DNA of 64,000 nt, from positions 172,164 to 236,163 of the forward strand of contig CAZGCT010000001.1 in the NCBI GenBank assembly GCA_964524325.1, written 5' to 3'. This DNA is from an uncultured Hyphomicrobiales bacterium (GTDB taxonomy: Bacteria > Bacteroidota > Ignavibacteria > Kapaibacteriales > UBA2268). This document shows, one piece after another, positions 1 through 64,000 of this stretch. The notes under the pieces were generated by a model. The model saw nothing but the letters and a program-made list of their open reading frames with translations. It searched no databases and had not been told where the DNA came from. Numbering within the stretch: position 1 is the stretch's first letter; every line of letters starts with the position of its first letter. The translations under genes were made by a program, and so were the position numbers.

Positions 1-190
1 AAGCTTTGAAGTTTGTAAATTGATTTTACAAAACTTTTGTCTTGGGTTATTTTGTTTTTGTTTATTTAATTATCTAAAAAGAGGTGCTTTGGACAATAAG
101 TTGAATTGTTTCGATTGTTATAATTAGGTTTAAATTTATAATTACTCACTAAGTAATATTTTCAGTTCCATAAAAATATATTCAAAAAAA

Positions 191-1549
191 ATGAAGGTAT
201 TTAGGGAATTATTCTGGAATAAGTATAGATTTATATTATTATTATTCATTTTTGTTTGTGGTAATGTATTTTTTACTATTGCACAAGAGAAGAATGCAAT
301 TCTCGATAGAAACAATCCAATAGTAAGATTTATTCGTGTTTATGGAGAAAAGGGTGAAACTGAACCACCTATTATATCAATCGCAGACGAAAGAACTACC
401 GCGAGTAGCGGGCTTCAGAGTAATAAGCTAATTATTGAGTTTGATGTTTTTGCTAATGTCCCACCAAATTTGTTTGCACGTTTTTACCATTGCTCTTACG
501 ACTGGAAAGAAGATGAAAACATTTTTATTAACGATGCTACAACCAATCGAACAAGCAATATTTTTTGGGAATCAGCTCCTCTGAGCTCAAGATATTATAA
601 TTTTCGTGGAAAAATTATTATACCAAATGAGCAAGTCAAATTTAAATATTCAGGAAATTGGAAAGTAAAACTATTTGATTATTCCAATCCAAATAAAGTT
701 CTTGCCGAATCTAGATTTTTTGTTGTCAACAACATAGTCTCTACAGAATTGAGATTTTATTCCAATTTTTATAAGCCAGAGAGAAATGTTACTGCTTCTG
801 CTTTCGATATCGAAGCAGTTGTAACCGACAAAAAATCGTCTAAACTGATTGAAAACTTTGTCCACACCGTAGTTTTATATAGAAATCAAAGATGGTACGA
901 ACCTTTTTTTGTTTCCCAATATTCAGGACAATTCAATTTAGGTGGCTTTTTTAAAAGTTCAACATCCATTTATGGTTTCCTTCTCGGAGGTAAAGTATTC
1001 CGCATAGAATCCATACCGGCAGAAAATGGCTACCGAGTGTTGGACTTGACAAATTTGGCTCAGTTCCCTTCGATGAATATTCCCATTCGTTTGCCTTTAT
1101 CCGACTACAGGCGAAGAGGAAGTTACTTCGAATTTCACGACGACGGGGCTATGGTATCTTCTTTTGTTACTCCAATTTACGATGATTATATTTATTTAGA
1201 ATTTACACTTGATCCCGAAGGGTGGGAAACTACCAAAGATGTTTTTTTAGTTGGTTCTTTTAATAATTGGCTTCCAACTCGTGAATGGCAAATGTATTAC
1301 GACGAAAATGAAAGACTTTACAAACTTCGACAATGGGTTAGAAGGGCAAGACATAATTATCTTTATGGTACTGCAAACTACGACGATTCAGGGAACATTG
1401 TAAATCTCTTTTACGATGAGTTCGAAGGAAATACAGTGACAAGCGGACATACTTTTTTTGCCTTTGTTTATTACCGAAATCCCGGGTTCGGTGGATACGA
1501 TGAAATTGTTGGCTTTTCCCGTGGTAATTTTTTTTCATCTGGAAGATAA
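191..1549 (+). CDS. hypothetical secreted protein with CBM48/AMPK-beta-like glycogen-binding-type beta-sandwich segment
   Basis: The N-terminal hydrophobic signal-like stretch FILLLFIFVCGNVFFTIAQ is present. Near the C-terminus, VFLVGSFNNWLPTREWQMYYDE resembles the conserved core of CBM48/isoamylase-N domains. There are no catalytic motifs. Confidence 0.45.
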   Translation: MKVFRELFWNKYRFILLLFIFVCGNVFFTIAQEKNAILDRNNPIVRFIRVYGEKGETEPPIISIADERTTASSGLQSNKLIIEFDVFANVPPNLFARFYHCSYDWKEDENIFINDATTNRTSNIFWESAPLSSRYYNFRGKIIIPNEQVKFKYSGNWKVKLFDYSNPNKVLAESRFFVVNNIVSTELRFYSNFYKPERNVTASAFDIEAVVTDKKSSKLIENFVHTVVLYRNQRWYEPFFVSQYSGQFNLGGFFKSSTSIYGFLLGGKVFRIESIPAENGYRVLDLTNLAQFPSMNIPIRLPLSDYRRRGSYFEFHDDGAMVSSFVTPIYDDYIYLEFTLDPEGWETTKDVFLVGSFNNWLPTREWQMYYDENERLYKLRQWVRRARHNYLYGTANYDDSGNIVNLFYDEFEGNTVTSGHTFFAFVYYRNPGFGGYDEIVGFSRGNFFSSGR

Positions 1550-1562
1550 ATGAATATTTTGT

Positions 1563-2111
1563 ATGGAACAAACAAAGAGACTCTTCGTAGGAACTTTTCT
1601 CCAAACAGAAAAACTTTTGACAGAATATCCAAACATTAAAAAAGAATTTCAAACCGCAATTTCAGGAAAGTGGGTCGAAGAGTATAACCTTCATTTTACT
1701 TATCATTTTCTGGGAAATGTAGATAGCAAAACTATCCCGTTTCTTCGTGATGAACTTTCCCCAATTTTGAAGGAGTATAAAAGCATGTTAGCTTTGAAAG
1801 GCCTTGGATGTTTTCCATCGCTTCGTTCACCAAGGGTTCTTTTCGTCAATCTCAGAGATGAAAAACGCATTCTCAAAGATATTCACGCAGATTGTGCAAA
1901 AGTGCTCGATAAATTTAACATTGAATTGGAACGAAGGGAATTTCATCCACATCTTACTTTGATTAGAATTAAAACATTTAAAATTGGATTGTTTCAAAGA
2001 ATTATGGAAAAGTACTTTAACTTAGATTTAGGAACAATCGATACATTTCGTGTTAGCCTTATCGAAAGTCAACTCACTAGAGATGGTCCAATCTACAAAA
2101 CAGTAGAGTAG
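1563..2111 (+). CDS. thpR: RNA 2',3'-cyclic phosphodiesterase (2H phosphoesterase, LigT/ThpR family)
   Basis: The protein is about 180 aa and carries two H-x-T/S-x motifs, HFTY and HPHLTL, spaced as in LigT. Confidence 0.7.
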   Translation: MEQTKRLFVGTFLQTEKLLTEYPNIKKEFQTAISGKWVEEYNLHFTYHFLGNVDSKTIPFLRDELSPILKEYKSMLALKGLGCFPSLRSPRVLFVNLRDEKRILKDIHADCAKVLDKFNIELERREFHPHLTLIRIKTFKIGLFQRIMEKYFNLDLGTIDTFRVSLIESQLTRDGPIYKTVE

Positions 2112-3119
2112 TTAGGTTAAAGCCATTGCAAATTCTTTTAGCTTTTCTGGGACATCTAAACTGCTTGTTTTTGCACTATCGACTGCAACTTCTAATGGTA
2201 AACGGACTGGGTCTTCACCAGGCCTAAAGCAAGTGTAAAAAGCACTTTCTACTCCTTCAAATGCTTCTTTGACCATAACAAATCCCAGCCAACTTGCTGT
2301 AATAATATCTTTAACTGCAGCTTTTCCACCTCTTTGGAAATAACCCATATCAACATGTCTAATTTCATGTTTAATATTCCTACGGGAGAAAATTTCTTCC
2401 AAAATCTTACGTATTTCATCTGCTGTTTTGGGGTAGCCTTCGGCAACAATAATTCTAGAGTCGCGATCCCTATCACTAATTAAATTAACTAATTGCTCGA
2501 AATTCACATTGTCATTAGGAAGAATAATATGTTCTGCACCTGTTGCAACGCCTGCGTAAAATGCAAGAAAACCAGAATCTCGGCCCATTGATTCGATAAT
2601 ATATACCCGCCTATGGGCCGATGCAGTGTCTCGTATCCATTCCAGCATTTCGAGACTTTTGTCTATTGCACTGTAAAAGCCAATTGAGTAGCCATAATTA
2701 TTGCATACATCATTATCTATCGAACCTGGGGCAACCAATATTTTTGTTCTTAGTCCTTTTTCTTTAATGATATTATTCAATACATTTGCGGCGGCCAAAC
2801 TTCCGTTTCCTCCGATTATAAAAAGATAATCGAAATAATTGTCGTGGAGATTGAATGCGCACGCTTCCTGCATATCTCTATTATCTTTGAGTTCTGGTAC
2901 TCTTAGGGTACCAAGAATTGTTCCACCTTGGTGTGAAATTCCGGCAGTGTCTTTCTTGCTCAATTTCCTAAAATTCCCATTAATTAAGCCATGCCAACCA
3001 TCAATTACCCCCCAAACTGATGTAGCTGGTCTTAAGTTCAAGCAACTTCTAACTACTGCCCTTATGAAGGCATTCATTCCTGGTGAATCACCACCACCAG
3101 TCATTATTGCTACTTTCAT
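2112..3119 (-). CDS. pfkA: 6-phosphofructokinase
   Basis: MKVAIMTGGGDSPGMNA at the N-terminus, plus GSIDND and MGRDSG motifs, match PfkA. The GGDGS motif reads GGNGS here. Confidence 0.85.
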   Translation of the reverse strand: MKVAIMTGGGDSPGMNAFIRAVVRSCLNLRPATSVWGVIDGWHGLINGNFRKLSKKDTAGISHQGGTILGTLRVPELKDNRDMQEACAFNLHDNYFDYLFIIGGNGSLAAANVLNNIIKEKGLRTKILVAPGSIDNDVCNNYGYSIGFYSAIDKSLEMLEWIRDTASAHRRVYIIESMGRDSGFLAFYAGVATGAEHIILPNDNVNFEQLVNLISDRDRDSRIIVAEGYPKTADEIRKILEEIFSRRNIKHEIRHVDMGYFQRGGKAAVKDIITASWLGFVMVKEAFEGVESAFYTCFRPGEDPVRLPLEVAVDSAKTSSLDVPEKLKEFAMALT

Positions 3120-3143
3120 AGCACCTCTCTTTATGTTAAAAAT

Positions 3144-4046
3144 TTATAAGAAAAGGCTTACAAGAATTGCTAATATAAACAATATTAAAACAATTACCAA
3201 TAAATTTCTAATTTTTGTAGATAAACTTTCCTTGCTTGCTCTTAATTCATTAACATTTTGAAATAAAAGCCTTATCTCTTCTTTTAACTTTTCGGAACTC
3301 CCTTCTTTGCTTTGCAAGGTTGCTTCGGTTTGCTGCTCAAAATTTGTCAATATTTGGTCCAATTTAATGAACTTTTTGTTCAATTCTTCTGAAAATTCAG
3401 AAAATCTTCCCTCAATTCGTTGTCTTTCTTCGTATATCATTTGACGTGCAGTTTGCAAATTTTCTTTAATTGTATCGAGTTCATCGTATAAAGCTTTGCT
3501 AAAACGAGAGCTTGTCACTGCTTGGTTAAATAGCTTTTGGTCGATGTTCGAAAGCTTCTCGTCGAGCGATTTAAATTTTAATGCATATTTAACTTCGAGC
3601 ATTTTGAGTGTTGAATCTGAATCTTCTTCAATTCTTTCCATTACACGACGACTATACGATTCAAATTCCATTTCTATTTTGTTTTCGAGTGTTTTTACAA
3701 TATTGTCCACTTGCAAAAGTTTAACTTTTAGCTCGGAGTGTAATTTGTATAAATCATTCCTAAGTTTCTCAATTTGTTCAAGATTCTGATAAACATTTTC
3801 GAATGTTGCTGTCTTTTGTTGAAACTCCGTAATAAATTCATTATAAGAGTTCTCTAGAAATTTTACTTTTTCTTCTAGCAAACTTGATATATTTTGGGCA
3901 AAGCTATCCAACTCGTTTAATTTTAAAATGATTTCTTGTTTTGTTTTTTCCAAAAAATCCAAGGCTTTCGAGTACTCAATTGCCTGTTTCTTTATTGTTT
4001 CGAATAATCCTTTGATTTCTGGGCTTATTGCTTTTGATTCTTCCAT
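3144..4046 (-). CDS. hypothetical coiled-coil protein with C-terminal transmembrane anchor
   Basis: The sequence is rich in E, K and L heptad-like repeats. The C-terminus, LLVIVLILFILAILVSLFL, is hydrophobic. Confidence 0.5.
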   Translation of the reverse strand: MEESKAISPEIKGLFETIKKQAIEYSKALDFLEKTKQEIILKLNELDSFAQNISSLLEEKVKFLENSYNEFITEFQQKTATFENVYQNLEQIEKLRNDLYKLHSELKVKLLQVDNIVKTLENKIEMEFESYSRRVMERIEEDSDSTLKMLEVKYALKFKSLDEKLSNIDQKLFNQAVTSSRFSKALYDELDTIKENLQTARQMIYEERQRIEGRFSEFSEELNKKFIKLDQILTNFEQQTEATLQSKEGSSEKLKEEIRLLFQNVNELRASKESLSTKIRNLLVIVLILFILAILVSLFL

Positions 4047-4279
4047 TGTTTTGTATAATCAATGAAAAATTGTAAACTTTCGCAAAGTTGTTCAAGAAAG
4101 TACTTTTCCAATAGGGTTACCTTTTCTGGTGAATTTTGTAAAAGTATCTCGTTTACGTCCTCTCGAAATTTTTCATTTTGTTCATAAAACTTTTTCCATT
4201 GGTTTTGGAGCAAATCCTCTAAAACACCCATTTCTGCTAGTTCTTCGAATATCCGCTTTGGTTTTATTTTTTTTTTCAA
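4025..4279 (-). CDS. hypothetical small protein
   Basis: This is an 84-aa ORF in the same orientation as its neighbours. It overlaps the upstream gene by 22 nt and has no recognisable motif. Confidence 0.3.
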   Translation of the reverse strand: MKKKIKPKRIFEELAEMGVLEDLLQNQWKKFYEQNEKFREDVNEILLQNSPEKVTLLEKYFLEQLCESLQFFIDYTKQWKNQKQ

Positions 4280-4288
4280 TTGTATCTT

Positions 4289-5479
4289 CTATATCAAATT
4301 CAAACCTTTTTCCAATCCAATTATTAAATCTTCAACATCTTCAATTCCAACAGAAAGACGCACCAACCCGTCGGTTATTCCAGCTTCTTTACGCAATTCC
4401 TTCGGCATACTTGTGTGGGTCATACTCGCAGGATGTTGAATTAATGATTCGACTCCCCCAAGGCTGACCGCAAGTTGCCATACCTCGACATTGTTCATCA
4501 ATACTTTTCCTGCTTCTAACCCTCCTTTTAACTCGAATGAAATAACACCGCCACCACCTTGGGATTGTTTCAAAGATAATTCATATTGAGGGTGTGATTT
4601 TAAATAAGGATACCACACTTTTTCGACTTTCGGACTCTTTTCTAAAAATTCAGCAATTTGTAATGCATTTTCGCAATGCTTTTTCATACGAAGTTCCAAT
4701 GTCTTTATTCCTCTGTGTACCAAGAAGGCATTGAATGGGTCGATAACACCACCAATGTGATTAGACATTTTTCTAAATAAACCATAATCTTCAGGGTTTT
4801 TTATTACAACAATCCCTGCAACTACATCGGCATGTCCGTTTAAAAATTTTGTCATACTATGAATAACAAAATCAGCTCCAAATTCAAAAGGTCTTTGCAA
4901 GATTGGACTCATAAATGTGTTATCGACTACAACTTTTGCGTTCCAGGAACGAGCCAATTCTGAAATTTTTTGTATGTCGCTAACAGAAAGAGTGGGATTG
5001 CCTGGGGTCTCGAAAAAAACCACTTTAGTGTTTTCGCGCATTACTTTTTCTACTTCTTGAATATCTGAGGTGTCGACAAAAGCAACCTCAATGCCAAATT
5101 TCGATAGGATTTGCGAAAGGAAGGTAGTTGTCGGTCCGTAAACTGAATTACCACAAACTACATGGTCTCCGCTATTAGTCAATGTAAGGAAAACAAGGCT
5201 TACGGCAGCCATCCCGCTTGCACATCCTATTGCCTTTGTACCTCCCTCCAATTCAGCAATTGCATCCTCCATAGCTTCAATTGTTGGATTTCTCATTCTA
5301 GTGTAGATAAAACCATCTTCCTCGCCCTTGAAAAGTCTTGCTCCATGTTCTGCGTCTTTAAATTTAAATGTTGAAGTTTGATAGATTGGAGGTACAACGG
5401 GACCAAATTCGTAATCCTTGATTCCAGAATGAACGCACTTTGTACCTAAACCCATTCCTTCATTCGTACTCATATCCAA
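4289..5479 (-). CDS. PLP-dependent Cys/Met-metabolism gamma-family enzyme, methionine gamma-lyase-like
   Basis: The length is about 396 aa. The PLP-lysine motif SMTKFLNGHADVVAG is present. The N-terminal Cys/Met-metabolism family signature is seen. Confidence 0.75.
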   Translation of the reverse strand: MDMSTNEGMGLGTKCVHSGIKDYEFGPVVPPIYQTSTFKFKDAEHGARLFKGEEDGFIYTRMRNPTIEAMEDAIAELEGGTKAIGCASGMAAVSLVFLTLTNSGDHVVCGNSVYGPTTTFLSQILSKFGIEVAFVDTSDIQEVEKVMRENTKVVFFETPGNPTLSVSDIQKISELARSWNAKVVVDNTFMSPILQRPFEFGADFVIHSMTKFLNGHADVVAGIVVIKNPEDYGLFRKMSNHIGGVIDPFNAFLVHRGIKTLELRMKKHCENALQIAEFLEKSPKVEKVWYPYLKSHPQYELSLKQSQGGGGVISFELKGGLEAGKVLMNNVEVWQLAVSLGGVESLIQHPASMTHTSMPKELRKEAGITDGLVRLSVGIEDVEDLIIGLEKGLNLI

Positions 5480-5687
5480 ATTTCTTCAATTTAAAAATGA
5501 AATTTAACTAATTAATTCCAAAAAGAAAAATTTGAATACAATATTAAATGAATTATAATTCCTCTCTTTATTTCTTTTCTTGAAAATTAGTTTAGAAAAA
5601 ATTTGCTTTCCCATCGAAAAACGGATTTCAGATAGTTTTTCTTCGTTCCTAAATAAAAGATAAATTTCAGCTACAGGAAATAAAGAA

Positions 5688-7169
5688 TCAATAATTATCT
5701 ATTTGTGCGCGTTGCAATCGATTTGAATAATCAATATAAACTGTTTTCCATTCGGTGAAAATATCGAACACAGTCCAACCACCTTCACGGTGCCCATTTC
5801 CAGTTCCTTTTACACCTCCAAAGGGCATATGGGCCTCAGCCCCAATTGTAGGTGCATTGATATAAGTAATACCAGCCTCGAGATCTCGAATTGAAACAAA
5901 TGCATTATTAATGTTTGTTGTATAAATAGAAGACGACAAGCCATAATCAACAGAATTCGCAAGTTCTATCGCATGCTCGAGCGATTCTGCTTTGCTAACA
6001 GAAAGTATGGGTCCGAATATTTCCTCTTTAAATAGTCGCATATCTGGCGTTACATCAACGAAAATAGTTGGTTCAAAAAAATAACCCTTTGCCAGCTCTC
6101 CTTCTGTAGCCCTTTTACCTCCGCAGACAAGGCGTGCTCCTTCTTTTAGACCTATTTCTACGTACTCTTCGCAAGTTCGAAGCTGTTGTTCATGAATTAC
6201 TGGTCCAACATCAGTATCTTGGTTCAGTCCATTTCCCAGTTTAAGTTTTTTTGTTCTATCGACAAGTCTTTCAATAAATGTATCGTATATATCTTTATGC
6301 AAAATAAGACGCGAAGTAGCTGTGCATCTTTGCCCAGTAGTTCCAAAAGCACCCCAAATTACACCATCGATGGCGATTTCCATGTTTGCATCGGGCATCA
6401 CTATCATAGGGTTTTTACCGCCCATTTCCAAAGAAACTTTTTTATTCAAGCGACCACAAATTTCTCCGAGCTTTGTTCCAATTTCTGTTGAGCCTGTAAA
6501 GCCGATAACCTTTACATCGGGATGTTCAACTAACATATTGCCCATATACCCTTTGCCAATAATAACGTTAAAAACGCCTGGGGGTAGACCTGCTTCGTCG
6601 AAGACTTCCGCAAAAACTACACCGCAATGTGGTACATCCTTTGAAGGTTTAAAAATAACAGTATTTCCAGCTGCCATTGCCGGAAGAATTTTCCACGAAG
6701 GAACTGCAATTGGGAAATTGAAAGCTGTTATCACACCGACAACTCCTATTGGTACTCTAAATGAAAGATTTGCTTTATCAGGTAATTCGCTTGGAGTATT
6801 GTGACCAAAGAGTCTTCTTGTTTCCGAAGCGGCGTAATAAGCTGTATCGATAGCTTCTTGAATATCACCTTTAGTCTCGAAAACGGGTTTCCCCATTTCT
6901 CGAGTCATTATCTTAGCAATTTCTTCCTTTCTTCTTGCGAAAATATCGCCGGCGCGCTTGATGATTTCTCCTCGCTTTGGTGCTGGCACAAGCTTCCATT
7001 TCTTAAAAGCTTCTTTGGCTGCTTGTACAGCAACATCGACATCTTCTTTTCCAGATTCGGGAAATTCCCCTATAATGTCATCAATATTAGCTGGGTTAAT
7101 ATTTAGGAAATACTTTCCGGATCTAGGTTCAACCCATTGACCATTGATATAATTTTTAAATCGTTCCAT
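5688..7169 (-). CDS. NAD(P)-dependent aldehyde dehydrogenase
   Basis: ALDH family motifs include the catalytic Cys region GQRCTA and ELGGK-like LEMGGKNP. The start is chosen at MERFKNY because it is preceded by a perfect GGAGGG Shine-Dalgarno site. The ORF track extends 17 codons further, to 7220. Confidence 0.8.
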   Translation of the reverse strand: MERFKNYINGQWVEPRSGKYFLNINPANIDDIIGEFPESGKEDVDVAVQAAKEAFKKWKLVPAPKRGEIIKRAGDIFARRKEEIAKIMTREMGKPVFETKGDIQEAIDTAYYAASETRRLFGHNTPSELPDKANLSFRVPIGVVGVITAFNFPIAVPSWKILPAMAAGNTVIFKPSKDVPHCGVVFAEVFDEAGLPPGVFNVIIGKGYMGNMLVEHPDVKVIGFTGSTEIGTKLGEICGRLNKKVSLEMGGKNPMIVMPDANMEIAIDGVIWGAFGTTGQRCTATSRLILHKDIYDTFIERLVDRTKKLKLGNGLNQDTDVGPVIHEQQLRTCEEYVEIGLKEGARLVCGGKRATEGELAKGYFFEPTIFVDVTPDMRLFKEEIFGPILSVSKAESLEHAIELANSVDYGLSSSIYTTNINNAFVSIRDLEAGITYINAPTIGAEAHMPFGGVKGTGNGHREGGWTVFDIFTEWKTVYIDYSNRLQRAQIDNY

Positions 7170-7257
7170 AAACCCTCCAAATAAATACAAGAAATAAGTT
7201 GAGTAAAAATTTAAAAGCAAAGTTAATTATATATTTTTTAATAGGGAACCAAAATAT

Positions 7258-7995
7258 TTAAAAATTATTAATGTATCCAAGTTGGGCAAGACTTGTAAAA
7301 TTACCTCCGGCAATAATCAAATGGTCCAATATAGGAATATCAATAAATTTGCTTGCTTCTACGAGTTTTTTGGTAATATTGATATCTTCTTCAGAGGGTG
7401 TACTGTTCCCTGAAGGGTGATTATGCACCAATATAATCGATGCTGCAGCCTCGGTTATTGCAAATCGGAAAACCTCACGTGGGTGCACTAAACTTGAGTT
7501 CAACGTACCTTGAGTGATAAGTTTTGTTTTAGTGATCCTGTTTGACGAATTCAAAAGAACGATATAAAATCTTTCTTGCATAACTCCTTGCAGCATTGGA
7601 ATAAAGTAATTAGCGACGTCTCTAGGTGAACGAAAAATGGGATTTTCTTCGAAGGTCGAGGTTTGGATTCTACGGGATATTTCAAATGCAGCGCAAAGTG
7701 TTATGGCTTTAGCAAGACCAATTCCTTTAATGCTTTTTAATTCGCTAATATCGCGCGAAGCAAGTTGGAATAAACTTTGAAATTTATCGAGGAGTGTTTT
7801 GCCAAGGTCAAGAGCAGATACGCTTTTAGTTCCTGAGGAAATGAGAATAGCCAATAGTTCAGAATCAGAAAGTGAGGATGGCCCATTCTTCAGAAGTCTC
7901 TCTCGAGGTCGTTCGTCGGCTCTCCATTCTTTTATGGATTTATAAGAGCTTTGTTTGTTGATAGGATATTCAGAATCATGCTTGACCTTTTCCAC
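7258..7995 (-). CDS. radC: RadC-family JAB/MPN domain protein
   Basis: An N-terminal helix-hairpin-helix-like region precedes the JAMM motif HNHPSGNSTPSEED. Confidence 0.8.
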   Translation of the reverse strand: MEKVKHDSEYPINKQSSYKSIKEWRADERPRERLLKNGPSSLSDSELLAILISSGTKSVSALDLGKTLLDKFQSLFQLASRDISELKSIKGIGLAKAITLCAAFEISRRIQTSTFEENPIFRSPRDVANYFIPMLQGVMQERFYIVLLNSSNRITKTKLITQGTLNSSLVHPREVFRFAITEAAASIILVHNHPSGNSTPSEEDINITKKLVEASKFIDIPILDHLIIAGGNFTSLAQLGYINNF

Positions 7996-9385
7996 GAAGC
8001 ACCAAAAAAATTGTTCTTAAAATTATTTCAATATCCAATTTCAAAGACATATTTTCTATATAGTAAAAATCGTCCTTGAGCCTGTTCTTTAGGTGCTCTA
8101 CGCTAATTTCAAAGAGTGGTGATTTTACTTGGTTCCAACCGGTAATACCGGGTGGAACAACTAAACGGCGCTTAAACATAGGCACCAATTTGTTGTAACT
8201 TTCTACAAAAACAGGTCGCTCTGGTCTAGGTCCAACTAAACTCATTTCGCCTTTCAAGACGTTCCAAAATTGGGGAACTTCGTCGATGTGTGTTTTACGC
8301 AAAAAAACACCAATGCGTGTGACTCGAGGATCGTTGAGTATAGTAGTCTTGGGCCCAGTTTTTTCCGCATCAACGTACATAGACCTAAATTTATAACAAA
8401 TAAAGATTTTACCGTTTTTACCAACTCGTTCTTGCTTGTATAATATTGGTCCTTTTGAGTCCAATTTTATTAATATGCTAATCAAAATCCAAAATGGTAA
8501 TCCAACAATTAAAACAATCAAGCTAACTAATATATCCAAAAGTCTTTTCAGAAAAGCCTCCCAGGGTCGGAGAAGTTGGATACTTATTTCGATTAACGGT
8601 ATCGAATACAAAGGAAATGTTTTAACTAAGCCAGTTAGAACATCATAAAGGTCTGGGACTATTTTTACAACTATTTGATGTTCAAAGCATTTGTTGGTAA
8701 TTTCTAATATCATTTCGTGGTCGGGTTTGTCGATTGCAATGAACAACTCCGAGGGGTGAATTTCTTTTAAAACTTGGTCAAGTTTATCGAAAGATAAAAC
8801 TGGTATTCCAAGGTCTTCTTCTAATTTGATATCATTCAATAGTATAATTGCTTTGACATTAAAGCCCCATTCTGGGTGTTTATAAACTTTCTTAAATAGT
8901 TCTAGAACTTCGTTTTTAGTACCAAGAATTACTACAGGTATTTGTATTATTTTCTTTTGACGGAGATATTTTTGAAGACGACGTGCAAAAAATCTACCCA
9001 AAAGTATTAGGAAGGTTATATTAATAAAGTAAAGTAGAAACAAAAGCCTTGGGCGTTGTGAACTATCTAAGAATACAAAAAAGAAAATAATAAAGTTGAA
9101 GAAAAAGGAAGCTTTTATCACTGCATAAAATTCGTCGAAAGGCGAACGCACGAACCAATTGCGATACAGCCCAGCAAAGAAAAAAGATACTAGCCAATAG
9201 ACCAAAAGTATAAGTCCAGTAATCAATGTATCGGTGAATGATGGTTGGATATCACTCTCGAACCAACCTGATTCGAAGCGAATATAATAATGGATAATAT
9301 AACTTAGGGAAATAGCAATAATGTCGAATACAATTTCAAAAAATATTGGAGACTTGCAATTTAATTTTTCCTTAAGACTTTTCAT
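7976..9385 (-). CDS. undecaprenyl-phosphate sugar phosphotransferase (WbaP/exopolysaccharide polyprenyl glycosylphosphotransferase family)
   Basis: A multi-TM N-terminus is followed by the C-terminal bacterial sugar-transferase motifs YKFRSM and GPRPERP. Confidence 0.8.
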   Translation of the reverse strand: MKSLKEKLNCKSPIFFEIVFDIIAISLSYIIHYYIRFESGWFESDIQPSFTDTLITGLILLVYWLVSFFFAGLYRNWFVRSPFDEFYAVIKASFFFNFIIFFFVFLDSSQRPRLLFLLYFINITFLILLGRFFARRLQKYLRQKKIIQIPVVILGTKNEVLELFKKVYKHPEWGFNVKAIILLNDIKLEEDLGIPVLSFDKLDQVLKEIHPSELFIAIDKPDHEMILEITNKCFEHQIVVKIVPDLYDVLTGLVKTFPLYSIPLIEISIQLLRPWEAFLKRLLDILVSLIVLIVGLPFWILISILIKLDSKGPILYKQERVGKNGKIFICYKFRSMYVDAEKTGPKTTILNDPRVTRIGVFLRKTHIDEVPQFWNVLKGEMSLVGPRPERPVFVESYNKLVPMFKRRLVVPPGITGWNQVKSPLFEISVEHLKNRLKDDFYYIENMSLKLDIEIILRTIFLVLRGKGQA

Positions 9386-10571
9386 TCTCGGTTACAAGTC
9401 CTTTAAGTGTCCAACTTGAGTTTTGCTTTCCCAAAAAAGCTCGAAAAATTCCAGCAATGCTTCCGGCTAATGAATAAAAAATATAAAGCGGGTAACTGAA
9501 TATTTTTAGCAACCTACCCCCAAGTTTATGATATATAAATCCCAGTAAAACAAGAAGAACAAACAAAACAAATATTGGGATAATTATGATTTTGGCAAGT
9601 TGGAATTTGACAAAAAAAGCAAGTATAATAACACATAATGTAAATATTGGGCTTAACCATCGTAGTAGTTTATGGGAAACAATAAATAATATATAGAAAG
9701 GATGGTACAGTAATTCTGGAACTGCCAAAATAGCAGATATTCCACCTGCAGAAAACCTCATTTTTCGGTGAAATTCTTTACCAATATCGATTCGTTTCCT
9801 TACGTCATAGGCAATTGCATCGGATGCTAAAATCATTCTTTTTCCTTGGGTGATTATTTTTAGAAGTGTAAAAAAGTCGTCGCATACCTTATCGTTTGGT
9901 ATTTGGGTGAATAATTCTTTTCTAATTGCATAACAGGGGCCATTGTTGTTCACAGTTGAGAATATCTCGCTTTCCAATTTCCGAAATATTTCAGAATACT
10001 TCTGCGTTTTTCTTTCCTTACTCGAATAATCTTTCTCCCCGAGGTTCAGAACATTAATTTGTGAAAGAACTCCACCTATGTTTTCATCATTGAAATATCT
10101 AACCAATTTATTCAACGATCCTTTTGCAAGCCTAATGTCTGCGTCGATAAAGACAATAATATCATTTTTGGCTTTTGGAACCAACTGATTTAATACGAAG
10201 TTTTTACCACGCCTTGGAAATATATGGTATTCAATAAAATCATATTCTTTCGAAATTTTCTCTAATATTTCGTTGGTTTTGTCTGTGGATCCATCGGAAC
10301 CAATAATGAATTGTACTTTCGATAAAGGATAACCAGAGTTGGTAATGGAATCCAAAAGTGGTAAGATGTTATTTTCTTCGTTGTGAACTGGGGTAATTAT
10401 CGAAATATTTGGCTCGAAATCCTCGCCTAAATTGATTTTTGCCCTAAATATTTTGCTAATTACGCTAAGTAACAATGGGTAAATTATGTAAGGATAAATT
10501 GTAAGAAAAACAAATGCTAAAAATAAAGTTTCAAGTGTTCCCATTTTAAAAGTCATCAAATCGGAAGACAA
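9372..10571 (-). CDS. family 2 glycosyltransferase with C-terminal membrane segments
   Basis: A GT-A fold N-terminus (ISIITPVHNEE, DAD) is followed by C-terminal TM helices. Confidence 0.7.
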   Translation of the reverse strand: MSSDLMTFKMGTLETLFLAFVFLTIYPYIIYPLLLSVISKIFRAKINLGEDFEPNISIITPVHNEENNILPLLDSITNSGYPLSKVQFIIGSDGSTDKTNEILEKISKEYDFIEYHIFPRRGKNFVLNQLVPKAKNDIIVFIDADIRLAKGSLNKLVRYFNDENIGGVLSQINVLNLGEKDYSSKERKTQKYSEIFRKLESEIFSTVNNNGPCYAIRKELFTQIPNDKVCDDFFTLLKIITQGKRMILASDAIAYDVRKRIDIGKEFHRKMRFSAGGISAILAVPELLYHPFYILFIVSHKLLRWLSPIFTLCVIILAFFVKFQLAKIIIIPIFVLFVLLVLLGFIYHKLGGRLLKIFSYPLYIFYSLAGSIAGIFRAFLGKQNSSWTLKGLVTENEKS

Positions 10572-12183
10572 TTTTCGATATAAAATAACTTTGCTGATTT
10601 TGAGGCTTTCTATATTCTATGAGAAATTGCAAATTAAAATTTCTAATTATTTCGATTCCACCGCTTAGAGAGACACTGAAAAGGTCGTTTCGAATCCCGT
10701 CTAAAAATTTTACTCTATCGCTGTCCGTAGAAGAATGATTTAGCTTATAGTCACCACCAACATTGCGAATAACTCGTCCGGTGCTATCTTTAACATTATC
10801 TCCGTGCCTCTGATACGAAATTCTGAGATTTAATGGGTAACGTTGTAGAAAGAACCCCTTAACCAAAAATCCTAGTTCGTCTGAATTTGGAAAAAGATAA
10901 GTTCCAATTAATTTTCCGTCGTTTGTTCGGTTGTTCACATTATTGAAGTGGGTAAACATATAAGGTTCAACGCGAGTGTATTCCAAGCCAAAATCAGTTG
11001 AAAGGGAAGAAGAATAAATTGCCCCAATGTTCCATGCTGTTTTGTTTCCCCAAAAATTTTTTCCTATCTCAGAAAGAATTAAATCTTCCATCATCCAGCT
11101 TCCCAATAGTAGGAAATTGGGGTAAACATTCCACTCGAAGCTTAAACCCATCGCGGCTTTGTCGCGGTCGTGGAGAGAATGTTCGACAGATTTCAAAAAA
11201 GTTAATGGATTTAAATATGCTAATTCTACGCTTCTTCCCGAATAAGTGATTGTCTCGAAATAAGTCAAATTCCACTTTTTGAATAAAAATGTAGCTGAAT
11301 GCAGCACAAAGTACTTTGGTGGAATGTCGGCCGAAAAACCAACTTGTTTGTGGTCGGCAATAAGGCTAAAGTGGGAGAAATTGTATCTAAAATTTTTTAA
11401 GTTTGCAGCAAGGAAAAACTCATCCATCGGCGGGGCATTATCAGATACCACTAAGTTTTGGTAAACTCCCGAACCTAGTAGTCTTGTTTCTCTTGAAAAC
11501 CCAACTGAAAACCAATTTTTTTGATATCGAACATGTGACTCTACAAGGTCAAAATCACTATTAAGTAATGTAAATTTAACACTGTTCGAAAGGGTTTTAT
11601 CCTCTTGTGTGCCCAGAGTTTTGCTTCCAGATATGAATTTACCATTCGTTACTTGCAAAAAAAAGCCAAGGCTAGAGTCGATTGTGCCATAAATACGAAA
11701 ACCAAGGTTACCATAAATTGCATCTTCCATTTGAATTTCATTTCCGAATTTGACTATAGAACGAACAGAACCTAAAGGCTTAACAGATACACTATTACTA
11801 TCATCTGAATAATGATATATGTATTTTTCATCACTTGAAATAATTTTTGATGAAAGAACTAGGTTTGTGTCGGTCTCGCTAAAAATAAGAACTGCTTTAC
11901 TTTTTGGGAGGATTTCGAATTCAATCAAAAAACCATTTAAGATTTTTTGTTCTAAATAACTTAGTTTGTTTTGATGCTCTGAAATTTTTATAAGAAGCTT
12001 CTTTATTTCCGATCGAGTGAAAGGTATTTTGAAAAAGCTCTTCTCTTCAATAAGCCCTTTTACTTGCATACGTTTAAGAAATTGATAAACTGTGTTTGTT
12101 GTGGGAACATTTTCAATTTGGGCAAACAAAATGCAACACCCAAATAAGCTTAATACTAAGGCATTCAGAAATAATTTTGCCAT
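10546..12183 (-). CDS. outer-membrane capsule/EPS assembly protein, Wzi-like (tentative)
   Basis: A signal peptide is followed by the helical motif TNTVYQFLKRMQVKGLIE, which is typical of the Wzi N-terminus. Long beta-rich stretches follow. The gene sits adjacent to a Wza-like gene. Confidence 0.4.
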   Translation of the reverse strand: MAKLFLNALVLSLFGCCILFAQIENVPTTNTVYQFLKRMQVKGLIEEKSFFKIPFTRSEIKKLLIKISEHQNKLSYLEQKILNGFLIEFEILPKSKAVLIFSETDTNLVLSSKIISSDEKYIYHYSDDSNSVSVKPLGSVRSIVKFGNEIQMEDAIYGNLGFRIYGTIDSSLGFFLQVTNGKFISGSKTLGTQEDKTLSNSVKFTLLNSDFDLVESHVRYQKNWFSVGFSRETRLLGSGVYQNLVVSDNAPPMDEFFLAANLKNFRYNFSHFSLIADHKQVGFSADIPPKYFVLHSATFLFKKWNLTYFETITYSGRSVELAYLNPLTFLKSVEHSLHDRDKAAMGLSFEWNVYPNFLLLGSWMMEDLILSEIGKNFWGNKTAWNIGAIYSSSLSTDFGLEYTRVEPYMFTHFNNVNNRTNDGKLIGTYLFPNSDELGFLVKGFFLQRYPLNLRISYQRHGDNVKDSTGRVIRNVGGDYKLNHSSTDSDRVKFLDGIRNDLFSVSLSGGIEIIRNFNLQFLIEYRKPQNQQSYFISKIVFRFDDF

Positions 12184-12186
12184 TAT

Positions 12187-13908
12187 TTATTTTCTACTAG
12201 TAAGATTAATAATTAAATAGGTTAAACTAATCAAAGTTGCGATACCAGTCGCTATTAGACTGTAATATTGATATTCGGTTCCAGGTGGATAATCGGGTGG
12301 ACCGGGGACAAATATCTCATCTCCGTCGACAATGGTAGCTTCCTCTGGTTTTAGCCAAACTCTTTGTGCCCCGCGAATTACTCGAATTCTTGATTTTTTT
12401 GCTGTCGTTAGGTATCCACCAGCTTTATTGATATACCATTCGAAATTTTTTCCTTTCTCATAAGTAACATAGCCGGGATATTTCACCTGACCCCACACAT
12501 ATACACTTCCTTTGCTTTGAGGGAGCATAATTAAATCACCATCTGAAAGTAGAATATTATGGGCTTCGTTTTTTTTGACTATTAGTTCATATAGGTCGCA
12601 AGAAACAAAATGACCTTTCGAAAGTAATTCCATTTTGAAGCGAGTTGTATCCTCCATTGTTAAATTACTTTGCTTGAAGATGGAAAACAAGTCTATTGTT
12701 GGGTTTTCCCAAAAAGGACGTTGAGGGTAACTCCTTAAAATATATGATTTTGAATATTGTGGGCTACAAGATAGTCCCCCTGCAAGATTAATTAAATCTG
12801 CAACTCTTGTTTTGCCTGGTTCAATTGGGTAAACTCCCGGTTTTTGAACGCAGCCATAGATTCCAGCAACAGCAGTTGCTGTGTGTGCCTCTATTTTTCG
12901 CTCGCCAACAATAACATTCATAAAAGGTTCTAATTCTAAATCGACACTTAGGTCAAAATTTGTATCAAGCTGAACAGTTTTAATATCATTTTGGCTACGA
13001 ACAATAATATTTGTCGGGTCGGCATTATTTTTAAAACCTTTAGCAAAAGCAAATAAATCAGAAAGTTTGTCGCCTCTTTTAAAATAATATTTTCCAGGTG
13101 AAACAACTGCTCCAGAAATAGTAACATACTCAAAATTTGGAGGCAAGAATGGTACAAAAATTTCGTCACCCTCGCGAACATAGGGATCATTTTCGAAAGA
13201 ATTTTTGGATTTACTCATTTCTAAGTCGGCCTTACTGAAACCGTAGTTCTGGTTGTAGATTGTGATATTTCTGCTAGAATAGTAAAAATCCGTTGGAATT
13301 CCTTTATCTACTAATTCGGATTGGCGCTTTCTTTCGAGGTCTTCTACAAAAAGGGATGTTTCAAGTTTGTTAATAGGTACTTCCTGCGATGTAAATTCAT
13401 TATTTGCGATAGATACCACGTTCGAAATTCGATAACTTGCAGGAAGATAGTAAATTCCGGGTTTTTTTACGTTGCCATAAATTTTAACAAGGCAGGTCCT
13501 TGGTTTGTATAGGGAAAGATAAACATTAGCTTTTGGATTAAATTCTTTCACGATTTTTTCAACTTCATTTTTAACTTCCAATAGAGTTTTTCCCTTAACG
13601 TTCATGAAACCATATCGTGGCAGAATAAGCATTCCATCGCTCGATATCTTTGTCAATTCGGGATTAATATTTGCAGGGCTAACAAAAAAGGAAATAACAT
13701 CATTTGGACCAACATAATAAAATGTATCGCATACAACAGTTGTTGTTGGATAAATATCTTTTTCTATTTGAATTTGCTGTTGAAATTGGTTTTTAAACTC
13801 TTCACCAATGCCAGTTTCTTTTTGTAAAGTTGGTAAACCAGTTACCTGAGAATAGGAATTTATCGCAATGAAAAGGAAAATTACAACTAAACCGAGAAAA
13901 AAATTCAT
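12187..13908 (-). CDS. polysaccharide export outer-membrane protein (Wza/KpsD-like, Poly_export + SLBB domains)
   Basis: A signal peptide is present. SLBB-type motifs are repeated: VKIYGNVKKPGIYYL, VTISGAVVSPGKYYF and VYVWGQVKYPGYVTY. Confidence 0.75.
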   Translation of the reverse strand: MNFFLGLVVIFLFIAINSYSQVTGLPTLQKETGIGEEFKNQFQQQIQIEKDIYPTTTVVCDTFYYVGPNDVISFFVSPANINPELTKISSDGMLILPRYGFMNVKGKTLLEVKNEVEKIVKEFNPKANVYLSLYKPRTCLVKIYGNVKKPGIYYLPASYRISNVVSIANNEFTSQEVPINKLETSLFVEDLERKRQSELVDKGIPTDFYYSSRNITIYNQNYGFSKADLEMSKSKNSFENDPYVREGDEIFVPFLPPNFEYVTISGAVVSPGKYYFKRGDKLSDLFAFAKGFKNNADPTNIIVRSQNDIKTVQLDTNFDLSVDLELEPFMNVIVGERKIEAHTATAVAGIYGCVQKPGVYPIEPGKTRVADLINLAGGLSCSPQYSKSYILRSYPQRPFWENPTIDLFSIFKQSNLTMEDTTRFKMELLSKGHFVSCDLYELIVKKNEAHNILLSDGDLIMLPQSKGSVYVWGQVKYPGYVTYEKGKNFEWYINKAGGYLTTAKKSRIRVIRGAQRVWLKPEEATIVDGDEIFVPGPPDYPPGTEYQYYSLIATGIATLISLTYLIINLTSRK

Positions 13909-14029
13909 TTCGGCCTCATATTAATTTACAAAATTACAAAATATAAAGGCTTGTTTCAATTGGTTAAGAATTTAAGAATAAAACCAAAATTTGGCTATTT
14001 TAAATAAGCGATTTCTCTAAAATTCAAAG

Positions 14030-15643
14030 TTACATAATAGAAAAGTCGATATATGGTTCTTTTAACTCGGCAATGGCATTGACGACAAGTTCTGCTAATC
14101 CACCAACAAATAACCTAGATTTGTCCTTTGCACCATAAAAATCAAAAATATCCCGAATTTGTCCTTTACAATTCGAGCAAGGTGCACAAACATATTTGGG
14201 CATTTCGGGTTCGATTAGTTCATTTTTGAATGCGTCAAGAATTTGCTTGAACTTTTTACGTCCGCTAATGTAATTCTTCCAATCCTGAAAATTGTAAGAA
14301 GACATTATTGCAAAGCCACTGCCTCCTCCACAGCAATAATTATCAACTCCGTGTGGTTCCATCTCTCTAAATTTTGGGGCAATATATTTTAAGACTCTGC
14401 GTTGTGGTTCTACAATTCCCATCATTCTAACTATATTGCACGGGTCATGAAGTGTTACTGGGAAGTAATTTTTTTCAGGGTTGAATTTTATCTTTCCGCC
14501 AAAAACGATTTGCTCAATTAAAGTCATTGCATTAATGGTTTTTATCTCGTTTCCAAAGATTCTTTCAGCAATTATTCCTAAAGATTTGGATTCGTGTCCG
14601 CATTCTCCCATGATAATTGCTTTCACTCCTAATTTTTTTGCAATTTCAAAATGTTTGTGTGCAATTCTAGTAAATTGGATATCGTCGTACCAAACTCCAT
14701 AATTAACACCGTCGTAACCAATTAGCTCACTTGATAAAGTCCAACTTATGCCTGCAGCATTTAGCAAAATTGTAAATGCAGCTGGATTTTCGGGCCAAGA
14801 CAAAAATTCACCTGCATTGTGCAAGAGTAGGTAATCTGCCCCGGCAACATCCCAATTAGACTCGATCTTAATTCCAAGTCTATCTGCTAAGTCCTCGTTA
14901 ATAAAACTGACATTGCTTTTAACAACTTCGGGTGACATTCCAGTAGAAGAGCCTTTGGTAAGGTGTTTCACAGTACCTTTTTCGTGCAACTCCTTTGGTG
15001 ATATATCAAATTCTTGGCTAAATAGTTTTCTTATTTCATGGGTAATTAATCCATTATCTATACCTATTGGACAAGTTTGCCCGCAGCGTCGGCAGATTGT
15101 GCATCGGTAGCTTAATTCAACAAGTCGAGATATCAAAGTCCAGTTCAATTCGATATCTCCATGTTGGAACTTCTTAAAAATAAGGCTTCCAGGCTTTACA
15201 TACTTAAAATATAACCTTCTTAGTACCTCTGTCCTATATGTTGGTCTGTATATTTCTGCATGATTACTTGCTTCATAAATTTGGCAGGCATCGTTGCATG
15301 TTTGACACTTTGCACAATGCTCCATAGTTAAGATAAGTGGTTGAAGGAAAGTCCAATTGTTTTCCTTTGAGAAAAGTTTAATTAGGGCAGAAATAAATTT
15401 TTCTACTAGTTCTTGTTCTTCTTTAGGTGTTTTTGGTTTAAGTACTCCGACTGCCATTACTCCGTCTAAAGAATCATCGTAGTTTTGAAGAGTTGGCTCA
15501 CTAAGTTTTTTGAAACCTGGTAGTTCATCCAATTTGTCGTATGGTGGGGGAAGCTTGATACTATCGTTTGGAGAAATTTCACATAATGGTCGTAAATTTG
15601 GATTACTAAAATCTTTAACTTTTATTTTCCTTCTCGCGACCAA
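14030..15643 (-). CDS. dsrK: HdrD/DsrK-like CCG-domain iron-sulfur oxidoreductase
   Basis: There are two 4Fe-4S motifs, CAKCQTCNDAC and CTICRRCGQTCP. A complete CCG domain (C-X34-CC-X47-CAPC) follows. The gene lies immediately downstream of a NarI-like membrane protein and of dsrC. Confidence 0.6.
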   Translation of the reverse strand: MVARRKIKVKDFSNPNLRPLCEISPNDSIKLPPPYDKLDELPGFKKLSEPTLQNYDDSLDGVMAVGVLKPKTPKEEQELVEKFISALIKLFSKENNWTFLQPLILTMEHCAKCQTCNDACQIYEASNHAEIYRPTYRTEVLRRLYFKYVKPGSLIFKKFQHGDIELNWTLISRLVELSYRCTICRRCGQTCPIGIDNGLITHEIRKLFSQEFDISPKELHEKGTVKHLTKGSSTGMSPEVVKSNVSFINEDLADRLGIKIESNWDVAGADYLLLHNAGEFLSWPENPAAFTILLNAAGISWTLSSELIGYDGVNYGVWYDDIQFTRIAHKHFEIAKKLGVKAIIMGECGHESKSLGIIAERIFGNEIKTINAMTLIEQIVFGGKIKFNPEKNYFPVTLHDPCNIVRMMGIVEPQRRVLKYIAPKFREMEPHGVDNYCCGGGSGFAIMSSYNFQDWKNYISGRKKFKQILDAFKNELIEPEMPKYVCAPCSNCKGQIRDIFDFYGAKDKSRLFVGGLAELVVNAIAELKEPYIDFSIM

Positions 15644-15647
15644 TTTT

Positions 15648-16598
15648 CTATCCTTTGTTTTGAATTTGTGTTGTTGTTATTATGAGCCAAGTTTTCCGAC
15701 CATCGGAGCCAATATGAGGTGCTGACCATTGAACTGGTAAATTAAGTTGTTCGTTAAGCCTCTTGCGAATATGCTTATTTGAAATATTTGGTTCGTCGTC
15801 CCATCTGACTTTGTGATATGTGAAGTACTTCATGTAGAAATGTGTCATGTGAGTGAATGGCAAGTAGAACATAAAAAAGGAGAGAAGATAAAAATGTACA
15901 TTTCCAATTAGAGGTGTATTTTTTATTAATGATAAGTTCAAGAATCCTTGGTAAAAGCCAATTATTTCAACTACTGCATTTTTTGAAGAAAGCAACCAAA
16001 TTAATGTTGTAGCATAAAGCGAACCAATCAAAATAATATTGAAATAGTGGCTAAAACTTGAAAATAATCTCAAGTTTTCATCGAAAATTCTTTTAAAAAG
16101 CAAAACAATAGATCCCAAAATTCCTAAAAAAGTGATTAACCAAAGTAAATAATTGAGAAAAAGAATGTATTTATGTGATTGAGTTTTACCTGCGGAGGGA
16201 TACAATCCCACAAGTAAATAGACTAATATTAGTAATGTGAAGACTATGTAAAGGTACATTGCGTAATGAAAAGGTGCCGAACCAAACCACAAAGAACGAT
16301 TGTGTTTCCACACTCCTTTTAATAAGAAAATTTCTTGAAGCATTGACCATAGTTTATGTATTTTTCCGTTTTTAATAAGTTCTGCCCTAAAATCAAGCTC
16401 ATCTGGGTTAGAACCAACATTCTTGGAATCAATCTTTTTGTTGGGTATAGGGTAAAGCTCCCAACGAAGATGCACTGGAGATTTAGCAATTCTAATTCCC
16501 TTTGCAAGAGCAATTGTAATAAATGTCAAAAAACTAAAATAAAAAACAAGATGAAGTAATTCCATAATCTGTACAATTTTTCCGAAAATTAACTCCAA
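15648..16598 (-). CDS. dsrM: NarI-like membrane-bound cytochrome b (DsrM/HdrE-like)
   Basis: The protein has about six TM helices with conserved His in the helices. It shows the nitrate-reductase gamma-like architecture. It lies 4 nt upstream of the CCG protein. Confidence 0.5.
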   Translation of the reverse strand: MELIFGKIVQIMELLHLVFYFSFLTFITIALAKGIRIAKSPVHLRWELYPIPNKKIDSKNVGSNPDELDFRAELIKNGKIHKLWSMLQEIFLLKGVWKHNRSLWFGSAPFHYAMYLYIVFTLLILVYLLVGLYPSAGKTQSHKYILFLNYLLWLITFLGILGSIVLLFKRIFDENLRLFSSFSHYFNIILIGSLYATTLIWLLSSKNAVVEIIGFYQGFLNLSLIKNTPLIGNVHFYLLSFFMFYLPFTHMTHFYMKYFTYHKVRWDDEPNISNKHIRKRLNEQLNLPVQWSAPHIGSDGRKTWLIITTTQIQNKG

Positions 16599-16636
16599 AA
16601 GTAATAAAAACTAAAATAAAGAAGTTTAGATAAAAC

Positions 16637-16678
16637 AAAACCTTGAACAAAGCGAAGTTATTCCTTGTTCAAGGTTTT
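16637..16678 (-). terminator. perfect 14-bp hairpin (AAAACCTTGAACAA / TTGTTCAAGGTTTT, 14-nt loop) followed on the minus strand by a U-rich tract, between dsrC and dsrM
   Basis: Read directly from the sequence. The downstream minus-strand sequence is GTTTTATCTAAACTTCTTTATTTTAG. Confidence 0.5.
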
Positions 16679-16691
16679 TAACAAAGATAAA

Positions 16692-17009
16692 TTATACACA
16701 ACCAGTTGGCTTTGTAAGCCCCGCTACTTTGCAAGCTCCTTTTGCAGGTCCGGAGGGAAATAGGTCGTAAATTTGTTTTAATGTGAAGCCAGTTTCTTTG
16801 CACAATTTACGAATCATCGGTGCAATACCATACTGTTTGTAATAGTTTCGTAAATAATTAATTACTTTCCAATGTTCGGCTGTAAGTTCCGAAACTCCTT
16901 CTGTAGTCGCAAGTGCAACAGCAACCCTTTCGTTCCATTCTTCTGGATTAGCCAAAAAACCTTCTTCATCAACTTCAATCTTAATTTCATTCCACTCGAA
17001 TACTGGCAT
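16692..17009 (-). CDS. dsrC: DsrC-family sulfur-relay/substrate protein with both conserved C-terminal cysteines
   Basis: The protein is 105 aa. The C-terminus, GACKVAGLTKPTGCV, shows CysB-X10-CysA-V as in bona fide DsrC. TusE carries only the final Cys. Confidence 0.8.
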   Translation of the reverse strand: MPVFEWNEIKIEVDEEGFLANPEEWNERVAVALATTEGVSELTAEHWKVINYLRNYYKQYGIAPMIRKLCKETGFTLKQIYDLFPSGPAKGACKVAGLTKPTGCV

Positions 17010-17383
17010 TTTTATACCTTAGCAAAATTGTACATAACACAAAACCTACAAGATACTTTATAATTCATTTAAAAAAAATTCAAAATTAATTGTTTTGAGA
17101 TTCATTTCTATAAAGAATAATATTTATTAATTTTTCTTTTAATAATCTTCAAAGCTTTTGTCCCTTTCTTGTTATTTTTTGTAATTTAGCTTGTAGTAAT
17201 AATTTCTTGATAAAGTTAAATTTCTGGTGTTTTGGTTATAAAAAAGCCAATACCATTCATAAGTTTCCAACACAGGGTTTCTTCTAACTTATCCCTATCC
17301 TGCAAAATTTTGTCATTTATCTTAATCGTATTTAAACTCAAATAGTACCATCGCGAAGTTTTGAAAAGATTCTAAACAACACA

Positions 17384-17809
17384 TTACATATTCATTCCTT
17401 TGCGAATATTTTCTATTTCTTCGAGAAGGTTGTCATGTTTAGTTTCATCGTAAAGTAAATACTCCAATAAATACTTAACAATTGGAGAGGTGAGATCTTG
17501 TAAGGCTTCTTTTGCAATAGCAATTGTTTTCTTTTCTACCTCATTGTGTTCTTCCACAAGCGACCAAATGTTCGATATTTCTTCAGTAAAAAGTGTAATA
17601 GGCTGTTTTTCATAATTATCGATGATAAGCTGTTGAACACGGCGATGCATCACAGAGTCCTGGCGTATTATTTCCATTACTAAGTGGACTAATGGGTTGT
17701 CCGTTTTCTTGATAATTTCGGTAGTATTTCTAATGGTGGCATCCTCGATTTTCTGCCAATCTTTTAAAATTTCAACTAGTTTTTCGATGTTACCTTTTTC
17801 TGTTTCCAT
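17384..17809 (-). CDS. hypothetical acidic helical protein
   Basis: A 141-aa ORF lies between sat and dsrC on the same strand. No motif was recognised. Confidence 0.45.
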   Translation of the reverse strand: METEKGNIEKLVEILKDWQKIEDATIRNTTEIIKKTDNPLVHLVMEIIRQDSVMHRRVQQLIIDNYEKQPITLFTEEISNIWSLVEEHNEVEKKTIAIAKEALQDLTSPIVKYLLEYLLYDETKHDNLLEEIENIRKGMNM

Positions 17810-17965
17810 TTACACTCCAAAAATTTTACTAAAAATTAATATTTTTGTTACGAATTTACAACTTTTATTGAATATCTTGAAATTCTTGCTGCTTTTGTCA
17901 TCAATAAACTTTTTTAATTAAGTTTGTTGCTGCTATTTAAATACTTAGAACTAAACTTAAAACTG

Positions 17966-17987
17966 CTTTGTTTAGTTGAAAACAAAG
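17966..17987 (-). terminator. 8-bp hairpin (CTTTGTTT / AAACAAAG) with a T-rich tail downstream of sat
   Basis: An inverted repeat lies about 130 nt after the sat stop. On the minus strand it is followed by CAGTTTTAAGTTTAG. Confidence 0.35.
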
Positions 17988-18117
17988 TGGAGGATTTAAT
18001 CCAAGTTAATAAATTGGCAAATGGAACTTTCGACAAGTCAAGATTGTTTTTGGTTTTGCTAAAATAAGCTATTGAAAGAATTAACATTTCAAATTTGTGG
18101 GTTTAAGCATGTTTCTA

Positions 18118-19305
18118 TTAATAGGTTTCTTTAAAGCCAGAATAATATTCTCTCAATATAGCAATTACTTCTGGGCGTGAAAATTCTTTAGGTACGTCTT
18201 GCCCCTCGGTTAAAGCTTTTCGTAGCATTGTCCCACTTAAAAGTAGTCTGTATTCTTTTGAATGAGGGCAAGTTTTCATAGATACCATACCATCGCACTT
18301 AAAGCAATAAAATGTCCAATCTGTTTTAAGTGGTTTACAAAGGAGTGCACCATCCCATAGCTCGTCGAATATCTCTTGTGCTTCAAAAGGTCCATAATAA
18401 TTCCCAACACCAGCGTAATCGCGACCAACAATTATGTGTGTGCAGCCATAGTTTTGGCGGATGATTGCATGCAACAATGCTTCTCTTGGCCCAGCATATC
18501 TCATATCCAAATGATGACCTCCGATGAGAACCGAGTCCTTGACAAAGTAATTTTTTACAAGTGCATCTATACAACGCAATCTAACATCGGTAGGAATGTC
18601 GCCAGGCTTTATTTTTCCAACTAATTGGTGGATATAAATTCCATCACTGACTTCTAAAGCAATTTTTGCAAGATATTCGTGCGACCGGTGCATTGGGTTT
18701 CGAACTTGCATGGCAGCTATAGTTTTCCAACCTCGCTCAGCGAAAATTTGTCTTGATTCCTCAGGTCTTTGATAAATGCCATTGTAATGTATAGGGAAGA
18801 ATCCTTCGCTTAACACTTTTACTGGGCCTGCGAGATTAATTTCGCCTTGTTCCATAACCATCTTTGCACCAGGATGTTCGAAATCTGTTGTTTTGAAGAC
18901 ATTCTTGCATTCAAGTTCTTTTGATATTTTGTATTTCTCTTCTACTTTCATAGTTGCTATAATTTCTCCGTGTTCATCGGAATATAGAGCTATTTGGTCT
19001 CCAATTCTAATTTTACTTGCAATTTCCTTTTCAGTTGATAAAGTAATTGGAATAGGCCAGAATAACCCATTCTTACTTGGCATTTTCATTTCTTTGCAAA
19101 CACTCTTCCAATCGTCATAACCCATAAAACCAGTAAGTGGTGTGTACCCCCCAATTCCCATCATGATTAAATCGTTGCATTCTCGGCTTGTAATGCTTAT
19201 TTTCACTAACTTTTCAGCTTTCTTTTTTTCTTCCAAAAGTTCTTCGCCTTCAAGGAGATGTTTAATAAGTGCTGGGCTGCCGTGGGGGCTGATTAATTTT
19301 GACAT
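18118..19305 (-). CDS. sat: sulfate adenylyltransferase (ATP sulfurylase)
   Basis: The motifs [13 protein letters not shown] and VGRDYAGVG are diagnostic of the homo-oligomeric ATP sulfurylase family. The length is about 395 aa. Confidence 0.85.
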
Positions 19306-19330
19306 AATTTCTCCTTTGATTGTTGTTTTA

Positions 19331-19338
19331 CAAACTTA
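19331..19338 (-). promoter_or_regulatory. candidate -7 promoter element TAAGTTTG (TAnnTTTG-type) about 22 nt upstream of the sat start, followed by the SD AAAGGAG
   Basis: The motif matches the FCB-group -7 consensus. No matching -33 TTG was found at canonical spacing. Confidence 0.2.
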
Positions 19339-19479
19339 GTGGCTTTTACAAGATACATATATCATAAAGTAGAATACCCCATTTTAGAAAAAATTCTTTT
19401 TTATTAAAATATTATCATTTATTCCAATATTCAAAATACAACGATATTTATACAAAATTCCCAGTTTGCTTTTATCACT

Positions 19480-20130
19480 CTATAAACAAATTGCTTTTTG
19501 TACCAAATCTATTAATTCTTGCTTCGCTTTTTCTAAATTATCATTTACAATTATGTAATCGAATTTATCTTTCATTTTCATTTCCATTTCTATTCTTTTG
19601 AATCGTTCTTCAAGTTGCTCTTGAGTTTCAGTTTTCCTTGATACAAGTCTTTCTTGTAGCACATCCAATGAAGGTGGGGCAACAAAAATCAACAGGGCCT
19701 TTTCGGGATAAAGCTTTTTTATTGATAATGCTCCTTTAACATCGATGTCGAAAACTATTGTTTCACCTTTTTCAAGACTATTTTCAACTTCCTTTTTTAA
19801 TGTTCCGTAGTAGTGACCAAAGATACTTTCGTATTCAATTAATTCGTTTCGGTCTATTAGGTTCCTAAATTCTGTCTCAGATAGAAAATAATAATCTTTA
19901 CCATTGATTTCGTTGTTTCTCGGTGGCCTTGTTGTTGCAGAAATTGAAAATTTGAAGTTTGGAAAAGCTAACAAAAGGAAGCGAGCCAAAGTGGTTTTAC
20001 CAGCTCCACTTGGTGCCGAAAGTACAATCAGTTGTTTTTGGGGTTGCATATTTTTAGCACTCTGTATTGCATTTACAAATTTAATGAAAAAGCTAAATAG
20101 GAATTTCATTTCGAAATAATTAAAAGCCAT
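19480..20130 (-). CDS. gmk: guanylate kinase
   Basis: The motifs SAPSGAGKTTL, ATTRPPRNNEINGKDYYF and FDYIIVND are present. The likely true start is the internal Met at 20049. Confidence 0.8.
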   Translation of the reverse strand: MAFNYFEMKFLFSFFIKFVNAIQSAKNMQPQKQLIVLSAPSGAGKTTLARFLLLAFPNFKFSISATTRPPRNNEINGKDYYFLSETEFRNLIDRNELIEYESIFGHYYGTLKKEVENSLEKGETIVFDIDVKGALSIKKLYPEKALLIFVAPPSLDVLQERLVSRKTETQEQLEERFKRIEMEMKMKDKFDYIIVNDNLEKAKQELIDLVQKAICL

Positions 20131-20168
20131 TTAAATTTTCCCCAAAAATTGAATCTAATGTTATTTAA

Positions 20169-21788
20169 TCAAATTGAGACAACAAAATGGTAAAAGGGGG
20201 GCAATTCAACAATTTCCATGATTTTCTTTTGAAAATTGTTTTCCCCAAATTGTAAAATAGGGAATATTGTTGCAATACTTCTTTCTTGAAGTGTTCCATT
20301 GGGAAAGAGTAGATTGTTCAACGCAAAGACTTCTTTATGCTTCTGAATGATATTTCTTTTTTCAGCAGAGAATATTTTTGTAACATATGATTCAAGTTGT
20401 CGAAATGATTTTGTAAAATGAGCTTCCCCGCTAATGTTCAATGATTTGTCTAATTTTGAGCCAATTTCTTTAAGTCTGGAAAAAATTTCTGAAAACTCGG
20501 CAGAAATGCCCTTGATTTCATCTTGCAGAAGCAAATTGCGGTTGGCATTATAGATTTTTTCTTCGATCTCTTTTTTGGGTTTAAAAAGGAAATTAATTCC
20601 ATATTCCTCTAAAATATTCATGTATTTATTATGTAAAAATGTTATGGAATGGCGGGGTATAATTGTTGGCATTGTTATCCCGTACCAGGCATATAATTCT
20701 TTTAATTGGGTAGTGTAACCAATTTCGCTTGGACCAAGAACAGAAGCGATATTTGGAAGCAAATAGTCTTGGCAAATTGGGCGCAGAAGAACGTTTGGCG
20801 AGAATTTGTCTTGATTCTTTTCAAAAAACATAATAATATCTTTTTCTGAGATAGTAATATCATCAAGAATCCACATTTTGTTTTTGGTATTCCATTCAAC
20901 TTTTGCCCTTCTTTTATCTGAGTGGAAAAACAAATTAGGCAAAGAGTTTTTCGCTTGAATATGATAGCCTTGCGACCTTATCAGGTGATTTGCAGTTTCG
21001 ATTACAGTAAAACTAGTTCCAAAATTTTCAAATTCCCGCGATAAAATTTCTGCAAAAGCTTTTTGTTTCCTAAATTCTGATGCTGCTACGAAAAGTAACC
21101 CAAAGTCTTTGAAAAGGTAGTTATGAATACTTTGAAATGTATCGACAAGCCTATCCTTTTGGTCGAATAGTTCAAGTAGAAATTTTGAAAATGTTGGGTT
21201 GGATTCATCCTCTGAGTTAGTAAACAAGTAGGATTCTATAAGCTTCGAGTATTTGGTCGAAATAACGTATTCCGACAAAGAATTTTTCAAATTATTAATG
21301 CATTTTTCTTCTATAGGAATTTCTAAAACATCATTTTTTTTGTCCAGAAGAACTACTTGGAATGCCTCTACGCAATCGTGGTCGTTGTCCTCTATCCAGA
21401 ATATTGGGACAAAATTAAAGATTGGAAATTTTTCCTTTAACATTTGTGAGGTTTTGATTGCTGTTAAAGTTTTGTAAAATGTATAGAGTGGTCCACCGTA
21501 AATTCCGGGCTGTTGCCCGGCGACAACGACCAAAGTATTGTCCTGATCAATTAATTTTAGATTTTTTAATTGTTCTTCTGAAAGATCAAATTTGCTATTG
21601 CAATCTCCAACGATTTTCTTAAAAATCTTACGATTAGTGTAAGAGTTTAATTTTTTATCAATAAGATAAGAATTGGATAGTAAATTTTCTAAGTAAACAA
21701 ATCTCTCTTCGAAGAAGGAATTTTTTTTTAGAAAATCGCAAAACAACTTTGAAAAACCAGGTATTTCATCGAAGTTAAGTTTAATCAT
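20169..21788 (-). CDS. bshC: bacillithiol biosynthesis cysteine-adding enzyme BshC (putative)
   Basis: The protein is about 540 aa. The motifs GQQPGIYGGPLYTFYK and PIFWIEDNDHD match the conserved GQQ..GPLYT..K and P.FWI..EDHDFDE blocks of BshC. Confidence 0.65.
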   Translation of the reverse strand: MIKLNFDEIPGFSKLFCDFLKKNSFFEERFVYLENLLSNSYLIDKKLNSYTNRKIFKKIVGDCNSKFDLSEEQLKNLKLIDQDNTLVVVAGQQPGIYGGPLYTFYKTLTAIKTSQMLKEKFPIFNFVPIFWIEDNDHDCVEAFQVVLLDKKNDVLEIPIEEKCINNLKNSLSEYVISTKYSKLIESYLFTNSEDESNPTFSKFLLELFDQKDRLVDTFQSIHNYLFKDFGLLFVAASEFRKQKAFAEILSREFENFGTSFTVIETANHLIRSQGYHIQAKNSLPNLFFHSDKRRAKVEWNTKNKMWILDDITISEKDIIMFFEKNQDKFSPNVLLRPICQDYLLPNIASVLGPSEIGYTTQLKELYAWYGITMPTIIPRHSITFLHNKYMNILEEYGINFLFKPKKEIEEKIYNANRNLLLQDEIKGISAEFSEIFSRLKEIGSKLDKSLNISGEAHFTKSFRQLESYVTKIFSAEKRNIIQKHKEVFALNNLLFPNGTLQERSIATIFPILQFGENNFQKKIMEIVELPPFYHFVVSI

Positions 21789-21930
21789 TTTTTGTTAACT
21801 TTTTTCAAAATTTGTCTTGATAAAAACTCAAATTTAAAACAAGTTGTTATGTGTTGCTTTAACATTTAATATCTAACTAAAAGATAAATAAATGTTATTT
21901 GTATTCGTTTAGAATTTTTAACAAACTAAA

Positions 21931-22605
21931 GTGCAAATGGAAGCAATACTTCTTGATTTTACTGAATTATTAAATAAACGATTGCAAACCTTCATCCACA
22001 GTTTTTCTAAAGGATATCAAAGTACTGGTTCCCAGCTGCATCTAATTAAATTTCAGCAATTGAATATTATGGATTGTTTGGGTTGCACCGAGGATGTATT
22101 TTTCGTTCCCAATGGTGAATGTAAATGTATTGATGATCTCAGCGAAATTTACCCGAAACTTAAAAATAGTCAGACTTGGGTATTTGCACTCGACATTTCA
22201 AAAAACGAGACATTTCAAAAGTTTCCAAAAGTTCTAAATAGGCTGGAGCCTATGTTCCCAACTGTTTTAAATGGCTTAACTTCCTCTCCACAAAAGAAGA
22301 TACTATCTCTTCTCTTTTCCAAAACAAACGATGGGAATATCTCCTCTTTGCTAGATGTTTTCAATGAATTTTCAACGCTTTACAATTACAATTTTTTGGG
22401 ATGCGTGCATAGAACAAACTATGATATTCTTGAATTAATTCCAGAAAGAATAATTAACAGCTTCGGATTTGAAGATGACTATTTCAATTTAGCTTCTGAA
22501 TTGGCAGCGAAAGGCTCATTAAATAAGTTTTTACAAGAACGTTTGCAACGTCCAATTATTCAAGAAGAATTTTTGCTTCGTGATATTTTGAATTTAATAA
22601 AATGA
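21931..22605 (+). CDS. hypothetical protein
   Basis: A 224-aa ORF with good coding potential and no recognisable motif. Confidence 0.45.
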   Translation: MQMEAILLDFTELLNKRLQTFIHSFSKGYQSTGSQLHLIKFQQLNIMDCLGCTEDVFFVPNGECKCIDDLSEIYPKLKNSQTWVFALDISKNETFQKFPKVLNRLEPMFPTVLNGLTSSPQKKILSLLFSKTNDGNISSLLDVFNEFSTLYNYNFLGCVHRTNYDILELIPERIINSFGFEDDYFNLASELAAKGSLNKFLQERLQRPIIQEEFLLRDILNLIK

Positions 22606-22622
22606 TTTTGTTCCTGGTTTAG

Positions 22623-23231
22623 CTAATTATTTGTTTTAAATACCCAATCCCAAAAAGGCGAACTTACTCCATATCTTGAATTTTCATCGCTGTAATGGTG
22701 TTTCATATGATGAGATTTTATTTTTAAAAATAGCTTGCTTTTTGCACCAAAATGGTGAATTGCAAAGTGTATCATATCGTAAATTAAGTAACCTAAAACA
22801 AAACCTGCAAAAAAAGGCAAATTTAAATTGTTGGGGATTATTGTTTTGAATGTGAAATAAAAGAGAAATGCCAAAGGTATGCTTACCGACGGTGGCATTA
22901 CTAATCGTTTTGGGTCACGAGGATAACTATGGTGTATCCCGTGAAAGATAAATAGGAGTTTCGCCCCAATTTTAGTTTTTGGTTTGTAATGGAATACAAA
23001 TCGGTGAAGTAGATACTCGACGAATGACCACAAAAAAATACCAAGAATAAACAAAATTACAATCTTTACAATTGACAAATTGTAGTGAAAAGCAGAAAAG
23101 TAAAGCGAAATCAATATAACTGGTATGTAAATAATTAATGGAACATACCAACTTACTTTAGAGAAATATTCAATAAAATCACTTTTGAATAGGCGAGGGG
23201 TTACTTCTTCATTTGTTATAATATTTGCCAT
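22623..23231 (-). CDS. fatty acid hydroxylase/sterol desaturase superfamily membrane protein
   Basis: The protein has four TM helices and the histidine boxes HRFVFH, HGIHH and HHMKHH. Confidence 0.65.
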   Translation of the reverse strand: MANIITNEEVTPRLFKSDFIEYFSKVSWYVPLIIYIPVILISLYFSAFHYNLSIVKIVILFILGIFLWSFVEYLLHRFVFHYKPKTKIGAKLLFIFHGIHHSYPRDPKRLVMPPSVSIPLAFLFYFTFKTIIPNNLNLPFFAGFVLGYLIYDMIHFAIHHFGAKSKLFLKIKSHHMKHHYSDENSRYGVSSPFWDWVFKTNN

Positions 23232-23303
23232 ATTCGAAAGTAATTGTTAATTAGTTGAAACGAAGAAATATATTGATTATTATAATATTTGAAATTTGTT
23301 TAC

Positions 23304-23897
23304 TTAAAATTTTATTTCCTTTAAGTTTACTGCATATTTCAGAATTTTCAAATAATGATCCAAAGGTATTTCTATTGCACCAAGCAACTTTGTATGTTCG
23401 TTTATGAATTGGCTGTCCAATAAGACAAATTTTTTTTGCTTTAAATGCTCGACTAAATAGTAAAAAGCAACTTTCGAAGCATTGCTGACAAGGGAAAACA
23501 TAGACTCCCCGAAGAATGCTCCTCCAATAGCAACTCCGTATAATCCCCCAACAAGTTCCCCATCTTTAAAAGTTTCTATTGAATGAGCGAAACCTAGGTG
23601 GTGTAAGTTGATGTATGAGTTAATGATGACCTCGTTTATCCAAGAATCTTTGCGGTTTGCGCAACCTTTAATAACTTGCTCAAAGCAAGAATCTATTTTT
23701 ACTTGGAATATTTTTTTCTTAATAATTTTTTTTACGGAATGGGAGGGTTTCAAGTTATAAATTGGAAAAATTGCTCTTGGGTCGGGCAAGAACCATTCAA
23801 TAAGGCCGGTTTTTGGGTCTGCCATGGGAAAGATACCATTCATGTACCCTTCGAGCAAAAATTGCGGGCTAATTATTTTTTTCTTTTCAATTTCCAT
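23304..23897 (-). CDS. aat: leucyl/phenylalanyl-tRNA--protein transferase
   Basis: The motifs GIFPMADP, HSIETFKDGELVGGLYGVAIGGAFFGESMF are characteristic of L/F-transferase. Confidence 0.85.
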   Translation of the reverse strand: MEIEKKKIISPQFLLEGYMNGIFPMADPKTGLIEWFLPDPRAIFPIYNLKPSHSVKKIIKKKIFQVKIDSCFEQVIKGCANRKDSWINEVIINSYINLHHLGFAHSIETFKDGELVGGLYGVAIGGAFFGESMFSLVSNASKVAFYYLVEHLKQKKFVLLDSQFINEHTKLLGAIEIPLDHYLKILKYAVNLKEIKF

Positions 23898-23903
23898 TTA
23901 CCT

Positions 23904-25145
23904 TTACTTGTTGATATTATACAACAAAGAGGCATCGCCGTAACTTAAAAATCTGTAACTTTTAGAAAGTGCCTCTGAGTAAATTTTCTTCCAATCTTCT
24001 CCGACGAATGCTCCAATGAGCAAAAGCAATGTACTTTTTGGTTGGTGGAAGTTGGTAATCAAAGCATCAAAGAAATTGATTTTGTAATTTGGTGTTATGT
24101 ATAATTTTGTGCTCCCAGATATCTTATCGAAATTCTTTTGCGACATAACGTTAAGCATAAATTCAATTGATTCAATTGGATTTAGCTTTGATGGTACTTC
24201 TTTCCAAATGTACTGCTCTATTTCGAACGAGGGTTCCTCAACTATACCCTTTTTAAAGTGTAGCTTTTGTGCAAGCCAATAAATCGATTCCAATGTCCGG
24301 ACACTTGTTGTACCAACTGCAACGAACAATTGAGAATTAATTCGTTTTTTGAAGAAATCGTATATCTTTTGAAGGTTATCGTGGGTAATAGCAAATTTTT
24401 CATCGTGCATCTTGTGCTCAAAAATATCTTGGTTTTGAATTGGTTTAAAAGTTCCCATACCTATATGCAAGGTAATTTCTGAAAAGTAAATTTCTTTTTC
24501 TTCGAGCCGTTTAATTACATTCTCAGAAAAATGCAGGCCAGCTGTATGTGAAGCAACCGAGCCAAATTGATAACCGTATATTGTTTGATAGCGTTCCCGA
24601 TCCAAATCTTTACCTTCACGTTGAATGTAGGGTGGCAATGGAATTTTGCCCAAAGTTTCTAATATATCTAGAAATGAGTAATTTTCTTTTCTCCAAGTAA
24701 AATCGACAACATAATGGTCTGATTTTTTTTCGATAATATTGCAAAAAAACTCTGAATTGCCAAGGGAAGGATCAATTGGTAGCAAAGTAGAAATTTTCTT
24801 TAAGTTTCTTCCTCGAAGCAACGCTTTCCAAGTGCATTTACCTTTTGAAAGGAAGGCTATTTGTGGATCTGTCGATGGTTCTAAAGGTTCCAAGAGTAAA
24901 ACTTCAACCTTGCCTCCTGTTATTTTTTTGAAAAAGAGCCTTGCTGGAATAACCTTAGAAACATTTCTCAACAGAAGACTTCCCCTTGGAATAAGAAATG
25001 GTAAATCATAAAACTTATAGTGTGAAATACTTTTATCTTTTCTGTAAACAAGTAAATTACTTTCATCTCGGTTTGGAAGTGGATACTGCGCTATAAACTC
25101 TTTTGGTAAAGAATAGTCAAAATCTTCTACAGAATATCGTTTCAT
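23904..25145 (-). CDS. queA: S-adenosylmethionine:tRNA ribosyltransferase-isomerase
   Basis: The motifs DFDYSLPKEFIAQYP, IPLPPYI, TAGLHF, VGTTSVR and FLSYGDA are present. Confidence 0.85.
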   Translation of the reverse strand: MKRYSVEDFDYSLPKEFIAQYPLPNRDESNLLVYRKDKSISHYKFYDLPFLIPRGSLLLRNVSKVIPARLFFKKITGGKVEVLLLEPLEPSTDPQIAFLSKGKCTWKALLRGRNLKKISTLLPIDPSLGNSEFFCNIIEKKSDHYVVDFTWRKENYSFLDILETLGKIPLPPYIQREGKDLDRERYQTIYGYQFGSVASHTAGLHFSENVIKRLEEKEIYFSEITLHIGMGTFKPIQNQDIFEHKMHDEKFAITHDNLQKIYDFFKKRINSQLFVAVGTTSVRTLESIYWLAQKLHFKKGIVEEPSFEIEQYIWKEVPSKLNPIESIEFMLNVMSQKNFDKISGSTKLYITPNYKINFFDALITNFHQPKSTLLLLIGAFVGEDWKKIYSEALSKSYRFLSYGDASLLYNINK

Positions 25146-25241
25146 AAGTCGGAATTATATTTTTAAGTAAATATAACGAAAGAGTATACAAAAAAATGGA
25201 TTAATTTTGTCATTTATTCAATTTAGCTTTTTATAATTTTA

Positions 25242-25991
25242 ATGAAGAAAGAATTAATTTCGTTTGTAATACCCGTTTATAACGAAGAAGATAGGATTGA
25301 ATCAACTTTGGAAAAGGTTTGGAATTTCCTCGATTCCAATAAATTTGAATTTGAAATTATAGTCGTAGATGATGGTTCCACGGATAGAACACTTGAAAAA
25401 TTAAGTAAATACCAAAATCAAATTCAGATTATTAGTTACATTCCAAATAGAGGCAAAGGAGCGGCGGTTCGTGCGGGTATGCTTGCTTCGAAAGGTAAGT
25501 TTCGCTTTTTCTCCGATGCGGATTTGTCGACCCCAATATATGAAATTGAAAAACTTTTAGAGAAATTAAATAGTGGTGCCGACATTTGTATTGGTAGCAG
25601 AGCAATAAATCCATCACTAATTAAAAAGCATCAACCATTTTACCGTGAATTAATGGGAAAAATTTTCAATAAAATAGTTCAATTTTTGATTTTTAAAGGA
25701 ATTGATGACACACAATGCGGTTTCAAAGGTTTTACAGATAAAGCTACTGAGTTGGTGTTTTCCAAATCTAAAATAGATGGATTTAGCTTTGATGTGGAAA
25801 TTCTTTTTCTTGCAAAAAAGGCTGGACTTTTTATTGAGCAAGTACCAGTGGAATGGTATAATGACAAGAGGACAAAAGTAAATCCAATAAAAGATTCATT
25901 TAAAATGTTCTTAGAGTTATTAGAAATTAAAAAGTTACATACCAATACAATTTTTAAAAGTGAAGATCGGTTCGTTGACACTAAAATTTAG
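25242..25991 (+). CDS. family 2 glycosyltransferase (polyprenol-phosphate glycosyltransferase-like)
   Basis: The motifs ISFVIPVYNEE, VVDDGSTD and the DAD motif are present. The protein is about 250 aa and soluble GT-A. Confidence 0.7.
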   Translation: MKKELISFVIPVYNEEDRIESTLEKVWNFLDSNKFEFEIIVVDDGSTDRTLEKLSKYQNQIQIISYIPNRGKGAAVRAGMLASKGKFRFFSDADLSTPIYEIEKLLEKLNSGADICIGSRAINPSLIKKHQPFYRELMGKIFNKIVQFLIFKGIDDTQCGFKGFTDKATELVFSKSKIDGFSFDVEILFLAKKAGLFIEQVPVEWYNDKRTKVNPIKDSFKMFLELLEIKKLHTNTIFKSEDRFVDTKI

Positions 25992-27186
25992 ATTCCACGA
26001 AGTTTGGGAACGAAATCTCTTTTTCATATCCTTGTCTCAATTCATAGCTATGATGGGAATGAATGCTTGTGTTCCTTTTCTTCCCTTATATGTACGTGAA
26101 CTTGGAGTAGTAGGTGTTTGGTCAGAAAGGTTTTGGAGTGGGGTGGTATTTGCTGGGCCGTATTTTTTGTCCATCATTTTCGTGCCAATTTGGGGAAATC
26201 TTGGGGACCGATATGGCAAGAAGCTGATGATAATTCGTGCAATTCTTGGTCTTGCTTTAGCTATGTTTTTAATGGGTTTTGCAACTAATGTTTGGCAATT
26301 GTTTCTCTTACGTGTTTTTCAAGGTGCGACTAGTGGATTTATTGCGGCTAATCTTGGTTTCACTGTTGCTAATACCCCTGCTTACAAAAAAGGTTATGCA
26401 GTTGGTTTTCTTCAAAGTTCGCAATCTGCTGGTGCTATTGTTGGTCCAGTTCTTGGGGGTCTCGTTTCAGATATTTTGGGTTTTAGATTTGTCTTCTTTG
26501 TGGTTGCAGGTTTATGCTTAGTGAGTGCAATACTGATTGTTTTCTTTGTGAAAGAAATTATCAAGACAAATGAAAATAGTAAAGATAATGTTTTTTATGT
26601 TTTTAAACTAGTAACTACAGAAGGAAAGTATAAATACACCTTGCTAATGATTATTCTTGGCCAGGTTGGAATTTTTTTAACATTTCCAATTCTTCCTTAC
26701 TATCTTGAGCAACTTAATGCTCCAAATGATATTTTAAGTTCGATCACTGGAATTACGATAGGTTTGACAAGCGTTTTTAATATCATTTTTGCACCAATTT
26801 GGGGTAGATGGGCTGATAAATACACAATTAGCAATCTTTTAATCAAGTCCACTTTGATTTTAACTTTTACAATGTTGCTTCATAGCGTTGCTTTTAATTT
26901 CTTCTTTTTATTACCCTTGAGAATAATTCTTGGCATTTCCATAGCAGGACTTATTCCTTTGCTTTATTCTTATCTTGGAAAAGTTTCCGACCCCGAAAGG
27001 ATAGGAAGTATTATGGGATTTGCTTCTTCTGCCAATTTGTTTGGTTCTTTAGTGGCATATCTTGGTTCAGCTTTTATTGCACCTAATTTAAAACTGAACT
27101 GGTTGTTTGTAATTTCAGGATTAGTACTTCTGTTGGTCCTTTACATAGCTAGGAAGAGTATGCAAAATTCTGAGAAACAACCTTAG
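25960..27186 (+). CDS. MFS transporter
   Basis: The protein has 12 predicted TM helices. The MFS-like loop GNLGDRYGKK lies between TM2 and TM3. Confidence 0.7.
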   Translation: MKIGSLTLKFRFHEVWERNLFFISLSQFIAMMGMNACVPFLPLYVRELGVVGVWSERFWSGVVFAGPYFLSIIFVPIWGNLGDRYGKKLMIIRAILGLALAMFLMGFATNVWQLFLLRVFQGATSGFIAANLGFTVANTPAYKKGYAVGFLQSSQSAGAIVGPVLGGLVSDILGFRFVFFVVAGLCLVSAILIVFFVKEIIKTNENSKDNVFYVFKLVTTEGKYKYTLLMIILGQVGIFLTFPILPYYLEQLNAPNDILSSITGITIGLTSVFNIIFAPIWGRWADKYTISNLLIKSTLILTFTMLLHSVAFNFFFLLPLRIILGISIAGLIPLLYSYLGKVSDPERIGSIMGFASSANLFGSLVAYLGSAFIAPNLKLNWLFVISGLVLLLVLYIARKSMQNSEKQP

Positions 27187-28282
27187 AAATGACTTCCACA
27201 AGCCTTATTACTTTTGGGTAATTCATTCTTTTGGGTCCCAGCAAACCAATATATCCTACAGCATTTGTAATCCAATAAGGTGAAGCAATTATTGAAAAGT
27301 CGTAAAGGAGTTCGTTCTCTGTTTCACGACCTATTAGTATTTGTAAACTTGAACCCATTTGGTTATAAAATTTCTTAAGTACTTTTAAAATCAAACTGCT
27401 ATCTTCTATTAGGGTCATCATTCTTTTAATGTGTTCTGGTTCTTGAAATTCGGGATATTCCAATAGGTTCTTTGCCCCAAAAATCAAAGTTCTTTCTTGC
27501 TCTAAAAGACTGTTGTAGATTCTGTCGAAAAAATTGAAGAACAAATTAATAATTGGAAAATCTTTTATTTCTGTTTCTTCAATTAAGTTGAAAAAATTTT
27601 CGTAGATAAATCTTAAGGACTTACCAGAAATTTTTTCGTTAATGTAACTTGAAACGGACTCAACTTGGTTTTCGTCGATTTCAAATTCAGCCTCGATTGT
27701 TAGTGTTTCGACAAAATTTGAATTCAATGCTAAAATGAATAATAAATTCTTGGAAGAAAGCTTTATGATTTCCAGTTTTTGGACGGTAATATCCTGAATT
27801 TCGGGTATGACAATAATGCTAATATATTTGGATAAAAACCCTAATACTTTAGATGCAATTTTTAGCACATCTTCAAAATTCGCAGTATCTACTTTTTTGA
27901 ATTCTTCTTCGATTTTACTAAAATCTCTTTCAGTAGGTTTAACGTGAGGCAATAAAGAATCAATATAAAATCTGTAGCCTCTGTCGGTCGGTATTCTTCC
28001 AGAGGAGATGTGAGTTTGCTGTAAAAGTTCTTTATCTTCAAGTTCGCACATAATGTTGCGAATTGTAGCAGGGCTCAATTTTAATTTATTTTCTAGGTGC
28101 TTCGATAAAAGCCGGGAACCAATGGGTTGGGCTGTGGAAATATGCAATTGCACAATTGACCGGAGTACTAACTTTTCTCTTTCAGTCAAATCAATAATGA
28201 TTTCTTTAGATTTTATTTTTAAATTACTTTGTCTCATAATGAAAATTAAATATTTTAATTCTTTCAAAAAGACAAAATTCAA
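27149..28282 (-). CDS. hrcA: heat-inducible transcription repressor HrcA
   Basis: The N-terminal winged-helix region LTEREKLVLRSIVQLHISTAQPIGSRLLSK, the sequence SPATIRNIMCELEDKELL, and TDRGYRFYID are present. Confidence 0.8.
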   Translation of the reverse strand: MNFVFLKELKYLIFIMRQSNLKIKSKEIIIDLTEREKLVLRSIVQLHISTAQPIGSRLLSKHLENKLKLSPATIRNIMCELEDKELLQQTHISSGRIPTDRGYRFYIDSLLPHVKPTERDFSKIEEEFKKVDTANFEDVLKIASKVLGFLSKYISIIVIPEIQDITVQKLEIIKLSSKNLLFILALNSNFVETLTIEAEFEIDENQVESVSSYINEKISGKSLRFIYENFFNLIEETEIKDFPIINLFFNFFDRIYNSLLEQERTLIFGAKNLLEYPEFQEPEHIKRMMTLIEDSSLILKVLKKFYNQMGSSLQILIGRETENELLYDFSIIASPYWITNAVGYIGLLGPKRMNYPKVIRLVEVISKVVSQNFAYSS

Positions 28283-28321
28283 AGAAAATTATTTTTGTTT
28301 ACATGTAAAGTAAAACTAAAT

Positions 28322-29452
28322 ATGAAAAAGGTTGCAATTATTCTTGCTGGTGGAAGTGGTGAAAGGTTTTGGCCAATTAGTAGATGCCAAAGACCCAAGC
28401 AACTCCTTCCATTAAATACTGAAAAGACTCTGATTGAGGAGGCAATAGAAAGAATTTCCTCATTTATTTCCATTAACGACATTTTTGTATTTACAAACGT
28501 CACAACATTTGAACCAATAAAAATGGTTCTTAATTTTCTACCTCCTGGAAATATTATTCCAGAGCCTTTGAAAAAGAATACTGCTCCTGCGCTTGCTTAT
28601 GCAATGAGTTTTATTTTAGCTAAATATGGTTTACAATATAAAGAAAACCAATTGTTGATTGGGGTCTTTACGTCCGACCAGAAAATAGACCCTCTTGAAG
28701 GTTTCCAAAAGTCAGTAAACCTTGCTTTCGGCTCGGTTTCCAATCAAAATAAAATTGCGACTATAGGAATAGTCCCCTCGCGTCCGGATACAGCATTTGG
28801 CTATATTGAGGTCAAAAAGTCATCCGATTTCGATCATAAATTTATTTTCGATGTTCTTTGTTTTCATGAAAAGCCAACACTCGAAAAGGCAAAACACTAT
28901 CTTGAGTTGGGCAACTACTTCTGGAATAGTGGAATGTTCTTTTGGAGGTTAGATACATTTTTAAACGAAGCTAAAGTTCACATGCCAGAAATTTTCCAGA
29001 AAATTCAATCCTTAAAAGAAGTCTTTGAACGAAATAGTACTTATTTCTCTTGTATCGACCATTTTTTGAAAGACGTTGAACCAATTTACAAGTCTTTCCC
29101 CGACATTTCAATTGATTATGCTTTGATGGAAAAAACAAACAACATTGTTTTAGTGAAATCATTTTTTGATTGGGATGATATAGGCTCTTGGGATGCATTA
29201 GATAGGACAAAAAAACATGATGAATTTGGGAATGTTAACATTGGTAACAATTTGCTTCTTGACTCAAATAATTCAATTGTATTTAATCAATCGAAATTGG
29301 GTAAAATTAAAGTCTGTCTCATAGGAATGAACGATGTTGTTGTTGTTACCACAGATGATGCTGTACTTGTTTGCCCTAAAAAAGAAGTACAAAAAGTAAA
29401 AAAATGTGTGGAAATGTTGAAAAATAACCCAGAAGATAATGTTTTAATATAA
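28322..29452 (+). CDS. manC: mannose-1-phosphate guanylyltransferase
   Basis: VAIILAGGSGERFWPISR and PKQLL match the nucleotidyltransferase N-terminus. The start is taken at MKKVAIIL. Confidence 0.8.
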   Translation: MKKVAIILAGGSGERFWPISRCQRPKQLLPLNTEKTLIEEAIERISSFISINDIFVFTNVTTFEPIKMVLNFLPPGNIIPEPLKKNTAPALAYAMSFILAKYGLQYKENQLLIGVFTSDQKIDPLEGFQKSVNLAFGSVSNQNKIATIGIVPSRPDTAFGYIEVKKSSDFDHKFIFDVLCFHEKPTLEKAKHYLELGNYFWNSGMFFWRLDTFLNEAKVHMPEIFQKIQSLKEVFERNSTYFSCIDHFLKDVEPIYKSFPDISIDYALMEKTNNIVLVKSFFDWDDIGSWDALDRTKKHDEFGNVNIGNNLLLDSNNSIVFNQSKLGKIKVCLIGMNDVVVVTTDDAVLVCPKKEVQKVKKCVEMLKNNPEDNVLI

Positions 29453-29463
29453 ATGGAATTTTT

Positions 29464-30723
29464 ATGAAAATCCTAATTAAAGACATCTCTTCTTTAGTAA
29501 CCATTTCGGGAAATAATGGAGAACCTCGAAAAGGAAAATTGATAAGTGATGTGGGAGAGATTAAAAATGGTGCCTTATTTTTCGACAAAAATTTACTTTG
29601 GATTGGTACTACTGAAGAAGCCGAGGTAAAACTTCAAACCAACGAAGTTGTTCCCGATAAAGTTCTTTCCTTGAAAGGAAAAACAATTATTCCCGGTTTT
29701 GTCGATTCTCATACTCATCTAGTTTTTGCTGGGGATAGATCAGATGAATTTGCCAAAAGAATGGGTGGGGCAACTTATCGGCAAATTGCAGAAGAAGGTG
29801 GCGGAATTATCTCAACTGTTAAAGCCGTACGCAAAGCTTCTGAAGATGAACTTTTCGAAATTGCATACAAGTATCTTTTCAATGCAATAAGGCATGGAAC
29901 CATAGCAGTAGAAATTAAAAGTGGTTATGGGCTTGACACCCCAAACGAAATTAAAATTCTAAAAGTAATTGAAAAGCTGTCTCAGAATTTTCCAATATGT
30001 ATTGTTCCTACATTTTTAGGGGCTCACGATTTTCCTCCAGAATATAAATCCGATCCAGATGCCTATGTTGAGTTGATTTGCAACGAAATGATTCCGAAAG
30101 TGGCTGAAATGAATTTAGCAAAATATTGTGATTGTTTTGTAGACGAAGGTTATTTTACTTTTGAGCAGGCGGAGAAAATTTTCAAAATGGCTTTCGAATG
30201 TGGTTTGAATTTACGTGTGCATGCAGATGAACTTGCAGATGTTGGTGCGGCTGAGTTTGCTGCTTCATTCGGTGCGGTTTCCGCGGACCATTTGATTTTT
30301 GTCTCCGATTCAAGTATTAATGCTATGAAAAAGTCAGGAACAATTGCTACCCTTCTTCCGGGTACCTCGTACTTTTTACGTATGCCTTATGCACCCGCTA
30401 GAAAAATACTTGAAAACGAAGTACCTATTGCACTTGCTTCTGATTTTAATCCTGGTTCTTGTTTTACCGAAAATATGCAAATAATATTGTCATTAGCAGT
30501 TGTAAATTTAGGTTTATCGTGTGAGCAAGCTTTGGTTGCCTCCACAATTAATGGTGCTCATTCTCTTGAAATTGCAGGTTTGGTTGGTTCCCTTGAAGTT
30601 GGAAAAAATGCTACTTTCGTTGTTTTCAATTGTAGAAACTATGCCGAAATTTTTTATCACTTTGGGGTAAACAATGTTCAGTCTGTTTGGATTGAGGGAA
30701 ATAAATTTATTGAGAATAATTAA
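29464..30723 (+). CDS. hutI: imidazolonepropionase
   Basis: The motifs PGFVDSHTHLVFAGDR, LRVHADEL, and a C-terminal amidohydrolase Asp are present. Confidence 0.85.
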   Translation: MKILIKDISSLVTISGNNGEPRKGKLISDVGEIKNGALFFDKNLLWIGTTEEAEVKLQTNEVVPDKVLSLKGKTIIPGFVDSHTHLVFAGDRSDEFAKRMGGATYRQIAEEGGGIISTVKAVRKASEDELFEIAYKYLFNAIRHGTIAVEIKSGYGLDTPNEIKILKVIEKLSQNFPICIVPTFLGAHDFPPEYKSDPDAYVELICNEMIPKVAEMNLAKYCDCFVDEGYFTFEQAEKIFKMAFECGLNLRVHADELADVGAAEFAASFGAVSADHLIFVSDSSINAMKKSGTIATLLPGTSYFLRMPYAPARKILENEVPIALASDFNPGSCFTENMQIILSLAVVNLGLSCEQALVASTINGAHSLEIAGLVGSLEVGKNATFVVFNCRNYAEIFYHFGVNNVQSVWIEGNKFIENN

Positions 30724-31199
30724 CAAGCTTTTTTTACCATGCTACTTACTTGAAGTTAAACTCTATTTTTCAATTTTAGTTGAATATCTTTAATTTAGTT
30801 TTTTTTTCACATCAAAACTCTTTGAATATCAGCAAAGATGTTCATTTTTACCCATAATCCAAATTTTTTGAATTTATCATTTTTTTCATAAATATCCTAA
30901 AAGTATGGATAACTTTGTAATGTGGCCTATTTACACATATTACTATGGCTGAAATAATGGTAGGGAAAGAGAATTAAGCTCAAAACTCTTTGCTAAATTC
31001 CTTTTAATAAAACAATGTTAGGCTAAAGAAATAACAAAAAATAGGAAATATTAAAGAATCAAAAATTGGAAATTGGTCGGTTGGCAGCGTAGGTTTTAAA
31101 ATAATCACCACATTAGATTTTAAATGGGGGGAGGTTGGAATAATTAATCAATTAATTGCAGATTCATGTGAAATTTTTTTCTCAAAAATAAATGATAAA

Positions 31200-31241
31200 G
31201 AAGTGAACCAAGGTTAGTTCCTCAGTTCACTTCCTTTTTTT
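31200..31241 (+). terminator. bidirectional intrinsic terminator (GAAGTGAAC-16 nt-GTTCACTTC + T7) flanked by an A-run on the other side
   Basis: A 9-bp stem is followed by TTTTTTT on the plus strand. On the minus strand it lies directly after the lat stop and has a T-rich tail. Confidence 0.6.
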
Positions 31242-31258
31242 GAAAAAAAATCGAACTT

Positions 31259-32626
31259 TCAATTTTGACTTTTTTGGAGTTCAAAAAGTATTTTACGGAT
31301 AATTTCAATTCCATGGTCAATTTCCTGGTGTGTAATGCAAAGCGATGGCCTAAACCTTATAGATTTAATTCCGGAACCTAATATCAAAAGCCCATTGTTC
31401 TCAGCTATTTTGCGAAACTTGTTGCGTATTTCGTTTGATGGTAAATCGAAGGCACAAAATAATCCTCTTCCCCGAATGTTACTTACCCACCTTGGAAACT
31501 CTAGGCCCAACCCTTCTAACTTTTCCATTAAGTAAGTTCCCATTACTTGTACGTTTTCTAGTAGATTATCCTCCTCAATTATTTCAAGATATCGTGTGGC
31601 TCGGACCATGTCTACAAGATTACCGCCCCAAGTGGAGTTAATTCTGCTGGAAATCTTGAAAACATTTTCTTCGACTTCGTCTATTTTGCTTCCAACAAGT
31701 ATTCCACAAACTTGCATTTTCTTTCCAAAAGCCATGATATCTGGTTGAACGTTCATTTGTTCATGTGCCCACATTGTACCAGTAATTCCTACACCAGTTT
31801 GAATTTCATCGAAGATTAATAAGCAATCATTTTCATCGGCAAGTTGGCGAAGACTCTGCAGAAATTCGGGTCTAAAGTGATTGTCTCCCCCCTCTCCTTG
31901 AATTGGTTCGATAATAATTGCGGCTATATCATCTGGATTTTCCAAGAAGGCTTTCTTAATTTCTTCTTCTGCTTGCTTTTCCCACGCCAATGTTTGTTCT
32001 ACATTTTTGTCAATGAATGGAAATGACATTTTGGGGTTAATTATTCTTGGCCAATCGTTAAACTTCGGATAGTACTTTGTCTTGGTTGGATCTGTATTGG
32101 TTAAACTCATAGTGTAACCAGAGCGTCCATGAAAAGCTTCGCGAAAATGGATTATTTTGTGCCCCTTTTCTTGCTGAATACCTTTAAGAAAGTTTTTCCG
32201 TACCTTCCAGTCGAAAGCTGCTTTTAGAGCATTTTCGACTGCCAAGGCTCCACCTTCGATGAAAAAAACATATTTGAAATGTTTTGGAACAGCAGTTTTG
32301 AAAAAGGTTTTTACAAAGGTTGCCATCTCTTCAGTGTAAATATCTGAGTTTGATGGTTTGTTTATTGCTACAAATTTCAAATATTCCAGAAAATCTTCCT
32401 CTAACATCTTGGGGTGGTTAAGTCCCAAAGGCAAGGACGCAAAACAAGTAAATAAATCTAAGTACTTTTTCCCACTAATCTTGTCTACAAAGAATGATGG
32501 AGTACTTTCGGTCAAATCGGTTACAAAGTTGTAACCGTCGATAAGCATATGAGCTTTCAAAGTGCTTAGAACATTTGTACTTTCTACAAAATACTTTTGT
32601 TTGTAAGATAATGACAATTTGGACAT
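31259..32626 (-). CDS. lat: class-III PLP aminotransferase, L-lysine 6-transaminase-like
   Basis: The aminotransferase class-III fold is indicated by DEIQTGVGITG and the Lys region FGKKMQV. The length and N-terminus resemble L-lysine epsilon-aminotransferases. Confidence 0.55.
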   Translation of the reverse strand: MSKLSLSYKQKYFVESTNVLSTLKAHMLIDGYNFVTDLTESTPSFFVDKISGKKYLDLFTCFASLPLGLNHPKMLEEDFLEYLKFVAINKPSNSDIYTEEMATFVKTFFKTAVPKHFKYVFFIEGGALAVENALKAAFDWKVRKNFLKGIQQEKGHKIIHFREAFHGRSGYTMSLTNTDPTKTKYYPKFNDWPRIINPKMSFPFIDKNVEQTLAWEKQAEEEIKKAFLENPDDIAAIIIEPIQGEGGDNHFRPEFLQSLRQLADENDCLLIFDEIQTGVGITGTMWAHEQMNVQPDIMAFGKKMQVCGILVGSKIDEVEENVFKISSRINSTWGGNLVDMVRATRYLEIIEEDNLLENVQVMGTYLMEKLEGLGLEFPRWVSNIRGRGLFCAFDLPSNEIRNKFRKIAENNGLLILGSGIKSIRFRPSLCITHQEIDHGIEIIRKILFELQKSQN

Positions 32627-32719
32627 AGCATAACCTCCTAATTAAAAACCAATGACAATTTACAGGATATTAGAAAGAAGAGTAATAGGAAAGATTCAAG
32701 CAACAAAGAAGTAAAGATT

Positions 32720-32765
32720 TCAGAATGGAAAAAGAAAGAAAGGAGCCACCGCGAATGGTGCCTTT
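32720..32765 (-). terminator. imperfect 10-bp hairpin (GAAAGG-CACC / GGTGGCTCCTTTC) followed on the minus strand by TTTCTTTTTCC, about 100 nt upstream of the lat start
   Basis: Read from the sequence. It lies in an intergenic region with no upstream minus-strand gene, so it is either a leader attenuator or the 3' end of a small RNA. Confidence 0.3.
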
Positions 32766-33014
32766 CTCCAAATTCACATTTGCTTTAATTGTTTTTACTC
32801 GCATACACAAAATTAATGAATTTAAAGGAGAAAATTTGTCAATTTTAAAACTACAAAGCGGAATTTAAAAATTTGACAAAAAATTCATAAAAAAAATTAT
32901 TGCTCAATATTATTTATTTTTTAATTTTGTTTTTACATTTTAATTGTTACCTAACAAATTGATAGTTTTTGAAATTAGAAAAAAAGTATGTTTTTTAAAC
33001 TTTGAGGGATTTTA

Positions 33015-34376
33015 ATGACTGCAAAACCAAAAACTCGAAAAGCTTTGGGTACTCAACAACAAAAAAAGTTGGGACCGACACAAGTGATTATCTTTGTGGC
33101 TTTATTAGTATTTTTCTTTTTCGTCTGTTTCCGATATTTTATTCCTTGGGGAACCGCGCAGTTTGTTGTACCTTTGTTTAAACCAAGCGGTGACAAATTG
33201 GAAAAAATTGGTTTTGTAAAATTCCAAGACCTTGTTTGGGCATCTACCACTAAAGAAAAAGCCGAAGAAATTATAAAACATGGTTCGGTTGAAATCAGCA
33301 AGGATTTGATTAATAAGGAATTTATTTTTGATTTTACTTTTGAACCAAGAAACGAACGCGAGCACGGATATGTTAAAGAATCACTTCAATTCTTTGTGAA
33401 ATCCGAGGTAATAGGGGAAAATGCCATTATTTTGGACCCTGAGCTTGCCTTTTCAATTCTTGCATTGGACCTTGCTTTTCTTGTTACTATCTTTCTTACA
33501 ATGGTTTTTCCAACCAATTTTGGCTTTATGGCTTTGCTTTTCGACCGTCAAATAGATAATACTAAAACAAAGATTCGACTTCAAACTGGCTTTCCAGAAG
33601 AGGTTGTTGAACTTCTTGTTATGCCCGATGATATTTTGATTCAAAAAGATAGGGATGAAGTCGAAAAGGCATTTAGAATAGTGTGGGAAAGAACCATTGG
33701 CGAAGAAATGTCCTCTCCTCGTCAATCACTGCGTTTTGAAGATATTTTTGATGACACCACGGATGTAGTCAAGTTTAGAAATATCAATCTTTATAGTAGA
33801 ATAAAGGACTATTTCTCTGATTTCGTTTTGAAGGAAATTGAAGATACCAAAGACGGTTTGCTCTGGCGACGAAATCATTTCCTTGTTTTCAAAGGGTTGA
33901 GATTGTACATGGCACACCATTTTACCGAGAAATATTCCAACAATGTTACAGGTCTTGCCTATGGCGGTGCTGCATTTCTAATTGTTGCAGTTGGTATTCG
34001 AGGGTTGAAATTTATCCCCGCAACCAAACCCTCCTTTATTTTGCTTGCCATCTTTCTTGAATTTACCATGTTGGCTTTGCTGTCAATTACTTTGATTTAT
34101 ACAGAAGAAGAAGAACGAATGGACCGTATGTTGAAAAAAATGGAAGATGCAAACAAAAGCCAGTTGGAAGCTCTTCGCACCCAACAATACGATATCCATC
34201 AATTAACCACAGTCTTAATTGGACAATCTGCCGAAATTATCAAGTCCCGTGTTGAACGTGCTATTTCTGATTATCTTACAAGCGACGATCATGTCAAAAA
34301 GATGATAGCAGAAGAAATTAGCGAAAAAATTCTTATTGGGTTGAAAGAATCATTCTTAAGCGAAAAAGGAAAGTAA
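33015..34376 (+). CDS. hypothetical membrane protein with C-terminal coiled coil
   Basis: An N-terminal TM helix and internal hydrophobic helices are followed by a charged coiled-coil tail. Confidence 0.5.
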   Translation: MTAKPKTRKALGTQQQKKLGPTQVIIFVALLVFFFFVCFRYFIPWGTAQFVVPLFKPSGDKLEKIGFVKFQDLVWASTTKEKAEEIIKHGSVEISKDLINKEFIFDFTFEPRNEREHGYVKESLQFFVKSEVIGENAIILDPELAFSILALDLAFLVTIFLTMVFPTNFGFMALLFDRQIDNTKTKIRLQTGFPEEVVELLVMPDDILIQKDRDEVEKAFRIVWERTIGEEMSSPRQSLRFEDIFDDTTDVVKFRNINLYSRIKDYFSDFVLKEIEDTKDGLLWRRNHFLVFKGLRLYMAHHFTEKYSNNVTGLAYGGAAFLIVAVGIRGLKFIPATKPSFILLAIFLEFTMLALLSITLIYTEEEERMDRMLKKMEDANKSQLEALRTQQYDIHQLTTVLIGQSAEIIKSRVERAISDYLTSDDHVKKMIAEEISEKILIGLKESFLSEKGK

Positions 34377-34393
34377 AATTTTGAATTTTTTCT

Positions 34394-34426
34394 AAATGCC
34401 CACGTTTTCGTGGGCATTTTTTTTTT
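34394..34426 (+). terminator. intrinsic terminator AAATGCCCACG-TTTT-CGTGGGCATTT followed by T10
   Basis: A perfect 11-bp stem, a 4-nt loop and a long T-run lie immediately after the stop of the 33015-34376 gene. Confidence 0.8.
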
Positions 34427-34436
34427 GCCTAATTCC

Positions 34437-34784
34437 TTATTGAATGAATAATGATAAAATATCTTCAGGTTTAATATTGGCTTGTGCTTTAATGCCTTCT
34501 TCTTTGAATTTAGCCTTTTTTGTTTCTTCCAATTCTTTTAAAGCTTCCTCCAATGTTTGAATTTGCCTAAATCTACCTTGGCTAAGCGGATGATTATTGT
34601 CCAATTGGTTCTTATTCTCCAGATATTTTAGAGCAATATCGACAACACTTTTTTGCCAGTCGCTTAAATCCAAAATGTCCTTTTGCTCTTTGTATACAAT
34701 TGCAACAGACTCTTCTTTTCTAAATTGCTTAGATTTAATGTCTTCTACTTTGTTTAGCATGTTTTTGATTGAACGAATTTCCAT
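34437..34784 (-). CDS. hypothetical protein
   Basis: A 115-aa charged helical ORF. Confidence 0.4.
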   Translation of the reverse strand: MEIRSIKNMLNKVEDIKSKQFRKEESVAIVYKEQKDILDLSDWQKSVVDIALKYLENKNQLDNNHPLSQGRFRQIQTLEEALKELEETKKAKFKEEGIKAQANIKPEDILSLFIQ

Positions 34785-34917
34785 TTTTGCCCTCTTGTTT
34801 TTTCAAAATATTATTTGTATTTTGTTTTTGGTTTTTTTAATTTTTTTGAAAAATGAAATTCTTCAATTTTTATACCATAATTAAGAATTCAATTTGTCAA
34901 ATTGTTCGGGAGGGTTT

Positions 34918-35421
34918 ATGAAATTTTTATTACCAGTTCTTTTATTAGTCTTCTTGCTATCTTGTTCTACTTCAAATGACCAGTTATCGACGGAAGAAGA
35001 AGTTAGGGAAAAAGAGAAAGTTGTCGAAGTTTTGAAAGCCTACAATAAAGCCTATGAAAAGAAAAACTTCTCGGAAATGGTACGCTATCTTGCTAATGAT
35101 TTAACTTTTTTTGGTAGCGATTCAGGGGAAACCGTTAAATCTTTATCCGAATTTAAGGTAGCTATAGAAAAGCAGTGGGAAGATATGGATTCCTTGAAAT
35201 TTGGTAATATGCAAGATATTTACATTTTAATGGATTCAAGAGGAAGAATCGCCTCGGCAATTTATGGAATTCCTTTGAATATTTGGACTAACGGACAATA
35301 TGTTAACTTTTTCCTTCGTGTAGCAAGAACATTAAAGAAAGAAGGTGGAAACTGGGTGATTGCAAGCGGTATTACTGGAATTACTCGCCCATCGAAATCG
35401 GTAAAAGAATTGGTTGAATAA
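34918..35421 (+). CDS. lipoprotein with SnoaL/NTF2-like (DUF4440-type) fold
   Basis: The lipobox FLLSCS follows the signal peptide. The start is taken at the ATG preceded by a GGAGGG Shine-Dalgarno site. The rest is a KAYNKAYEKKNF-type NTF2-like region. Confidence 0.5.
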   Translation: MKFLLPVLLLVFLLSCSTSNDQLSTEEEVREKEKVVEVLKAYNKAYEKKNFSEMVRYLANDLTFFGSDSGETVKSLSEFKVAIEKQWEDMDSLKFGNMQDIYILMDSRGRIASAIYGIPLNIWTNGQYVNFFLRVARTLKKEGGNWVIASGITGITRPSKSVKELVE

Positions 35422-35596
35422 ATTACCTTGCTAAACTTCTTAAATTTTAAGCTATTTTACAAAAACTAAAGATTGAGGATTTAAGAGGTTTTCTTTTAAA
35501 TATCTCTAAATGTTGTACTTTTATTTTTTTAAACCAGTTTTCATTTAAGTAAAACTGGATTGATTATTAATATTTCTAGATTTGTTTTTGGGTATG

Positions 35597-36745
35597 CTAA
35601 TAAAAAAGGTAAAAGAAAACAAACCTTGTAGTTATTGAAGGAGCAAAACTTCTTTCTTTGGTTTTTTCATAAGTTTCGATTAAAAGCGAGGGAGTAAGAT
35701 AAATCTTTTCAATTGGTTTATAATTAAGGCAAAAAAGGAATAAATTCCTTTTGTCATTTTGGAAATCTCTAGAAATATTAGGATCAATTTGGTCGAACCT
35801 AAAAACAAAATTTACTTTTTTTGATAAATAAAATATCCCAAACAGGGAAATACCTAACATGTTTCTATTTAAATATTTCTTTTGAAGTGTATCGTAAAAC
35901 GAATTACGCACATAATTGTAAAAGTTTTCAACTCCAACTTTGAAAAGGTCTTTTTGGTGGAATGTAAAGAAAATTGAAACTAAGTCTTCATCCTTACTCA
36001 ATATTTGATTTGCTACAAATTTATCGGATATGGGTTTTTGATATTTATGGTAATAATTAATAAAAGCGTTGATGCTTTCGCTGGGTTTAAAAAAGAAATT
36101 CGAATACAAAGTTTTATGTCTATCTGTTTCGGGAGTATTGCCAGAACCATTTCCAAAAAGGAACCAGTAGTTAACAATTCCTTCTTTGTCTATCTTACCT
36201 TTTAAAGAAATTCCGAAATCTCTTGAGCTCGAAAAACCATATAAATCAATAATTGTTTTTTCAACATGTCGATTTTCCCATGAAAATTCCGAAATGTCGA
36301 ATGTTGGGGTTGGTTGTATTCCAATTGTCAAGTTCGAGCCTTGAAAAATATTTTTCCATTGAAGGTAGGCATCCTTTACAAAAACACCTATTTTTGAATT
36401 ACTTGTTAGGGTGAATTGGTCGGCTTCAAGCCTAAACCTGGATGAAAATTGATCAGAAATTTGGTAATCATATGTAAAGTAAATCCTTCTGAACTCGAAT
36501 CCGTTAAGGTCTTTAGCATCTTTATAATTTACGAATGGGAGTTGTGCGACGCTACTGTCTCGCATAATATTGTAGTAATAATCTCCAAACATATAACCCG
36601 AAAACCGACCTTTCTCAAGTATTTCTTGGGATTGTACTGAGTAAAATGAAAGAAAATTTACTATTAAAAGGATCTTCAAATTAAATAATCTGAATAGCTT
36701 GCCTTGCTTCATTCTAAATATTTTAAAAAACTCAAAATTAATCAA
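35597..36745 (-). CDS. outer-membrane beta-barrel protein (porin-like)
   Basis: A signal peptide and alternating aromatic beta-strand pattern are present. The C-terminal residue is aromatic (Y). Confidence 0.5.
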   Translation of the reverse strand: MINFEFFKIFRMKQGKLFRLFNLKILLIVNFLSFYSVQSQEILEKGRFSGYMFGDYYYNIMRDSSVAQLPFVNYKDAKDLNGFEFRRIYFTYDYQISDQFSSRFRLEADQFTLTSNSKIGVFVKDAYLQWKNIFQGSNLTIGIQPTPTFDISEFSWENRHVEKTIIDLYGFSSSRDFGISLKGKIDKEGIVNYWFLFGNGSGNTPETDRHKTLYSNFFFKPSESINAFINYYHKYQKPISDKFVANQILSKDEDLVSIFFTFHQKDLFKVGVENFYNYVRNSFYDTLQKKYLNRNMLGISLFGIFYLSKKVNFVFRFDQIDPNISRDFQNDKRNLFLFCLNYKPIEKIYLTPSLLIETYEKTKERSFAPSITTRFVFFYLFY

Positions 36746-37022
36746 AAGTTAACAATTCTACTTATTATAATAGTGATTGATAGGGTATACACTTTTTGTG
36801 ATACTGTAAACTTTTCAACAATTTAAACAATTTGATTATTAACAGTTTGGGAAAATAGGATCGAATTTTCATCTTAGTGACAAAGTAACTCCTAAGTTTT
36901 AAAATTTCGATAAATAGTTTTAAAATAATTTGGGGTGCAAATAATGATTTAAGTAACGAAAAGGAATGTTTTTATTTAATAAAGAAATAATGATTTTTAG
37001 AATTGATTTTCTTCTATTTCAA

Positions 37023-38192
37023 TTATTTGCATTTCCTAAGATTACGTGCTACAAAATTCTCAATTTTACTTACCAAATCTATAGTAAGCTTATCCGCAAT
37101 GAAATAACCTTCTGGGGTCAGTTTTATCAAATTATTATTTATTATGGCTTTGCCCATAGACTCCCAAGCCTCAAATATTTGACCGCAGATTTGGAACAAA
37201 TCAATTCCAAATTCTTGTTTGAACTCGAGTAGGGGAATCCCCTCAGATCTCAAGCCAAGCATAATTTTCTCAAGAATTCTTTTATTTGTATCAATGTGTT
37301 CGAAATTTTCTATTGGTAAGCGATTTGACTTAAGTAGGTTAAAATAATTGTTAAGGTTTCTTACATTCCAACTTCTTTTGTGGTTAAAGAAACTATGAGC
37401 GGATGGTCCAAAACCAAAATAATCTCCATATCTCCAGTAATTTAAATTGTGAAGTGATTTAAATCCAGATTTAGCAAAATTGGATACTTCATATTGAATG
37501 AAATTGTGTTCGCTAAGTGTTGAAGTTATAAACTTATATATTTCAAAATCTTGCTCTTCTGTTTTGGGGCAAATATTGCCTTTTAGGAGTTCATTATACA
37601 ATGGGGTTTTTTCTTCATAAATTAATGAATATGCAGAAATATGTTTGATGTCGTGTTTCAATAGTTCTTCTAAGGTTTTACTGATCGAAGCAATGGTCTG
37701 ATTAGGTATCGAGAAAATGATATCCACACTTACTTTTTCAAAAAAGTCTAATGCCATAGTGATGGCATCCATTGCTTCTTTTGCTGTGTGAATTCTATCT
37801 AAAAATGTTAGTTCTTCGGGGACTAATGATTGGACTCCTATGCTGATTCGGTTTATCCCGAGTGATTTGTAATCTGCCAATTTGTTGGTGAAGTTTGTTC
37901 CAGGATTGCATTCCACCGTAAATTCACTAATTTCATCAACATCGAAAAAATTTGAAATTGTGGAAATTATTTTATCAATTTGCTCTGGTTCCAAAAGGGA
38001 AGGAGTGCCTCCTCCAAAATAAAGAGTATGGACTTTTACTCTTCTCCCCAATTCATGATTAAAGTAAAGTTCAATTTCTCTTTGTAACCAAAATACAAAT
38101 TCTTCAATCTTGCGTTTATTTGTAATGGAGTAAAAGTCACAATATGAGCATTTTTTTTCGCAAAATGGGATGTGAAGGTAGATTCCTATCAT
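37023..38192 (-). CDS. hemW: radical SAM heme chaperone HemW (HemN-like, oxygen-independent coproporphyrinogen oxidase family)
   Basis: The radical-SAM motif in IYLHIPFCEKKCSYCDF and a HemN C-terminal domain are present. Confidence 0.8.
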   Translation of the reverse strand: MIGIYLHIPFCEKKCSYCDFYSITNKRKIEEFVFWLQREIELYFNHELGRRVKVHTLYFGGGTPSLLEPEQIDKIISTISNFFDVDEISEFTVECNPGTNFTNKLADYKSLGINRISIGVQSLVPEELTFLDRIHTAKEAMDAITMALDFFEKVSVDIIFSIPNQTIASISKTLEELLKHDIKHISAYSLIYEEKTPLYNELLKGNICPKTEEQDFEIYKFITSTLSEHNFIQYEVSNFAKSGFKSLHNLNYWRYGDYFGFGPSAHSFFNHKRSWNVRNLNNYFNLLKSNRLPIENFEHIDTNKRILEKIMLGLRSEGIPLLEFKQEFGIDLFQICGQIFEAWESMGKAIINNNLIKLTPEGYFIADKLTIDLVSKIENFVARNLRKCK

Positions 38193-38193
38193 T

Positions 38194-39405
38194 TTACGAA
38201 AGTTTGTATTGATTAATCTTTCGGTACAAGGTTCGCTCGCTTATTCCAAGGGCTTTTGCAGTTCTACGGCGATTTCCTTTAAATTTTCTTAGGGTATATG
38301 AAATAATTTCTTTCTCGATATTGGTTAAATTCAAATTATCTGGTAAAATATTTGGGAAACCATCATTATCGACAATATGATATGTTCCCGGCCTTAGTTC
38401 TGTAATATTCGAATTTACCGAATCCATCTTACTATTCAATTCGTTTAAAGCTTCTTTTACCAGGTCCACATCCTTTTTAATTTCAAGTAAAGTTCTAAAA
38501 ATGATTTCTAAGCCTAGTTGGGTTTCTTTTCCGGAAGGAACATAAAGTAAAGATGTTTCCTTAGGTTGTTCAATTCTTACATGGGGTGGTAGTGCTGGTG
38601 GAAGGTACCTTTTTAAAACCTCAAGGGTTATATACCCAGTTTTTTCAAGTTTTAATATAGTTTCTATGAGATTTTTTAATTCCCTAATATTTCCAGGCCA
38701 TTGCAATCCACGAAGGATATTCAAAGCTTCCAACGATACCCCTTGAAAAGAGATCCCAAGTTGCGAACAAGTTTTTTGGGCAAAAAAATCGACCAGAATT
38801 GGAATATCCTCTGGACGTTCACGTAATGGAGGAAGAATAATATGCAAATTTTTTAGTCTGTAAAACAAGTCTTGTCTGAAAGTCCCTTTGTATATTTCCT
38901 CTTCAAGCTTTTTATTTGTAGCAGCAATCACTCGTACTTCAACCTTCCTGACTTCAGTTGAACCTAGTCGATTGAATTCCCCTGATTCAAGTACACGAAG
39001 TAATTTAACCTGCGTTCCGACGGGCATTTCTCCAATTTCGTCCAAGAAAATTGTTCCGCGATTTGCTACTTCGAAATATCCTTTTCTTTGTTCGTAAGCT
39101 CCGGTAAAGGCACCCTTTTCGTGTCCAAAAAGTTCGGACTCTAGCAATGTTTCAGGTATTGCGCCACAATTAACACTTATGAAAGGAAATTTTCTTCTTT
39201 TGCTAAGTTGATGAATGGCGTTGGCGACTACTTCTTTTCCAGTTCCAGTTTCACCCGTGATTAAAACATTAAGGTCCGTGGGGGCAACTTTAAGAATGGT
39301 ACGGAAGATGTCAAGAATTTTTTCAGATACACCAACAAGTCCATATTTGTTTTCTAGTAATTCAAGAGTGGCTTTATTAATTATTATTTCTTCATTCATT
39401 GGCAT
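38194..39405 (-). CDS. sigma-54-dependent transcriptional activator lacking an N-terminal sensor domain (PspF-like)
   Basis: The AAA+ domain starts at about residue 20 (GETGTGKE). The GAFTGA motif is present. A C-terminal Fis-type HTH reads RTAKALGISERTLYRKI. Confidence 0.85.
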   Translation of the reverse strand: MPMNEEIIINKATLELLENKYGLVGVSEKILDIFRTILKVAPTDLNVLITGETGTGKEVVANAIHQLSKRRKFPFISVNCGAIPETLLESELFGHEKGAFTGAYEQRKGYFEVANRGTIFLDEIGEMPVGTQVKLLRVLESGEFNRLGSTEVRKVEVRVIAATNKKLEEEIYKGTFRQDLFYRLKNLHIILPPLRERPEDIPILVDFFAQKTCSQLGISFQGVSLEALNILRGLQWPGNIRELKNLIETILKLEKTGYITLEVLKRYLPPALPPHVRIEQPKETSLLYVPSGKETQLGLEIIFRTLLEIKKDVDLVKEALNELNSKMDSVNSNITELRPGTYHIVDNDGFPNILPDNLNLTNIEKEIISYTLRKFKGNRRRTAKALGISERTLYRKINQYKLS

Positions 39406-40054
39406 TCTTTCTTAACTTTGTCCATTCATCCCAACCACCGGGATAAATAAAAACATTTTTGTAACCGAGGTGAATTAAATCGTACGAAACTTTGTGGCTT
39501 GCGTCGCAAGAACCTCCTTCGCAATAGACAATAATTACTTTTTGTGGGTCTATTGGCAAAGTTGCTATCTTTTGGAAATACAAGTTTAGGTCCTGCTCGT
39601 AGGCAAAGATATTTATAGCTTTGCCAATATGGGCTTTATTGTACTCATCTGGTGAACGTGCATCAATTAGTATGAGATTTGGAGACTCAAGGTATTTAAT
39701 TAATTGATTGTAGGTAACAATGGGAATTTCATCTGAACGTTTTTGAGGATTGATTTTATCAACTTGCTTTTGTTCTATTTGGGTTGCTTTCTTTGCTTTC
39801 GTTGTATCCTTTAAAGTAAAAGTAGCTGTGTCTAATTTTTTTATATCTTCTTTGCTTGCAGTTTCTTTTGGGGGTACATTCGAAATTGTATCAGAAAGAA
39901 GTTTTTCTAATATTGTGTCCGAAACTATTGCTGGTTTCTTAAATAAAATAATTCCAGACGGGTTTAAATAGTTGTAAATTACAGCAACGAAAGAAGTTAA
40001 GCCTAAAATAAAAAGAGCTTCTCTGGAAATTTGTTTCCAATCTATTTTGCGCAT
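39392..40054 (-). CDS. membrane-anchored rhodanese-domain protein
   Basis: An N-terminal TM helix is followed by a rhodanese fold (LIDARSPDEY). The active-site loop is VYCEGGSCD. The gene overlaps the activator gene by 14 nt. Confidence 0.7.
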   Translation of the reverse strand: MRKIDWKQISREALFILGLTSFVAVIYNYLNPSGIILFKKPAIVSDTILEKLLSDTISNVPPKETASKEDIKKLDTATFTLKDTTKAKKATQIEQKQVDKINPQKRSDEIPIVTYNQLIKYLESPNLILIDARSPDEYNKAHIGKAINIFAYEQDLNLYFQKIATLPIDPQKVIIVYCEGGSCDASHKVSYDLIHLGYKNVFIYPGGWDEWTKLRKNANE

Positions 40055-40055
40055 A

Positions 40056-40442
40056 TTAAAATCCTCTTTCTTTTTTAATTAATTCAAAAGCAAAGTTAAT
40101 TTCTTGAATTTTATGCGTTGCAAAATTGCGAATTTCTTGCCCAAGATTTTGGACAAAGTCCGGGTGATACTCTTTAACTTTTCTTTTATAAGCCATTTTA
40201 ATTTCATCTATTGTAGAATTTCGGTCTATACCAAGAATTTGATAAGCTTCGTTAAGGGAAATGTTATTTATGTTCTTTTCAAAGTTCCGATAAAATGAAC
40301 TTGTTTTCTTCCATTCATTCTCAATTTCTTGTTTTAAAGCATCATCTTCTTCAAGAGGAAGTTCATAATGTCGATATTCAAATTCTTTATCGGTTAAATT
40401 CGACTTGATAATCTTCCAAATTCTTCCAAAAATTTGCGACAT
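40056..40442 (-). CDS. J-domain protein
   Basis: A C-terminal J domain with an HPD motif (KEYHPDFVQNL) is present. Confidence 0.6.
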   Translation of the reverse strand: MSQIFGRIWKIIKSNLTDKEFEYRHYELPLEEDDALKQEIENEWKKTSSFYRNFEKNINNISLNEAYQILGIDRNSTIDEIKMAYKRKVKEYHPDFVQNLGQEIRNFATHKIQEINFAFELIKKERGF

Positions 40443-40534
40443 TTCAAATTTTTTAAAAAAAATTAAACGAACAAGAAATAGATTTATGACAAGGAATATA
40501 AAGGTTAAGACAAATTGACATATTGAATAAATTA

Positions 40535-41389
40535 CTAGTAAGATTCTGATTCGTTGGGAAAGTTTTGGTTTCTAACATCTTCAGCATACTTTTTACAAGC
40601 TTCTAAAATTGTTTCGAACAAACTTGCATATCTACGTACAAACCGAGGATTAAAATCTATAGTTAAGCCAACAAGGTCGGTATACACAAGGATTTGCCCA
40701 TCGCAGTGCGGCCCTGCGCCAATACCTATTGTGGGTATTTTAATTGCTTGAGAAATTTTTTTGGACAGTTCTGCGGGTATTTTTTCAAGGACTACGGCAA
40801 AAACACCAGCTTGTTCTAAGTTTACAGCGTCGCGGAAAATTGCTTCCGCTTCTTGTGGATCTTTGCCTCTTGCCCTATAAGAACCAAATTTGTGGATACT
40901 TTGTGGCGTAAGACCAACGTGACCCATCACCGGAATACCACTTTCTGTCATTCTTCTAATTGCTTGTAAAGTAATTTCTGTAGCACCTTCCAATTTAACT
41001 CCTCCACAACCTGTCTCTTTCATAATTCTTCCTGCATTTGTAAATGCTTCGTCCGCAGATACTTGGTAGCTCATAAACGGCATGTCTGCAATAATTAAGG
41101 GTCTTTTTGCTCCTCTTACAACTGCTTTTGTATGGTAGATAATTTCATCCAATGTAACTGGTATAGTTGTTTCTAACCCTTGGACAACATTACCAAGCGA
41201 ATCTCCAACTAAAATTACATCTACACCACTTTCATCTAATATTCTTCCTATTAAAGCATCATAAGCGGTTAGACAAACTATCTTCTGCCCAGAATTTTTC
41301 ATTTCTTGAAGTCTAAAAGTTGTGACTTTGCGTGGGTCCACGCTTGTGCTTCCAATATAATCCATTTTTCCCTTTTCGATTAAAAGCAA
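40535..41389 (-). CDS. panB: 3-methyl-2-oxobutanoate hydroxymethyltransferase
   Basis: The motifs KIVCLTAYDALIGR, LVGDSLGNVVQG and GIGAGP are present. Confidence 0.85.
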   Translation of the reverse strand: MLLIEKGKMDYIGSTSVDPRKVTTFRLQEMKNSGQKIVCLTAYDALIGRILDESGVDVILVGDSLGNVVQGLETTIPVTLDEIIYHTKAVVRGAKRPLIIADMPFMSYQVSADEAFTNAGRIMKETGCGGVKLEGATEITLQAIRRMTESGIPVMGHVGLTPQSIHKFGSYRARGKDPQEAEAIFRDAVNLEQAGVFAVVLEKIPAELSKKISQAIKIPTIGIGAGPHCDGQILVYTDLVGLTIDFNPRFVRRYASLFETILEACKKYAEDVRNQNFPNESESY

Positions 41390-41678
41390 AATTAAAAAAT
41401 ATGTAACTGGTTAAATAAAATTTTTTTCCGTAATGTATTATTGGATTAAGAAATTTGCTTTGATTTATGTCATTACGGCAGAACCGAGCTACTTGATTTT
41501 ATTCATTTTTAATTCGTAGAAATAATGAACACCGAAACTAGATTTTTTTTAATTTTACTGTTTGGTAATATTTAAATATTAGATTGATACGATTATAAAA
41601 AAGGTACATTAATTTTATATTTATTATAAAACAATAGGGTGCAAATTTTAATAAAAAATATTGAAGAGGTAAATTGGT

Positions 41679-41691
41679 GCTGCTTAGCAGC
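41679..41691. promoter_or_regulatory. 13-bp perfect palindrome GCTGCTTAGCAGC in the divergent panB / octaheme-operon intergenic region
   Basis: An exact palindrome about 250 nt upstream of the octaheme cytochrome start. It is a candidate dimeric regulator binding site. Confidence 0.3.
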
Positions 41692-41942
41692 TGATAATTA
41701 TTGTAGCTTAGTTTTTCAAGTTTTAGAATTTTACTGTTTGTATTGCTATGAGAACCCTTCAAAGTAGTAACAATTTAATTTTTTGCACTAATTTTCTAAG
41801 CAAAACTACAAAAGTTTATCAGCCATGATACTTTGTTCTTGGTGTTATTATTTTATGAAAATAGTGGATTCACTTCAGAAATTGCCTCTTAATTTCCTTT
41901 TAAAATTCGATAATTTCTTATTTATGTTAAATAAAAGAAAGC

Positions 41943-43544
41943 TTGAAAGATATGAGATGGATTGTAATTTCTCTTGCCATTTTAAGCGGCGTCGCTGTTG
42001 TTGTCCTCAACCTTATTAGTCCTAAAGAAATATTACCTACAAAGTTAATGCAATTGAGGGAAAAGTATTCCTCTAAAAAGTTCGAAGCTGGGTACAAACG
42101 TGTCGACCACTCAAAATTTGCTATTCTCCAACAAAATTTCGAAACACCACAAGAGGTTACCAAAGCCTGCATTTCGTGCCACAATAATACTGCAAAAGAT
42201 ATTATGAATGGTAACCATTGGAATTGGGAAAGAGTTGATTACATTAAAGGCAAAGGAATTGTGTATCTTGGGAAAAGAAATGCAATCAATAATTATTGCT
42301 TGAGTGTTGTAAATAGCGAAAAGCTTTGTGCAAAATGCCACATTGGATTCGGAATTGACCATACTGGTCGTGGTTTTACCGATTCAACGAATATTGATTG
42401 CCTAATATGCCATGATAATACTGGATCATATGCAAAAGCTTCAGGGGAAGCTGGTGCACCGTCTCCAAATGTCAATTTCAATTTTGTTGCTCAAAATGTA
42501 GGCAAACCACAGAATGTAAATTGTGGTTCATGTCATTTCTTTGGTGGGGGTGGGAACAACGTAAAGCACGGCGACTTAGAAGTGTCATTGTTGGAGGCTA
42601 CAAATGAAGTTGATGTACATATGGGTATCGATGGATTTAATTTGCAATGTATTGATTGCCATACTACTCATAGGCATAATATATCGGGGAAATTGTATTC
42701 ATTGTCTTCAATGAATACAAATAGAGTTGAATGTGAACAATGCCATACCGCTACACCTCACACAAAAGGGATTTTAAACGAGCATACATTGAAAGTAGCT
42801 TGCCAGACTTGTCACATACCTAAATATGCAACAATGAAACCAACTAAATTATCTTGGGATTGGAGCGAAGCTGGAAAACTTGTAGATGGTAAACCGATAA
42901 AACTTAAAGATTCCCTTGGTAATGAAATTTATACATCCCAGAAAGGTAGGTTTACTTGGGGCAACAATGTACGACCCGATTACATTTGGTTCAACGGAAC
43001 TAGTAGCCATTACCTTGCTGGAGACAAGATTCAAGATACTTCGAAACCATTGGTGCTCAATCAATTATTTGGTACATTCGACGACCCAAGTTCAAAAATT
43101 TATCCAGTGAAAATTCATTATGGCAAGCAGCCATTCGACCCGATTAACAAAATACTAATTCAGCCAAAACTTTATGGTGAGAAGTCCGGCGAAGGTGCCT
43201 TTTGGGTTGATTTCGATTGGAAAACTTCTTCAAAAATTGGTATGCAAACTCTCGATTTACCTTTCAGTGGTGAAATTTCTTTCATTCCAACTATTATGTA
43301 TTGGCCCTTAAATCATTTGGTTGTTAAAAAAGAAAAATCTGTGCAGTGTATAGAATGCCATACCAAAAACAGCTCTCGCCTTGCTGGACTTCAAGGTCTT
43401 TACTTGCCCGGGAGGGATAATAGCGATTTGGTTGACTACGGTGGTTTAATATTAATAATTTTAGTGATTCTTTTGGTTGTGATCCACTCTTCATTTAGGA
43501 TTTATTTTTATTTTAAAAATAAAAAAGAGGTTCAAAATGGGTAG
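41943..43544 (+). CDS. membrane-anchored octaheme c-type cytochrome (OTR/HAO-like superfamily)
   Basis: There are eight CxxCH motifs: CISCH, CAKCH, CLICH, CGSCH, CIDCH, CEQCH, CQTCH and CIECH. A hydrophobic segment sits at each end. No CxxCK motif is present. Confidence 0.8.
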   Translation: MKDMRWIVISLAILSGVAVVVLNLISPKEILPTKLMQLREKYSSKKFEAGYKRVDHSKFAILQQNFETPQEVTKACISCHNNTAKDIMNGNHWNWERVDYIKGKGIVYLGKRNAINNYCLSVVNSEKLCAKCHIGFGIDHTGRGFTDSTNIDCLICHDNTGSYAKASGEAGAPSPNVNFNFVAQNVGKPQNVNCGSCHFFGGGGNNVKHGDLEVSLLEATNEVDVHMGIDGFNLQCIDCHTTHRHNISGKLYSLSSMNTNRVECEQCHTATPHTKGILNEHTLKVACQTCHIPKYATMKPTKLSWDWSEAGKLVDGKPIKLKDSLGNEIYTSQKGRFTWGNNVRPDYIWFNGTSSHYLAGDKIQDTSKPLVLNQLFGTFDDPSSKIYPVKIHYGKQPFDPINKILIQPKLYGEKSGEGAFWVDFDWKTSSKIGMQTLDLPFSGEISFIPTIMYWPLNHLVVKKEKSVQCIECHTKNSSRLAGLQGLYLPGRDNSDLVDYGGLILIILVILLVVIHSSFRIYFYFKNKKEVQNG

Positions 43545-44211
43545 GAAAGTTTATATCTATTCTGCATACGAGAGATTTTGGCATTGGACTCAAGCAATTT
43601 TGATTTTCTTTTTAGCCTTCACTGGCTTCGAGGTACATGGTGTTTATATTTTCTTTGGGTACGAAAATGCTGTAATTTACCATAGAATTGCTGCCTATCT
43701 TTACATCATATTGGTTATTTTCACTATTTTTTGGCATTTTGCTACAGGACTATGGAAACAGTATATTCCTACGCGAAAATTCATTAAGGAACAAATTGAG
43801 TTTTATATTACCGGTATTTTTCGTAATGCTCCTCATCCTATTAAAAAGACTGTTTTAAGCAAACTTAATCCATTACAAAAGCTTACTTACTTTGCATTAA
43901 AAGTTTTGGTAATTCCAATAGTGGGTACATCTGGTTTATTCTATCTTTTTTATCGGTACCAAACCGACTTAGGGGTACAAGCAATTAATATTGCTTCATT
44001 GAAATACATTGCAATAATTCACACCGCCGGTGCAATTTTGCTGGTTGCTTTTATTATTGTGCATATTTATTTAACTACAACTGGAACTACTATTTTTTCA
44101 AATCTAAATGCTATGTTGACTGGGTACGAAGAAATAGAAACAAAGGAAGAATCGGATAAAAATTTCGTCCAGAAATCAGAGTTGCCGGTTCAAAATTTAG
44201 AAGAAAATTAA
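43537..44211 (+). CDS. cytochrome b561/HydC/FdnI-family membrane b-type cytochrome subunit
   Basis: RFWHWTQAILIFFLAFTGFEVHG and four TM helices carrying His ligands are present. The gene overlaps the cytochrome c gene by 8 nt. Confidence 0.7.
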   Translation: MGRKVYIYSAYERFWHWTQAILIFFLAFTGFEVHGVYIFFGYENAVIYHRIAAYLYIILVIFTIFWHFATGLWKQYIPTRKFIKEQIEFYITGIFRNAPHPIKKTVLSKLNPLQKLTYFALKVLVIPIVGTSGLFYLFYRYQTDLGVQAINIASLKYIAIIHTAGAILLVAFIIVHIYLTTTGTTIFSNLNAMLTGYEEIETKEESDKNFVQKSELPVQNLEEN

Positions 44212-44232
44212 TTTAAGTCATAAATTTGGAGA

Positions 44233-44754
44233 GTGAATATGGAAACACAAAAGTATATGAATCCTTACTTGGCGGGCTTGTTGTTAGGTTTGTTGTTACT
44301 TTTTACTTTTTTTATCACTGGTCGTGGTTTGGGTGCAAGTGGTGCATTCAAAAGCCTTACAGTTGCTACAGTCCAAAGCATTGCCCCTGGACATTCAAAT
44401 AATTCTAAATTCTACAAGGAATATTCCGAAGAGCATTCTGGAAATCCCTTGATGAACTGGCTTGTCTTTGAAATTTCGGGTGTCATTATTGGGGCTTTTC
44501 TTTCTGGACTTGCATCCAATAGATTGAAACTTCAATTGGAAAAAGGACCGAGGTTGTCTTCGAACACAAGAATAATCGCAGCATTTCTTGGTGGGGTACT
44601 TTGGGGAGTTGGTTCACAACTTGGTCGAGGTTGCACAAGCGGTGCAGCTTTGAGCGGCCTTGCAATTATGTCCACTGGGGGTATCCTTACCATGATATCA
44701 ATTTTCGCTGGGGCCTATTTGTTTGCATTTTTCTTTAGAAAGTTTTGGATTTAA
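44233..44754 (+). CDS. YeeE/YedE-family sulfur-compound transporter, half-size subunit A
   Basis: The protein is 173 aa with 4 TM helices. The conserved loop GRGCTSGAALSGLA is present. Confidence 0.7.
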   Translation: MNMETQKYMNPYLAGLLLGLLLLFTFFITGRGLGASGAFKSLTVATVQSIAPGHSNNSKFYKEYSEEHSGNPLMNWLVFEISGVIIGAFLSGLASNRLKLQLEKGPRLSSNTRIIAAFLGGVLWGVGSQLGRGCTSGAALSGLAIMSTGGILTMISIFAGAYLFAFFFRKFWI

Positions 44755-44766
44755 TTGGGAGGATTT

Positions 44767-45996
44767 ATGGGACCACTTGTGCCAGATGTAATTAGTCAAG
44801 GGTTAAATTTTGTTATTGCATTTTTTATTGGAATTTTCTTTGGTGCGATATTGGAACAGGCAGGTTTTTCTTCTTCGCGAAAACTTGTTGGTTTGTTCTA
44901 CGGTTATGATTTTACGGTTTTAAGAGTATTCTTTACTGCTGGTGCCGTTGCAATGGCTGGAATTTTTCTTTTCCAAACATTTGGAATCATCGATATTACT
45001 GCCTTTTATATAAATCCAACTTACTTCTGGTCTGCAATAGTTGGTGGTTTAATTATGGGACTGGGATTTGTTGTTGGTGGATATTGCCCAGGAACAAGTG
45101 TTTGTGCTGCTTCCATAGGTAAGCTCGACGCAATGGTTTTCGTTTTTGGCATTATTGTTGGCGTTTTTATTTTTGCCGAAGGGTACAGTATCTTTGAACC
45201 ATTATATAAAAGTTCGTTTCTGGGTTATCCAAGAATTTTCCAAACCTTAAATATTTCTCAGCAGTTTTTTGCTTTTCTTTTGGTTATAATTGCTTTATCT
45301 GCTTTTTATTTTACAAATATTATTGAAAACAAAGTAAATAGTAAAAAGCTAAGTGCCATCAAAACTACACCTTATTTTGCAATAGTGTTAGTGATTGGAG
45401 TTGTTATTGCTTTTTCTTCCTTTACTTTTTACGATAAAAAGGAGATGATATTAAGTTTAACGGAAAATCCAGAATATGTTGTCTCTGCAACTGGTATTTC
45501 TTGCTCCGATACTAATCCAAATCCAAATTCAATTTGCCCTGACGAATTTGCTCTTATCTTAATTAGAATCCTTGAGTTTAAAAACATTAAAATTTATGAT
45601 TTCAGACCCACAGAAGATAGACAAAAACTACCATTTCCAAAATCTATACCCTCAACAATTGATGATTTGTTTTCTAAAGAATTCAATAGACTACTTCGGG
45701 TGAGGGGCACCGAAAATATTTTTATTGCTAATGATGAATTTACAGAAAGAAAGATGGTCTTTATTGCTAAAAGTTTGGGCTACAAAAAAGTTAAGTTTTT
45801 GAAAGGTGGGGTGAACTACTTTGTCGATGAAATTTTGAATTACAAAGAAAACCCCGATCCTAGAACCCAACAAGAAATTAACCGGAACAAATTTAGGCTT
45901 TATGCTAAACAAGTATTACCGGAAATCTTTGCAAAGTCTAAGACAAATGAAGTTTCCCAAACAAAGAAGAAAAAACCTACTATGGGAGGGTGTTAG
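44767..45996 (+). CDS. YeeE/YedE-family transporter half-size subunit B fused to a rhodanese-like domain lacking the active-site Cys
   Basis: The N-terminal TM region carries GGYCPGTSVCAAS. The C-terminus has a rhodanese-like fold (KIYDFRPTEDRQ...FLKGGVNYF) with no Cys at the catalytic loop position. The start is taken at the ATG preceded by GGGAGG. The ORF track begins at an upstream TTG at 44755. Confidence 0.65.
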   Translation: MGPLVPDVISQGLNFVIAFFIGIFFGAILEQAGFSSSRKLVGLFYGYDFTVLRVFFTAGAVAMAGIFLFQTFGIIDITAFYINPTYFWSAIVGGLIMGLGFVVGGYCPGTSVCAASIGKLDAMVFVFGIIVGVFIFAEGYSIFEPLYKSSFLGYPRIFQTLNISQQFFAFLLVIIALSAFYFTNIIENKVNSKKLSAIKTTPYFAIVLVIGVVIAFSSFTFYDKKEMILSLTENPEYVVSATGISCSDTNPNPNSICPDEFALILIRILEFKNIKIYDFRPTEDRQKLPFPKSIPSTIDDLFSKEFNRLLRVRGTENIFIANDEFTERKMVFIAKSLGYKKVKFLKGGVNYFVDEILNYKENPDPRTQQEINRNKFRLYAKQVLPEIFAKSKTNEVSQTKKKKPTMGGC

Positions 45997-46080
45997 TATC
46001 TCTTTTTTGAATTTTTAATTAGGATTAGATTTTGTTTAGTTGCATGGGTTATTTGTTTAGATTAACTTTTTAAAACTAAT

Positions 46081-47376
46081 TTACTTTATCATGTTTCCAT
46101 AATGATCGAACATGTATTTCACAACGGCTTCGGCTTCGTTTGGTTTTAGACCTTGGTTTGGCATAGGCGGGTAATTTGGGTCTACTTTAACAGGGTTTAG
46201 AATGTACCTTACCATATCTTCTTGGCGATCCTCATATTTTTTTAATACTTCTTTGTGAGGAGGGCCAACCAATTTGGTATCGAATTGATGACAAGCAACA
46301 CATTTTGCTTTGTAAATCTCTTCCCCATTAACTTCTTTGACTGTACTGCGACCAGCACTTGCTAAAAGCTTCTCATGATATGCAATATGATCTTTTGAAA
46401 TTTTGAACTCTTGTATTTTGTTCGAAATTGCGAGGGAGGTTGCATCCGAACCAAAGAACAATAGGAAAGAGAATATTGCAGAGAAAAAGGCATTTTTGGC
46501 AAAAGTAATGCTTTTATTTTTTAATGAAAAATAACTAAATAGTAAGCAAAGTAAAAAAACAAGCAAAGAAGCTACAAGTAAAATGTAATTTTGTAGGGTT
46601 ACAAGACTTTTGGGTAAATTGACATAAATGACAAGAGAAATAATTGGAAGAATATTGCCCCAGATGATAACATTTGAAAGAGCTTTTTTAACCACACCGT
46701 TTTCTTCAGGAAAAAATTCGCCTATTTCGGAAACTTTATCCACTGTAAATGTTTTGAAAATGTAGGCTAAGGAGGAAAGGACAAAAGCAATTCCAATGAA
46801 TTGGATAATTCTGAAAATAATATTCAAATCCAAAAAATCTGCAATGTTGAAGCCAGATAAAACGAATGAATTTTGAATTGCAATTAATGAAATACCATTA
46901 GTTAAGTATATAGTAAAAAAGATTGCAATTATTGAAAGTGTTTGAAGTAATAAAATAGTCGGATTAATGTTTATTAAACTATGATTCTTTTCAAAAAAAA
47001 ATAGTATGGTCTTTAGGAAAACTACAAATAAGATGAAAAGTAGAGTGGAAGAAAAAAGTACTACAAAAAAGTCATTGGGTGCCTTTTGCATAAATTGAAG
47101 TAAGGAATAATATATCGAAAGCAAAGGAACAAACCCAAGCCCGATTAACGCTACATAGCCTCTTGCGATATACTCGATAAAGTTCCTTGCAATAGTTAAA
47201 TAGTATTCGTTTTTTGTTTTATTGGTTTTAACATAGAAATATAGGGAATAAATTACACCACCAAACAAAAAAGCAAAATAAAGGTTGAAGGTTGAAAAAC
47301 CTAAATAGAAAAATATCTCCAAAAGTTTTGAAACCTGTACTGAATGTGGAATTGCAAAAACGTTCAACGCTTCCAT
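46081..47376 (-). CDS. polytopic membrane protein with C-terminal class-I cytochrome c domain
   Basis: About 12 TM helices are followed by KAKCVACHQFD ... PPMP, a CxxCH motif plus a Met-ligand region. It is the last gene of the cox/ctaB run. Confidence 0.55.
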   Translation of the reverse strand: MEALNVFAIPHSVQVSKLLEIFFYLGFSTFNLYFAFLFGGVIYSLYFYVKTNKTKNEYYLTIARNFIEYIARGYVALIGLGFVPLLSIYYSLLQFMQKAPNDFFVVLFSSTLLFILFVVFLKTILFFFEKNHSLININPTILLLQTLSIIAIFFTIYLTNGISLIAIQNSFVLSGFNIADFLDLNIIFRIIQFIGIAFVLSSLAYIFKTFTVDKVSEIGEFFPEENGVVKKALSNVIIWGNILPIISLVIYVNLPKSLVTLQNYILLVASLLVFLLCLLFSYFSLKNKSITFAKNAFFSAIFSFLLFFGSDATSLAISNKIQEFKISKDHIAYHEKLLASAGRSTVKEVNGEEIYKAKCVACHQFDTKLVGPPHKEVLKKYEDRQEDMVRYILNPVKVDPNYPPMPNQGLKPNEAEAVVKYMFDHYGNMIK

Positions 47377-47386
47377 TTATTCTCTC

Positions 47387-48256
47387 CTAAAATTTGAGTA
47401 TTTTCTGAACTGAAATGACAAGTGAGAAAATTAAAACAAAGATGTTCAAATTTATAAATGCTATTTTATAAAAGTTTTGTGGTTGGATAACTTTAACCAT
47501 ACGGTAAATTCTTCCTAAAAATAAAACACCTAGCAAAAAAACAACGATAAACGAATAAAGATTAAAACTTTCGATAAAAGCTAATATTATCAATGCAATT
47601 ATCACAAGTGCAAAAATCCAAAAAAAAGATATTCTTGCAATTTGTAAGGAAGAAAAAATATCTGTGAGCACTGGAAAGCCAGCATTTCGATACTCTTTCT
47701 CATAAACAATTAAAAGTAACCAAAAATGTGGAATTTGCCATACAAAAAAGAAAAGGGAAATTGAAAAGATTTGAGGATGCTCAATTGAACCGCCCGCAAA
47801 TGTCCAACCTATCAAAGGAGGAATTGCTCCAATCACAGCTCCAGGGATTGCTGCAAAAGGGGTTATTCTCTTCAAAGGTGTATAAATTACATTATAAAAA
47901 ATTAAGGCAAGAAGCCCAAAAAAGAAAGGGTGTGACTTTTCACTTGAGAGAAAAAGTACAGCTAAGCCTATTGCAATTAGTGCTCCAGATATAATAGTTC
48001 CAGATGCTGGAGAAATTACTCCTTGGGGGATTGGACGAGACATTGTTCTTGGCATTCGACTGTCCAATTGCCATTCTTGCACTTGATTGAGTGCACCGGA
48101 GCCTCCAGCCAGCAAAAAAACACCAAGCCAAAGGAAAAACAAATCGAAATTAATAGAATTGTTTGCAAGTATATAACCAAGAATTGCTGATATCGATACA
48201 AATACGACAATTCGAAATTTAATCAATATTAGAAAATTCTTTAAGGTAAATTTCAT
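47387..48256 (-). CDS. ctaB: protoheme IX farnesyltransferase (heme O synthase)
   Basis: A UbiA-family fold carries the motif NQVQEWQLDSRMPRTMSRPIP. Confidence 0.8.
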   Translation of the reverse strand: MKFTLKNFLILIKFRIVVFVSISAILGYILANNSINFDLFFLWLGVFLLAGGSGALNQVQEWQLDSRMPRTMSRPIPQGVISPASGTIISGALIAIGLAVLFLSSEKSHPFFFGLLALIFYNVIYTPLKRITPFAAIPGAVIGAIPPLIGWTFAGGSIEHPQIFSISLFFFVWQIPHFWLLLIVYEKEYRNAGFPVLTDIFSSLQIARISFFWIFALVIIALIILAFIESFNLYSFIVVFLLGVLFLGRIYRMVKVIQPQNFYKIAFINLNIFVLIFSLVISVQKILKF

Positions 48257-49224
48257 TGTTTATTTTTTGCAAAGTTGATGAACAACAAATCAACAATGTA
48301 CTCTAATTCATCTTCTTTTAAGTTGTTTAGTTGTCTTGGCATTTTAATTTTTTCATAACCACTAACAATATGTAAGTCGGGGTTGATTATTGATTCCCGA
48401 ATGTAGTTCTTGTCTATAGCAACAGAAGTGTCTTTCCCATTGAAGATGACTTTTGCAAAACCCCGAGATAATTCAGAAAACGATGGACCTATGCTTTTTC
48501 TGTTGTCAATACTATGACATTGGACACAACCTTTTGCAAATAAGATTGCCTGGCTACCAGACAAGTAATCTTTATAGCCACCAGTATGAGATGCTACATA
48601 TTTTCGAAGATAATTATCGTCGACTTTACCCTCTAGCCATTGCGAAAATTCATGCTCCGGTACGACATAGACTTTTGTGTACATTAATGAATGATTCAAA
48701 CCGCAATATTCAGCACATGCTATGTCGAATGAACCAATTTCTTTCGGATGTACAACCATATAGTTTTCTCTACCAGGAATAGCGTCCTCTTTAATTCTAA
48801 AAGCAGGTATGTAAAAAGAATGGTTTACGTCTTGCGATACAATGTTGAACTTAACTGGCCTTCCAACCGGTATAAACAAAGTGTCTGTTACTTTGCCATT
48901 ATCGTAAAAAAAATTCCAAGCCCACATTTTTGCTTCGACCTTAACGTTCAGTGCGTTGGGTGGAACAATTCGCGATTCCTTGAAAACTCCATAACTGTAG
49001 AAAAACATTGTTAAGACAAGTATTACAGGAACAACAATCCAAATAATTTCAACAACCTTATTCCCCTCAATTTGCGAGGCGACTGGATTTCTCTTCCGAT
49101 TGTATTTGATTACAAAATATATCATAGCAAAAGTAACAATCAAAAGTAACGCAACTGCTATTCCTATTATATACAACATCACATAATCGACTGATTTAGC
49201 ATATTCTGTTGCCCATTGAAACAT
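48253..49224 (-). CDS. coxB: cytochrome c oxidase subunit II with fused cytochrome c domain (caa3-type)
   Basis: Two N-terminal TM helices are followed by the CuA motif CAEYCGLNHSLM. A C-terminal CVQCH heme site is present. Confidence 0.85.
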   Translation of the reverse strand: MFQWATEYAKSVDYVMLYIIGIAVALLLIVTFAMIYFVIKYNRKRNPVASQIEGNKVVEIIWIVVPVILVLTMFFYSYGVFKESRIVPPNALNVKVEAKMWAWNFFYDNGKVTDTLFIPVGRPVKFNIVSQDVNHSFYIPAFRIKEDAIPGRENYMVVHPKEIGSFDIACAEYCGLNHSLMYTKVYVVPEHEFSQWLEGKVDDNYLRKYVASHTGGYKDYLSGSQAILFAKGCVQCHSIDNRKSIGPSFSELSRGFAKVIFNGKDTSVAIDKNYIRESIINPDLHIVSGYEKIKMPRQLNNLKEDELEYIVDLLFINFAKNKQ

Positions 49225-49233
49225 TTCAACCTC

Positions 49234-49527
49234 CTACCTAAAGAAAATATCAGTTGCCGTAAGAATAAAAATTGATGCAAGCGTTACCAGTGCAACCAAA
49301 AGAAAGAACTTGAAAATTGCATCGTCGAATTTAATATGCATAAAATAGTTTATAACAAGAGTTGACTTGACAGCTGCAATAAATAAAGCTATAAACAAAG
49401 CAATCCGACCAAAATCTACACCAGCAATGGTTACTGTAAGGACAGTAAGTGAAACAAGGCTTAACCAAACAAGTACATAAGTTCCATAGGGTATTAAATG
49501 TGAGTTGTGCTCTTTTTCCATTGTCAC
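49234..49527 (-). CDS. coxD: cytochrome c oxidase small subunit IV (CoxD-like)
   Basis: A 97-aa protein with 3 TM helices, positioned between coxC and coxB. Confidence 0.5.
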   Translation of the reverse strand: MTMEKEHNSHLIPYGTYVLVWLSLVSLTVLTVTIAGVDFGRIALFIALFIAAVKSTLVINYFMHIKFDDAIFKFFLLVALVTLASIFILTATDIFFR

Positions 49528-49530
49528 CTC

Positions 49531-50211
49531 TTAGTGAATAAGATAAAACAAAGGGAACAAAAAAATCCAAATTAGATCGACAAGGTGCCAATATAATCCA
49601 GAGTTTTCGAGTTTGATATAATCCTCTTTGTTGATTTTATTTCTAGATAGGAAAACAAGCATAAATAGTAATATTATTGCACCAATAATTACGTGTAAAG
49701 CGTGGAGCCCAGTCATAGAATAATACATTCCGTAGAAAATAATCTCACCATTTGGCTTTGACAGTAACTCTGGGTTGTTCGGTGAAATTCCATGCTGAAA
49801 CTTTGCGCCCCACTCAAAATACTTAATGACAAGGAAGGCTAAAGCAAAAGCAATAGTCGAAATTAAGAAAAAAATTGAAAGAGTCTTTTTAGCTCTTTGG
49901 ATTGCTGCTATCGAAAGAGCCATAGTTAAACTACTTGTTAAAAGAATAATAGTATTTACCGTACCTAGAACAACATTCAGTTCTTGCCCTGCTATTATAA
50001 AGTCCTTTGTATATTGCAATCGATAAGACATATAAAGCAGAAATAATCCCCCAAATAAAAGCAATTCAGTAAATAAAAACAACCACATACCGATTTTGGC
50101 ACCAATAGCATCTTTGTGTTGATGTGGGTCAGAGATATGGTGGACACTCTTCTTAATTTGATTTTCGGAAAGTGCATTTGTTGTTTCAATTCTTTCCATC
50201 ATTTTTCTCAT
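49531..50211 (-). CDS. coxC: cytochrome c oxidase subunit III
   Basis: A roughly 200-aa, 5-TM protein adjacent to coxA with the subunit III-like hydrophobic pattern. Confidence 0.7.
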   Translation of the reverse strand: MRKMMERIETTNALSENQIKKSVHHISDPHQHKDAIGAKIGMWLFLFTELLLFGGLFLLYMSYRLQYTKDFIIAGQELNVVLGTVNTIILLTSSLTMALSIAAIQRAKKTLSIFFLISTIAFALAFLVIKYFEWGAKFQHGISPNNPELLSKPNGEIIFYGMYYSMTGLHALHVIIGAIILLFMLVFLSRNKINKEDYIKLENSGLYWHLVDLIWIFLFPLFYLIH

Positions 50212-51826
50212 TTATTTTTGAAAAATCGTAAGGTCCGTGATTAACTACTGGTATTGTTTTAAAATTTTCTGTCGGTGGGGGCGAGGGTATGGTCCATTCT
50301 AAAGTAACTCCTCCCCAAGGATTTGAATCGGATCTTTTTCCTTTAAAAAGTGAATAAATTAGATTGCCAAACATCATAGCAAGCCCAGCTATGAGTATCC
50401 ATGAACCAATTGTTGAAATTATGTGCAAGGTTTCGTATTCAGGAAGATAACTCCAATAACGGCGAGGCATTCCTAAGTAACCAAGAATAAACATTGTGAA
50501 ATATAGCATGTTGAAACCAATAAAGATAAATGGGGTAGACCAAATTGCTACTTTTTCATTATACATTTTTCCAAACATTTTTGGGAACCAGTAATGTAGA
50601 GCTGCAAATAAGATAATTGCTGTTCCTCCAAACATTACATAATGGAAATGTGCGACAACGAAGTAGGTGTCCGTTACGTGAATGTCTGTTGCTAATGAAC
50701 CTAAAACAAGTCCGGTTAGACCCCCAATAGAAAAAAGAAAAATGAACATCATTACGTAAATTAAAGGTGCACGCAGTTCTATAGAACCTTTGTAAAGAGT
50801 TGCTACCCAATTGAAAACTTTAACTCCGCTTGGAACAGCAACAAGAAATGTAAGCAAAGAAAATATCATTCTTGCGGTATCGCTGATACCAGAAGTGAAC
50901 ATATGATGAGCCCAAACAAAGTAACCAATTAGGGCAATCGAGAGCGAAGAGAAAGCTATAACCCTATATCCAAAAATAGTTCTACGAGCAAAAGTAGGAA
51001 TAATTTCAGATACGACTCCCATAGCAGGCAATATCATTATGTAAACTGCTGGATGTGAATAAATCCAGAAAAGATGCTGAAACAATAATGGGTCACCACC
51101 GAGTGCGGGGTCGAAAATACCAATTTGTAAAATCCTTTCAACTACAACAAGAAGAATGGTTATTCCTACTACTGGGGTGGCTACTACTTGAATCCAAGCA
51201 GTTGCATACAAAGCCCAGACAAACAAAGGCATCCTGAAAAATGTCATTCCAGGTGCTCGTAGTCGGTGTACCGTAGTAACAAAATTCAATCCAGTAAGAA
51301 TTGATGAGAAACCAAGAATGAAAGCCCCAAGCAATGGAAGAATAACATTTGTAGTTGTTCGAATGCTATACGGAACATAAAATGTCCATCCAGTATCGAT
51401 TGGGCCGCCTTGAAGAAATAAAGATATTATTGCAAAAAGTCCACCTAGGATGTATAGATACCAGGATAAAAGGTTAAGCCTCGGAAATGCAACATCCCGC
51501 GCTCCAATTTGTATTGGGAGGAAAAAGTTGCCAAAAATTGCAGGTATTCCTGGTATTATAAATAGAAAAATCATTATTACCCCGTGGAGGGTGAAAAAAG
51601 CATTGTATGTCTGTGCATCAATAATAGTTTGGTCTGGGGTAAGCATTTCGAGTTTCATCAGAAAGCCTAAAAAAACACCAACCCAGAAAAATGTGATCAT
51701 TGCTACAAGATAAAGTATACCAATTCTTTTGTGGTCTGTGCTCGAAAGCCACCCCAAAATTCCCTTCTTTGTTTCGTGTTGTGAAAGATAATTTTCAAGT
51801 GTTTCTGCAATAGTGCTATTAGCCAT
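50186..51826 (-). CDS. coxA: cytochrome c oxidase subunit I
   Basis: The heme-copper oxidase motifs WAHHMF, GHPEVY-like region and conserved His ligands are present. The protein is 546 aa. Confidence 0.9.
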   Translation of the reverse strand: MANSTIAETLENYLSQHETKKGILGWLSSTDHKRIGILYLVAMITFFWVGVFLGFLMKLEMLTPDQTIIDAQTYNAFFTLHGVIMIFLFIIPGIPAIFGNFFLPIQIGARDVAFPRLNLLSWYLYILGGLFAIISLFLQGGPIDTGWTFYVPYSIRTTTNVILPLLGAFILGFSSILTGLNFVTTVHRLRAPGMTFFRMPLFVWALYATAWIQVVATPVVGITILLVVVERILQIGIFDPALGGDPLLFQHLFWIYSHPAVYIMILPAMGVVSEIIPTFARRTIFGYRVIAFSSLSIALIGYFVWAHHMFTSGISDTARMIFSLLTFLVAVPSGVKVFNWVATLYKGSIELRAPLIYVMMFIFLFSIGGLTGLVLGSLATDIHVTDTYFVVAHFHYVMFGGTAIILFAALHYWFPKMFGKMYNEKVAIWSTPFIFIGFNMLYFTMFILGYLGMPRRYWSYLPEYETLHIISTIGSWILIAGLAMMFGNLIYSLFKGKRSDSNPWGGVTLEWTIPSPPPTENFKTIPVVNHGPYDFSKINEKNDGKN

Positions 51827-52595
51827 TTCTCACCTCTGAATTCTCTTTTTTCTTTTTAGAAATTAATATTACAAAAAATACAGCTAAGCCAAGTAGAATT
51901 AAAGTTCCAAAAACGCGTGTGAAATTGAACACATATGTTCTTCCGGTTGGGTCGTAGGAGTAACAAAATTTTAAAATGCGGTTAACTGTGGGCAATGGTA
52001 TTCCTTTGTCAGCTTCTAATAAAGCCATTTTAAAGTCGAACGGGTTAAACTCCGTTCCGAATAAATATCTTATTATTTTACCATCTGGGGAAATCGAATA
52101 CAATGCTGCACCGTGAATAAATTCTCCTTTGCCATCTGGCTTAAAGTAGAAACCTACAGATTTAGTTACTTTCATAATCGAAATACTATCGCCAACAAGA
52201 AATACCCAGCCATTTTTATCGATTTTCCGCTTAAGGCCTTTTATGTGGTTTTCTTTCCACTTTTTTGCCTTATCGTATGTTTCTGTATGATCAAAACTTA
52301 TAGTAACAAGTTGGTAGTCTTTACCGGGTATTAGATCTGTTTTATCAACTACCTCTGAGATACCAGTTAAAAGTGGACTACAAATTCCAGGGCAGTGATA
52401 ATAAACAAACATTAGTATTGTGGGTTTATTGATCAAGTCCCAAAGTTTAATTTGCTTTCCCTCTTCATTGGTAAATGAAAGATCCAGTGGGATTTTGTTG
52501 CCTAATTTTTCTACAATACCTACTTCGGGTTCTTTAATGCTTTTCAAAACCGAAGCAACAAGAAAAAATGCAAGAATAAGTAATATCCTTTTCAT
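51819..52595 (-). CDS. sco: SCO1/SenC copper chaperone
   Basis: A thioredoxin-like fold with the CPGIC motif and a downstream His is present. Confidence 0.8.
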   Translation of the reverse strand: MKRILLILAFFLVASVLKSIKEPEVGIVEKLGNKIPLDLSFTNEEGKQIKLWDLINKPTILMFVYYHCPGICSPLLTGISEVVDKTDLIPGKDYQLVTISFDHTETYDKAKKWKENHIKGLKRKIDKNGWVFLVGDSISIMKVTKSVGFYFKPDGKGEFIHGAALYSISPDGKIIRYLFGTEFNPFDFKMALLEADKGIPLPTVNRILKFCYSYDPTGRTYVFNFTRVFGTLILLGLAVFFVILISKKKKENSEVRNG

Positions 52596-52606
52596 AACTC
52601 TCTATT

Positions 52607-53512
52607 TCAATTTAGTGTTAGAATTTTATCAATGAATTGTTTTTTCTCTTGTTCACTTGAATAAATAAATTTAGGTGAAATACCATTAAGCGGAAATGTA
52701 GAAATAATTAAATCTTCTATGTTCTTGGAGTCTTTTCTGGCATTTATCAGAAAGTGGGTAAATTTGTCTAAATCCTTAATGAATTTTTTTAAATTTTCAT
52801 CATTGAGAGCCAAAGATATTGAATTTGTTTTTCCAAGAAATTGTTCATTTTCTTTTAAAATTTTGTCTATTGCTTTTGTTATTGGTATTGTTGGGGGAAG
52901 TTCATAAGTTTGTGTTACTTTGTAGGTTGTTTCCAAATCGGCAATATCCTTTTCTGAAATTTCAACAGAATCGGTATAAAACTTATTAATTTTGTGAAAC
53001 AAAGCGATTTTTTCCTTTGTAGAAAGATAGCTATAAGAGACCATGCTTGAACCTATTATTCCTTCTTGCAAGGTCTTATAAACTTGTGTGATTGTTCTTC
53101 CATTTTTCCAACCTTCTTTAGATTTGAAATTCCTTGGAGAGGGATTTAACCCCATACTTGCTAATCCATTTCCTTCCCCAGTTTCGCCGTGGCAGGAAGA
53201 GCAAGTAGTCCGATAAATTTCCTCTCCCCTCTTTATCATATCAATTGGAGGTTTGATTATTTCCTCTACTTTTATACCTTCTATTTTTCTTCCAAGCGAA
53301 AGCTCGACCTCTTTGAATTGTTTGGTTGTATCAATTTCGTCGTGGGGGGTGGTGTTCCTATAAAAATGGTCAATTTGGTCAAGGTAAGCTAAACTTATGC
53401 CAAAAATCGAAAGGAAGATAATTATAAATGAATATCCAACCCACCTTTTAGGGTCCTTAAAAACCTCTTTAAAGTTAATTTCATCATAAAAATAATCAAA
53501 TAATTTTTTCAT
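52607..53512 (-). CDS. membrane-anchored monoheme cytochrome c
   Basis: An N-terminal TM helix and a single CSSCH motif with Met downstream are present. The gene lies between actF and sco. Confidence 0.7.
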   Translation of the reverse strand: MKKLFDYFYDEINFKEVFKDPKRWVGYSFIIIFLSIFGISLAYLDQIDHFYRNTTPHDEIDTTKQFKEVELSLGRKIEGIKVEEIIKPPIDMIKRGEEIYRTTCSSCHGETGEGNGLASMGLNPSPRNFKSKEGWKNGRTITQVYKTLQEGIIGSSMVSYSYLSTKEKIALFHKINKFYTDSVEISEKDIADLETTYKVTQTYELPPTIPITKAIDKILKENEQFLGKTNSISLALNDENLKKFIKDLDKFTHFLINARKDSKNIEDLIISTFPLNGISPKFIYSSEQEKKQFIDKILTLN

Positions 53513-53588
53513 TTTATGCTGCCCAAATTTTAATTTAGTTTCTTCTAATAAAGCAAATACGATATTTTTAAAAAATATTGTTAAGATT

Positions 53589-54782
53589 TTATAAATGAAA
53601 CTCTACACCTCTTTTGAGTTTTGGGTCGCCTATAGGTACGAGGTTTATCTTTTTTGCAAAGAGGTAAAAAGATGTTAGCAACAAACCAAACCCAAAAATT
53701 ATCGTAACTACTTCAAACCAATTGAAGGGTATTGATTGCTTTGAGTAAGTTGGCATAACAATCCAGAACAAGTCGTAGTAATGAGAAAAAAGTATCCAAA
53801 TAGAGGCGATTTTAAGCCTTCTTGCATCCATTTTTGCTGGTTGGGGTAACAAAAATATATAGGGTACCACAAACTTAACGAAAATAATACCGATGGAGAC
53901 ATACAGCCAGGAACCAGTGCCCCGATCTATAAACCAAAAAGTTTCTTCTGGCAAATTAGCATACCAAATCAACATAAATTGACTGAAAGCAATGTATGCC
54001 CAGAAATTGGTGAACGCGAAAAGAAGAGCTCCCATGCTATAATAATGGTCTGGACCTAATCCTTGTACTAAGTACCCCTTTTCGTTCAACATTATTGAAA
54101 ACAATGTAAAAACACTTAAAGAAGCAAGAAAAGTTCCAGCAAAATAATATACACCAAAAATAGTTGAATACCAATGAGGTTCCAGGCTCATTAGAAAGTC
54201 TATGGCGAATATTGTTAAGGTTACAGCGAAGATTGGCATAAATATAGCGGAGACAGTTATATTTTTCTTAGTGAAATTTTGACTTGGATTTACATCCTGA
54301 CTCCGAGAAAACCTGGTTATTAAGTAATAGAATAAATACCATAAAAGTAAAATTATGATAGTTCTAATAATAAAGAAATTTTCGTTTAAGTAAGGTGCTT
54401 TTCCTTTTAATATTTTGTCGGCTTGAACAGCTTCGTAATGCGACCAATGAAAAAGGGAATGAATATTAAGAATTATTGGAATAATCAAAACTGGCAAAAA
54501 CAAAATAACCGATGCATTGATTTCTGCTACTCTCCTAAATGGTACACTCCACACTGCTCCAGTAAGATATTCAATACCAATAAAGAATAATGAACCTACA
54601 CCAATGCTTGCTATCCACGCGGTTAGAATAACTAAATTGAAAGAAATTCTAGCTGGATTGAATATAAAACCGAGAATTATTCCCAACAATCCAATAGCAA
54701 ACAGCAAAAAGCCAAGCTTGAAGATTTTTTGGGGAATTTCTTTTTTCTCGTAAATAACATCAATTTTGGCATTTTCTATCAT
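53589..54782 (-). CDS. actF: alternative complex III subunit ActF (NrfD/PsrC-like membrane subunit)
   Basis: The protein has about 10 TM helices in a polysulfide-reductase-like membrane fold. The start is set at the ATG overlapping the actDE stop (ATGA). The ORF track extends to 54935. Confidence 0.7.
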   Translation of the reverse strand: MIENAKIDVIYEKKEIPQKIFKLGFLLFAIGLLGIILGFIFNPARISFNLVILTAWIASIGVGSLFFIGIEYLTGAVWSVPFRRVAEINASVILFLPVLIIPIILNIHSLFHWSHYEAVQADKILKGKAPYLNENFFIIRTIIILLLWYLFYYLITRFSRSQDVNPSQNFTKKNITVSAIFMPIFAVTLTIFAIDFLMSLEPHWYSTIFGVYYFAGTFLASLSVFTLFSIMLNEKGYLVQGLGPDHYYSMGALLFAFTNFWAYIAFSQFMLIWYANLPEETFWFIDRGTGSWLYVSIGIIFVKFVVPYIFLLPQPAKMDARRLKIASIWILFSHYYDLFWIVMPTYSKQSIPFNWFEVVTIIFGFGLLLTSFYLFAKKINLVPIGDPKLKRGVEFHL

Positions 54783-55918
54783 TGAGTATCCTCCTGTTTT
54801 GCATTTAAAGATCGCTGCAAGGCTCTTATGTAGAGAACGATAGCCCAACGTTCTTCCTCGGTTAGTTGTTTGGAATAGGATGGCATAATATTTTGCCCTT
54901 CCACAATCACATGATATATACGACCGTCGCTCCAATTTCGAACTTTATCGGTATGGATGCTTGGGGGATTCGGGAATTGCCCATTTAAACGACTATCTCC
55001 TTCCCCGCGCCACCCATGGCAGGGGCTGCAGAAAGTGTTATATTTATCTTTGCCAAGTTTTAAATTAGCTTCTGTGTACATTAATGGATTAATTAATTTT
55101 GCACCAGCTTCATCAGGTTTGCCTTTGAAAGGATAGAAAATGTCTCCACGGCTAACGGTTCCTGCAACTGGTTTTCGCATTCCAAAACCATCGGCAAAGA
55201 AATTAGAGCTTTCTTGAGGGTTCAATTTAAATTGGTTCAACATAAAGTCGAATGGTGGCAAATACAGAATTTTATTGTTGAATAAATAACCAATAGTCGA
55301 AGTTAGAGAAGCAATGAAAACAAGAAAGACAATGAATTTCCAACTGAAAACTTTAGGTTTGAAACTTAGTTCGTTTTCTTGATATTCAATATCTAATATT
55401 TCGTCCGCCTCAAATTCTTTAAATAGCCTATGAACTTCTTCGTAGCTAAATTTCGGGTCTTTTTCTTCGATAATTAAGCCACAATAGTCGGTTGAGATTA
55501 GCTGCATGTAACGTGTGTCGTTTAAAGGATGTCGATTGTTTGGAAATTTAAAGATGATGAAAAGCATTACAATCGCTGTTCCTACGGACGCAAGCAAAAC
55601 TGTAACTTCAAAAATTACTGGTACAAAAGCTGGGAAGGAGAACCAAGGTTTCCCACCAATGATAAGTGGATAGTCCACCGACATGGTCCACCATGTCAGA
55701 AGAATTGCAGAAAAGGTACCAGTGAGCCCTAAAATCAATGCAACATAACCTAAAGGGGACCATTTTAAACGCATTATTTTGGGAATACCATGGAGGGGAT
55801 AGGAGGAATGAACATCCCATTTTTTGTAACCCAACTCCACAACTTTTTTTGCAAGTTTTACTAACTTGTTAGGGTCTTTGTAAAGAGCACCAATGGCAAA
55901 AAGTTTCTTTTCTTCCAT
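54779..55918 (-). CDS. actDE: alternative complex III ActD-ActE fusion (membrane DUF3341-like domain + monoheme cytochrome c)
   Basis: An N-terminal ActD-like segment of about 170 aa with TM helices is followed by a C-terminal CSPCH monoheme domain. Confidence 0.6.
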   Translation of the reverse strand: MEEKKLFAIGALYKDPNKLVKLAKKVVELGYKKWDVHSSYPLHGIPKIMRLKWSPLGYVALILGLTGTFSAILLTWWTMSVDYPLIIGGKPWFSFPAFVPVIFEVTVLLASVGTAIVMLFIIFKFPNNRHPLNDTRYMQLISTDYCGLIIEEKDPKFSYEEVHRLFKEFEADEILDIEYQENELSFKPKVFSWKFIVFLVFIASLTSTIGYLFNNKILYLPPFDFMLNQFKLNPQESSNFFADGFGMRKPVAGTVSRGDIFYPFKGKPDEAGAKLINPLMYTEANLKLGKDKYNTFCSPCHGWRGEGDSRLNGQFPNPPSIHTDKVRNWSDGRIYHVIVEGQNIMPSYSKQLTEEERWAIVLYIRALQRSLNAKQEDTQ

Positions 55919-55925
55919 TTTGACC

Positions 55926-57287
55926 TCAATGATGTTTGGGTTGTGAATTTGGAAGCACGGCTTTTACTTCCGAAATGGATACTACTGGTAATGTGCGGAT
56001 AAATAAGATTACTAATGTAAAAAATAACCCGAAGCTACCGATTAGTATTCCTAAATCATATAAAGTTGGTTTGAAATAGTCCCAACTTGTGGGAAGAAAG
56101 TCTCGGGAAGTTGTTGTAACAACAATCACAAAACGTTCGAACCACATCCCTACATTTACCAAAACACCAATTATGAACATTGGAATGATACTTCTTCTTA
56201 TTTTTTTAATCCAGAAAAGTTGAGTGAATATCACATTGCAAGAAACCATTATCCAATAAGCCCAAGCATAATTGCCAAACGCTCTATTAATAAAGACAAA
56301 AGATTCAAGAGGATTACCACTATACCATGCGATAAAGAATTCCATCCCGTAGGCATACCCAACCATTAAACCAGTTGCAATCATAACTTTGTTCATTTTT
56401 TCGAGTGTGTCTATAGTAATAATGTGCTCCAAATCGAAGATTTTGCGAATTACAATCAAAACATTTTGAACCATTGCAAAGCCAGAAAAAACTGCTCCAG
56501 CTACAAAATAAGGTGGGAAAATTGTTGTGTGCCAACCGGGTAGGATCGAAACTGCAAAGTCGAAACTAACTATTGTATGTACCGAAAGCACTAAAGGAGT
56601 TGCAAAGCCAGCAAGGACAAGATACATCATTTCGTAATGATTCCAATGTTTATTGGAGTGTCTCCATCCAAGGCTAAAAATGGAGTAAATTATTTTCTTG
56701 ATTTTGTTTTTTGTTCTGTCCCTTAACATTGCAAGGTCGGGAATTAATCCAATATACCAAAATACGAATGATACAGTAAGATAAGTCGAGACTGCGAAAA
56801 CGTCCCAAATTAATGGAGAAGTAAAGTTAACCCAAAGATGGTGTTGGTTGGGCAGGGGGAAAAGATACCCATCGAGCCAAGGGCGACCTGTGTGGATTAA
56901 CGGAAAAAGCCCAGCAGTCATAACCGCAAATATTGTCATTGCTTCTGCGAATCGAGCGATACCCGTTCGCCACCTTTGTCGAAAGAGGAACAAAATAGCT
57001 GAAATCAATGTTCCTGCATGTCCTATTCCTACCCAAAAAACAAAGTTTACAATGTCGAAAGCCCAACCAATTGGTTGATTAATTCCCCAAAGGCCTAACC
57101 CATAGTAAAAAGTAAAACCAAGACATATAGCACCAACTAAAAGCATCGACACCGAAATACCAAGTGCCAGATAGTATTTCCATGTTGGTTTAGTTTCAAG
57201 AGGCCGTGCAATCGAATCGTATATTTGTGCTTGAGTTGGGGTGCCCTCGACAACTGTAGGTTCAATTGAATAGTCGATTTGATTCAC
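55926..57287 (-). CDS. actC: alternative complex III subunit ActC (NrfD/PsrC-like quinol-binding membrane subunit)
   Basis: A 10-TM polysulfide-reductase-like protein lying directly downstream of actB. Confidence 0.75.
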
Positions 57288-60200
57288 GCTTTATCCTCCT
57301 TTGTTTTATTTCGCAATTTGGCAATATAGGTTACGTTTGGCTTAACATTTAACTCTTCGAGTACATAATAACCGAGCTTATGATTACGCCATTTATAGAT
57401 ATCTGAATCTTTATCGTTGACATTTCCAAAGATAATAGCTTCTGCTGGACAAGCTTCTTGGCAAGCAGTTTTAACTTCGCTTCCTTTGAATTCGCGCCCT
57501 TCGGTTTGGGCTTTGTGTCTTGCGTCAGTAATTCTTTGAATGCAAAAAGTGCATTTTTCCATTACCCCGCGGGAGCGAACAGTAACTTCCGGATTATTTA
57601 GCAATTTGAGAGAATCTTGGTAAAAATAACCATTAGCAAAATGATTTCTAAAATCAAAGAAGTTGAATCTTCGGACTTTATAAGGGCAGTTGTTAGAACA
57701 ATACCTGGTACCAACACAGCGGTTGTAAATCATTTGATTTAATCCATCTGGACTATGGTTTGTGGCAACAACTGGACAAACATTCTCGCACGGTGCGTCG
57801 TCGCAATGTTGGCATAACATTGGTTGCAAACTTACCTCTGGATTATCTGGTGTTCCACTGAAATAGGTATCGATTCGTATCCATTGCATTTCGCGTCCTC
57901 GAATTACTTGATCCTTACCAACAACTGGAACATTGTTTTCCACATTGCAGGCGCTTATGCATGCTCCACAACCAGTACACTTGTTTAAATCTATTGCCAT
58001 TGCCCATTTAACGCCATGATATTGTATTTCAGGTATAATCGTGAGTTTTTGCTTTGCCTTGTGGATTTCAAACCTATCGTTTATGAAATCTTCGACCGTG
58101 CTCTCCTGAATAATATGACGAGATTTATGTAAATCTTTCACAAAAGTATCATTTAATGAATGATGTTCAACAGTGCTGGCAAATTTGTAATATCGATTTA
58201 GTTTAGTGACTTTTATATCTGATAATACCAATCCATTTTTGTAATCCTCTTTTGAAAGTAGTTGTAAGGGGTCGAAGCCAACATCTTTACCGATGGGGCC
58301 TGCATTTGTTCGCCCAAAACCTGCTTCGATAGTTAAAGTTTTTTCAGCTAACCCAGGAAGTACGAAAATAGGTGCTTCTAATGAATTGTTCTTATGTTCA
58401 ATTTTTACGAAATCACCAGTTTTTAGGTTCAGCTTATTTGCTTCGTTTTCTGAAATGGCAATGTAATTGTCCCAAGTAACTTTAGAAATTGGATGTGGTA
58501 ATTCAACCAACCAAGCATTATTCAAAAATTTTCCATCCCAAACAAAATAAGGCTTTTTAATTAGGATTGTCCATTTGCTTTCATTTTTTTTGAAATTTAA
58601 TTCTTTTAATTTTGAAAAGTCAGCATTGGGTTTAATAAATTCTTTCGATGGGAAGGAGAAAACACCGTCGTGTAGCACAGAAAACCAAAATTGTTCAAAG
58701 GGTACACCTACCTTGGTTTTTGGAAAAACTTCTGTTTCCCAAAACTTTTTTAAGTATTCGTGAAAATTATTGTTCCTCAACTTTCCATCAACGAGAGCCA
58801 GCATTATGCTTTCCTTTTGATAGGTTCCGTAGATGGGTTCTATAACCGGTTGAGAGAGTGAATAAATTGATTCTCCATCAAAGAAATCTCCCCAGCTTTC
58901 AAAATTGTGATTTATTGGGACTATATGATTGGAAAGCAGTGCAGTTTCGGTTTCACTTTCAACAAAAGCAAAAACATTTGGGACTTTTTCCATTCCTTTT
59001 GCCAGTTCGAAATCTCTTGGTAAATGGAAGACTGGGTTGCAATCCAAAATAATCAGGGTTCCTACTTTTCCAGATAATAATGAACTGGACAAGGAAGCCA
59101 GATCTTCAAATGTAGATTTTGGGATTGAAGGTTTCGGTTTATTTCTAAATAAATTGTGATTGCTTAAAATTTCGTTTAGCAAGTTGCATAGGTAATGAAT
59201 TGTATAAGGTTGAAGATCTCCAGCAAAAACAATTGAATTGCTTTGGCTACTGATTAAATCTTTTACAATCTGTTTAAGCAAATCGATTGAAATATTATTG
59301 GAATTTGCGAACTGCTCTAAATTGAAATTTGAAAATTTTTCGCGTAAGAGTGACATTGGAATACTTAAATTTGAAAGCTTTTCTGCATGCTTGGTTATGA
59401 TTTCATTAATTATGGAGGCAATCAAGTATTCATATTGACTTGGATGTAGTGGGATCCTGTAATCAGCGTTAGCACCCGTTAATGTAAAATCCGACTCTAC
59501 AGCATAGAATCTGCTAAAATTATGTATATCATTTACGTTCCTTTTTGATGCAAATTCTCTTATGTTTCGAACAATGTTGCCCTCGTTGCCAAGAAAATTG
59601 CTTTCTATGGAAACAATAACTTTTGCTTTGGTTAGGTCATAATCCAAGAGATTTGTATTCGGGTAAAAGTCAATCAAAGCTTTTTCTTTTGAATAGTTTT
59701 CCAGAAACTCGTAAGTGAAGATTTTAGTATTTGGGTATTTTTCTTTGAATTGCGATAATATCTTGGCAAAAGAGGGGGAGTAAATATGCTTCGAAATAAT
59801 TGCAATTTCTTTTCTTTCATTAACGCTATTGTTTAATACAGTCAACAATGTAGAAAAAATATTTGGAAAATCGGTTTTTTCCCACTTGCCATTTCTTTTT
59901 ATTAATGGTGTTTTGTATCTCTCCGGATCGTAAAGATTAAGAATTGTAGCTTGCCCAATGGAGCAAATTTTACCTTTATTGACAGGATGGTCTGGGTTTC
60001 CATCGACTTTAATAGGTCTTCCTTCACGTGTTTTGATTAGAATTCCACAATGATTCGGGCAACCCATGCAAGTCGAAGAATAATAATTTGCTTTGCCAGG
60101 AAGAACATTTTCTGGTTTTTGATTGTACGGAACAATATCGCCTTTATTACGATAATCTTTACAAGCAGTTGAAGTGAAAGCGAGGGTTGCTGCTGAAATT

Positions 60201-60346
60201 GCAAGAAATTTTCGTCTCGAAATACCATTCAGGTGGTTAACGTTAAATTCTTCTTTAACATCATATTGAAATTCTGTTTCTTTTAGTGTTTGAGACTTTT
60301 CAGGATTTTTTAATTCATCAAAACTCTTCCAATATTTTTTTATCAT
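57284..60346 (-). CDS. actB: alternative complex III subunit ActB (molybdopterin-oxidoreductase-like domain fused to 4Fe-4S ferredoxin domain)
   Basis: The Tat signal [13 protein letters not shown] is present. Fe-S motifs include [25 protein letters not shown] and CSNNCPY. The start is set at [12 protein letters not shown]. Confidence 0.85.
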
Positions 60347-60507
60347 GGTAAACCTATTTTTTATCAACAAATGTTTTATACAAATGCACACAAAAAGCGG
60401 ATTCTCTTTCCAGAGTTCTTCTTTAGTGAAACTAAGGGGAAATGCATTCCTAGTTTGGTGGTTTCAAAAATAATTGGCGAAAAGGTTAAATTCTTCATAT
60501 TCAGATT

Positions 60508-61080
60508 TTACCTATGACAAGCTCCGCAAAAATCTGGACCATTATTAATTTTATCTTTCAGCTCAGGCATTTTTTGGTGTGCATTTCTATGGCAATCCAA
60601 GCATGCACCCATTGTGAGTCTATGTACTTGTTGAATCTTGTCCATCTTTGCTACGTCACCGTGACAATGCTTACAATCAATTCCTTTTTGAACGTGGACG
60701 GCATGATTAAAGTAGGCAAAGTCTCCAAGTCTGTGAACACGATTCCATTTAATTGGTCGTTCGTCAGCAAAAAATTGTGCAAGTTTGATTATTTCGGGTT
60801 TGTCTTTTCTTGCAACAGAATGGCAATTCATACAAATATCTGTAGATGGGATTGTTGCAAATCTTCCTTTATCAACGCCGATATGGCAGTATTTACAATC
60901 AATTTGCATATTCCCGGCGTGAAGTTTGTGGGAAAAAGTAATAGGTTGGTTTGGTGAATACCCAACTCCATCACGCTCTGGTCTCGATACAAAAAAAGTT
61001 ACAAAATATGCCACAAGAACAACAAAAACTGTAATTGGCAGGCGAACTTTTAAAATGTAATCAAGCTGAGACTTTTGCAC
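60508..61080 (-). CDS. actA: alternative complex III subunit ActA (pentaheme cytochrome c)
   Basis: An N-terminal TM helix is followed by five CxxCH motifs. Confidence 0.8.
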   Translation of the reverse strand: MQKSQLDYILKVRLPITVFVVLVAYFVTFFVSRPERDGVGYSPNQPITFSHKLHAGNMQIDCKYCHIGVDKGRFATIPSTDICMNCHSVARKDKPEIIKLAQFFADERPIKWNRVHRLGDFAYFNHAVHVQKGIDCKHCHGDVAKMDKIQQVHRLTMGACLDCHRNAHQKMPELKDKINNGPDFCGACHR

Positions 61081-61277
61081 AATTTACTCCATATTAATAA
61101 AGAAAAAAACAATATAAATAAACAAAAATATGAAAAAAAAAATTTTTTTAAAAAAATTATAAATCAACAGGTATCCAATTGCACAACAAAGGGTTAAAAA
61201 ATGAAAATGATACTAGTATAAACTAAAATTTATTTTAGTTGTTTTTACTTTTGTTTAAAGTTCAATTTAAAATATAA

Positions 61278-61315
61278 ATATCCCTCTATTTGATAGTTCG
61301 AGAACTGGAGGGTAT
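61278..61315 (-). terminator. hairpin ATATCCCTC ... GAGGGTAT with T-rich tail downstream of the lipoprotein gene and upstream of the actA promoter region
   Basis: An inverted repeat of 8-9 bp with a loop of about 22 nt. The minus-strand tail reads TTATATTTTAAATTG. Confidence 0.35.
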
Positions 61316-61458
61316 TATAAATTTATCGTAACTCTGTTTTTTTATTGCTTTTCTTAACCACCTTATAAAAAGTTTCTGTCATGTGCATTAGGAAAATTAA
61401 TTTAATCTTTTTTCTGAACAGGATTTTTAGGTTAAGAGTAAGTTAATGTTATTTGAAA

Positions 61459-62166
61459 TTAAAATTTGTACTTAAAAGCTCGTCGTGTCTCGGTGCTAAG
61501 CAATAAAATTAAGTTTGGAGGAGCAAAAGTACCCGATACAATCTCTGGTGCAAAAAAGGTAAGAGTTTTAATTTCTTTGAAATCGAGTGTCATGTCGAAA
61601 ATTCTGATTCTTTTTCTTTTGTTATCAACAAAGTATAAATATTTTGAGTTTTGGAATGAGCAATCTACCGATTTAACATTGTTTATCTTGCTTGCTTTTA
61701 TTTTGTTATAATTAATTGGATTTAAGTGAAATATAAAAACGGTATTTTTTTTGAGAACAACAGCATCGAAAGTTTTTTTTATTGGGTTAAAGTAAATACC
61801 TTTTATTTCTGAAAATTTTGAATTAAATCTGGAAAGAGGTTGCTTTTCCTTGATTTCAAGATTCCTCTTGTCAATTTTAAGAATATCTTTTTGGGATACG
61901 ACAAATATAAAAAACTCATCTACAAAAAGATGTGATAATATAAGATTGTCAAATTTTTTTGCAAAGATTATTTTGAAGCTTGTATCGCTTTTTGCTAAAA
62001 TTCCTTCTTGGGTGGCAAAGTAAAAAGCCGTGTCGAAGATTGAATAAAAAATTCCAGATGTCTTTGCATATTCAATCTTTCTAGCCTCTATCTCTTGCAA
62101 CCTATAAGAACTTGTGTCGTTGCAAGCAAAGAGTAAAATGAAAGCTGCCAGTAAATGAAGTTTCAT
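61459..62166 (-). CDS. hypothetical lipoprotein
   Basis: The lipobox LFAC follows the signal peptide. No other motif is present. Confidence 0.45.
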   Translation of the reverse strand: MKLHLLAAFILLFACNDTSSYRLQEIEARKIEYAKTSGIFYSIFDTAFYFATQEGILAKSDTSFKIIFAKKFDNLILSHLFVDEFFIFVVSQKDILKIDKRNLEIKEKQPLSRFNSKFSEIKGIYFNPIKKTFDAVVLKKNTVFIFHLNPINYNKIKASKINNVKSVDCSFQNSKYLYFVDNKRKRIRIFDMTLDFKEIKTLTFFAPEIVSGTFAPPNLILLLSTETRRAFKYKF

Positions 62167-62942
62167 TTGTTATCAAGATAGTATTTATATAGTACTATTC
62201 CAACAGAAATTCCAAGGTTCAAAGAATCAATGTTTCCCTCACCTTCGATTTTGAACATTTCGTCGCATAATTTTAGTATTTCCGGGGAAATCCCTCGCGC
62301 TTCGTTTCCAAAAATTAATATTGAATTTTTGGGTAATTTTAATTTGCTAAGCAGCATATTTGCATCCAATGTTGCTGCGAAAATCCTGGTATCTCTTTTA
62401 TGATCCACAATAAAATTAGCGAGATTTTCCTTTTGTAAAACATTCACACGAAAGAATGCTCCCATAGATCCACGAATTACTTTTGGATTGTATTTTTCTA
62501 CAGAATCAGGGGACGTAACTAACGTTTTAACTCCAAACCAGTCGGCAGTCCGTATTATTGTTCCAAAATTCCCCGGATCGCTTATTCCGTCGAGCAACAC
62601 TATTGGATATTCAATTTGTTTAGGATTAGAGTCAGACTTTGCAATAGCGATTATGTCCTGCGGAGTTTCTGTTTCACATAATTGTATGAATTGCTGTTGT
62701 CTTGCAACGTATACATCCACTCCTCTTGAAAAGAATTTCTGGGCAAGCTTCTTGCTTAATTCTTTTGCAGAATTTTCGATGACTACTAATTCAGTTGGGT
62801 AATTCGACTGGATAAGTTCCTCGCAAAGTTTATACCCTTCGGCAATGAACAATCCAGTTTCTTTACGCTTTTTTTTATCTTTAAGCGACAAGATAAACTT
62901 TTTTAAGTTATTACTGAGAGGTTTGAACTTAATTGCCAACAT
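62163..62942 (-). CDS. SpoU/TrmH-family RNA 2'-O-methyltransferase
   Basis: A SPOUT fold with the C-terminal motifs LLDGISDPGNFGTIIRTA and ILIFGNEARGIS is present. Confidence 0.75.
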   Translation of the reverse strand: MLAIKFKPLSNNLKKFILSLKDKKKRKETGLFIAEGYKLCEELIQSNYPTELVVIENSAKELSKKLAQKFFSRGVDVYVARQQQFIQLCETETPQDIIAIAKSDSNPKQIEYPIVLLDGISDPGNFGTIIRTADWFGVKTLVTSPDSVEKYNPKVIRGSMGAFFRVNVLQKENLANFIVDHKRDTRIFAATLDANMLLSKLKLPKNSILIFGNEARGISPEILKLCDEMFKIEGEGNIDSLNLGISVGIVLYKYYLDNK

Positions 62943-63810
62943 TTTTGTATTCTATTGGTTTCTTCGAAAATAAATATAGTGATAATTCAGCTGAGAAGAG
63001 AATAATAAAAAATAAATAATAAATCCAAATTAATATGGATACCAACAATGCATATGTTCCATAGAATTTACTGTAGTTCGCAAAGTAAATAAGGTAAAGG
63101 GAAAATGCCTGTCTTGCAAACTCTCCAAGTAGTGTACATATTAAACTCGAGGTTAGTACAATCTTGAGAGATATTTTAGAACTTGGGATAAATTTGTATA
63201 TAAAGAAGAAGACGATGAAATAAAGAACAATCCAAATTATTTGCTTAGTGATTTTCGAGATGATTAATGCAATGTCTTGTGGAAGAATATTAATGAAGGT
63301 TTTACTAATAATTGTAACTAAAGGCATTGCATAAGTGAGCAAAAGAATAAATATTGTTAAAATTAGAGTAAGTAAAATATCTTTTAATTTGTAAAAAACA
63401 AATATTTTTTTAGATTTAACCTCGAAAACTACATTTAGACTATTTCTTAAAGTACTAAAAACTGTAGAAGATAACCAAAGCAATGTGACAATTCCAATCC
63501 AACCAGCGTATTTGCTAACTGAAAAAATATTATTGATTTCCAAAAGCAAATTGCTTATGAAATAATAACTTCCTTCAGTTTCCGGCAAAAAAGAGAACAA
63601 AAGATTAGAAATTAATTCTGTAAAGTTACTCTTATCCAAGAACAATGTTGCAATAAAAATTCCTACAAGTATCAGGGGAATTACGTAAAGGAGAGTATTA
63701 AATGAAATAGCCGCAGAGAGCAGAAAGATATGGTGATTTTCTATTTTGTCGATGAACCTTACAACAAATTGATAAGAATCTCGGATAAAATTTGGAATTT
63801 TAATTTTCAA
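62929..63810 (-). CDS. YihY/BrkB-family membrane protein
   Basis: The protein has 6 TM helices with the YihY-like pattern. It uses a TTG start. Confidence 0.65.
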   Translation of the reverse strand: MKIKIPNFIRDSYQFVVRFIDKIENHHIFLLSAAISFNTLLYVIPLILVGIFIATLFLDKSNFTELISNLLFSFLPETEGSYYFISNLLLEINNIFSVSKYAGWIGIVTLLWLSSTVFSTLRNSLNVVFEVKSKKIFVFYKLKDILLTLILTIFILLLTYAMPLVTIISKTFINILPQDIALIISKITKQIIWIVLYFIVFFFIYKFIPSSKISLKIVLTSSLICTLLGEFARQAFSLYLIYFANYSKFYGTYALLVSILIWIYYLFFIILFSAELSLYLFSKKPIEYKNVGN

Positions 63811-64000
63811 TATAGTGCGACCCTCGACTTACTTTATCTTCTATTGTGGCATTTGTAACAGCAATTGCTGTGATAATACCATTTCGCAATTGAAGAATAT
63901 CTTTGTTCATTTTTGCCTTTTGATAAAAATGTTCGATTTCCGTTTGTAGGTGACGCAAAATCGTTGTTGCTCTCATAAGCCTTTGTCGGGTTCGAACTAA
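63800..64000 (-). CDS. partial CDS (C-terminal 66 codons of a gene continuing beyond the window edge)
   Basis: An open minus-strand frame runs from the window edge and ends at a TAA at 63800-63802. It overlaps the downstream gene start by 11 nt. Confidence 0.3.
   Translation of the reverse strand, partial: LVRTRQRLMRATTILRHLQTEIEHFYQKAKMNKDILQLRNGIITAIAVTNATIEDKVSRGSHYIEN

Follow-up and report, generated by a model that had tools for sequence, protein, structure and literature searches.

A split YeeE/YedE channel whose second half carries a predicted rhodanese-like domain with a Gly-Gly-Cys end, a candidate accessory module of a periplasmic octaheme reductase

Introduction

The window, i.e. 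the whole stretch of 64,000 nucleotides that was analysed, contains two adjacent open reading frames, A and B (table 1), each of which resembles one half of a YeeE/YedE-type sulfur channel, and the second of which continues into a domain that resembles a rhodanese but lacks the canonical cysteine. The locus raises the questions of whether the two halves are genuine partners or the remains of a single broken gene, on which face of the membrane the appended domain resides, and what such a domain may do with its active-site cysteine missing. The original prediction, made from the sequence alone, described a heterodimeric transporter with a catalytically dead rhodanese in the place of the usual TusA-like partner; the upstream operon context, namely the genes for an octaheme cytochrome of the Otr family and for a cytochrome b, was absent from it.

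Table 1. Features of the locus, with positions in the window.
Feature	Position	Strand	Remarks
Octaheme c-type cytochrome, tetrathionate-reductase (Otr) family	41943..43544	+	TIGR04315, 558 bits (cut-off 375)
Membrane cytochrome b (b561/PhsC-like), presumed quinol-side subunit	43537..44211	+	PF01292, 82.8 bits
ORF A	44239..44754	+	GTG 44233 or ATG 44239 to TAA 44752-44754; 171 aa from ATG
Half-size YeeE/YedE subunit (ORF A), 4 TM helices, predicted N-in/C-in	44239..44754	+	PF04143, 6LEO/8J4C alignment
A-B spacer	44755..44766	+	12 nt; Shine-Dalgarno-like GGGAGG 44757-44762, 4 bases 5' of B ATG; read directly
ORF B	44767-45996		ATG 44767, TAG 45994-45996; 409 aa
Second half-size YeeE plus fifth TM helix (StYeeE H7 equivalent), B residues 1-190, predicted N-out	44767..45336	+	
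TM6 of ORF B, residues 204-222	45376..45432	+	Hydrophobic window, model helix 202-220
Rhodanese-fold domain of B (predicted), residues about 243-365	45493..45861	+	AlphaFold2 pLDDT 75-91, Foldseek
Conserved helix C-terminal to the rhodanese fold, residues 368-390	45868..45936	+	Motif N-x-F-R-x-x-A-(x)4-P; pLDDT 85-90
Flexible basic tail, residues 391-409	45937..45996	+	...TKKKKPTMGGC; Gly407-Gly408-Cys409 45985-45993, then TAG

Two genes for two half-channels

Both reading frames belong to the same family, as A scores 82.6 bits on the Pfam profile Sulf_transp, PF04143 (E 5e-23, profile positions 174-310), and B 56.9 bits (E 3.3e-15, profile positions 12-181); both exceed the gathering score of 27 bits by a wide margin. 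They share a reading frame, lie 528 nt apart and are divided by one in-frame TAA, with no frameshift. The shared frame, with only the stop codon and 12 nt between the two, and the order A-then-B, which is collinear with the YedE/FdhT models (NF033796, where A matches positions 5-153 and B positions 215-382), are the features that would speak for one YeeE/YedE gene interrupted at 44752-44754, either by a nonsense mutation or through an error in sequencing. The chance that this is so is, nevertheless, negligible. The stop codon is kept in 82/82 related loci having both genes, with intergenic gaps that vary from 8 to 148 nt, and the frame of B relative to A is 0 in 59 loci, +1 in 14 and +2 in 9, so that B lies in another frame in 23 of them. 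B has, moreover, an ATG of its own with a Shine-Dalgarno-like sequence before it, and MGPL is the start of every homologue. Finally, the C-terminus of A is predicted to be cytoplasmic and the N-terminus of B periplasmic, which makes a direct A-B fusion topologically impossible: with no linking helix, a read-through product could not fold as YeeE. The separate half-size genes and the genuine two-gene arrangement of the original prediction are thus borne out, and a frameshift, nonsense or pseudogene origin of the split is ruled out by the comparative data from the 82 loci. An argument from circular permutation was dropped: A-then-B is permuted with respect to YeeE/TsuA and yet collinear with the YedE/FdhT models, so that gene order alone proves nothing.

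The split itself is not new. Pairs of half-size genes, PmpA/PmpB and YedE1/YedE2, have already been published as heterodimers, proposed and in part shown (PMC11582611, PMC10812762), and YedE1E2 imports zero-valent sulfur in a manner that requires both halves and both cysteines (PMC10812762). Like A and B, PmpA/PmpB of Serratia sp. ATCC 39006 and YedE1/YedE2 of Cupriavidus pinatubonensis and Sinorhizobium meliloti are two adjacent half-fold genes, coding for four-helix halves with one essential loop cysteine each, as A and B have one conserved, cysteine-aligned loop each. The differences lie in size, decoration and company. The published halves measure about 130-140 aa and consist of 4 TM helices without an extra domain, whereas A has 171 aa and B has 409 aa and adds an H7-like helix, a sixth helix, a predicted periplasmic rhodanese-like domain and the Gly-Gly-Cys tail. 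The PmpB side matches DUF6691, whereas B, with 16 bits, stays below the cut-off of 27 for that profile. Furthermore, PmpAB/YedE1E2 adjoin persulfide dioxygenase or ArsR-type genes, whereas A and B adjoin a respiratory reductase.

The relation to the single-chain YeeE/TsuA proteins with their partner YeeD/TsuB (Spirochaeta thermophila, Escherichia coli) is one of common Pfam family, with loop cysteines that align, a cysteine-lined transport pathway and a cysteine-bearing partner protein, to which the A/B pair is comparable. However, TsuA is one polypeptide of 9 TM helices and about 330-350 aa, with its halves joined by H7 and with three conserved cysteines, whereas A and B are split by a conserved stop and score only 13-48 bits on the TsuA equivalog models, the cut-offs of which are 400-645. 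Also, the TsuA partner is a small, cytoplasmic TusA-like protein, whereas the cysteine-bearing appendage of B is predicted to be periplasmic.

The channel halves and their cysteines

The expectation of one conserved cysteine-containing loop per reading frame was confirmed. ORF A holds GRGCTSGAALSG, with Cys132 (codon 44632-44634) in a GRGCTSG re-entrant loop as its single invariant cysteine (83/83 sequences). ORF B holds GGYCPGTSVCAAS, with Cys107 (45085-45087), invariant in 121/121 sequences, and Cys113 (45103-45105), likewise invariant in the 121 closest ones. Alignment to the YeeE structure, which had been suggested as a check, places A on residues 235-326 of StYeeE (6LEO/8J4C), with Cys132 corresponding to Cys293 on the periplasmic side, and the B alignment profile on residues 6-92 (6LEO), with Cys107 corresponding to Cys91 on the cytoplasmic side. 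An equivalent of StYeeE Cys22 is absent from the split channel when A and B are aligned to StYeeE.

B has 6 predicted TM helices and a 185-aa extramembrane part. In the AlphaFold2 monomer model of B, the membrane part is of low confidence (pLDDT 43-67). With the sixth helix, TM6, the chain crosses the membrane once more; this helix is the counterpart of the N-terminal anchor in stand-alone proteins in which a rhodanese domain with the same Gly-Gly-Cys end (RHD-GGC) is encoded by a gene of its own.

A rhodanese-like domain with its cysteine at the tip

That the second half is fused to a rhodanese fold had been proposed from the sequence, and modelling agrees. B itself is sub-threshold on PF00581, with 13.8 bits where 22.2 are required, and its homologues score 50-57 bits. 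The AlphaFold2 model of B reaches pLDDT 85-91 over residues about 230-390, and the top Foldseek matches of the domain in the PDB are almost all rhodanese domains (probability 1.00, target TM-score 0.6-0.73), so that the C-terminal domain of B is, on the model, of rhodanese alpha/beta fold.

The canonical catalytic position is occupied by an invariant alanine, Ala321 (codon 45727-45729). The loop around it, A-x-D-E-x-T-E, is acidic and shortened, by 2 residues in comparison with a true rhodanese in the same window (NIFI--ANDEFT versus IIVYCEGGSCD). The domain in B has an accessory cysteine pair, Cys246/Cys257. Among stand-alone domains of the metagenome loci, a cysteine in the canonical loop is found in only 5 of 120, namely 2/78 RHD#1 and 3/42 RHD#2. 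A similar loss is known from Alr3790 of Nostoc (PDB 3K9R, 2KL3), a Cys-less rhodanese that is the best, albeit weak (E 0.026), PDB sequence match to the C-terminal domain of B and shares with it a GDE-type loop replacing the catalytic cysteine; Alr3790 is, however, small and without a membrane part, and no C-terminal Gly-Gly-Cys is evident in its aligned part.

The absence of the canonical cysteine was thus correctly read, but 'catalytically dead' applies only to the canonical site. After the rhodanese fold comes a conserved helix, with Phe376 and Pro385 invariant and Asn374, Arg377 and Ala380 nearly so, and then a tail, which ends in Gly-Gly-Cys. This end is C-terminal in 120/120 homologues among the matches listed, and Cys409 is conserved in 121/121 aligned full-length sequences, i.e. 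the protein of the window and the 120 homologues. Gly-Gly-Cys followed by 0-3 residues is the end of 54 of the 71 deep family cluster representatives, some members ending in GGCG plus one further residue, and it closes 78/78 RHD#1 and 41/42 RHD#2 proteins of the metagenome loci. The original prediction had assumed that the domain holds no reactive cysteine elsewhere; the terminal Gly-Gly-Cys on its flexible, basic tail plausibly provides one. Over residues 366-409 the net charge is +6.8, and along the tail the AlphaFold2 pLDDT falls from 58 to 38, which indicates a disordered segment in the model.

Two other explanations of the terminus do not fit: a ThiS/MoaD-like Gly-Gly end, as the fold is wrong, and a GlyGly-CTERM or MYXO-CTERM-type sorting signal, as no TM helix follows the Gly-Gly-Cys.

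Membrane topology

The face of the membrane on which the domain resides can be approached from charge distribution and homology. The numbers of Lys + Arg per loop of B are 0 / 3.0 / 0 / 1.0 / 1.8 / 3.5, i.e. 0 at the N-terminus and in loop 2, and 3.0, 1.0 and 3.5 in the LA, LB and TM5-TM6 loops, respectively, and the segment after TM6 has a net charge of -0.9. In A, the TM2-TM3 loop carries +3.5 and the C-terminus +2. In the StYeeE crystal structure, the N-terminal half is N-out with cytoplasmic loops and the C-terminal half presents its loops from the periplasm (PMC7449682). The charge distribution agrees with this topology, so that B would be a 6-TM, N-out/C-out protein with its rhodanese domain outside.

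Two further observations point to the same face. The accessory cysteines of the rhodanese domain occur only in strict pairs (25/25 and 73/73), a pattern which suggests that they behave like disulfide pairs. In unfused orthologues, the B-half stops after TM5 in a K-rich tail, and the next gene encodes MKK, one TM helix, a rhodanese domain and the Gly-Gly-Cys end. From the charge distribution, the homology to StYeeE, the strictly paired cysteines and these TM-anchored stand-alone homologues, we infer that the rhodanese-like domain of B lies on the periplasmic face, at the entry side of the channel and next to the periplasmic reductase. For the stand-alone proteins, the charge around the single TM helix, read by eye, is not decisive for topology.

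This placement bears on the role originally assigned to the domain, according to which a cytoplasmic, catalytically dead rhodanese replaces TusA/YeeD and serves in substrate binding or gating on the exit side of the channel. We regard that model as quite improbable, although it accounts for the missing canonical cysteine, agrees with the need of characterised YeeE for the cytoplasmic partner YeeD (PMC11582611, PMC13047784) and with the undecided charge around the stand-alone anchors, and would make the basic tail conform to the positive-inside rule. It needs B to be N-in, which is contradicted by the Lys + Arg counts (0 before the first helix, 3.5 between TM5 and TM6) and by the N-out half of StYeeE. 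The paired cysteines suggest disulfides, the operon partners are all periplasmic enzymes (c-type cytochromes or PhsA/Psr-family Mo enzymes), and the invariant terminal cysteine speaks against an inert domain. If periplasmic, the domain can be neither a stand-in for a cytoplasmic TusA/YeeD nor a gate working from the inside.

Operon context and distribution

A and B close a conserved operon of four genes, which begins with the octaheme Otr and continues with cytochrome b. The Otr product, with eight CXXCH motifs and an N-terminal signal or anchor, is a close homologue of Shewanella oneidensis Otr (PDB 1SP3; E 1.1e-120 over residues 61-479), from which it differs by an extra C-terminal hydrophobic helix beyond the aligned region. 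The cytochrome b gene overlaps the otr stop by 8 nt, and its best NCBIfam match is to a thiosulfate reductase cytochrome b subunit (E 7.9e-27, below cut-off). Among the 89 fused-type loci examined, 80 species-representative genomes included, Otr opens the four-gene order in all those whose contig extends far enough (84/89); the order Otr, cytochrome b, A, B recurs, with the same restriction, in 83/83 close loci and also near four distant fused homologues, whose identity in the C-terminal domain is 24-35%. An otr-cytochrome b561 cluster in an Ignavibacteriae metagenome-assembled genome has been described as a candidate terminal reductase, with the two following YeeE-half genes unmentioned (PMC7509429). 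Module genes are currently annotated only as 'YeeE/YedE family protein' or 'rhodanese-related sulfurtransferase'.

The module is also linked to a second, unrelated type of reductase. In 80 further metagenome loci, it is unfused and comes after PhsA-like, PsrB and PsrC genes in the same order; where the contig reaches, a B-half is present in 58/59 loci, A in 44/45, PsrC in 35/35 and PsrA in 20/20. Operons of these PhsA/Psr-family Mo enzymes can carry tatC. At least 498 stretches with relatives of the stand-alone domain were found in a scan. Rhodanese genes adjoining psrABC are common, e.g. in Caldithrix.

As to other components, the window cluster was found to hold no gene for a cytoplasmic acceptor (TusA, DsrE or YeeD-like), a point against a hand-over of sulfur through the channel, and no soxZ-like gene; a TusA-like YeeD/TsuB partner gene was likewise absent from the related loci that were examined. 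Scans of the whole window against Rfam and for tRNAs gave no matches. Between 41300 and 46200, promoter-like sites were no commoner than in shuffled controls, with no clear operon boundary, and 7 terminator-like sites were found against 3.3 ± 2.0 in shuffled controls, a marginal excess.

Whether the carrier domain serves the channel at all may be questioned, since two Psr-type loci, L150 and L159, have PsrABC with RHD#1 and RHD#2 and lack A and B; the arm may, then, serve the reductase and not the channel. According to such a reading, RHD-GGC would be a Sud- or SoxY-like presenter of substrate to Otr or PsrABC, the A/B channel would work independently, e.g. in the import of a thiosulfate or sulfite product, and the fusion in B would be a mere membrane anchor. 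Indeed, where the genes are unfused, the B-half ends and the next gene begins in the cytoplasm, so that the loss of one stop codon is enough for fusion, and the fusion could have arisen trivially, by read-through from one gene into its neighbour, and be devoid of mechanistic meaning. PmpAB/YedE1E2 pairs work elsewhere without any such domain (PMC11582611, PMC10812762), and a precedent for a carrier beside the reductase is given by lucinid symbionts, where a divergent soxY and soxZ adjoin otr (PMC11237559). We hold this reading to be unlikely, if less so than a cytoplasmic domain, in view of the company RHD-GGC keeps: B in 58 of 59 and A in 44 of 45 Psr-type loci, and both in all Otr-type loci, with the fusion persisting in homologues of as little as 24% identity in the C-terminal domain. 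The joint occurrence of A, B and RHD-GGC across two unrelated reductases argues for a three-part unit.

A proposed cysteine-tipped arm between reductase and channel

The reading that we favour, with confidence somewhat above even, is that of a split YeeE channel with a SoxY-like, cysteine-tipped arm, acting as an accessory module of the upstream periplasmic reductase. Published precedents for it are the dependence of YedE1E2 on both halves and both cysteines (PMC10812762) and the soxY and soxZ beside otr in lucinid symbionts (PMC11237559). A and B would pair in antiparallel fashion to form a heterodimeric, PmpAB/YedE1E2-type sulfur channel with the YeeE fold, to which A would give two re-entrant loops from the periplasm, including that of Cys132, and B two from the cytoplasm, including that of Cys107. 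B would run on, via its two further helices, to a periplasmic rhodanese-like scaffold without the canonical cysteine, ending in the flexible, strongly basic tail, about 19 residues long, with the invariant Gly-Gly-Cys at its tip. The pair would thereby assist the quinol-linked reductase directly upstream, formed by the octaheme Otr and cytochrome b, with the terminal thiol of B as a SoxY-like or Sud-like swinging arm. Cys409 might covalently capture electrophilic sulfur, as a persulfide, a polysulfide or an S-thiosulfonate formed from tetrathionate, and the arm might shuttle it among the solution, the active site of the reductase and the mouth of the channel, from where sulfur or thiosulfate would pass inward via Cys132 and then Cys107; the species transported and the direction of transport are, like the adduct, conjectured from the arrangement of the parts. 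The strong basicity of the arm could also mean that it binds lipid head-groups, anions or an acidic surface instead.

SoxY, the soluble periplasmic protein that works with SoxZ in SoxYZ, carries a C-terminal GGCGG swinging arm. In both SoxY and, putatively, B, the only functional cysteine is found in a Gly-Gly-Cys at the extreme C-terminus of a flexible peptide, but the fold of SoxY differs from the predicted rhodanese fold of B, and its arm is neutral rather than polybasic. B may work like SoxY, as a possible functional analogue only, and is not a member of the SoxY family. Sud of Wolinella succinogenes and PspE of E. coli are periplasmic single-domain rhodaneses that use the canonical active-site loop cysteine. 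They have in common with B a periplasmic rhodanese fold (predicted for B) tied to sulfur-compound respiration or thiosulfate handling, and PspE is a weak NCBIfam match; unlike them, the B family has lost the loop cysteine along with 2 residues of the loop, has a conserved terminal cysteine and is membrane-tethered. In the searchable literature, we found no description of a module that joins otr or psr to YeeE halves and to a rhodanese whose C-terminal residue is a cysteine.

A different use of the same cysteines can be envisaged, in which those of the A/B loops would act in a CcdA- or DsbD-like manner, passing reducing equivalents outward to keep the arm cysteine or the reductase reduced, with no transport of sulfur. 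The location of the cysteines in pseudo-symmetric re-entrant loops, the Cys22-Cys91 disulfide in the StYeeE crystal (PMC7449682) and the existence of selenocysteine variants of the YeeE loop (PMC13188914) would be compatible with such a thiol-redox relay, as would the weak resemblance of the stand-alone RHD to the N-terminal part of the NCBIfam 'rhodanese/DsbD fusion-like' TsoB (E 4.5e-8). The latter match is, however, far below cut-off and spans only the rhodanese part, the cluster encodes no thioredoxin-like donor, and the characterised members of the family transport thiosulfate or zero-valent sulfur (PMC7449682, PMC10812762), so that a relay of this kind appears very improbable.

Beyond the swinging arm in this operon, a more general and more speculative proposal, which we find possible but rather doubtful, is that RHD-GGC may represent an unrecognised class of periplasmic, membrane-tethered sulfur carrier, a degenerate rhodanese scaffold in which the working thiol has moved from the loop to a polybasic C-terminal swinging arm, and that split YeeE plus RHD-GGC may be a portable adaptor used on two unrelated reductases, Otr-cytochrome b and PhsA/PsrABC.

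Significance

Otr is credited with the reduction of tetrathionate and possibly of nitrite, and members of the family also reduce nitrite and hydroxylamine in vitro (PMC7509429, PMC11237559), which counts against the reading favoured here. The invariant linkage of Otr to a sulfur channel and a candidate Cys-tipped carrier over 89 loci argues for a sulfur substrate in this clade, and the module may more generally serve as an accessory where Ignavibacteriota and related lineages respire sulfur compounds in the periplasm. For the YeeE-family channels, a tethered periplasmic thiol beside the entry-side cysteine offers a specific hypothesis of how substrate is supplied from the outside. A caution for annotation also follows, in that a rhodanese-like domain termed 'inactive' for its missing loop cysteine may hold a working thiol elsewhere. 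If the more general proposal of a new class of tethered carrier is true, the physiological substrate of this Otr clade would be a sulfur adduct bound to protein, and not free tetrathionate or nitrite, YeeE-type channels would pass sulfur from one cysteine to the next, with a tethered periplasmic donor at the start of the relay, and the respiratory reduction of sulfur compounds would be directly coupled to sulfur import.

Two half-size genes for one channel

The two half-size YeeE/YedE genes, here called A (171 aa) and B (409 aa), both score well over threshold against the Pfam Sulf_transp profile (A with 82.6 bits at profile positions 174-310; B with 56.9 bits at positions 12-181), and the motifs that the original prediction had quoted for them were found again in both ORFs. 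A and B share one reading frame, so that what separates them is a single in-frame stop and not a frameshift. Relatives of B were found as 545 stretches in species-representative genomes, and all of the best 80 of these 545, which were the ones used, align with B over its full length. A stop codon stands between A and B in all 82 loci where both genes are readable, the spacer ranging from 8 to 148 nt and the frame of B relative to A being 0, +1 or +2 in 59, 14 and 9 loci, respectively; the claim of two separate half-genes without a frameshift thus holds. The same-frame arrangement exceeds the one third of loci expected by chance, with spacers of 12 or 15 nt the commonest, an excess that probably reflects common descent of a short Shine-Dalgarno-bearing spacer.

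By the sequences compared, the split is genuine, though as such it is already known. For the half-size PmpA/PmpB pair, a re-analysis proposed a heterodimer (PMC11582611), and zero-valent sulfur import by YedE1/YedE2 requires both halves and both conserved cysteines (PMC10812762). The pair described here is a split YeeE-fold channel, a member of the YeeE/YedE family and of the PmpAB/YedE1E2 class of split channels, from which it differs by the extra helices and the domain of B and by its operon; unlike TsuA-TsuB, it is not made as one chain and lacks a TusA-like gene. In YedE/FdhT models, the first half is matched by A and the second by B, and gene order was therefore dropped as an argument.

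Features of the A/B region and of the rest of the window
Feature	Position	Strand	Details
Sigma-54 activator	38194-39405	-	
Canonical membrane-anchored rhodanese	39392-40054	-	220 aa; N-terminal TM helix; PF00581, E 4.4e-22; active-site loop YCEGGSCD
panB	40535-41389		divergent from the otr cluster
Otr	41943-43544	+	octaheme cytochrome, tetrathionate-reductase family
Cytochrome b	43537-44211	+	
A	ATG 44239 (or GTG 44233) to TAA 44752-44754	+	ORF read from sequence
A-B spacer	the 12 bases that follow the A stop; GGGAGG at 44757-44762	+	read from sequence
B	ATG 44767 to TAG 45994-45996	+	ORF read from sequence
Oxidase part of the aerobic-respiration block	within 46081-63810	-	heme O synthase (UbiA family), COX2, COX3, COX1, SCO1/SenC, cytochrome c
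Polytopic membrane protein	within 46081-63810	-	431 aa; C-terminal cytochrome c domain
Alternative Complex III (ACIII) genes	within 46081-63810	-	ActD-cytochrome c fusion, NrfD-like subunit, 1035-aa Mo-pterin-like/FeS subunit
ORF without Pfam match	33015-34376	+	
ORF without Pfam match	35597-36745	-	
ORF without Pfam match	53589-54935	-	inside the ACIII/oxidase block

Membrane topology

In the crystal structure of YeeE, the N-terminal half is N-out with its two buried loops entering from the cytoplasm, the topology is reversed by helix H7, and the loops of the C-terminal half are presented from the periplasm (PMC7449682). A aligns with residues 235-326 of Spirochaeta thermophila YeeE, placing Cys132 opposite Cys293, and the alignment profile of B with residues 6-92, placing Cys107 opposite Cys91. 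The net charge of A (83 sequences) is +3.5 in the TM2-TM3 loop and +2 at the C-terminus, while K+R in B (121 sequences) is 0 both for the N-terminus and for loop 2, reaches 3.0 in the first buried loop and 1.0 in the second, and is 3.5 between TM5 and TM6; these counts agree with the crystallographic topology. On the basis of the alignments, the crystal structure and the charge counts, A is predicted to be N-in/C-in, and B to be N-out, to cross the membrane with six helices and to have its C-terminal part on the outside.

The rhodanese-like domain of B and its Gly-Gly-Cys end

By sequence, B remains below threshold against the rhodanese profile (13.8 bits). Its AlphaFold2 model is confident at about residues 230-390 (pLDDT 75-91), and the best PDB matches of the model are nearly all rhodanese domains (probability 1.00, TM-score on target 0.6-0.73); the modelled structure gives stronger support to a rhodanese fold than the sequence does. 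Where a rhodanese would have its catalytic cysteine, B has the invariant Ala321, in a loop (NIFI--ANDEFT) that is acidic and two residues shorter than that of the canonical rhodanese of the window (IIVYCEGGSCD). Accordingly, the statement that the catalytic cysteine is absent is right for the canonical site: the domain is a rhodanese scaffold without the loop cysteine, alike in fold to a catalytic rhodanese but not one itself.

The further description of the domain as catalytically dead was not borne out, since an invariant cysteine does occur elsewhere, at the terminus and outside the canonical loop, and is plausibly the kind of cysteine that the original prediction had itself named as evidence to the contrary. 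Only three cysteines are invariant in the alignment of 121 B sequences, namely Cys107, Cys113 and, at the terminus, Cys409, and the end K/R-x-x-GGC-COOH is found in 120/120 listed homologues of B. This cysteine sits on a flexible basic tail, the final ~19 residues being basic and modelled as disordered (pLDDT decreasing from 58 to 38). When residues 225-409 of B were searched against 1.84 billion cluster representatives, 72 clusters were obtained and 71 sequences retrieved; the end is GGC plus 0-3 residues in 54 of them and GC in five, the remainder being mostly incomplete sequences.

Stand-alone members of the family, of ~205 aa, consist of MKK, one hydrophobic helix, the rhodanese domain and the GGC end (RHD-GGC), and the gene that precedes them is a B-half stopping after TM5 in a K-rich tail. 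Because these loci have a separate B-half ending after TM5, the B of the window is a fusion of a B-half with a stand-alone RHD-GGC gene, TM6 being the former anchor. Accessory cysteines in the domain are strictly paired (Cys246/Cys257 in 25/25 sequences, the 264/271 pair in 73/73), which is the pattern that would be expected of structural disulfides, and every operon partner of A/B is a periplasmic enzyme. In the light of the N-out topology, the paired cysteines, the anchored stand-alone proteins and the periplasmic partners, the rhodanese-like domain of B is probably periplasmic.

Operons of the Otr and Psr types

Two genes on the same strand precede A with tight spacing, namely that of Otr (TIGR04315, 558 bits; E 1.1e-120 to Shewanella OTR, 1SP3) and then that of a cytochrome b (PF01292). 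Otr, cytochrome b, A and B follow one another in this sequence in all 83 close loci as far as the contigs reach, and also at four distant fused homologues (24-35% identity in the C-terminal domain). A pair of Otr and cytochrome b561 in an Ignavibacteriae MAG has been put forward as a candidate terminal reductase, the genes that follow being unmentioned (PMC7509429). Beyond its 1SP3-aligned region, which ends at residue 479, Otr has at its C-terminus a hydrophobic helix, LILIILVILLVVIHSSFRIYFYF, with KNKK after it (window 43400-43544), on account of which the enzyme may be membrane-tethered at both ends; the tblastn coverage of related loci mostly extends into this region. Ahead of some related otr clusters lies a gene for a regulator of the MarR or MerR type (L001, 4724-5164; L085, 3722-4216), which is absent before the otr cluster of the window, where there is instead a 550-nt gap after the divergent panB. 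In one distant fused-type locus (L093, 2454-3617), a class-V aminotransferase (cysteine desulfurase-like) directly follows B, a single case not conserved in other loci.

The stand-alone RHD-GGC genes belong to operons of the Psr type, with the order PhsA-like molybdoenzyme, PsrB, PsrC (NrfD), A, B-half and two tandem RHD-GGC copies, RHD#1 and RHD#2, sometimes with TatC 3' of RHD#2. Among 80 metagenome loci, counting only those with a long enough contig, 58/59 have the B-half, 44/45 have A, 35/35 PsrC and 20/20 PsrA; the GGC end is found in 78/78 RHD#1 and 41/42 RHD#2, and a cysteine in the canonical loop in only 2/78 and 3/42, respectively. The tandem proteins are TM-anchored, two per locus (L088, 8245-8877; L091, 8645-9268), the second of L088 having canonical-loop cysteines (YYSDHCGACS) and the second of L091 being without them.

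At two loci (L150 and L159), PsrC is directly followed by RHD#1 and RHD#2, without A and B, and the RHD-GGC carrier is apparently able to exist without the channel. These two loci would fit an arm serving the reductase only; such a restricted role is considered unlikely, A and the B-half being kept at the high counts reported for the Psr-type loci. The linkage to periplasmic reductases is obligatory.

Other genes of the window

The canonical rhodanese adjoins the sigma-54 activator gene, ~2 kb upstream of the otr cluster, and may represent a second, catalytically competent sulfurtransferase near it. Directly downstream of B, on the opposite strand, lies a long aerobic-respiration block (46081-63810). 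For three ORFs (382-453 aa), Pfam gave no match at E <= 1e-4, and neither tRNA genes nor Rfam families at gathering score were found across the 64-kb window.

A possible role in sulfur transfer

The GGCGG arm of SoxY and the Sud protein of Wolinella offer analogies for the terminal-cysteine arm of B, which may work like either, its domain being a member of neither family. In lucinid symbionts, divergent soxY and soxZ are found beside otr (PMC11237559). No description of the A/B/RHD-GGC module was found in the open-access literature, and what it does, beyond sequence, fold and synteny, is a matter of hypothesis. The terminal thiol of B would take covalent sulfur adducts, be it persulfide, polysulfide or S-thiosulfonate, and the thiol arm would carry sulfur among solution, reductase and channel mouth, the inward path being continued, as we propose, by Cys132 at the periplasmic face and Cys107 at the cytoplasmic face. 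Since it occurs in both Otr-type and Psr-type operons, the module, as judged from gene content, is common to two unrelated quinol-linked periplasmic sulfur reductases, which it accompanies.

Follow-up and report, generated by a model that had tools for sequence, protein, structure and literature searches.

An ActD-ActE fusion protein encoded in a conserved 13-gene cluster for alternative complex III and an A2-type haem-copper oxidase

Organization of the gene cluster

The analysed window is a 64-kb stretch of DNA, in which 13 consecutive ORFs, all on the minus strand, occupy positions 46081-61080 (Table 1). Domains were assigned with Pfam and NCBIfam, and motifs were counted by script. Every subunit matched its own family and solved chains of alternative complex III (ACIII) or of oxidases, and the diagnostic motifs were all found. 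The genes, domains and motifs given in a preliminary description of this DNA were confirmed, as was its order of the cox genes (I-III-IV-II followed by ctaB).

Most junctions in the cluster are overlapping or tight. Wider gaps were observed between actA and actB (~160 bp) and between actF and the gene for the 301-aa cytochrome (76 bp). As described previously, the stop codon of actDE and the start codon of actF share the sequence ATGA, and AGGAGG is located upstream of this overlap. The start of actF is most likely at 54782 rather than at the TTG at 54935. On an identical contig, actB was called independently as a gene for 1020 aa, so that its true start is most likely M16, at about 60346. Promoter and terminator scans of the cluster gave nothing exceeding chance. 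Judging from the spacing, the 13 genes would be carried on one transcript.

Table 1. Features of the ACIII-oxidase cluster, in window coordinates
Feature	Position	Strand	Assignment	Family or motif
p431 (431-aa protein)	46081..47376	(-)	polytopic membrane domain with C-terminal monohaem cytochrome c	
ctaB	47387..48256	(-)	haem O synthase (protohaem IX farnesyltransferase)	UbiA/CtaB, PF01040 (6.8e-43)
coxB	48253..49224	(-)	subunit II, type IIc	PF02790 (COX2_TM), PF00116 (COX2), TIGR02866
coxD	49234..49527	(-)	prokaryotic oxidase subunit IV	PF03626 (COX4_pro; 9e-11)
coxC	49531..50211	(-)	oxidase subunit III	PF00510 (COX3; 3.9e-19)
coxA	50186..51826	(-)	haem-copper oxidase subunit I, A2 subtype	PF00115 (COX1; 1.5e-147)
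sco	51819..52595	(-)	SCO1/SenC copper chaperone, CuA assembly	PF02630; CPGIC
301-aa cytochrome c	52607..53512	(-)	membrane-anchored monohaem cytochrome, lineage-specific helical C-terminal domain	
actF	53589..54782	(-)	second NrfD-like membrane subunit	
actDE	54779..55918	(-)	one 379-aa ORF, ActD fused to ActE	
fusion junction	55277..55348	(-)	third TM helix, aa ~191-214	FIVFLVFIASLTSTIGYLF
actC	55926..57287	(-)	NrfD-like quinol-binding membrane subunit	PF03916 (NrfD; 1.8e-22)
actB	57284..60391	(-)	molybdopterin-like B1 domain and 4Fe-4S B2 domain, Tat signal	
actA	60508..61080	(-)	pentahaem cytochrome c subunit of ACIII, N-terminal membrane helix	

Subunits ActA, ActB, ActC and ActF

The script detected five CXXCH motifs and a hydrophobic N-terminal segment in ActA, in agreement with the pentahaem subunit and N-terminal transmembrane (TM) helix of ACIII. 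The protein belongs to the multihaem c7/c3 group in Pfam (Cytochrome_C7/CIII) and matched the solved ActA chains 8k9e_A (4.8e-41) and 6f0k_A (3.9e-39). ActB contains the Pfam families Molybdop_Fe4S4, Molydop_binding and Fer4 (Fer4_7/11), and its QrcB-like and QrcC-like halves are joined within a single protein. With the NCBIfam TAT-variant signal TIGR04519 and RRKFL at aa 59, ActB is predicted to be a Tat-exported fusion of B1 and a B2 domain with four FeS clusters, as in ACIII.

The identity of ActC across related loci is 74-87%. ActF gave no Pfam match. It was matched by 6f0k_F (2.3e-78) and also by 8k9e_F, 6lod_F and 6btm_F, and more weakly by ActC chains. ActC and ActF are the two homologous NrfD-like subunits of ACIII.

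Structure of the ActD-ActE fusion

The first ~190 residues of ActDE form ActD, with two TM helices and a cytoplasmic domain. They are followed by the third TM helix and by an ActE monohaem cytochrome c (aa ~223-379, CSPCH at 297). Pfam assigned PF11821 (ActD) to aa 10-174 (E 2.8e-51) and PF13442 (cytochrome c) to aa 285-364. The N-half matched Rhodothermus marinus 6f0k_D (1.6e-26, aa 5-174) and the C-half matched 6f0k_E (8.3e-28, aa 228-377); both halves also matched D and E chains of Roseiflexus, Chloroflexus and Flavobacterium johnsoniae, where these are separate. Residues 223-377 align with the four solved ActE chains, and CSPCH and the conserved Met of MPSY are present. ActE, the His/Met monohaem cytochrome that in ACIII caps the haem wire of ActA, is present here as a domain fused to ActD and not as a separate lipoprotein. 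In TM2, residue E104 does not vary. It is aligned with the FELT motif of R. marinus, which holds the conserved ActD Glu122; ActD of ACIII has such a Glu in TM2.

Three hydrophobic segments were found in ActDE by script, and the junction contains a hydrophobic 19-mer (aa 191-209). In an alignment of 19 sequences, K194, F195, L199, Y211, P222, F223, M226 and Q229 of the linker are invariant, and indels are only small and near the N-terminus. The length of ~379 aa is kept across the 120 best protein clusters (377-392 aa). The preliminary description had suggested checking whether ActD and ActE are separate in relatives; full-length matches (query ~1-379) were obtained in 80 of the 80 best-matching species loci. 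The fusion of an ActD-like membrane domain with a CSPCH cytochrome is genuine, as described previously.

Oxidase subunits

CoxA has WIYSHPAVY in helix VI (aa 254), without the A1-type Glu. In the established classification of haem-copper oxidases, YSHPxV replacing this Glu is the A2 motif. The best PDB match of CoxA was Thermus thermophilus caa3 (2yev_A, 4.8e-131). CoxB (323 aa) is composed of two TM helices, a CuA cupredoxin domain with the motif H...CAEYCGLNHSLM and a fused C-terminal haem-c domain (aa ~229-313), with one CXXCH (CVQCH at aa 233). [quoted passage not shown] A subunit II with CuA and a fused class I cytochrome c is characteristic of caa3. The fused haem c on CoxB was found in only 7 of 59 related loci, and this rarity is modestly new.

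CtaB matched TIGR01473 with 6.5e-53, under the curated cut-off. In a caa3 enzyme, the low-spin and high-spin haems are a and a3, whose synthesis needs CtaA/Cox15. No match to COX15/CtaA haem A synthase was detected among the scanned ORFs (most ORFs of at least 150 aa in the window).

The 431-aa polytopic cytochrome

The product of the last gene, p431, has ~8 TM helices (aa 1 to ~340), followed by a periplasmic c551/c552-type cytochrome c (aa ~350-431) with CVACH at aa 359. The best 150 matches in a profile search all have the N-domain of p431 and are mostly 420-490 aa long. The membrane domain is predicted to have a fold like that of cytochrome bd subunit I/II, with CydB as the top Foldseek match. 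This agrees with the fold of the bd superfamily, i.e. two four-helix bundles, and with OR-C, i.e. ~8 TM helices and haem c. The bd subunit-like fold in a domain without a Pfam family is modestly new.

The membrane domain gave no Pfam bd-oxidase match (PF01654/PF02322) even at E up to 10, and the sole sequence signal to the bd family was 5doq_A (E 0.11). Residues conserved at 90% or more are only P10, L18, G39, G81, P84 and Q94. Conserved His, Met or Glu were not found in this domain, and the haem-ligand set of CydA (His19, Glu99 and others, in helices 1-4) is absent. By sequence, p431 could not be grouped with CydA, CydB or OR-C. It lacks conserved haem ligands and conserved residues of the proton channel, and it is encoded by a lone gene, with no partner subunit, at the end of an ACIII-cox operon.

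Conservation of the cluster

The identical order of the 13 genes was found in 42 of 80 related species-level loci, and most of the remaining loci are cut by contig ends. With such recurrence, the arrangement is very unlikely to be due to chance. It is very probably a real operon for aerobic respiration, typical of its lineage, from an uncultured bacterium of the Ignavibacteria/Kapabacteria group. Both the layout and the ActD-ActE fusion are standard among Ignavibacteria, Melioribacteraceae and Kapabacteria. The fusion is not new, as it was published in 2012 for Ignavibacterium album and in 2013 for Melioribacter roseus. Since both the fusion and the gene order had been published and are usual in Ignavibacteria and their relatives, the finding is ordinary. 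The unusualness implied in the preliminary description does not hold; its author had noted that the claims would be trivial if the same organization were common in the phylum, and this is the case.

Alternative explanations

ActD and ActE are separate in the solved ACIIIs of four other organisms, and the window is probably metagenomic, since a contig built from the reads of sequencing run SRR7473445 encodes an identical protein. The fusion might then be an artefact of assembly or sequencing, in which a stop was lost or a frameshift occurred between two genes. This explanation has practically no probability and was rejected: the fused architecture recurs in all 80 species loci and in the 120 best protein clusters, which are independent and of many origins, the coding sequence of the junction is conserved, with its invariant residues and a TM helix demanded by topology, and the fused protein was found by proteomics in M. 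roseus. A second question is which protein corresponds to ActE. The 301-aa protein, a cytochrome c in Pfam, is encoded straight after actF, its M. roseus counterpart Mros0040 was named actE in the genome paper (PMC3534657), and a homologue with 61% identity carries the name 'Alternative complex III subunit ActE' in one NCBI Kapaibacterium record. If this protein were the true ActE, the C-terminal cytochrome of ActD would be an unrelated add-on. However, the C-half of ActDE aligns over ~150 residues with ActE of R. marinus, Roseiflexus (2e-19), F. johnsoniae (1.5e-15) and Chloroflexus (2.7e-13), whereas the 301-aa protein aligns with ActE only at 4.8e-4 to 9e-5, over ~40-55 residues around the haem motif, and is better matched by a Kuenenia dihaem protein and CcoP. 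We consider this assignment very unlikely. By sequence comparison, the 301-aa cytochrome is an extra carrier and not the ActE orthologue.

The haem type of the oxidase leaves more room. A haem-o/b A2 enzyme, c(o/b)o3, like that of Desulfovibrio vulgaris, is possible, though short of probable. The cluster contains the haem O synthase CtaB without a haem A synthase, and the gene order agrees with that of Desulfovibrionales. The orthologous M. roseus oxidase was classed as A2 cc(o/b)o3 on the basis of the 66% identity of its CoxI to that of D. vulgaris (Gavrilov, PMC5492636). On the other hand, ctaA could be located elsewhere in the genome, the authors of the I. album study name the homologue caa3, and the closest matches of CoxA and of the CoxB haem-c domain are caa3 enzymes. 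CoxB here has a single CXXCH, whereas two haem c sites are present in subunit II of D. vulgaris. Thus, the caa3 type given in the preliminary description is partly established: the A2-type CoxA and the haem c of CoxB agree with it, no haem A synthase gene was detected among the ORFs scanned in the window, and the haems may be of type a or of type o/b. As for p431, its bd-like fold and haem c might point to a catalytically active, OR-C-like member of the bd superfamily, i.e. an additional cytochrome-c-dependent O2 reductase. This is highly improbable, as the haem ligands and any Pfam bd-oxidase match are missing, the cluster has no partner second subunit, and the domain evolves fast, as haem-less CydB does.

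Proposed electron route and role of the fusion

By homology to solved ACIII structures, menaquinol would be oxidized at ActC. Electrons would then leave the FeS1 cluster of ActB, move along the five haems of ActA and reach that of ActE, and from there they would pass to CuA and the binuclear centre, either directly via the CoxB haem-c domain or via tethered cytochromes. The reduction of O2 would be coupled to proton translocation. Four monohaem domains are present, among which electrons could route.

In R. marinus, the C-terminus of ActD is cytoplasmic and ActE is a lipoprotein (Sousa 2018, PMC5928083). Since ActD terminates in the cytoplasm, a third TM helix is needed to bring the chain out. 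This helix would return the chain from the cytoplasmic end of ActD and display ActE in the periplasm, standing in for the lipobox anchor of free ActE, and the fusion would set the ActD:ActE stoichiometry at 1:1. ActE is the ordinary terminal haem of ACIII (PMC5928083), and the fusion adds no redox centre over canonical ACIII. The fusion does not provide an extra electron wire; it exchanges the lipid anchor of ActE for a TM helix.

Supercomplexes of ACIII and an oxidase have been shown for R. marinus and F. johnsoniae, and by analogy one is plausible here. The related features here, read from the genes, are the gene clustering and the tethered cytochromes. In the R. marinus supercomplex, ActE is proposed to give electrons directly to subunit IIc of caa3 (PMC5928083). 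In F. johnsoniae, electron flow to aa3 persisted after deletion of actE (PMC8552683); thus, ActE need not be the obligatory exit.

Comparison with known systems

The M. roseus cluster Mros0045-0033, with the fusion Mros0042 (Kadnikov 2013, PMC3534657), maps one-to-one onto the window, and the order is identical position by position: actA, actB, actC, actDE, actF, monohaem cytochrome c, sco, coxI, coxIII, coxIV, coxII, ctaB and c551/c552 cytochrome. ActC, fused ActDE, CoxI, CoxII and MROS_0033 were detected only in aerobic cells, in which ActB and Sco were upregulated (Gavrilov 2017, PMC5492636). The proteins of two MAG loci labelled M. roseus (L003 and L006) are ~30-75% identical to those of the window; in L003, the haem-c domain of CoxB is absent and the ORF runs into ctaB. 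The last gene product is called a soluble cytochrome in the M. roseus papers, but members of its family carry ~340 aa of polytopic N-domain.

In I. album, the ACIII and 'caa3' cluster IALB_1386-1397 contains the fusion IALB_1390 (Liu 2012, PMC3362086). As in the window, ActD is fused to ActE and ACIII is clustered with the oxidase, and two loci labelled I. album (L025 and L031) have the same 13-gene order. The I. album-type CoxB differs, being ~220 aa long without CXXCH.

The ACIII-caa3 supercomplex of R. marinus (Sousa 2018, PMC5928083; PDB 6F0K, 1W2L) provides the closest solved homologues of ActD, ActE, ActF and the CoxB cytochrome c domain. It shares with the window an A2-type oxidase with subunit IIc and the placement of the oxidase genes after those for ACIII, and a direct electron path from ActE to IIc was proposed for it (PMC5928083). 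In contrast to the window, ActD is not joined to ActE, which has a lipid anchor. R. marinus also has ActG and ActH, its cluster lacks counterparts of the 301-aa and 431-aa cytochromes, and its oxidase genes are ordered differently.

In the ACIII-aa3 supercomplex of F. johnsoniae, a member of the FCB group (PDB 6BTM; Lorencik 2021, PMC8552683), ACIII is coupled physically and functionally to an A-type oxidase, and tethered extra cytochrome c domains link them. Unlike in the window, it is ActA that bears the extra cytochrome c domain, and ActD is not fused to ActE. This ActA domain functionally replaces the cytochrome c domain of IIc-type subunit II (Sousa, PMC5928083).

The cc(o/b)o3 oxidase operon of D. 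vulgaris (Lamrabet 2011 and Ramel 2013, as cited in PMC5492636) is described in the M. roseus papers as having its cox genes in the same order and a CoxI of A2 type. It differs from the window in that no ACIII is attached and that it serves to detoxify O2 in a strict anaerobe.

Gene content of the operon

Inspection of the open reading frames showed 13 minus-strand ORFs in a row at 46081-61080, as the preliminary description had stated. Gene identities were determined by Pfam and NCBIfam scans and motif details by script; both agreed with the identities proposed earlier. The junctions in the operon overlap or are tight, except those between actA and actB (~160 bp) and between actF and the next gene (76 bp). 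The previously noted ATGA, in which the stop of actDE overlaps the start of actF, was seen in the sequence, with AGGAGG upstream of it. Thus, the actF start was set at 54782. Since an independent gene call on an identical contig is 1020 aa long, the actB start is probably the 16th codon. In a sigma-70 promoter and terminator scan of 45900-61600, the counts did not exceed the shuffled expectation, and Rfam and tRNA scans of the entire window found no candidates.

Features of the operon and of neighbouring gene groups (window coordinates)
Feature	Position	Strand	Characteristics
ActA		-	multihaem; five CXXCH
ActB		-	Tat-exported (RRKFL); molybdopterin-like part and 4Fe-4S parts
ActC		-	NrfD-type
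ActDE, 379 aa	54779-55918	-	PF11821 ActD, aa 10-174 (E 2.8e-51); class I cytochrome c domain, aa 285-364; CSPCH at residue 297; three hydrophobic segments
ORF at actF position	53589-54782	-	without Pfam match
301-aa protein	52607-53512	-	cytochrome c
Sco		-	SCO1/SenC; CPGIC
CoxA		-	COX1; helix VI motif WIYSHPAVY
CoxC		-	COX3
CoxD		-	COX4_pro
CoxB	48253-49224	-	COX2_TM and COX2; CuA motif; CVQCH
CtaB		-	UbiA/CtaB
p431, 431 aa	46081-47376	-	sole Pfam match is C-terminal cytochrome c
Genes convergent with operon end	41943-45996	+	downstream of operon
533-aa multihaem cytochrome	within 41943-45996	+	PF11783 Cytochrome_cB and c3/c7 motifs
Cytochrome b561-type membrane protein	within 41943-45996	+	
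Two Sulf_transp proteins	within 41943-45996	+	YeeE/YedE-like sulfur transport
ATP sulfurylase (sat)	18118-19305	-	
105-aa DsrC/TusE-like ORF	16692-17009	-	C-terminal end CKVAGLTKPTGCV; by eye only
316-aa polytopic protein	15648-16598	-	without Pfam match
DsrK/HdrD-like protein	14030-15643	-	Fer4_8 and CCG

Upstream of actA, the minus strand encodes an unknown protein, a SpoU methylase and a BrkB-like protein, none of them related to respiration. The plus-strand genes downstream may form a separate quinone-linked periplasmic redox module. Elsewhere in the window, the minus-strand gene group at 14030-19305 resembles sulfur metabolism.

The ActD-ActE fusion

The actDE sequence was compared with solved structures. 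Residues 5-174 resembled ActD of Rhodothermus marinus (6f0k_D, 1.6e-26), Roseiflexus, Chloroflexus and Flavobacterium, and residues 223-377 resembled ActE, which is a separate chain in each of these four complexes (R. marinus 6f0k_E, 8.3e-28). The motif script detected a third hydrophobic helix in the linker, at residues 191-209. When 19 homologues (54-81% identity) were aligned, indels were small and occurred only near the N-terminus. K194, F195, L199, Y211, P222, F223, M226 and Q229 of the linker were invariant in this alignment, as was E104, the glutamate of ActD TM2.

A protein search with actDE gave 1849 relatives. The best 120 clusters all measured 377-392 aa and shared both Pfam domains; they came from Ignavibacteria, Melioribacteraceae, Kapaibacteriota, Stygiobacter and Rosettibacter; the nearest labelled relatives belonged to an Ignavibacteria bacterium (81%) and to Kapaibacteriota (75%). 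When one genome of each species was scanned, at least 591 stretches encoding a relative were detected. In the best 80 of these, which were compared with the window as L001-L080, the match covered both halves, beginning within the first 17 query residues and ending at residue 373 or later. Thus, ActD and ActE are fused in all of these 80 stretches. A lost stop codon or a frameshift at the fusion junction was ruled out by the lengths of the relatives, the alignment and the species loci. On these sequence comparisons, the fusion claimed in the preliminary description is genuine, and annotation should place the true ActE in the C-terminal half of the 379-aa product.

In the R. marinus structure, ActD has both termini in the cytoplasm, and the lipoprotein ActE is tethered on the periplasmic side through its lipobox cysteine (PMC5928083). 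Since ActD ends in the cytoplasm and ActE is periplasmic, the fusion requires one more membrane crossing. By analogy with this structure, the extra helix of actDE may replace the lipid anchor of ActE.

Gene order and precedent

The 13 window proteins were searched by tblastn against the 80 best loci. The order actA-B-C-DE-F-cytochrome-sco-coxA-C-D-B-ctaB-p431 was identical in 42 loci; the majority of the others were cut by contig ends, and five had the last two genes swapped. In four loci (L014, L069, L078 and L045), the oxidase region that lies beyond the alternative complex III (ACIII) genes and the 301-aa cytochrome gene is of another kind or rearranged: either coxA has no match in the nearest 10 kb, or divergent coxC/coxD-like genes are all that is present. 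Thus, the linkage of ACIII and oxidase is not universal.

In Melioribacter roseus, Mros0045-0033 corresponds gene by gene to the window operon, Mros0042 being the fusion, and the I-III-IV-II order was noted to occur in Desulfovibrionales as well (PMC3534657). Proteomics found ActC, "fused ActDE", CoxI, CoxII and MROS_0033 in aerobically grown cells only, in which ActB and Sco were upregulated (PMC5492636). The analysis confirms that O2 respiration via ACIII and an A2-type oxidase is encoded in this uncultured Ignavibacteria/Kapabacteria-like organism, as in cultured relatives. The unusual organisation implied earlier did not hold, given the 42 identical loci, the fusion in the best 120 clusters and the published precedent. 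By the preliminary description's own standard, an organisation that is common in the phylum would make its respiratory-chain claims trivial, and this organisation is common. Overall, the earlier observation is confirmed and its interpretation supported in part; the operon is of a known kind that typifies the lineage, and as a discovery it is of small importance.

The 301-aa cytochrome

The M. roseus counterpart of the 301-aa cytochrome was named ActE (PMC3534657), and one NCBI record labels a homologue likewise. The resemblance to ActE was confined to the surroundings of the haem motif (4.8e-4), and a Kuenenia dihaem protein and CcoP matched better. Thus, we rejected this assignment, and ActE is unsuitable as a name for the protein. 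A single anchor helix at the N-terminus precedes its cytochrome c domain, and the C-terminal domain is helical; structural comparison of the latter gave no informative match. We read the protein as an extra tethered carrier.

Type of the oxidase

The CoxA helix VI motif marks the A2 subtype, by its established Tyr-Ser signature. CoxA matched the Thermus caa3 enzyme best, and CoxB residues 229-313 matched the cytochrome c domain of R. marinus caa3 subunit II (1w2l_A, 8.7e-12). The cluster contains ctaB and lacks ctaA; no haem A synthase (COX15) was found among the scanned ORFs, that is, most ORFs of at least 150 aa in the 64-kb window. The orthologous M. roseus oxidase was classed as cc(o/b)o3 (PMC5492636). 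Thus, the caa3 type proposed earlier is secured only in part: haem c on subunit II and the A2-type subunit I speak for it, whereas the absence of ctaA from the cluster and the class of the orthologue speak against it.

CoxB was compared with 59 related loci from L001-L080 that have a complete CoxB ORF. Seven (L001, L002, L006, L008, L018, L022 and L030) contain CXXCH in a fused haem-c domain, as in the window. The other 52, the Ignavibacterium album type included, lack CXXCH; nearly all have CuA, and most are ~200-225 aa. The subunit II of the window is therefore a minority variant in the clade, across which the haem-c domain is patchily distributed. This patchiness is a small lead on the wiring of ACIII to the oxidase in these bacteria. 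In two M. roseus-labelled MAGs, L003 (~16640-18172) and L015, the CoxB frame runs into ctaB without a stop (ORFs of 523 and 503 aa), which may be due to a fusion of the two genes or to an error of assembly.

The last gene product

The C-terminal domain of p431 is a well conserved cytochrome of the c551/c552 type. The first ~340 residues are poorly conserved, with at least 90% conservation only at P10, L18, G39, G81, P84 and Q94, and gave no consistent Pfam family at E up to 10 with 17 family members. The AlphaFold model, built with 27 homologues, was confident (pLDDT 87.8), and CydB and CydA chains were within the first nine Foldseek matches. On this model, p431 can be read as approximately eight transmembrane helices with a periplasmic haem c. 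This arrangement is reminiscent of the OR-C family of the cytochrome bd superfamily (bioRxiv 10.1101/2021.01.16.426971). Since no haem ligand is conserved, p431 was not placed in OR-C; it resembles a CydB-like scaffold devoid of haem with a cytochrome c anchored to it.

When the family profile was compared with PDB sequences, significant matches were limited to the cytochrome c part, and CydA reached E 0.11. A profile of the N-domain alone gave 526 matches at E up to 1e-3 among 1.84 billion representatives. The best 150 share the N-domain, are mostly 420-490 aa with some shorter, and provided no link to annotated bd oxidases. Judged by these searches, the family is small and restricted to the lineage.

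MROS_0033, the positional counterpart, was published as a "soluble cytochrome c551/c552" (PMC3534657, PMC5492636). Since M. roseus-labelled loci contain full-length p431 matches, the label "soluble" seems to be wrong, and the product should be annotated as membrane-embedded. It is the sole part of the operon with some novelty, and its bd-subunit-like fold is a further small lead on the ACIII-to-oxidase wiring. A bolder reading, which we consider rather unlikely, is that the haem-less CydB-like domain of this integral membrane protein derives from a bd-subunit fold and docks between ACIII and the oxidase, as a built-in subunit, both structural and electron-carrying, of an Ignavibacteria-specific supercomplex; with the anchored 301-aa cytochrome, the chain would then need no free carrier at all. 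If true, this would be an undescribed re-use of the bd-oxidase scaffold.

Probable electron path and comparison with known complexes

By homology to solved complexes, menaquinol would be oxidized at ActC, and electrons would pass from the ActB FeS1 cluster to the haem of ActE by way of the ActA haem wire, and then to the oxidase. Fused ActDE and the extra monohaem cytochrome had been proposed to form a direct electron wire from ACIII to caa3. Since canonical ACIII gains no redox centre by the fusion, the latter is not an extra wire in itself; the additional redox centres are the 301-aa and 431-aa cytochromes. In F. johnsoniae, electron flow to aa3 remains intact after deletion of ActE (PMC8552683), and the exact route is therefore worded with caution here. 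Within the R. marinus supercomplex, the haem-c domain of subunit II receives electrons directly from ActE (PMC5928083). The CoxB of the window carries a haem-c domain of this kind, and by analogy an ACIII-oxidase supercomplex is plausible.

Follow-up and report, generated by a model that had tools for sequence, protein, structure and literature searches.

The window analysed here (the whole stretch of 64,000 nucleotides) carries on its minus strand a 12-gene string, in the order ActA, ActB, ActC, ActD-ActE and ActF of alternative complex III (ACIII), a cytochrome c, SCO1, CoxI, CoxIII, CoxIV, CoxII and CtaB, which is closed by the gene of interest, referred to below as the target. The features used in the following are, in order of coordinate within each group:

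46081..47376, minus strand: whole coding sequence of the target (eight-transmembrane-helix domain, linker and cytochrome c domain), with the stop codon at 46081-46083
46084..46329, minus strand: class-I (c551/c8-type) monohaem cytochrome c domain, residues 350-431, predicted periplasmic (PF00034, PF13442)
46162..46164, minus strand: Met405, within PPMP (residues 403-406), predicted sixth haem ligand, present in 100% of 239 full-length relatives
46288..46302, minus strand: haem c attachment motif CVACH, residues 359-363 (Cys359, Cys362, His363), likewise present in 100% of the 239
46330..46422, minus strand: linker, residues 319-349; in the AlphaFold2 model, an amphipathic helix (320-340) and then a loop of low confidence
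46423..47376, minus strand: membrane domain, residues 1-318, eight transmembrane helices in two four-helix bundles, both ends predicted periplasmic
47384..47388, minus strand: Shine-Dalgarno sequence AGGAG as read from the sequence, 7 nucleotides 5' of the target ATG and overlapping the ctaB stop codon
47387..48256, minus strand: ctaB/cyoE, haem O synthase, directly upstream of the target (PF01040, 6.8e-43; TIGR01473, 6.5e-53)
48253..49224, minus strand: CoxII with a C-terminal monohaem c domain, CxxCH at residue 233 (Pfam COX2 and COX2_TM; TIGR02866)
49234-49527, minus strand: CoxIV (Pfam COX4_pro)
49531-50211, minus strand: CoxIII (Pfam COX3)
50186-51826, minus strand: CoxI (Pfam COX1)
51819..52595, minus strand: SCO1/SenC copper chaperone (PF02630)
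52607..53512, minus strand: 301-residue monohaem cytochrome c with one CxxCH (PF13442, PF00034)
53589..61080, minus strand: ACIII as a whole (Pfam ActD, NrfD, Molybdop_Fe4S4/Fer4, Cytochrome_C7)
53589-54935, minus strand: ActF
54779-55918, minus strand: ActD-ActE fusion
55926-57287, minus strand: ActC
57284-60391, minus strand: ActB
60508-61080, minus strand: pentahaem ActA (five CxxCH)

The open reading frame at 46081..47376, which the preliminary description had already placed at the end of a cox/ctaB operon, indeed lies there, on the minus strand and last in the string. According to the open reading frame list and its translation it runs from an ATG to a stop codon and encodes 431 amino acids; the plus-strand frame across the same positions is closed, being rich in stops, and a protein encoded on a 533-kb public contig (P0001) is identical to the product. 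The target starts 10 nucleotides 3' of ctaB, and the position of its ribosome-binding site suggests that the two genes are translationally coupled. The gene downstream is convergent, so that the target forms the end of its transcription unit; a scan of the downstream sequence found no terminator motif.

Several of the neighbouring genes encode further haem c modules. The ActA protein of the window contains five haems only, without the sixth, mobile haem domain described for Flavobacterium johnsoniae (PMC8552683). The 301-residue cytochrome has a hydrophobic N-terminal segment that may serve as its membrane anchor; it is a paralogue of the ActE domain, with which it groups at 35% identity (E 6e-10). 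The oxidase had been labelled ‘caa3’, a term that stands in so far as CoxII carries one CxxCH and CoxI belongs to the COX1 family, while the haem A type remains putative; the orthologous oxidase of Melioribacter roseus has been named cc(o/b)o3 (PMC5492636).

The C-terminal part of the target corresponds well to what had been proposed for it, namely a small class-I cytochrome c: the CVACH, GPPH (residues 371-374) and PPMP elements are all present, the Pfam scores lie above their cut-offs, and the His and Met ligands are invariant. Residues 350-422 match Cytochrom_C (PF00034) with 34.4 bits (cut-off 21.3) and Cytochrome_CBB3 (PF13442) with 30.8 (cut-off 27), and the AlphaFold2 model delimits the domain at residues 351-430. 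A family profile built from 49 relatives, when compared with the PDB, recovers c551, c552 and c555 chains with E values from 1.5e-19 to about 1e-8 (the best being a c555 construct, with c551-family chains near 1e-11), and it also matches residues 48-86 of 6btm_A, in the mobile haem region at the N-terminus of F. johnsoniae ActA (E 3e-7). Met405 aligns with the region of the PMP methionine of c551. The NCBIfam equivalog model for c551 scores only 21 against a cut-off of 118, and the domain is thus regarded as c551-like rather than as an orthologue of Pseudomonas c551. Taken together, the C-terminus of the target is predicted to be a class-I, c551-like monohaem domain ligated by His363 and Met405. 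It can be aligned over its full length with the CoxII c domain encoded in the window, and is of the CoxII c-domain type. Across the family, this domain is conserved at a median identity of 59%, compared with 20% for the membrane part. The segment of approximately 30 residues that joins the two, in which the pLDDT of the model falls to 63 (residues 341-350), would act as a flexible tether.

The membrane domain proved to differ from its initial reading as a ‘12-TM’ protein: hydropathy and the AlphaFold2 model (pLDDT 90.7, pTM 0.78) agree on eight transmembrane helices, at residues 13-54, 75-96, 101-130, 139-168, 184-209, 227-252, 261-287 and 290-318. Lysine and arginine residues number 11 on the inside and 2 on the outside in the target (family medians, 12 and 2), a distribution which, combined with the eight helices, places both termini, and hence the c domain, in the periplasm by prediction. 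Conservation of this part is mostly structural (the median identity of 20% being that of family members to the protein in the window). Among 239 relatives, the conserved membrane positions are P10, L18, G39, S44, G81, P84, Q94, P244, P255 and Y282, and residue 311 is acidic in 91% of members. The most strongly conserved membrane residues (P10, Q94 at 96%, W171, P244, P255 and D/E311) fall on the periplasmic face of the inferred topology, where they could mark a site for a ligand or a quinone rather than a docking surface.

The membrane domain has no conserved ligands for a cofactor. Only four histidines occur in residues 1-340 (positions 11, 132, 330 and 334) and none of them is conserved, in keeping with the earlier remark that the membrane part is nearly devoid of histidine and is not a haem A synthase; neither the conserved His pairs in both four-helix halves nor the COX15-CtaA profile match that characterise CtaA/COX15 were found. 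Across residues 1-345 of the 239 relatives there is no conserved set of His, Glu or Met ligands (His reaches at most 58% and Glu at most 45% at any position, and no Met is conserved). In 72% of members a histidine occupies position 15 or 11, while the remaining 28% have none there, for which reason an N-terminal histidine was rejected as an obligatory haem ligand.

The membrane part also belongs to no recognised family, as had been surmised. No Pfam or NCBIfam model matches it in the window protein; Pfam searches of 29 diverse relatives, performed with the membrane part only and at E values up to 10, returned only noise (for example, Tetraspanin in four and Cyt_bd_oxida_I in one); and the search of the PDB with the 49-relative sequence profile found no relative of the membrane domain. 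The fusion itself is common, but its members carry no annotation beyond ‘cytochrome c’ or ‘hypothetical’, and no family name exists for the membrane domain; the refuting case set out in the preliminary description thus does not apply.

At the level of the predicted structure, in contrast, a likeness can be discerned. The model contains the two four-helix-bundle membrane fold of the CydA/OR-C type, and the fold of the domain is that of the cytochrome bd subunits CydA and CydB and, more distantly, that of NrfD, ActC and ActF, rather than being the ‘transporter-like scaffold’ that was first suggested. The resemblance does not extend to sequence: the target is 10-14% identical to CydB and CydA and matches neither PF01654 nor PF02322 (one of 29 family members matches PF01654, at E 0.15), and it combines eight helices, rather than nine, with a fused haem c. 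A CydA-type partner gene is absent beside the target in most loci, an ordinary cydAB pair following it in 4 of 80, so that identity with CydB was rejected on the grounds that both a PF02322 match and a co-encoded CydA are missing. Alignment of the family profile to those of CydA and CydB using hhalign gave probabilities of 1.1% or less (1.1% for CydA), in a comparison whose CydA-CydB control itself fails (0.3%) and which therefore cannot decide on ancestry; a distant common origin with the bd subunits is possible. The same method is informative for the NrfD-like proteins. The target scores below 1% against the ActC and ActF profiles, while the ActC-ActF control reaches 96.7%, which excludes a recent duplication of ActC or ActF; an NrfD-like identity was rejected in addition through the lack of a PF03916 match, and the target differs from ActC, ActF and PsrC in having no conserved charged residues for an ion path.

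The closest architectural parallel within the bd superfamily is provided by the OR-C proteins, for which eight transmembrane helices and a haem c extension at the C-terminus have been described (Murali, Gennis and Hemp, bioRxiv 10.1101/2021.01.16.426971). Those proteins keep His19, Glu99 and Glu107 and are found as a/b pairs in Desulfobacterota, Acidobacteria and Campylobacterota (bioRxiv 10.1101/2021.01.16.426971). Like OR-C1a and OR-C1b, the target joins an eight-helix bd fold to a C-terminal haem c extension, predicted to be periplasmic, and, like OR-C1b, it has been annotated by its cytochrome c part alone. Unlike them, it has no counterpart of the ligand and proton-channel residues His19, Glu99 and Glu107 (nor of His186 and Met393 in qOR), for which reason identity with CydA or OR-C was rejected; it displays no detectable sequence similarity to OR-C, stands as a solitary gene in ACIII/cox operons without a paralogous a/b partner, and occurs in different phyla, its hosts being Ignavibacteria, Kapaibacteria and related Bacteroidota.

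The family is widespread within that range. When one genome from each species was scanned with a pattern, relatives were identified in 365 genomes (thus at least 365 species), with hosts among the Kapaibacteria, Ignavibacteria, Melioribacteraceae, Ignavibacterium and metagenome-assembled genomes labelled Rhodothermaceae or Bacteroidota, the closest relatives (58-59% identity) belonging to Kapaibacteria. A profile of the membrane part only, searched against 1.84 billion representatives, recovered 580 clusters at 50% identity, and nearly all of the best 150 of these 580 are proteins of 420-490 amino acids with the same membrane-cytochrome fusion. In a synteny sample of 80 loci kept from the 365 species, the order and strand of ActB, ActC, ActD-ActE, ActF, cytochrome c, SCO1, CoxI, CoxIII, CoxIV, CoxII, CtaB and the target are near-invariant wherever the contig is long enough, and even a homologue of 26% identity keeps them. 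The exceptions are a locus (L077) in which the CtaB match is missing between CoxII and the target, and two (L039 and L049) with a cox operon and a target but without an adjacent ACIII.

The distribution of haem c within these loci is informative as to the role of the c domain. CoxII is without a CxxCH motif in 51 of 76 loci and contains one in the other 25; at least one CxxCH is present in the target in all 77 full-length loci (two in L067, L071 and L075), a count that is biased by the choice of loci through a c-domain pattern and cannot indicate how often the domain is missing. The membrane-only search is unbiased in this respect, and it produced nine short representatives, seven of which are genuinely ‘c-less’. 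The other two were rejected: P0131 (locus L082) contains a frameshift, beyond which its c domain can be read in the +2 frame, and P0162 (locus L088) is a fragment at a contig end. Two of the seven (P0222 and P0227) lie directly after ACIII and a cytochrome c, with no cox genes. Four more (P0182, P0254, P0167 and P0246) follow ACIII, a cytochrome c, and CoxIII-like and CoxIV-like genes, with no CoxI, CoxII, SCO1 or CtaB. The last (P0240) is found in a full cox operon whose CoxII carries its own CLACH c domain. A c-less eight-helix protein and a haem-less CoxII thus occur together in none of the seven. On this pattern the c domain behaves as if it were the oxidase-proximal haem, apparently being kept where an A-type CoxI/CoxII operon has no other such domain and, to judge from this small sample of seven representatives, lost where CoxI and CoxII are absent or CoxII has a haem c of its own. 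The c-less forms retain the conserved membrane residues, and the persistence of the membrane domain without the c domain implies a function beyond anchoring.

A published record exists for one member of the family. MROS_0033 of M. roseus, whose gene lies beside ctaB and closes the same ACIII-cox cluster, was published under the label ‘class I soluble c551/c552 cytochrome’, with the task of carrying electrons from ACIII over to the oxidase (PMC3534657, PMC5492636), and it was detected in aerobically grown cells only, together with CoxI, CoxII, ActC and ActDE (PMC5492636), the aerobic evidence consisting of a single peptide. That sole peptide, FLIDLTTFNK (residues 65-74), matches FLIDL(V/M)(V/I)TFNK at the same position in the Melioribacter loci, that is, in the cytoplasmic loop between the first and second transmembrane helices. 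Since this peptide derives from the membrane domain and the gene has the same neighbourhood, MROS_0033 is the orthologue of the target and not a soluble protein. The published relay role agrees with the reading developed here; the published ‘soluble’ does not, the family comprising proteins of approximately 445 amino acids with eight transmembrane helices and a membrane domain that is absent from the published descriptions.

These observations together make it probable, though well short of certain, that the target belongs to the ACIII-oxidase chain as a supernumerary membrane subunit, with a tethered haem that feeds CuA. Of the roles initially suggested, that of an accessory subunit or dedicated membrane-tethered electron donor is therefore favoured; the synteny conserved across about 80 loci, the way in which the c domain is distributed and the aerobic-only detection of MROS_0033 speak for it. 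The eight-helix domain, with its predicted bd-subunit fold and no conserved haem or metal ligand, would sit beside ACIII and/or the oxidase, on the CoxIII/CoxIV side of the latter. Beyond the eighth helix the chain is predicted to enter the periplasm, where the flexible linker of some 30 residues would bear the c551-type haem domain. The tethered haem could then relay single electrons from the haem c exit of ACIII (ActA/ActE and the 301-residue cytochrome c) to the CuA centre of CoxII, a task that would be analogous to that of the mobile N-terminal haem domain of F. johnsoniae ActA and of the c domain of a caa3 CoxII. The reading frame with its topology, haem c motifs and fold, the synteny, the c-domain distribution and the expression of the orthologue in aerobic cells are what the analysis shows; that the protein physically belongs to the complex, which way and between which partners its electrons pass, and what the membrane domain adds to mere anchoring are what we infer. 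The operon encodes three other monohaem c modules (ActE, the 301-residue cytochrome and CoxII), so that the haem of the target could be redundant or could serve another acceptor; and the folded eight-helix domain, as modelled, appears to be far more than a tether needs.

A more tentative extension is possible but in our estimation unlikely: the eight-helix protein, the CoxIII-like protein and the CoxIV-like protein may constitute an unrecognised membrane module of ACIII, kept even where no A-type CoxI/II gene lies nearby (in one case just ahead of a cbb3 operon) and acting as an adaptor through which different terminal oxidases dock onto ACIII, or as a site for a bound quinone or cofactor, with the tethered haem being one of three interchangeable solutions for the last hop, the others lying at the N-terminus of ActA and at the C-terminus of CoxII. 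A stricter version, in which the same three proteins are a structural adaptor that docks oxidases or stabilises ACIII, the c domain being optional and its haem incidental, draws on the persistence of the trio after ACIII without CoxI or CoxII in four loci (L086, L087, L091 and L092), on a further locus (L090, one contig of P0246) where the c-less protein and a gene of CoxIV-like size are followed by a cbb3 operon, and on the conservation of the membrane residues in c-less forms. It largely overlaps the supernumerary-subunit reading and does not exclude it; however, where the operon contains cox genes, no part of the protein is better conserved than the c domain, and its haem ligands are invariant, which indicates that the haem is not incidental there. 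The stricter version is improbable.

The suggestion of an assembly factor tied to ctaB has fared worse. The membrane domain would in that case take haem O from CtaB, or mature CoxI or CoxII, while the c domain supplied or removed electrons during cofactor insertion, and the placement of the target directly after ctaB with an overlapping ribosome-binding site, an operon shared with the copper chaperone SCO1, and an eight-helix, two-bundle architecture superficially reminiscent of haem A synthase can all be cited for it; but the c-less homologues that are kept in ACIII operons lacking CoxI, CoxII, SCO1 and CtaB weaken the idea to the point where little probability attaches to it. Least probable of those considered is an OR-C-like module of the bd superfamily, whose eight-helix part would take up menaquinol, or a haem with loose ligation, at its periplasmic face and pass electrons directly to the fused haem c, as a quinol-to-oxidase entry bypassing ACIII. 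This arrangement is opposed by the absence of H19, E99 and E107 (and of H186 and M393 of CydA), by the 28% of members without the N-terminal histidine, by the failure of the Pfam bd models apart from the one marginal match, by the lack of a partner bd-type subunit in most operons, and by the nearly constant company of a complete ACIII, which argues against a bypass of that complex.

How electrons leave ACIII for the terminal oxidases is a matter of continuing debate; F. johnsoniae can do without ActE, and a mobile haem domain of ActA, not resolved in the structure, has been invoked there (PMC8552683). The target family points to a third and widespread placement of the last haem, on a separate polytopic protein found in at least 365 species, and the published description of MROS_0033 as ‘soluble’ is corrected. 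A previously unnamed family of membrane proteins is defined (580 clusters, with a predicted bd subunit fold and no conserved cofactor ligands), and its c-less relatives, encoded with ACIII and CoxIII/IV-like genes, offer a testable handle on the architecture of the supercomplex, for which M. roseus and Ignavibacterium album are available in culture.

Among known systems, the nearest in function are those in which a class-I monohaem domain is tethered to a component of the chain. In F. johnsoniae the mobile N-terminal domain of ActA, holding the sixth haem, has been proposed to carry electrons to the aa3 oxidase, and in Rhodothermus marinus the c domain of CoxII performs the electron transfer to the oxidase (PMC8552683). 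F. johnsoniae ActA (PDB 6BTM), subunit II of the caa3 oxidases (R. marinus; Thermus, 2YEV) and the target would all represent tethered class-I monohaem domains between the haems of ACIII and CuA. Unlike the placement on ActA or CoxII, that of the target haem domain is on a separate eight-helix protein, and in the window the CoxII c domain is present alongside it.

That a class-I cytochrome c held at the membrane can link complex III to an oxidase is known already; what is new is the carrier, an unnamed eight-helix family of predicted bd subunit fold that had been mis-described as soluble. Cytochrome cy of Rhodobacter, c552 of Paracoccus and c550/c551 of Bacillus are membrane-held class-I cytochromes c of this type, acting between complex III and oxidase, and their anchors are a single transmembrane helix or a lipid. 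The target shares with them the linker and the c domain, whereas its anchor is a folded domain of eight helices that is also found without haem; it would therefore work like the membrane-anchored cytochromes c without sharing their architecture.

Between ActF and SCO1, in the operon that joins alternative complex III (ACIII) to the cox genes, lies a monohaem cytochrome c of 301 amino acids. It combines a hydrophobic segment at the N-terminus with a c domain paralogous to the ActE domain (35% identity), and its place is kept in essentially all loci that reach far enough, including those that lack cox genes. The neighbouring ActF frame, as listed, opens with TTG and overlaps ActDE by 157 nt; the real start is probably downstream of that codon.

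52607-53512, minus strand: 301-aa cytochrome c
53589-54935, minus strand: ActF frame

Among relatives of the 431-aa target protein in other genomes (L-numbered loci, with locus-internal coordinates), two Melioribacter loci, L041 and L044, have a frame that stays open from the CoxII match to beyond the start of CtaB and on through it (~8440-9972 in both; 516 codons counted from the start of the CoxII match), which suggests that CoxII and CtaB are fused or that the call reads through.

On the opposite strand of the window, facing the cox operon, a multihaem cytochrome c that matches PF11783 (Cytochrome_cB), with additional c3/c7-type matches, precedes a membrane protein that matches PF01292, and the pair has the look of a quinol-linked redox module in its own right. 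Two neighbouring frames each cover one half of PF04143, the second carrying a C-terminal extension of ~200 aa without a match, and a rhodanese gene lies nearby.

39392-40054: rhodanese protein
41943-44211, plus strand: 533-aa multihaem cytochrome c, then cytochrome b561-type membrane protein
44233-45996, plus strand: two YeeE/YedE sulphur-transport frames

The target's relatives themselves vary. Dihaem versions, with two CxxCH motifs, are found among the longer members (~531-544 aa), and one gene is frameshifted, as a result of either an assembly error or pseudogene formation. Because this split gene still encodes the c domain, short relatives called as lacking that domain (‘c-less’) require checking.

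L067 4198-5802; L071 7064-8656; L075 10001-11602: two CxxCH motifs
L082 1743-3090: frameshifted, c domain encoded onward in the +2 frame

Some ACIII operons contain a set of CoxIII-like, CoxIV-like and c-less 8-TM genes, and are missing CoxI, CoxII, SCO1 and CtaB altogether; in L090, the set is directly followed by the cbb3 genes ccoI-ccoS-ccoNO-ccoP-ccoG-ccoH.

L086 6317-8360; L087 7302-9344; L091 6604-8566; L092 4211-6218: the set
L090 8698-18086: the set, then cbb3 genes

In four loci, ordinary cydA-cydB genes lie directly downstream of a target relative and run in its direction; in L037 they are convergent with it. This adjacency may reflect respiratory genes clustered by chance, or provide a clue to the origin of the target's bd-like fold.

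L015 11627-14060; L023 11377-13823; L032 11354-13770; L045 4336-6782: same strand
L037 11389-13858: opposite strand

At the periplasmic start of TM1, a histidine is found at position 15 in 58% of family members and at position 11 in 14% (the Kapaibacteria-like group, including the window's target).

~47332-47346: target residues 11 and 15

In position, this site roughly corresponds to that of the haem ligand His19 in CydA, but 28% of the family have a histidine at neither residue.
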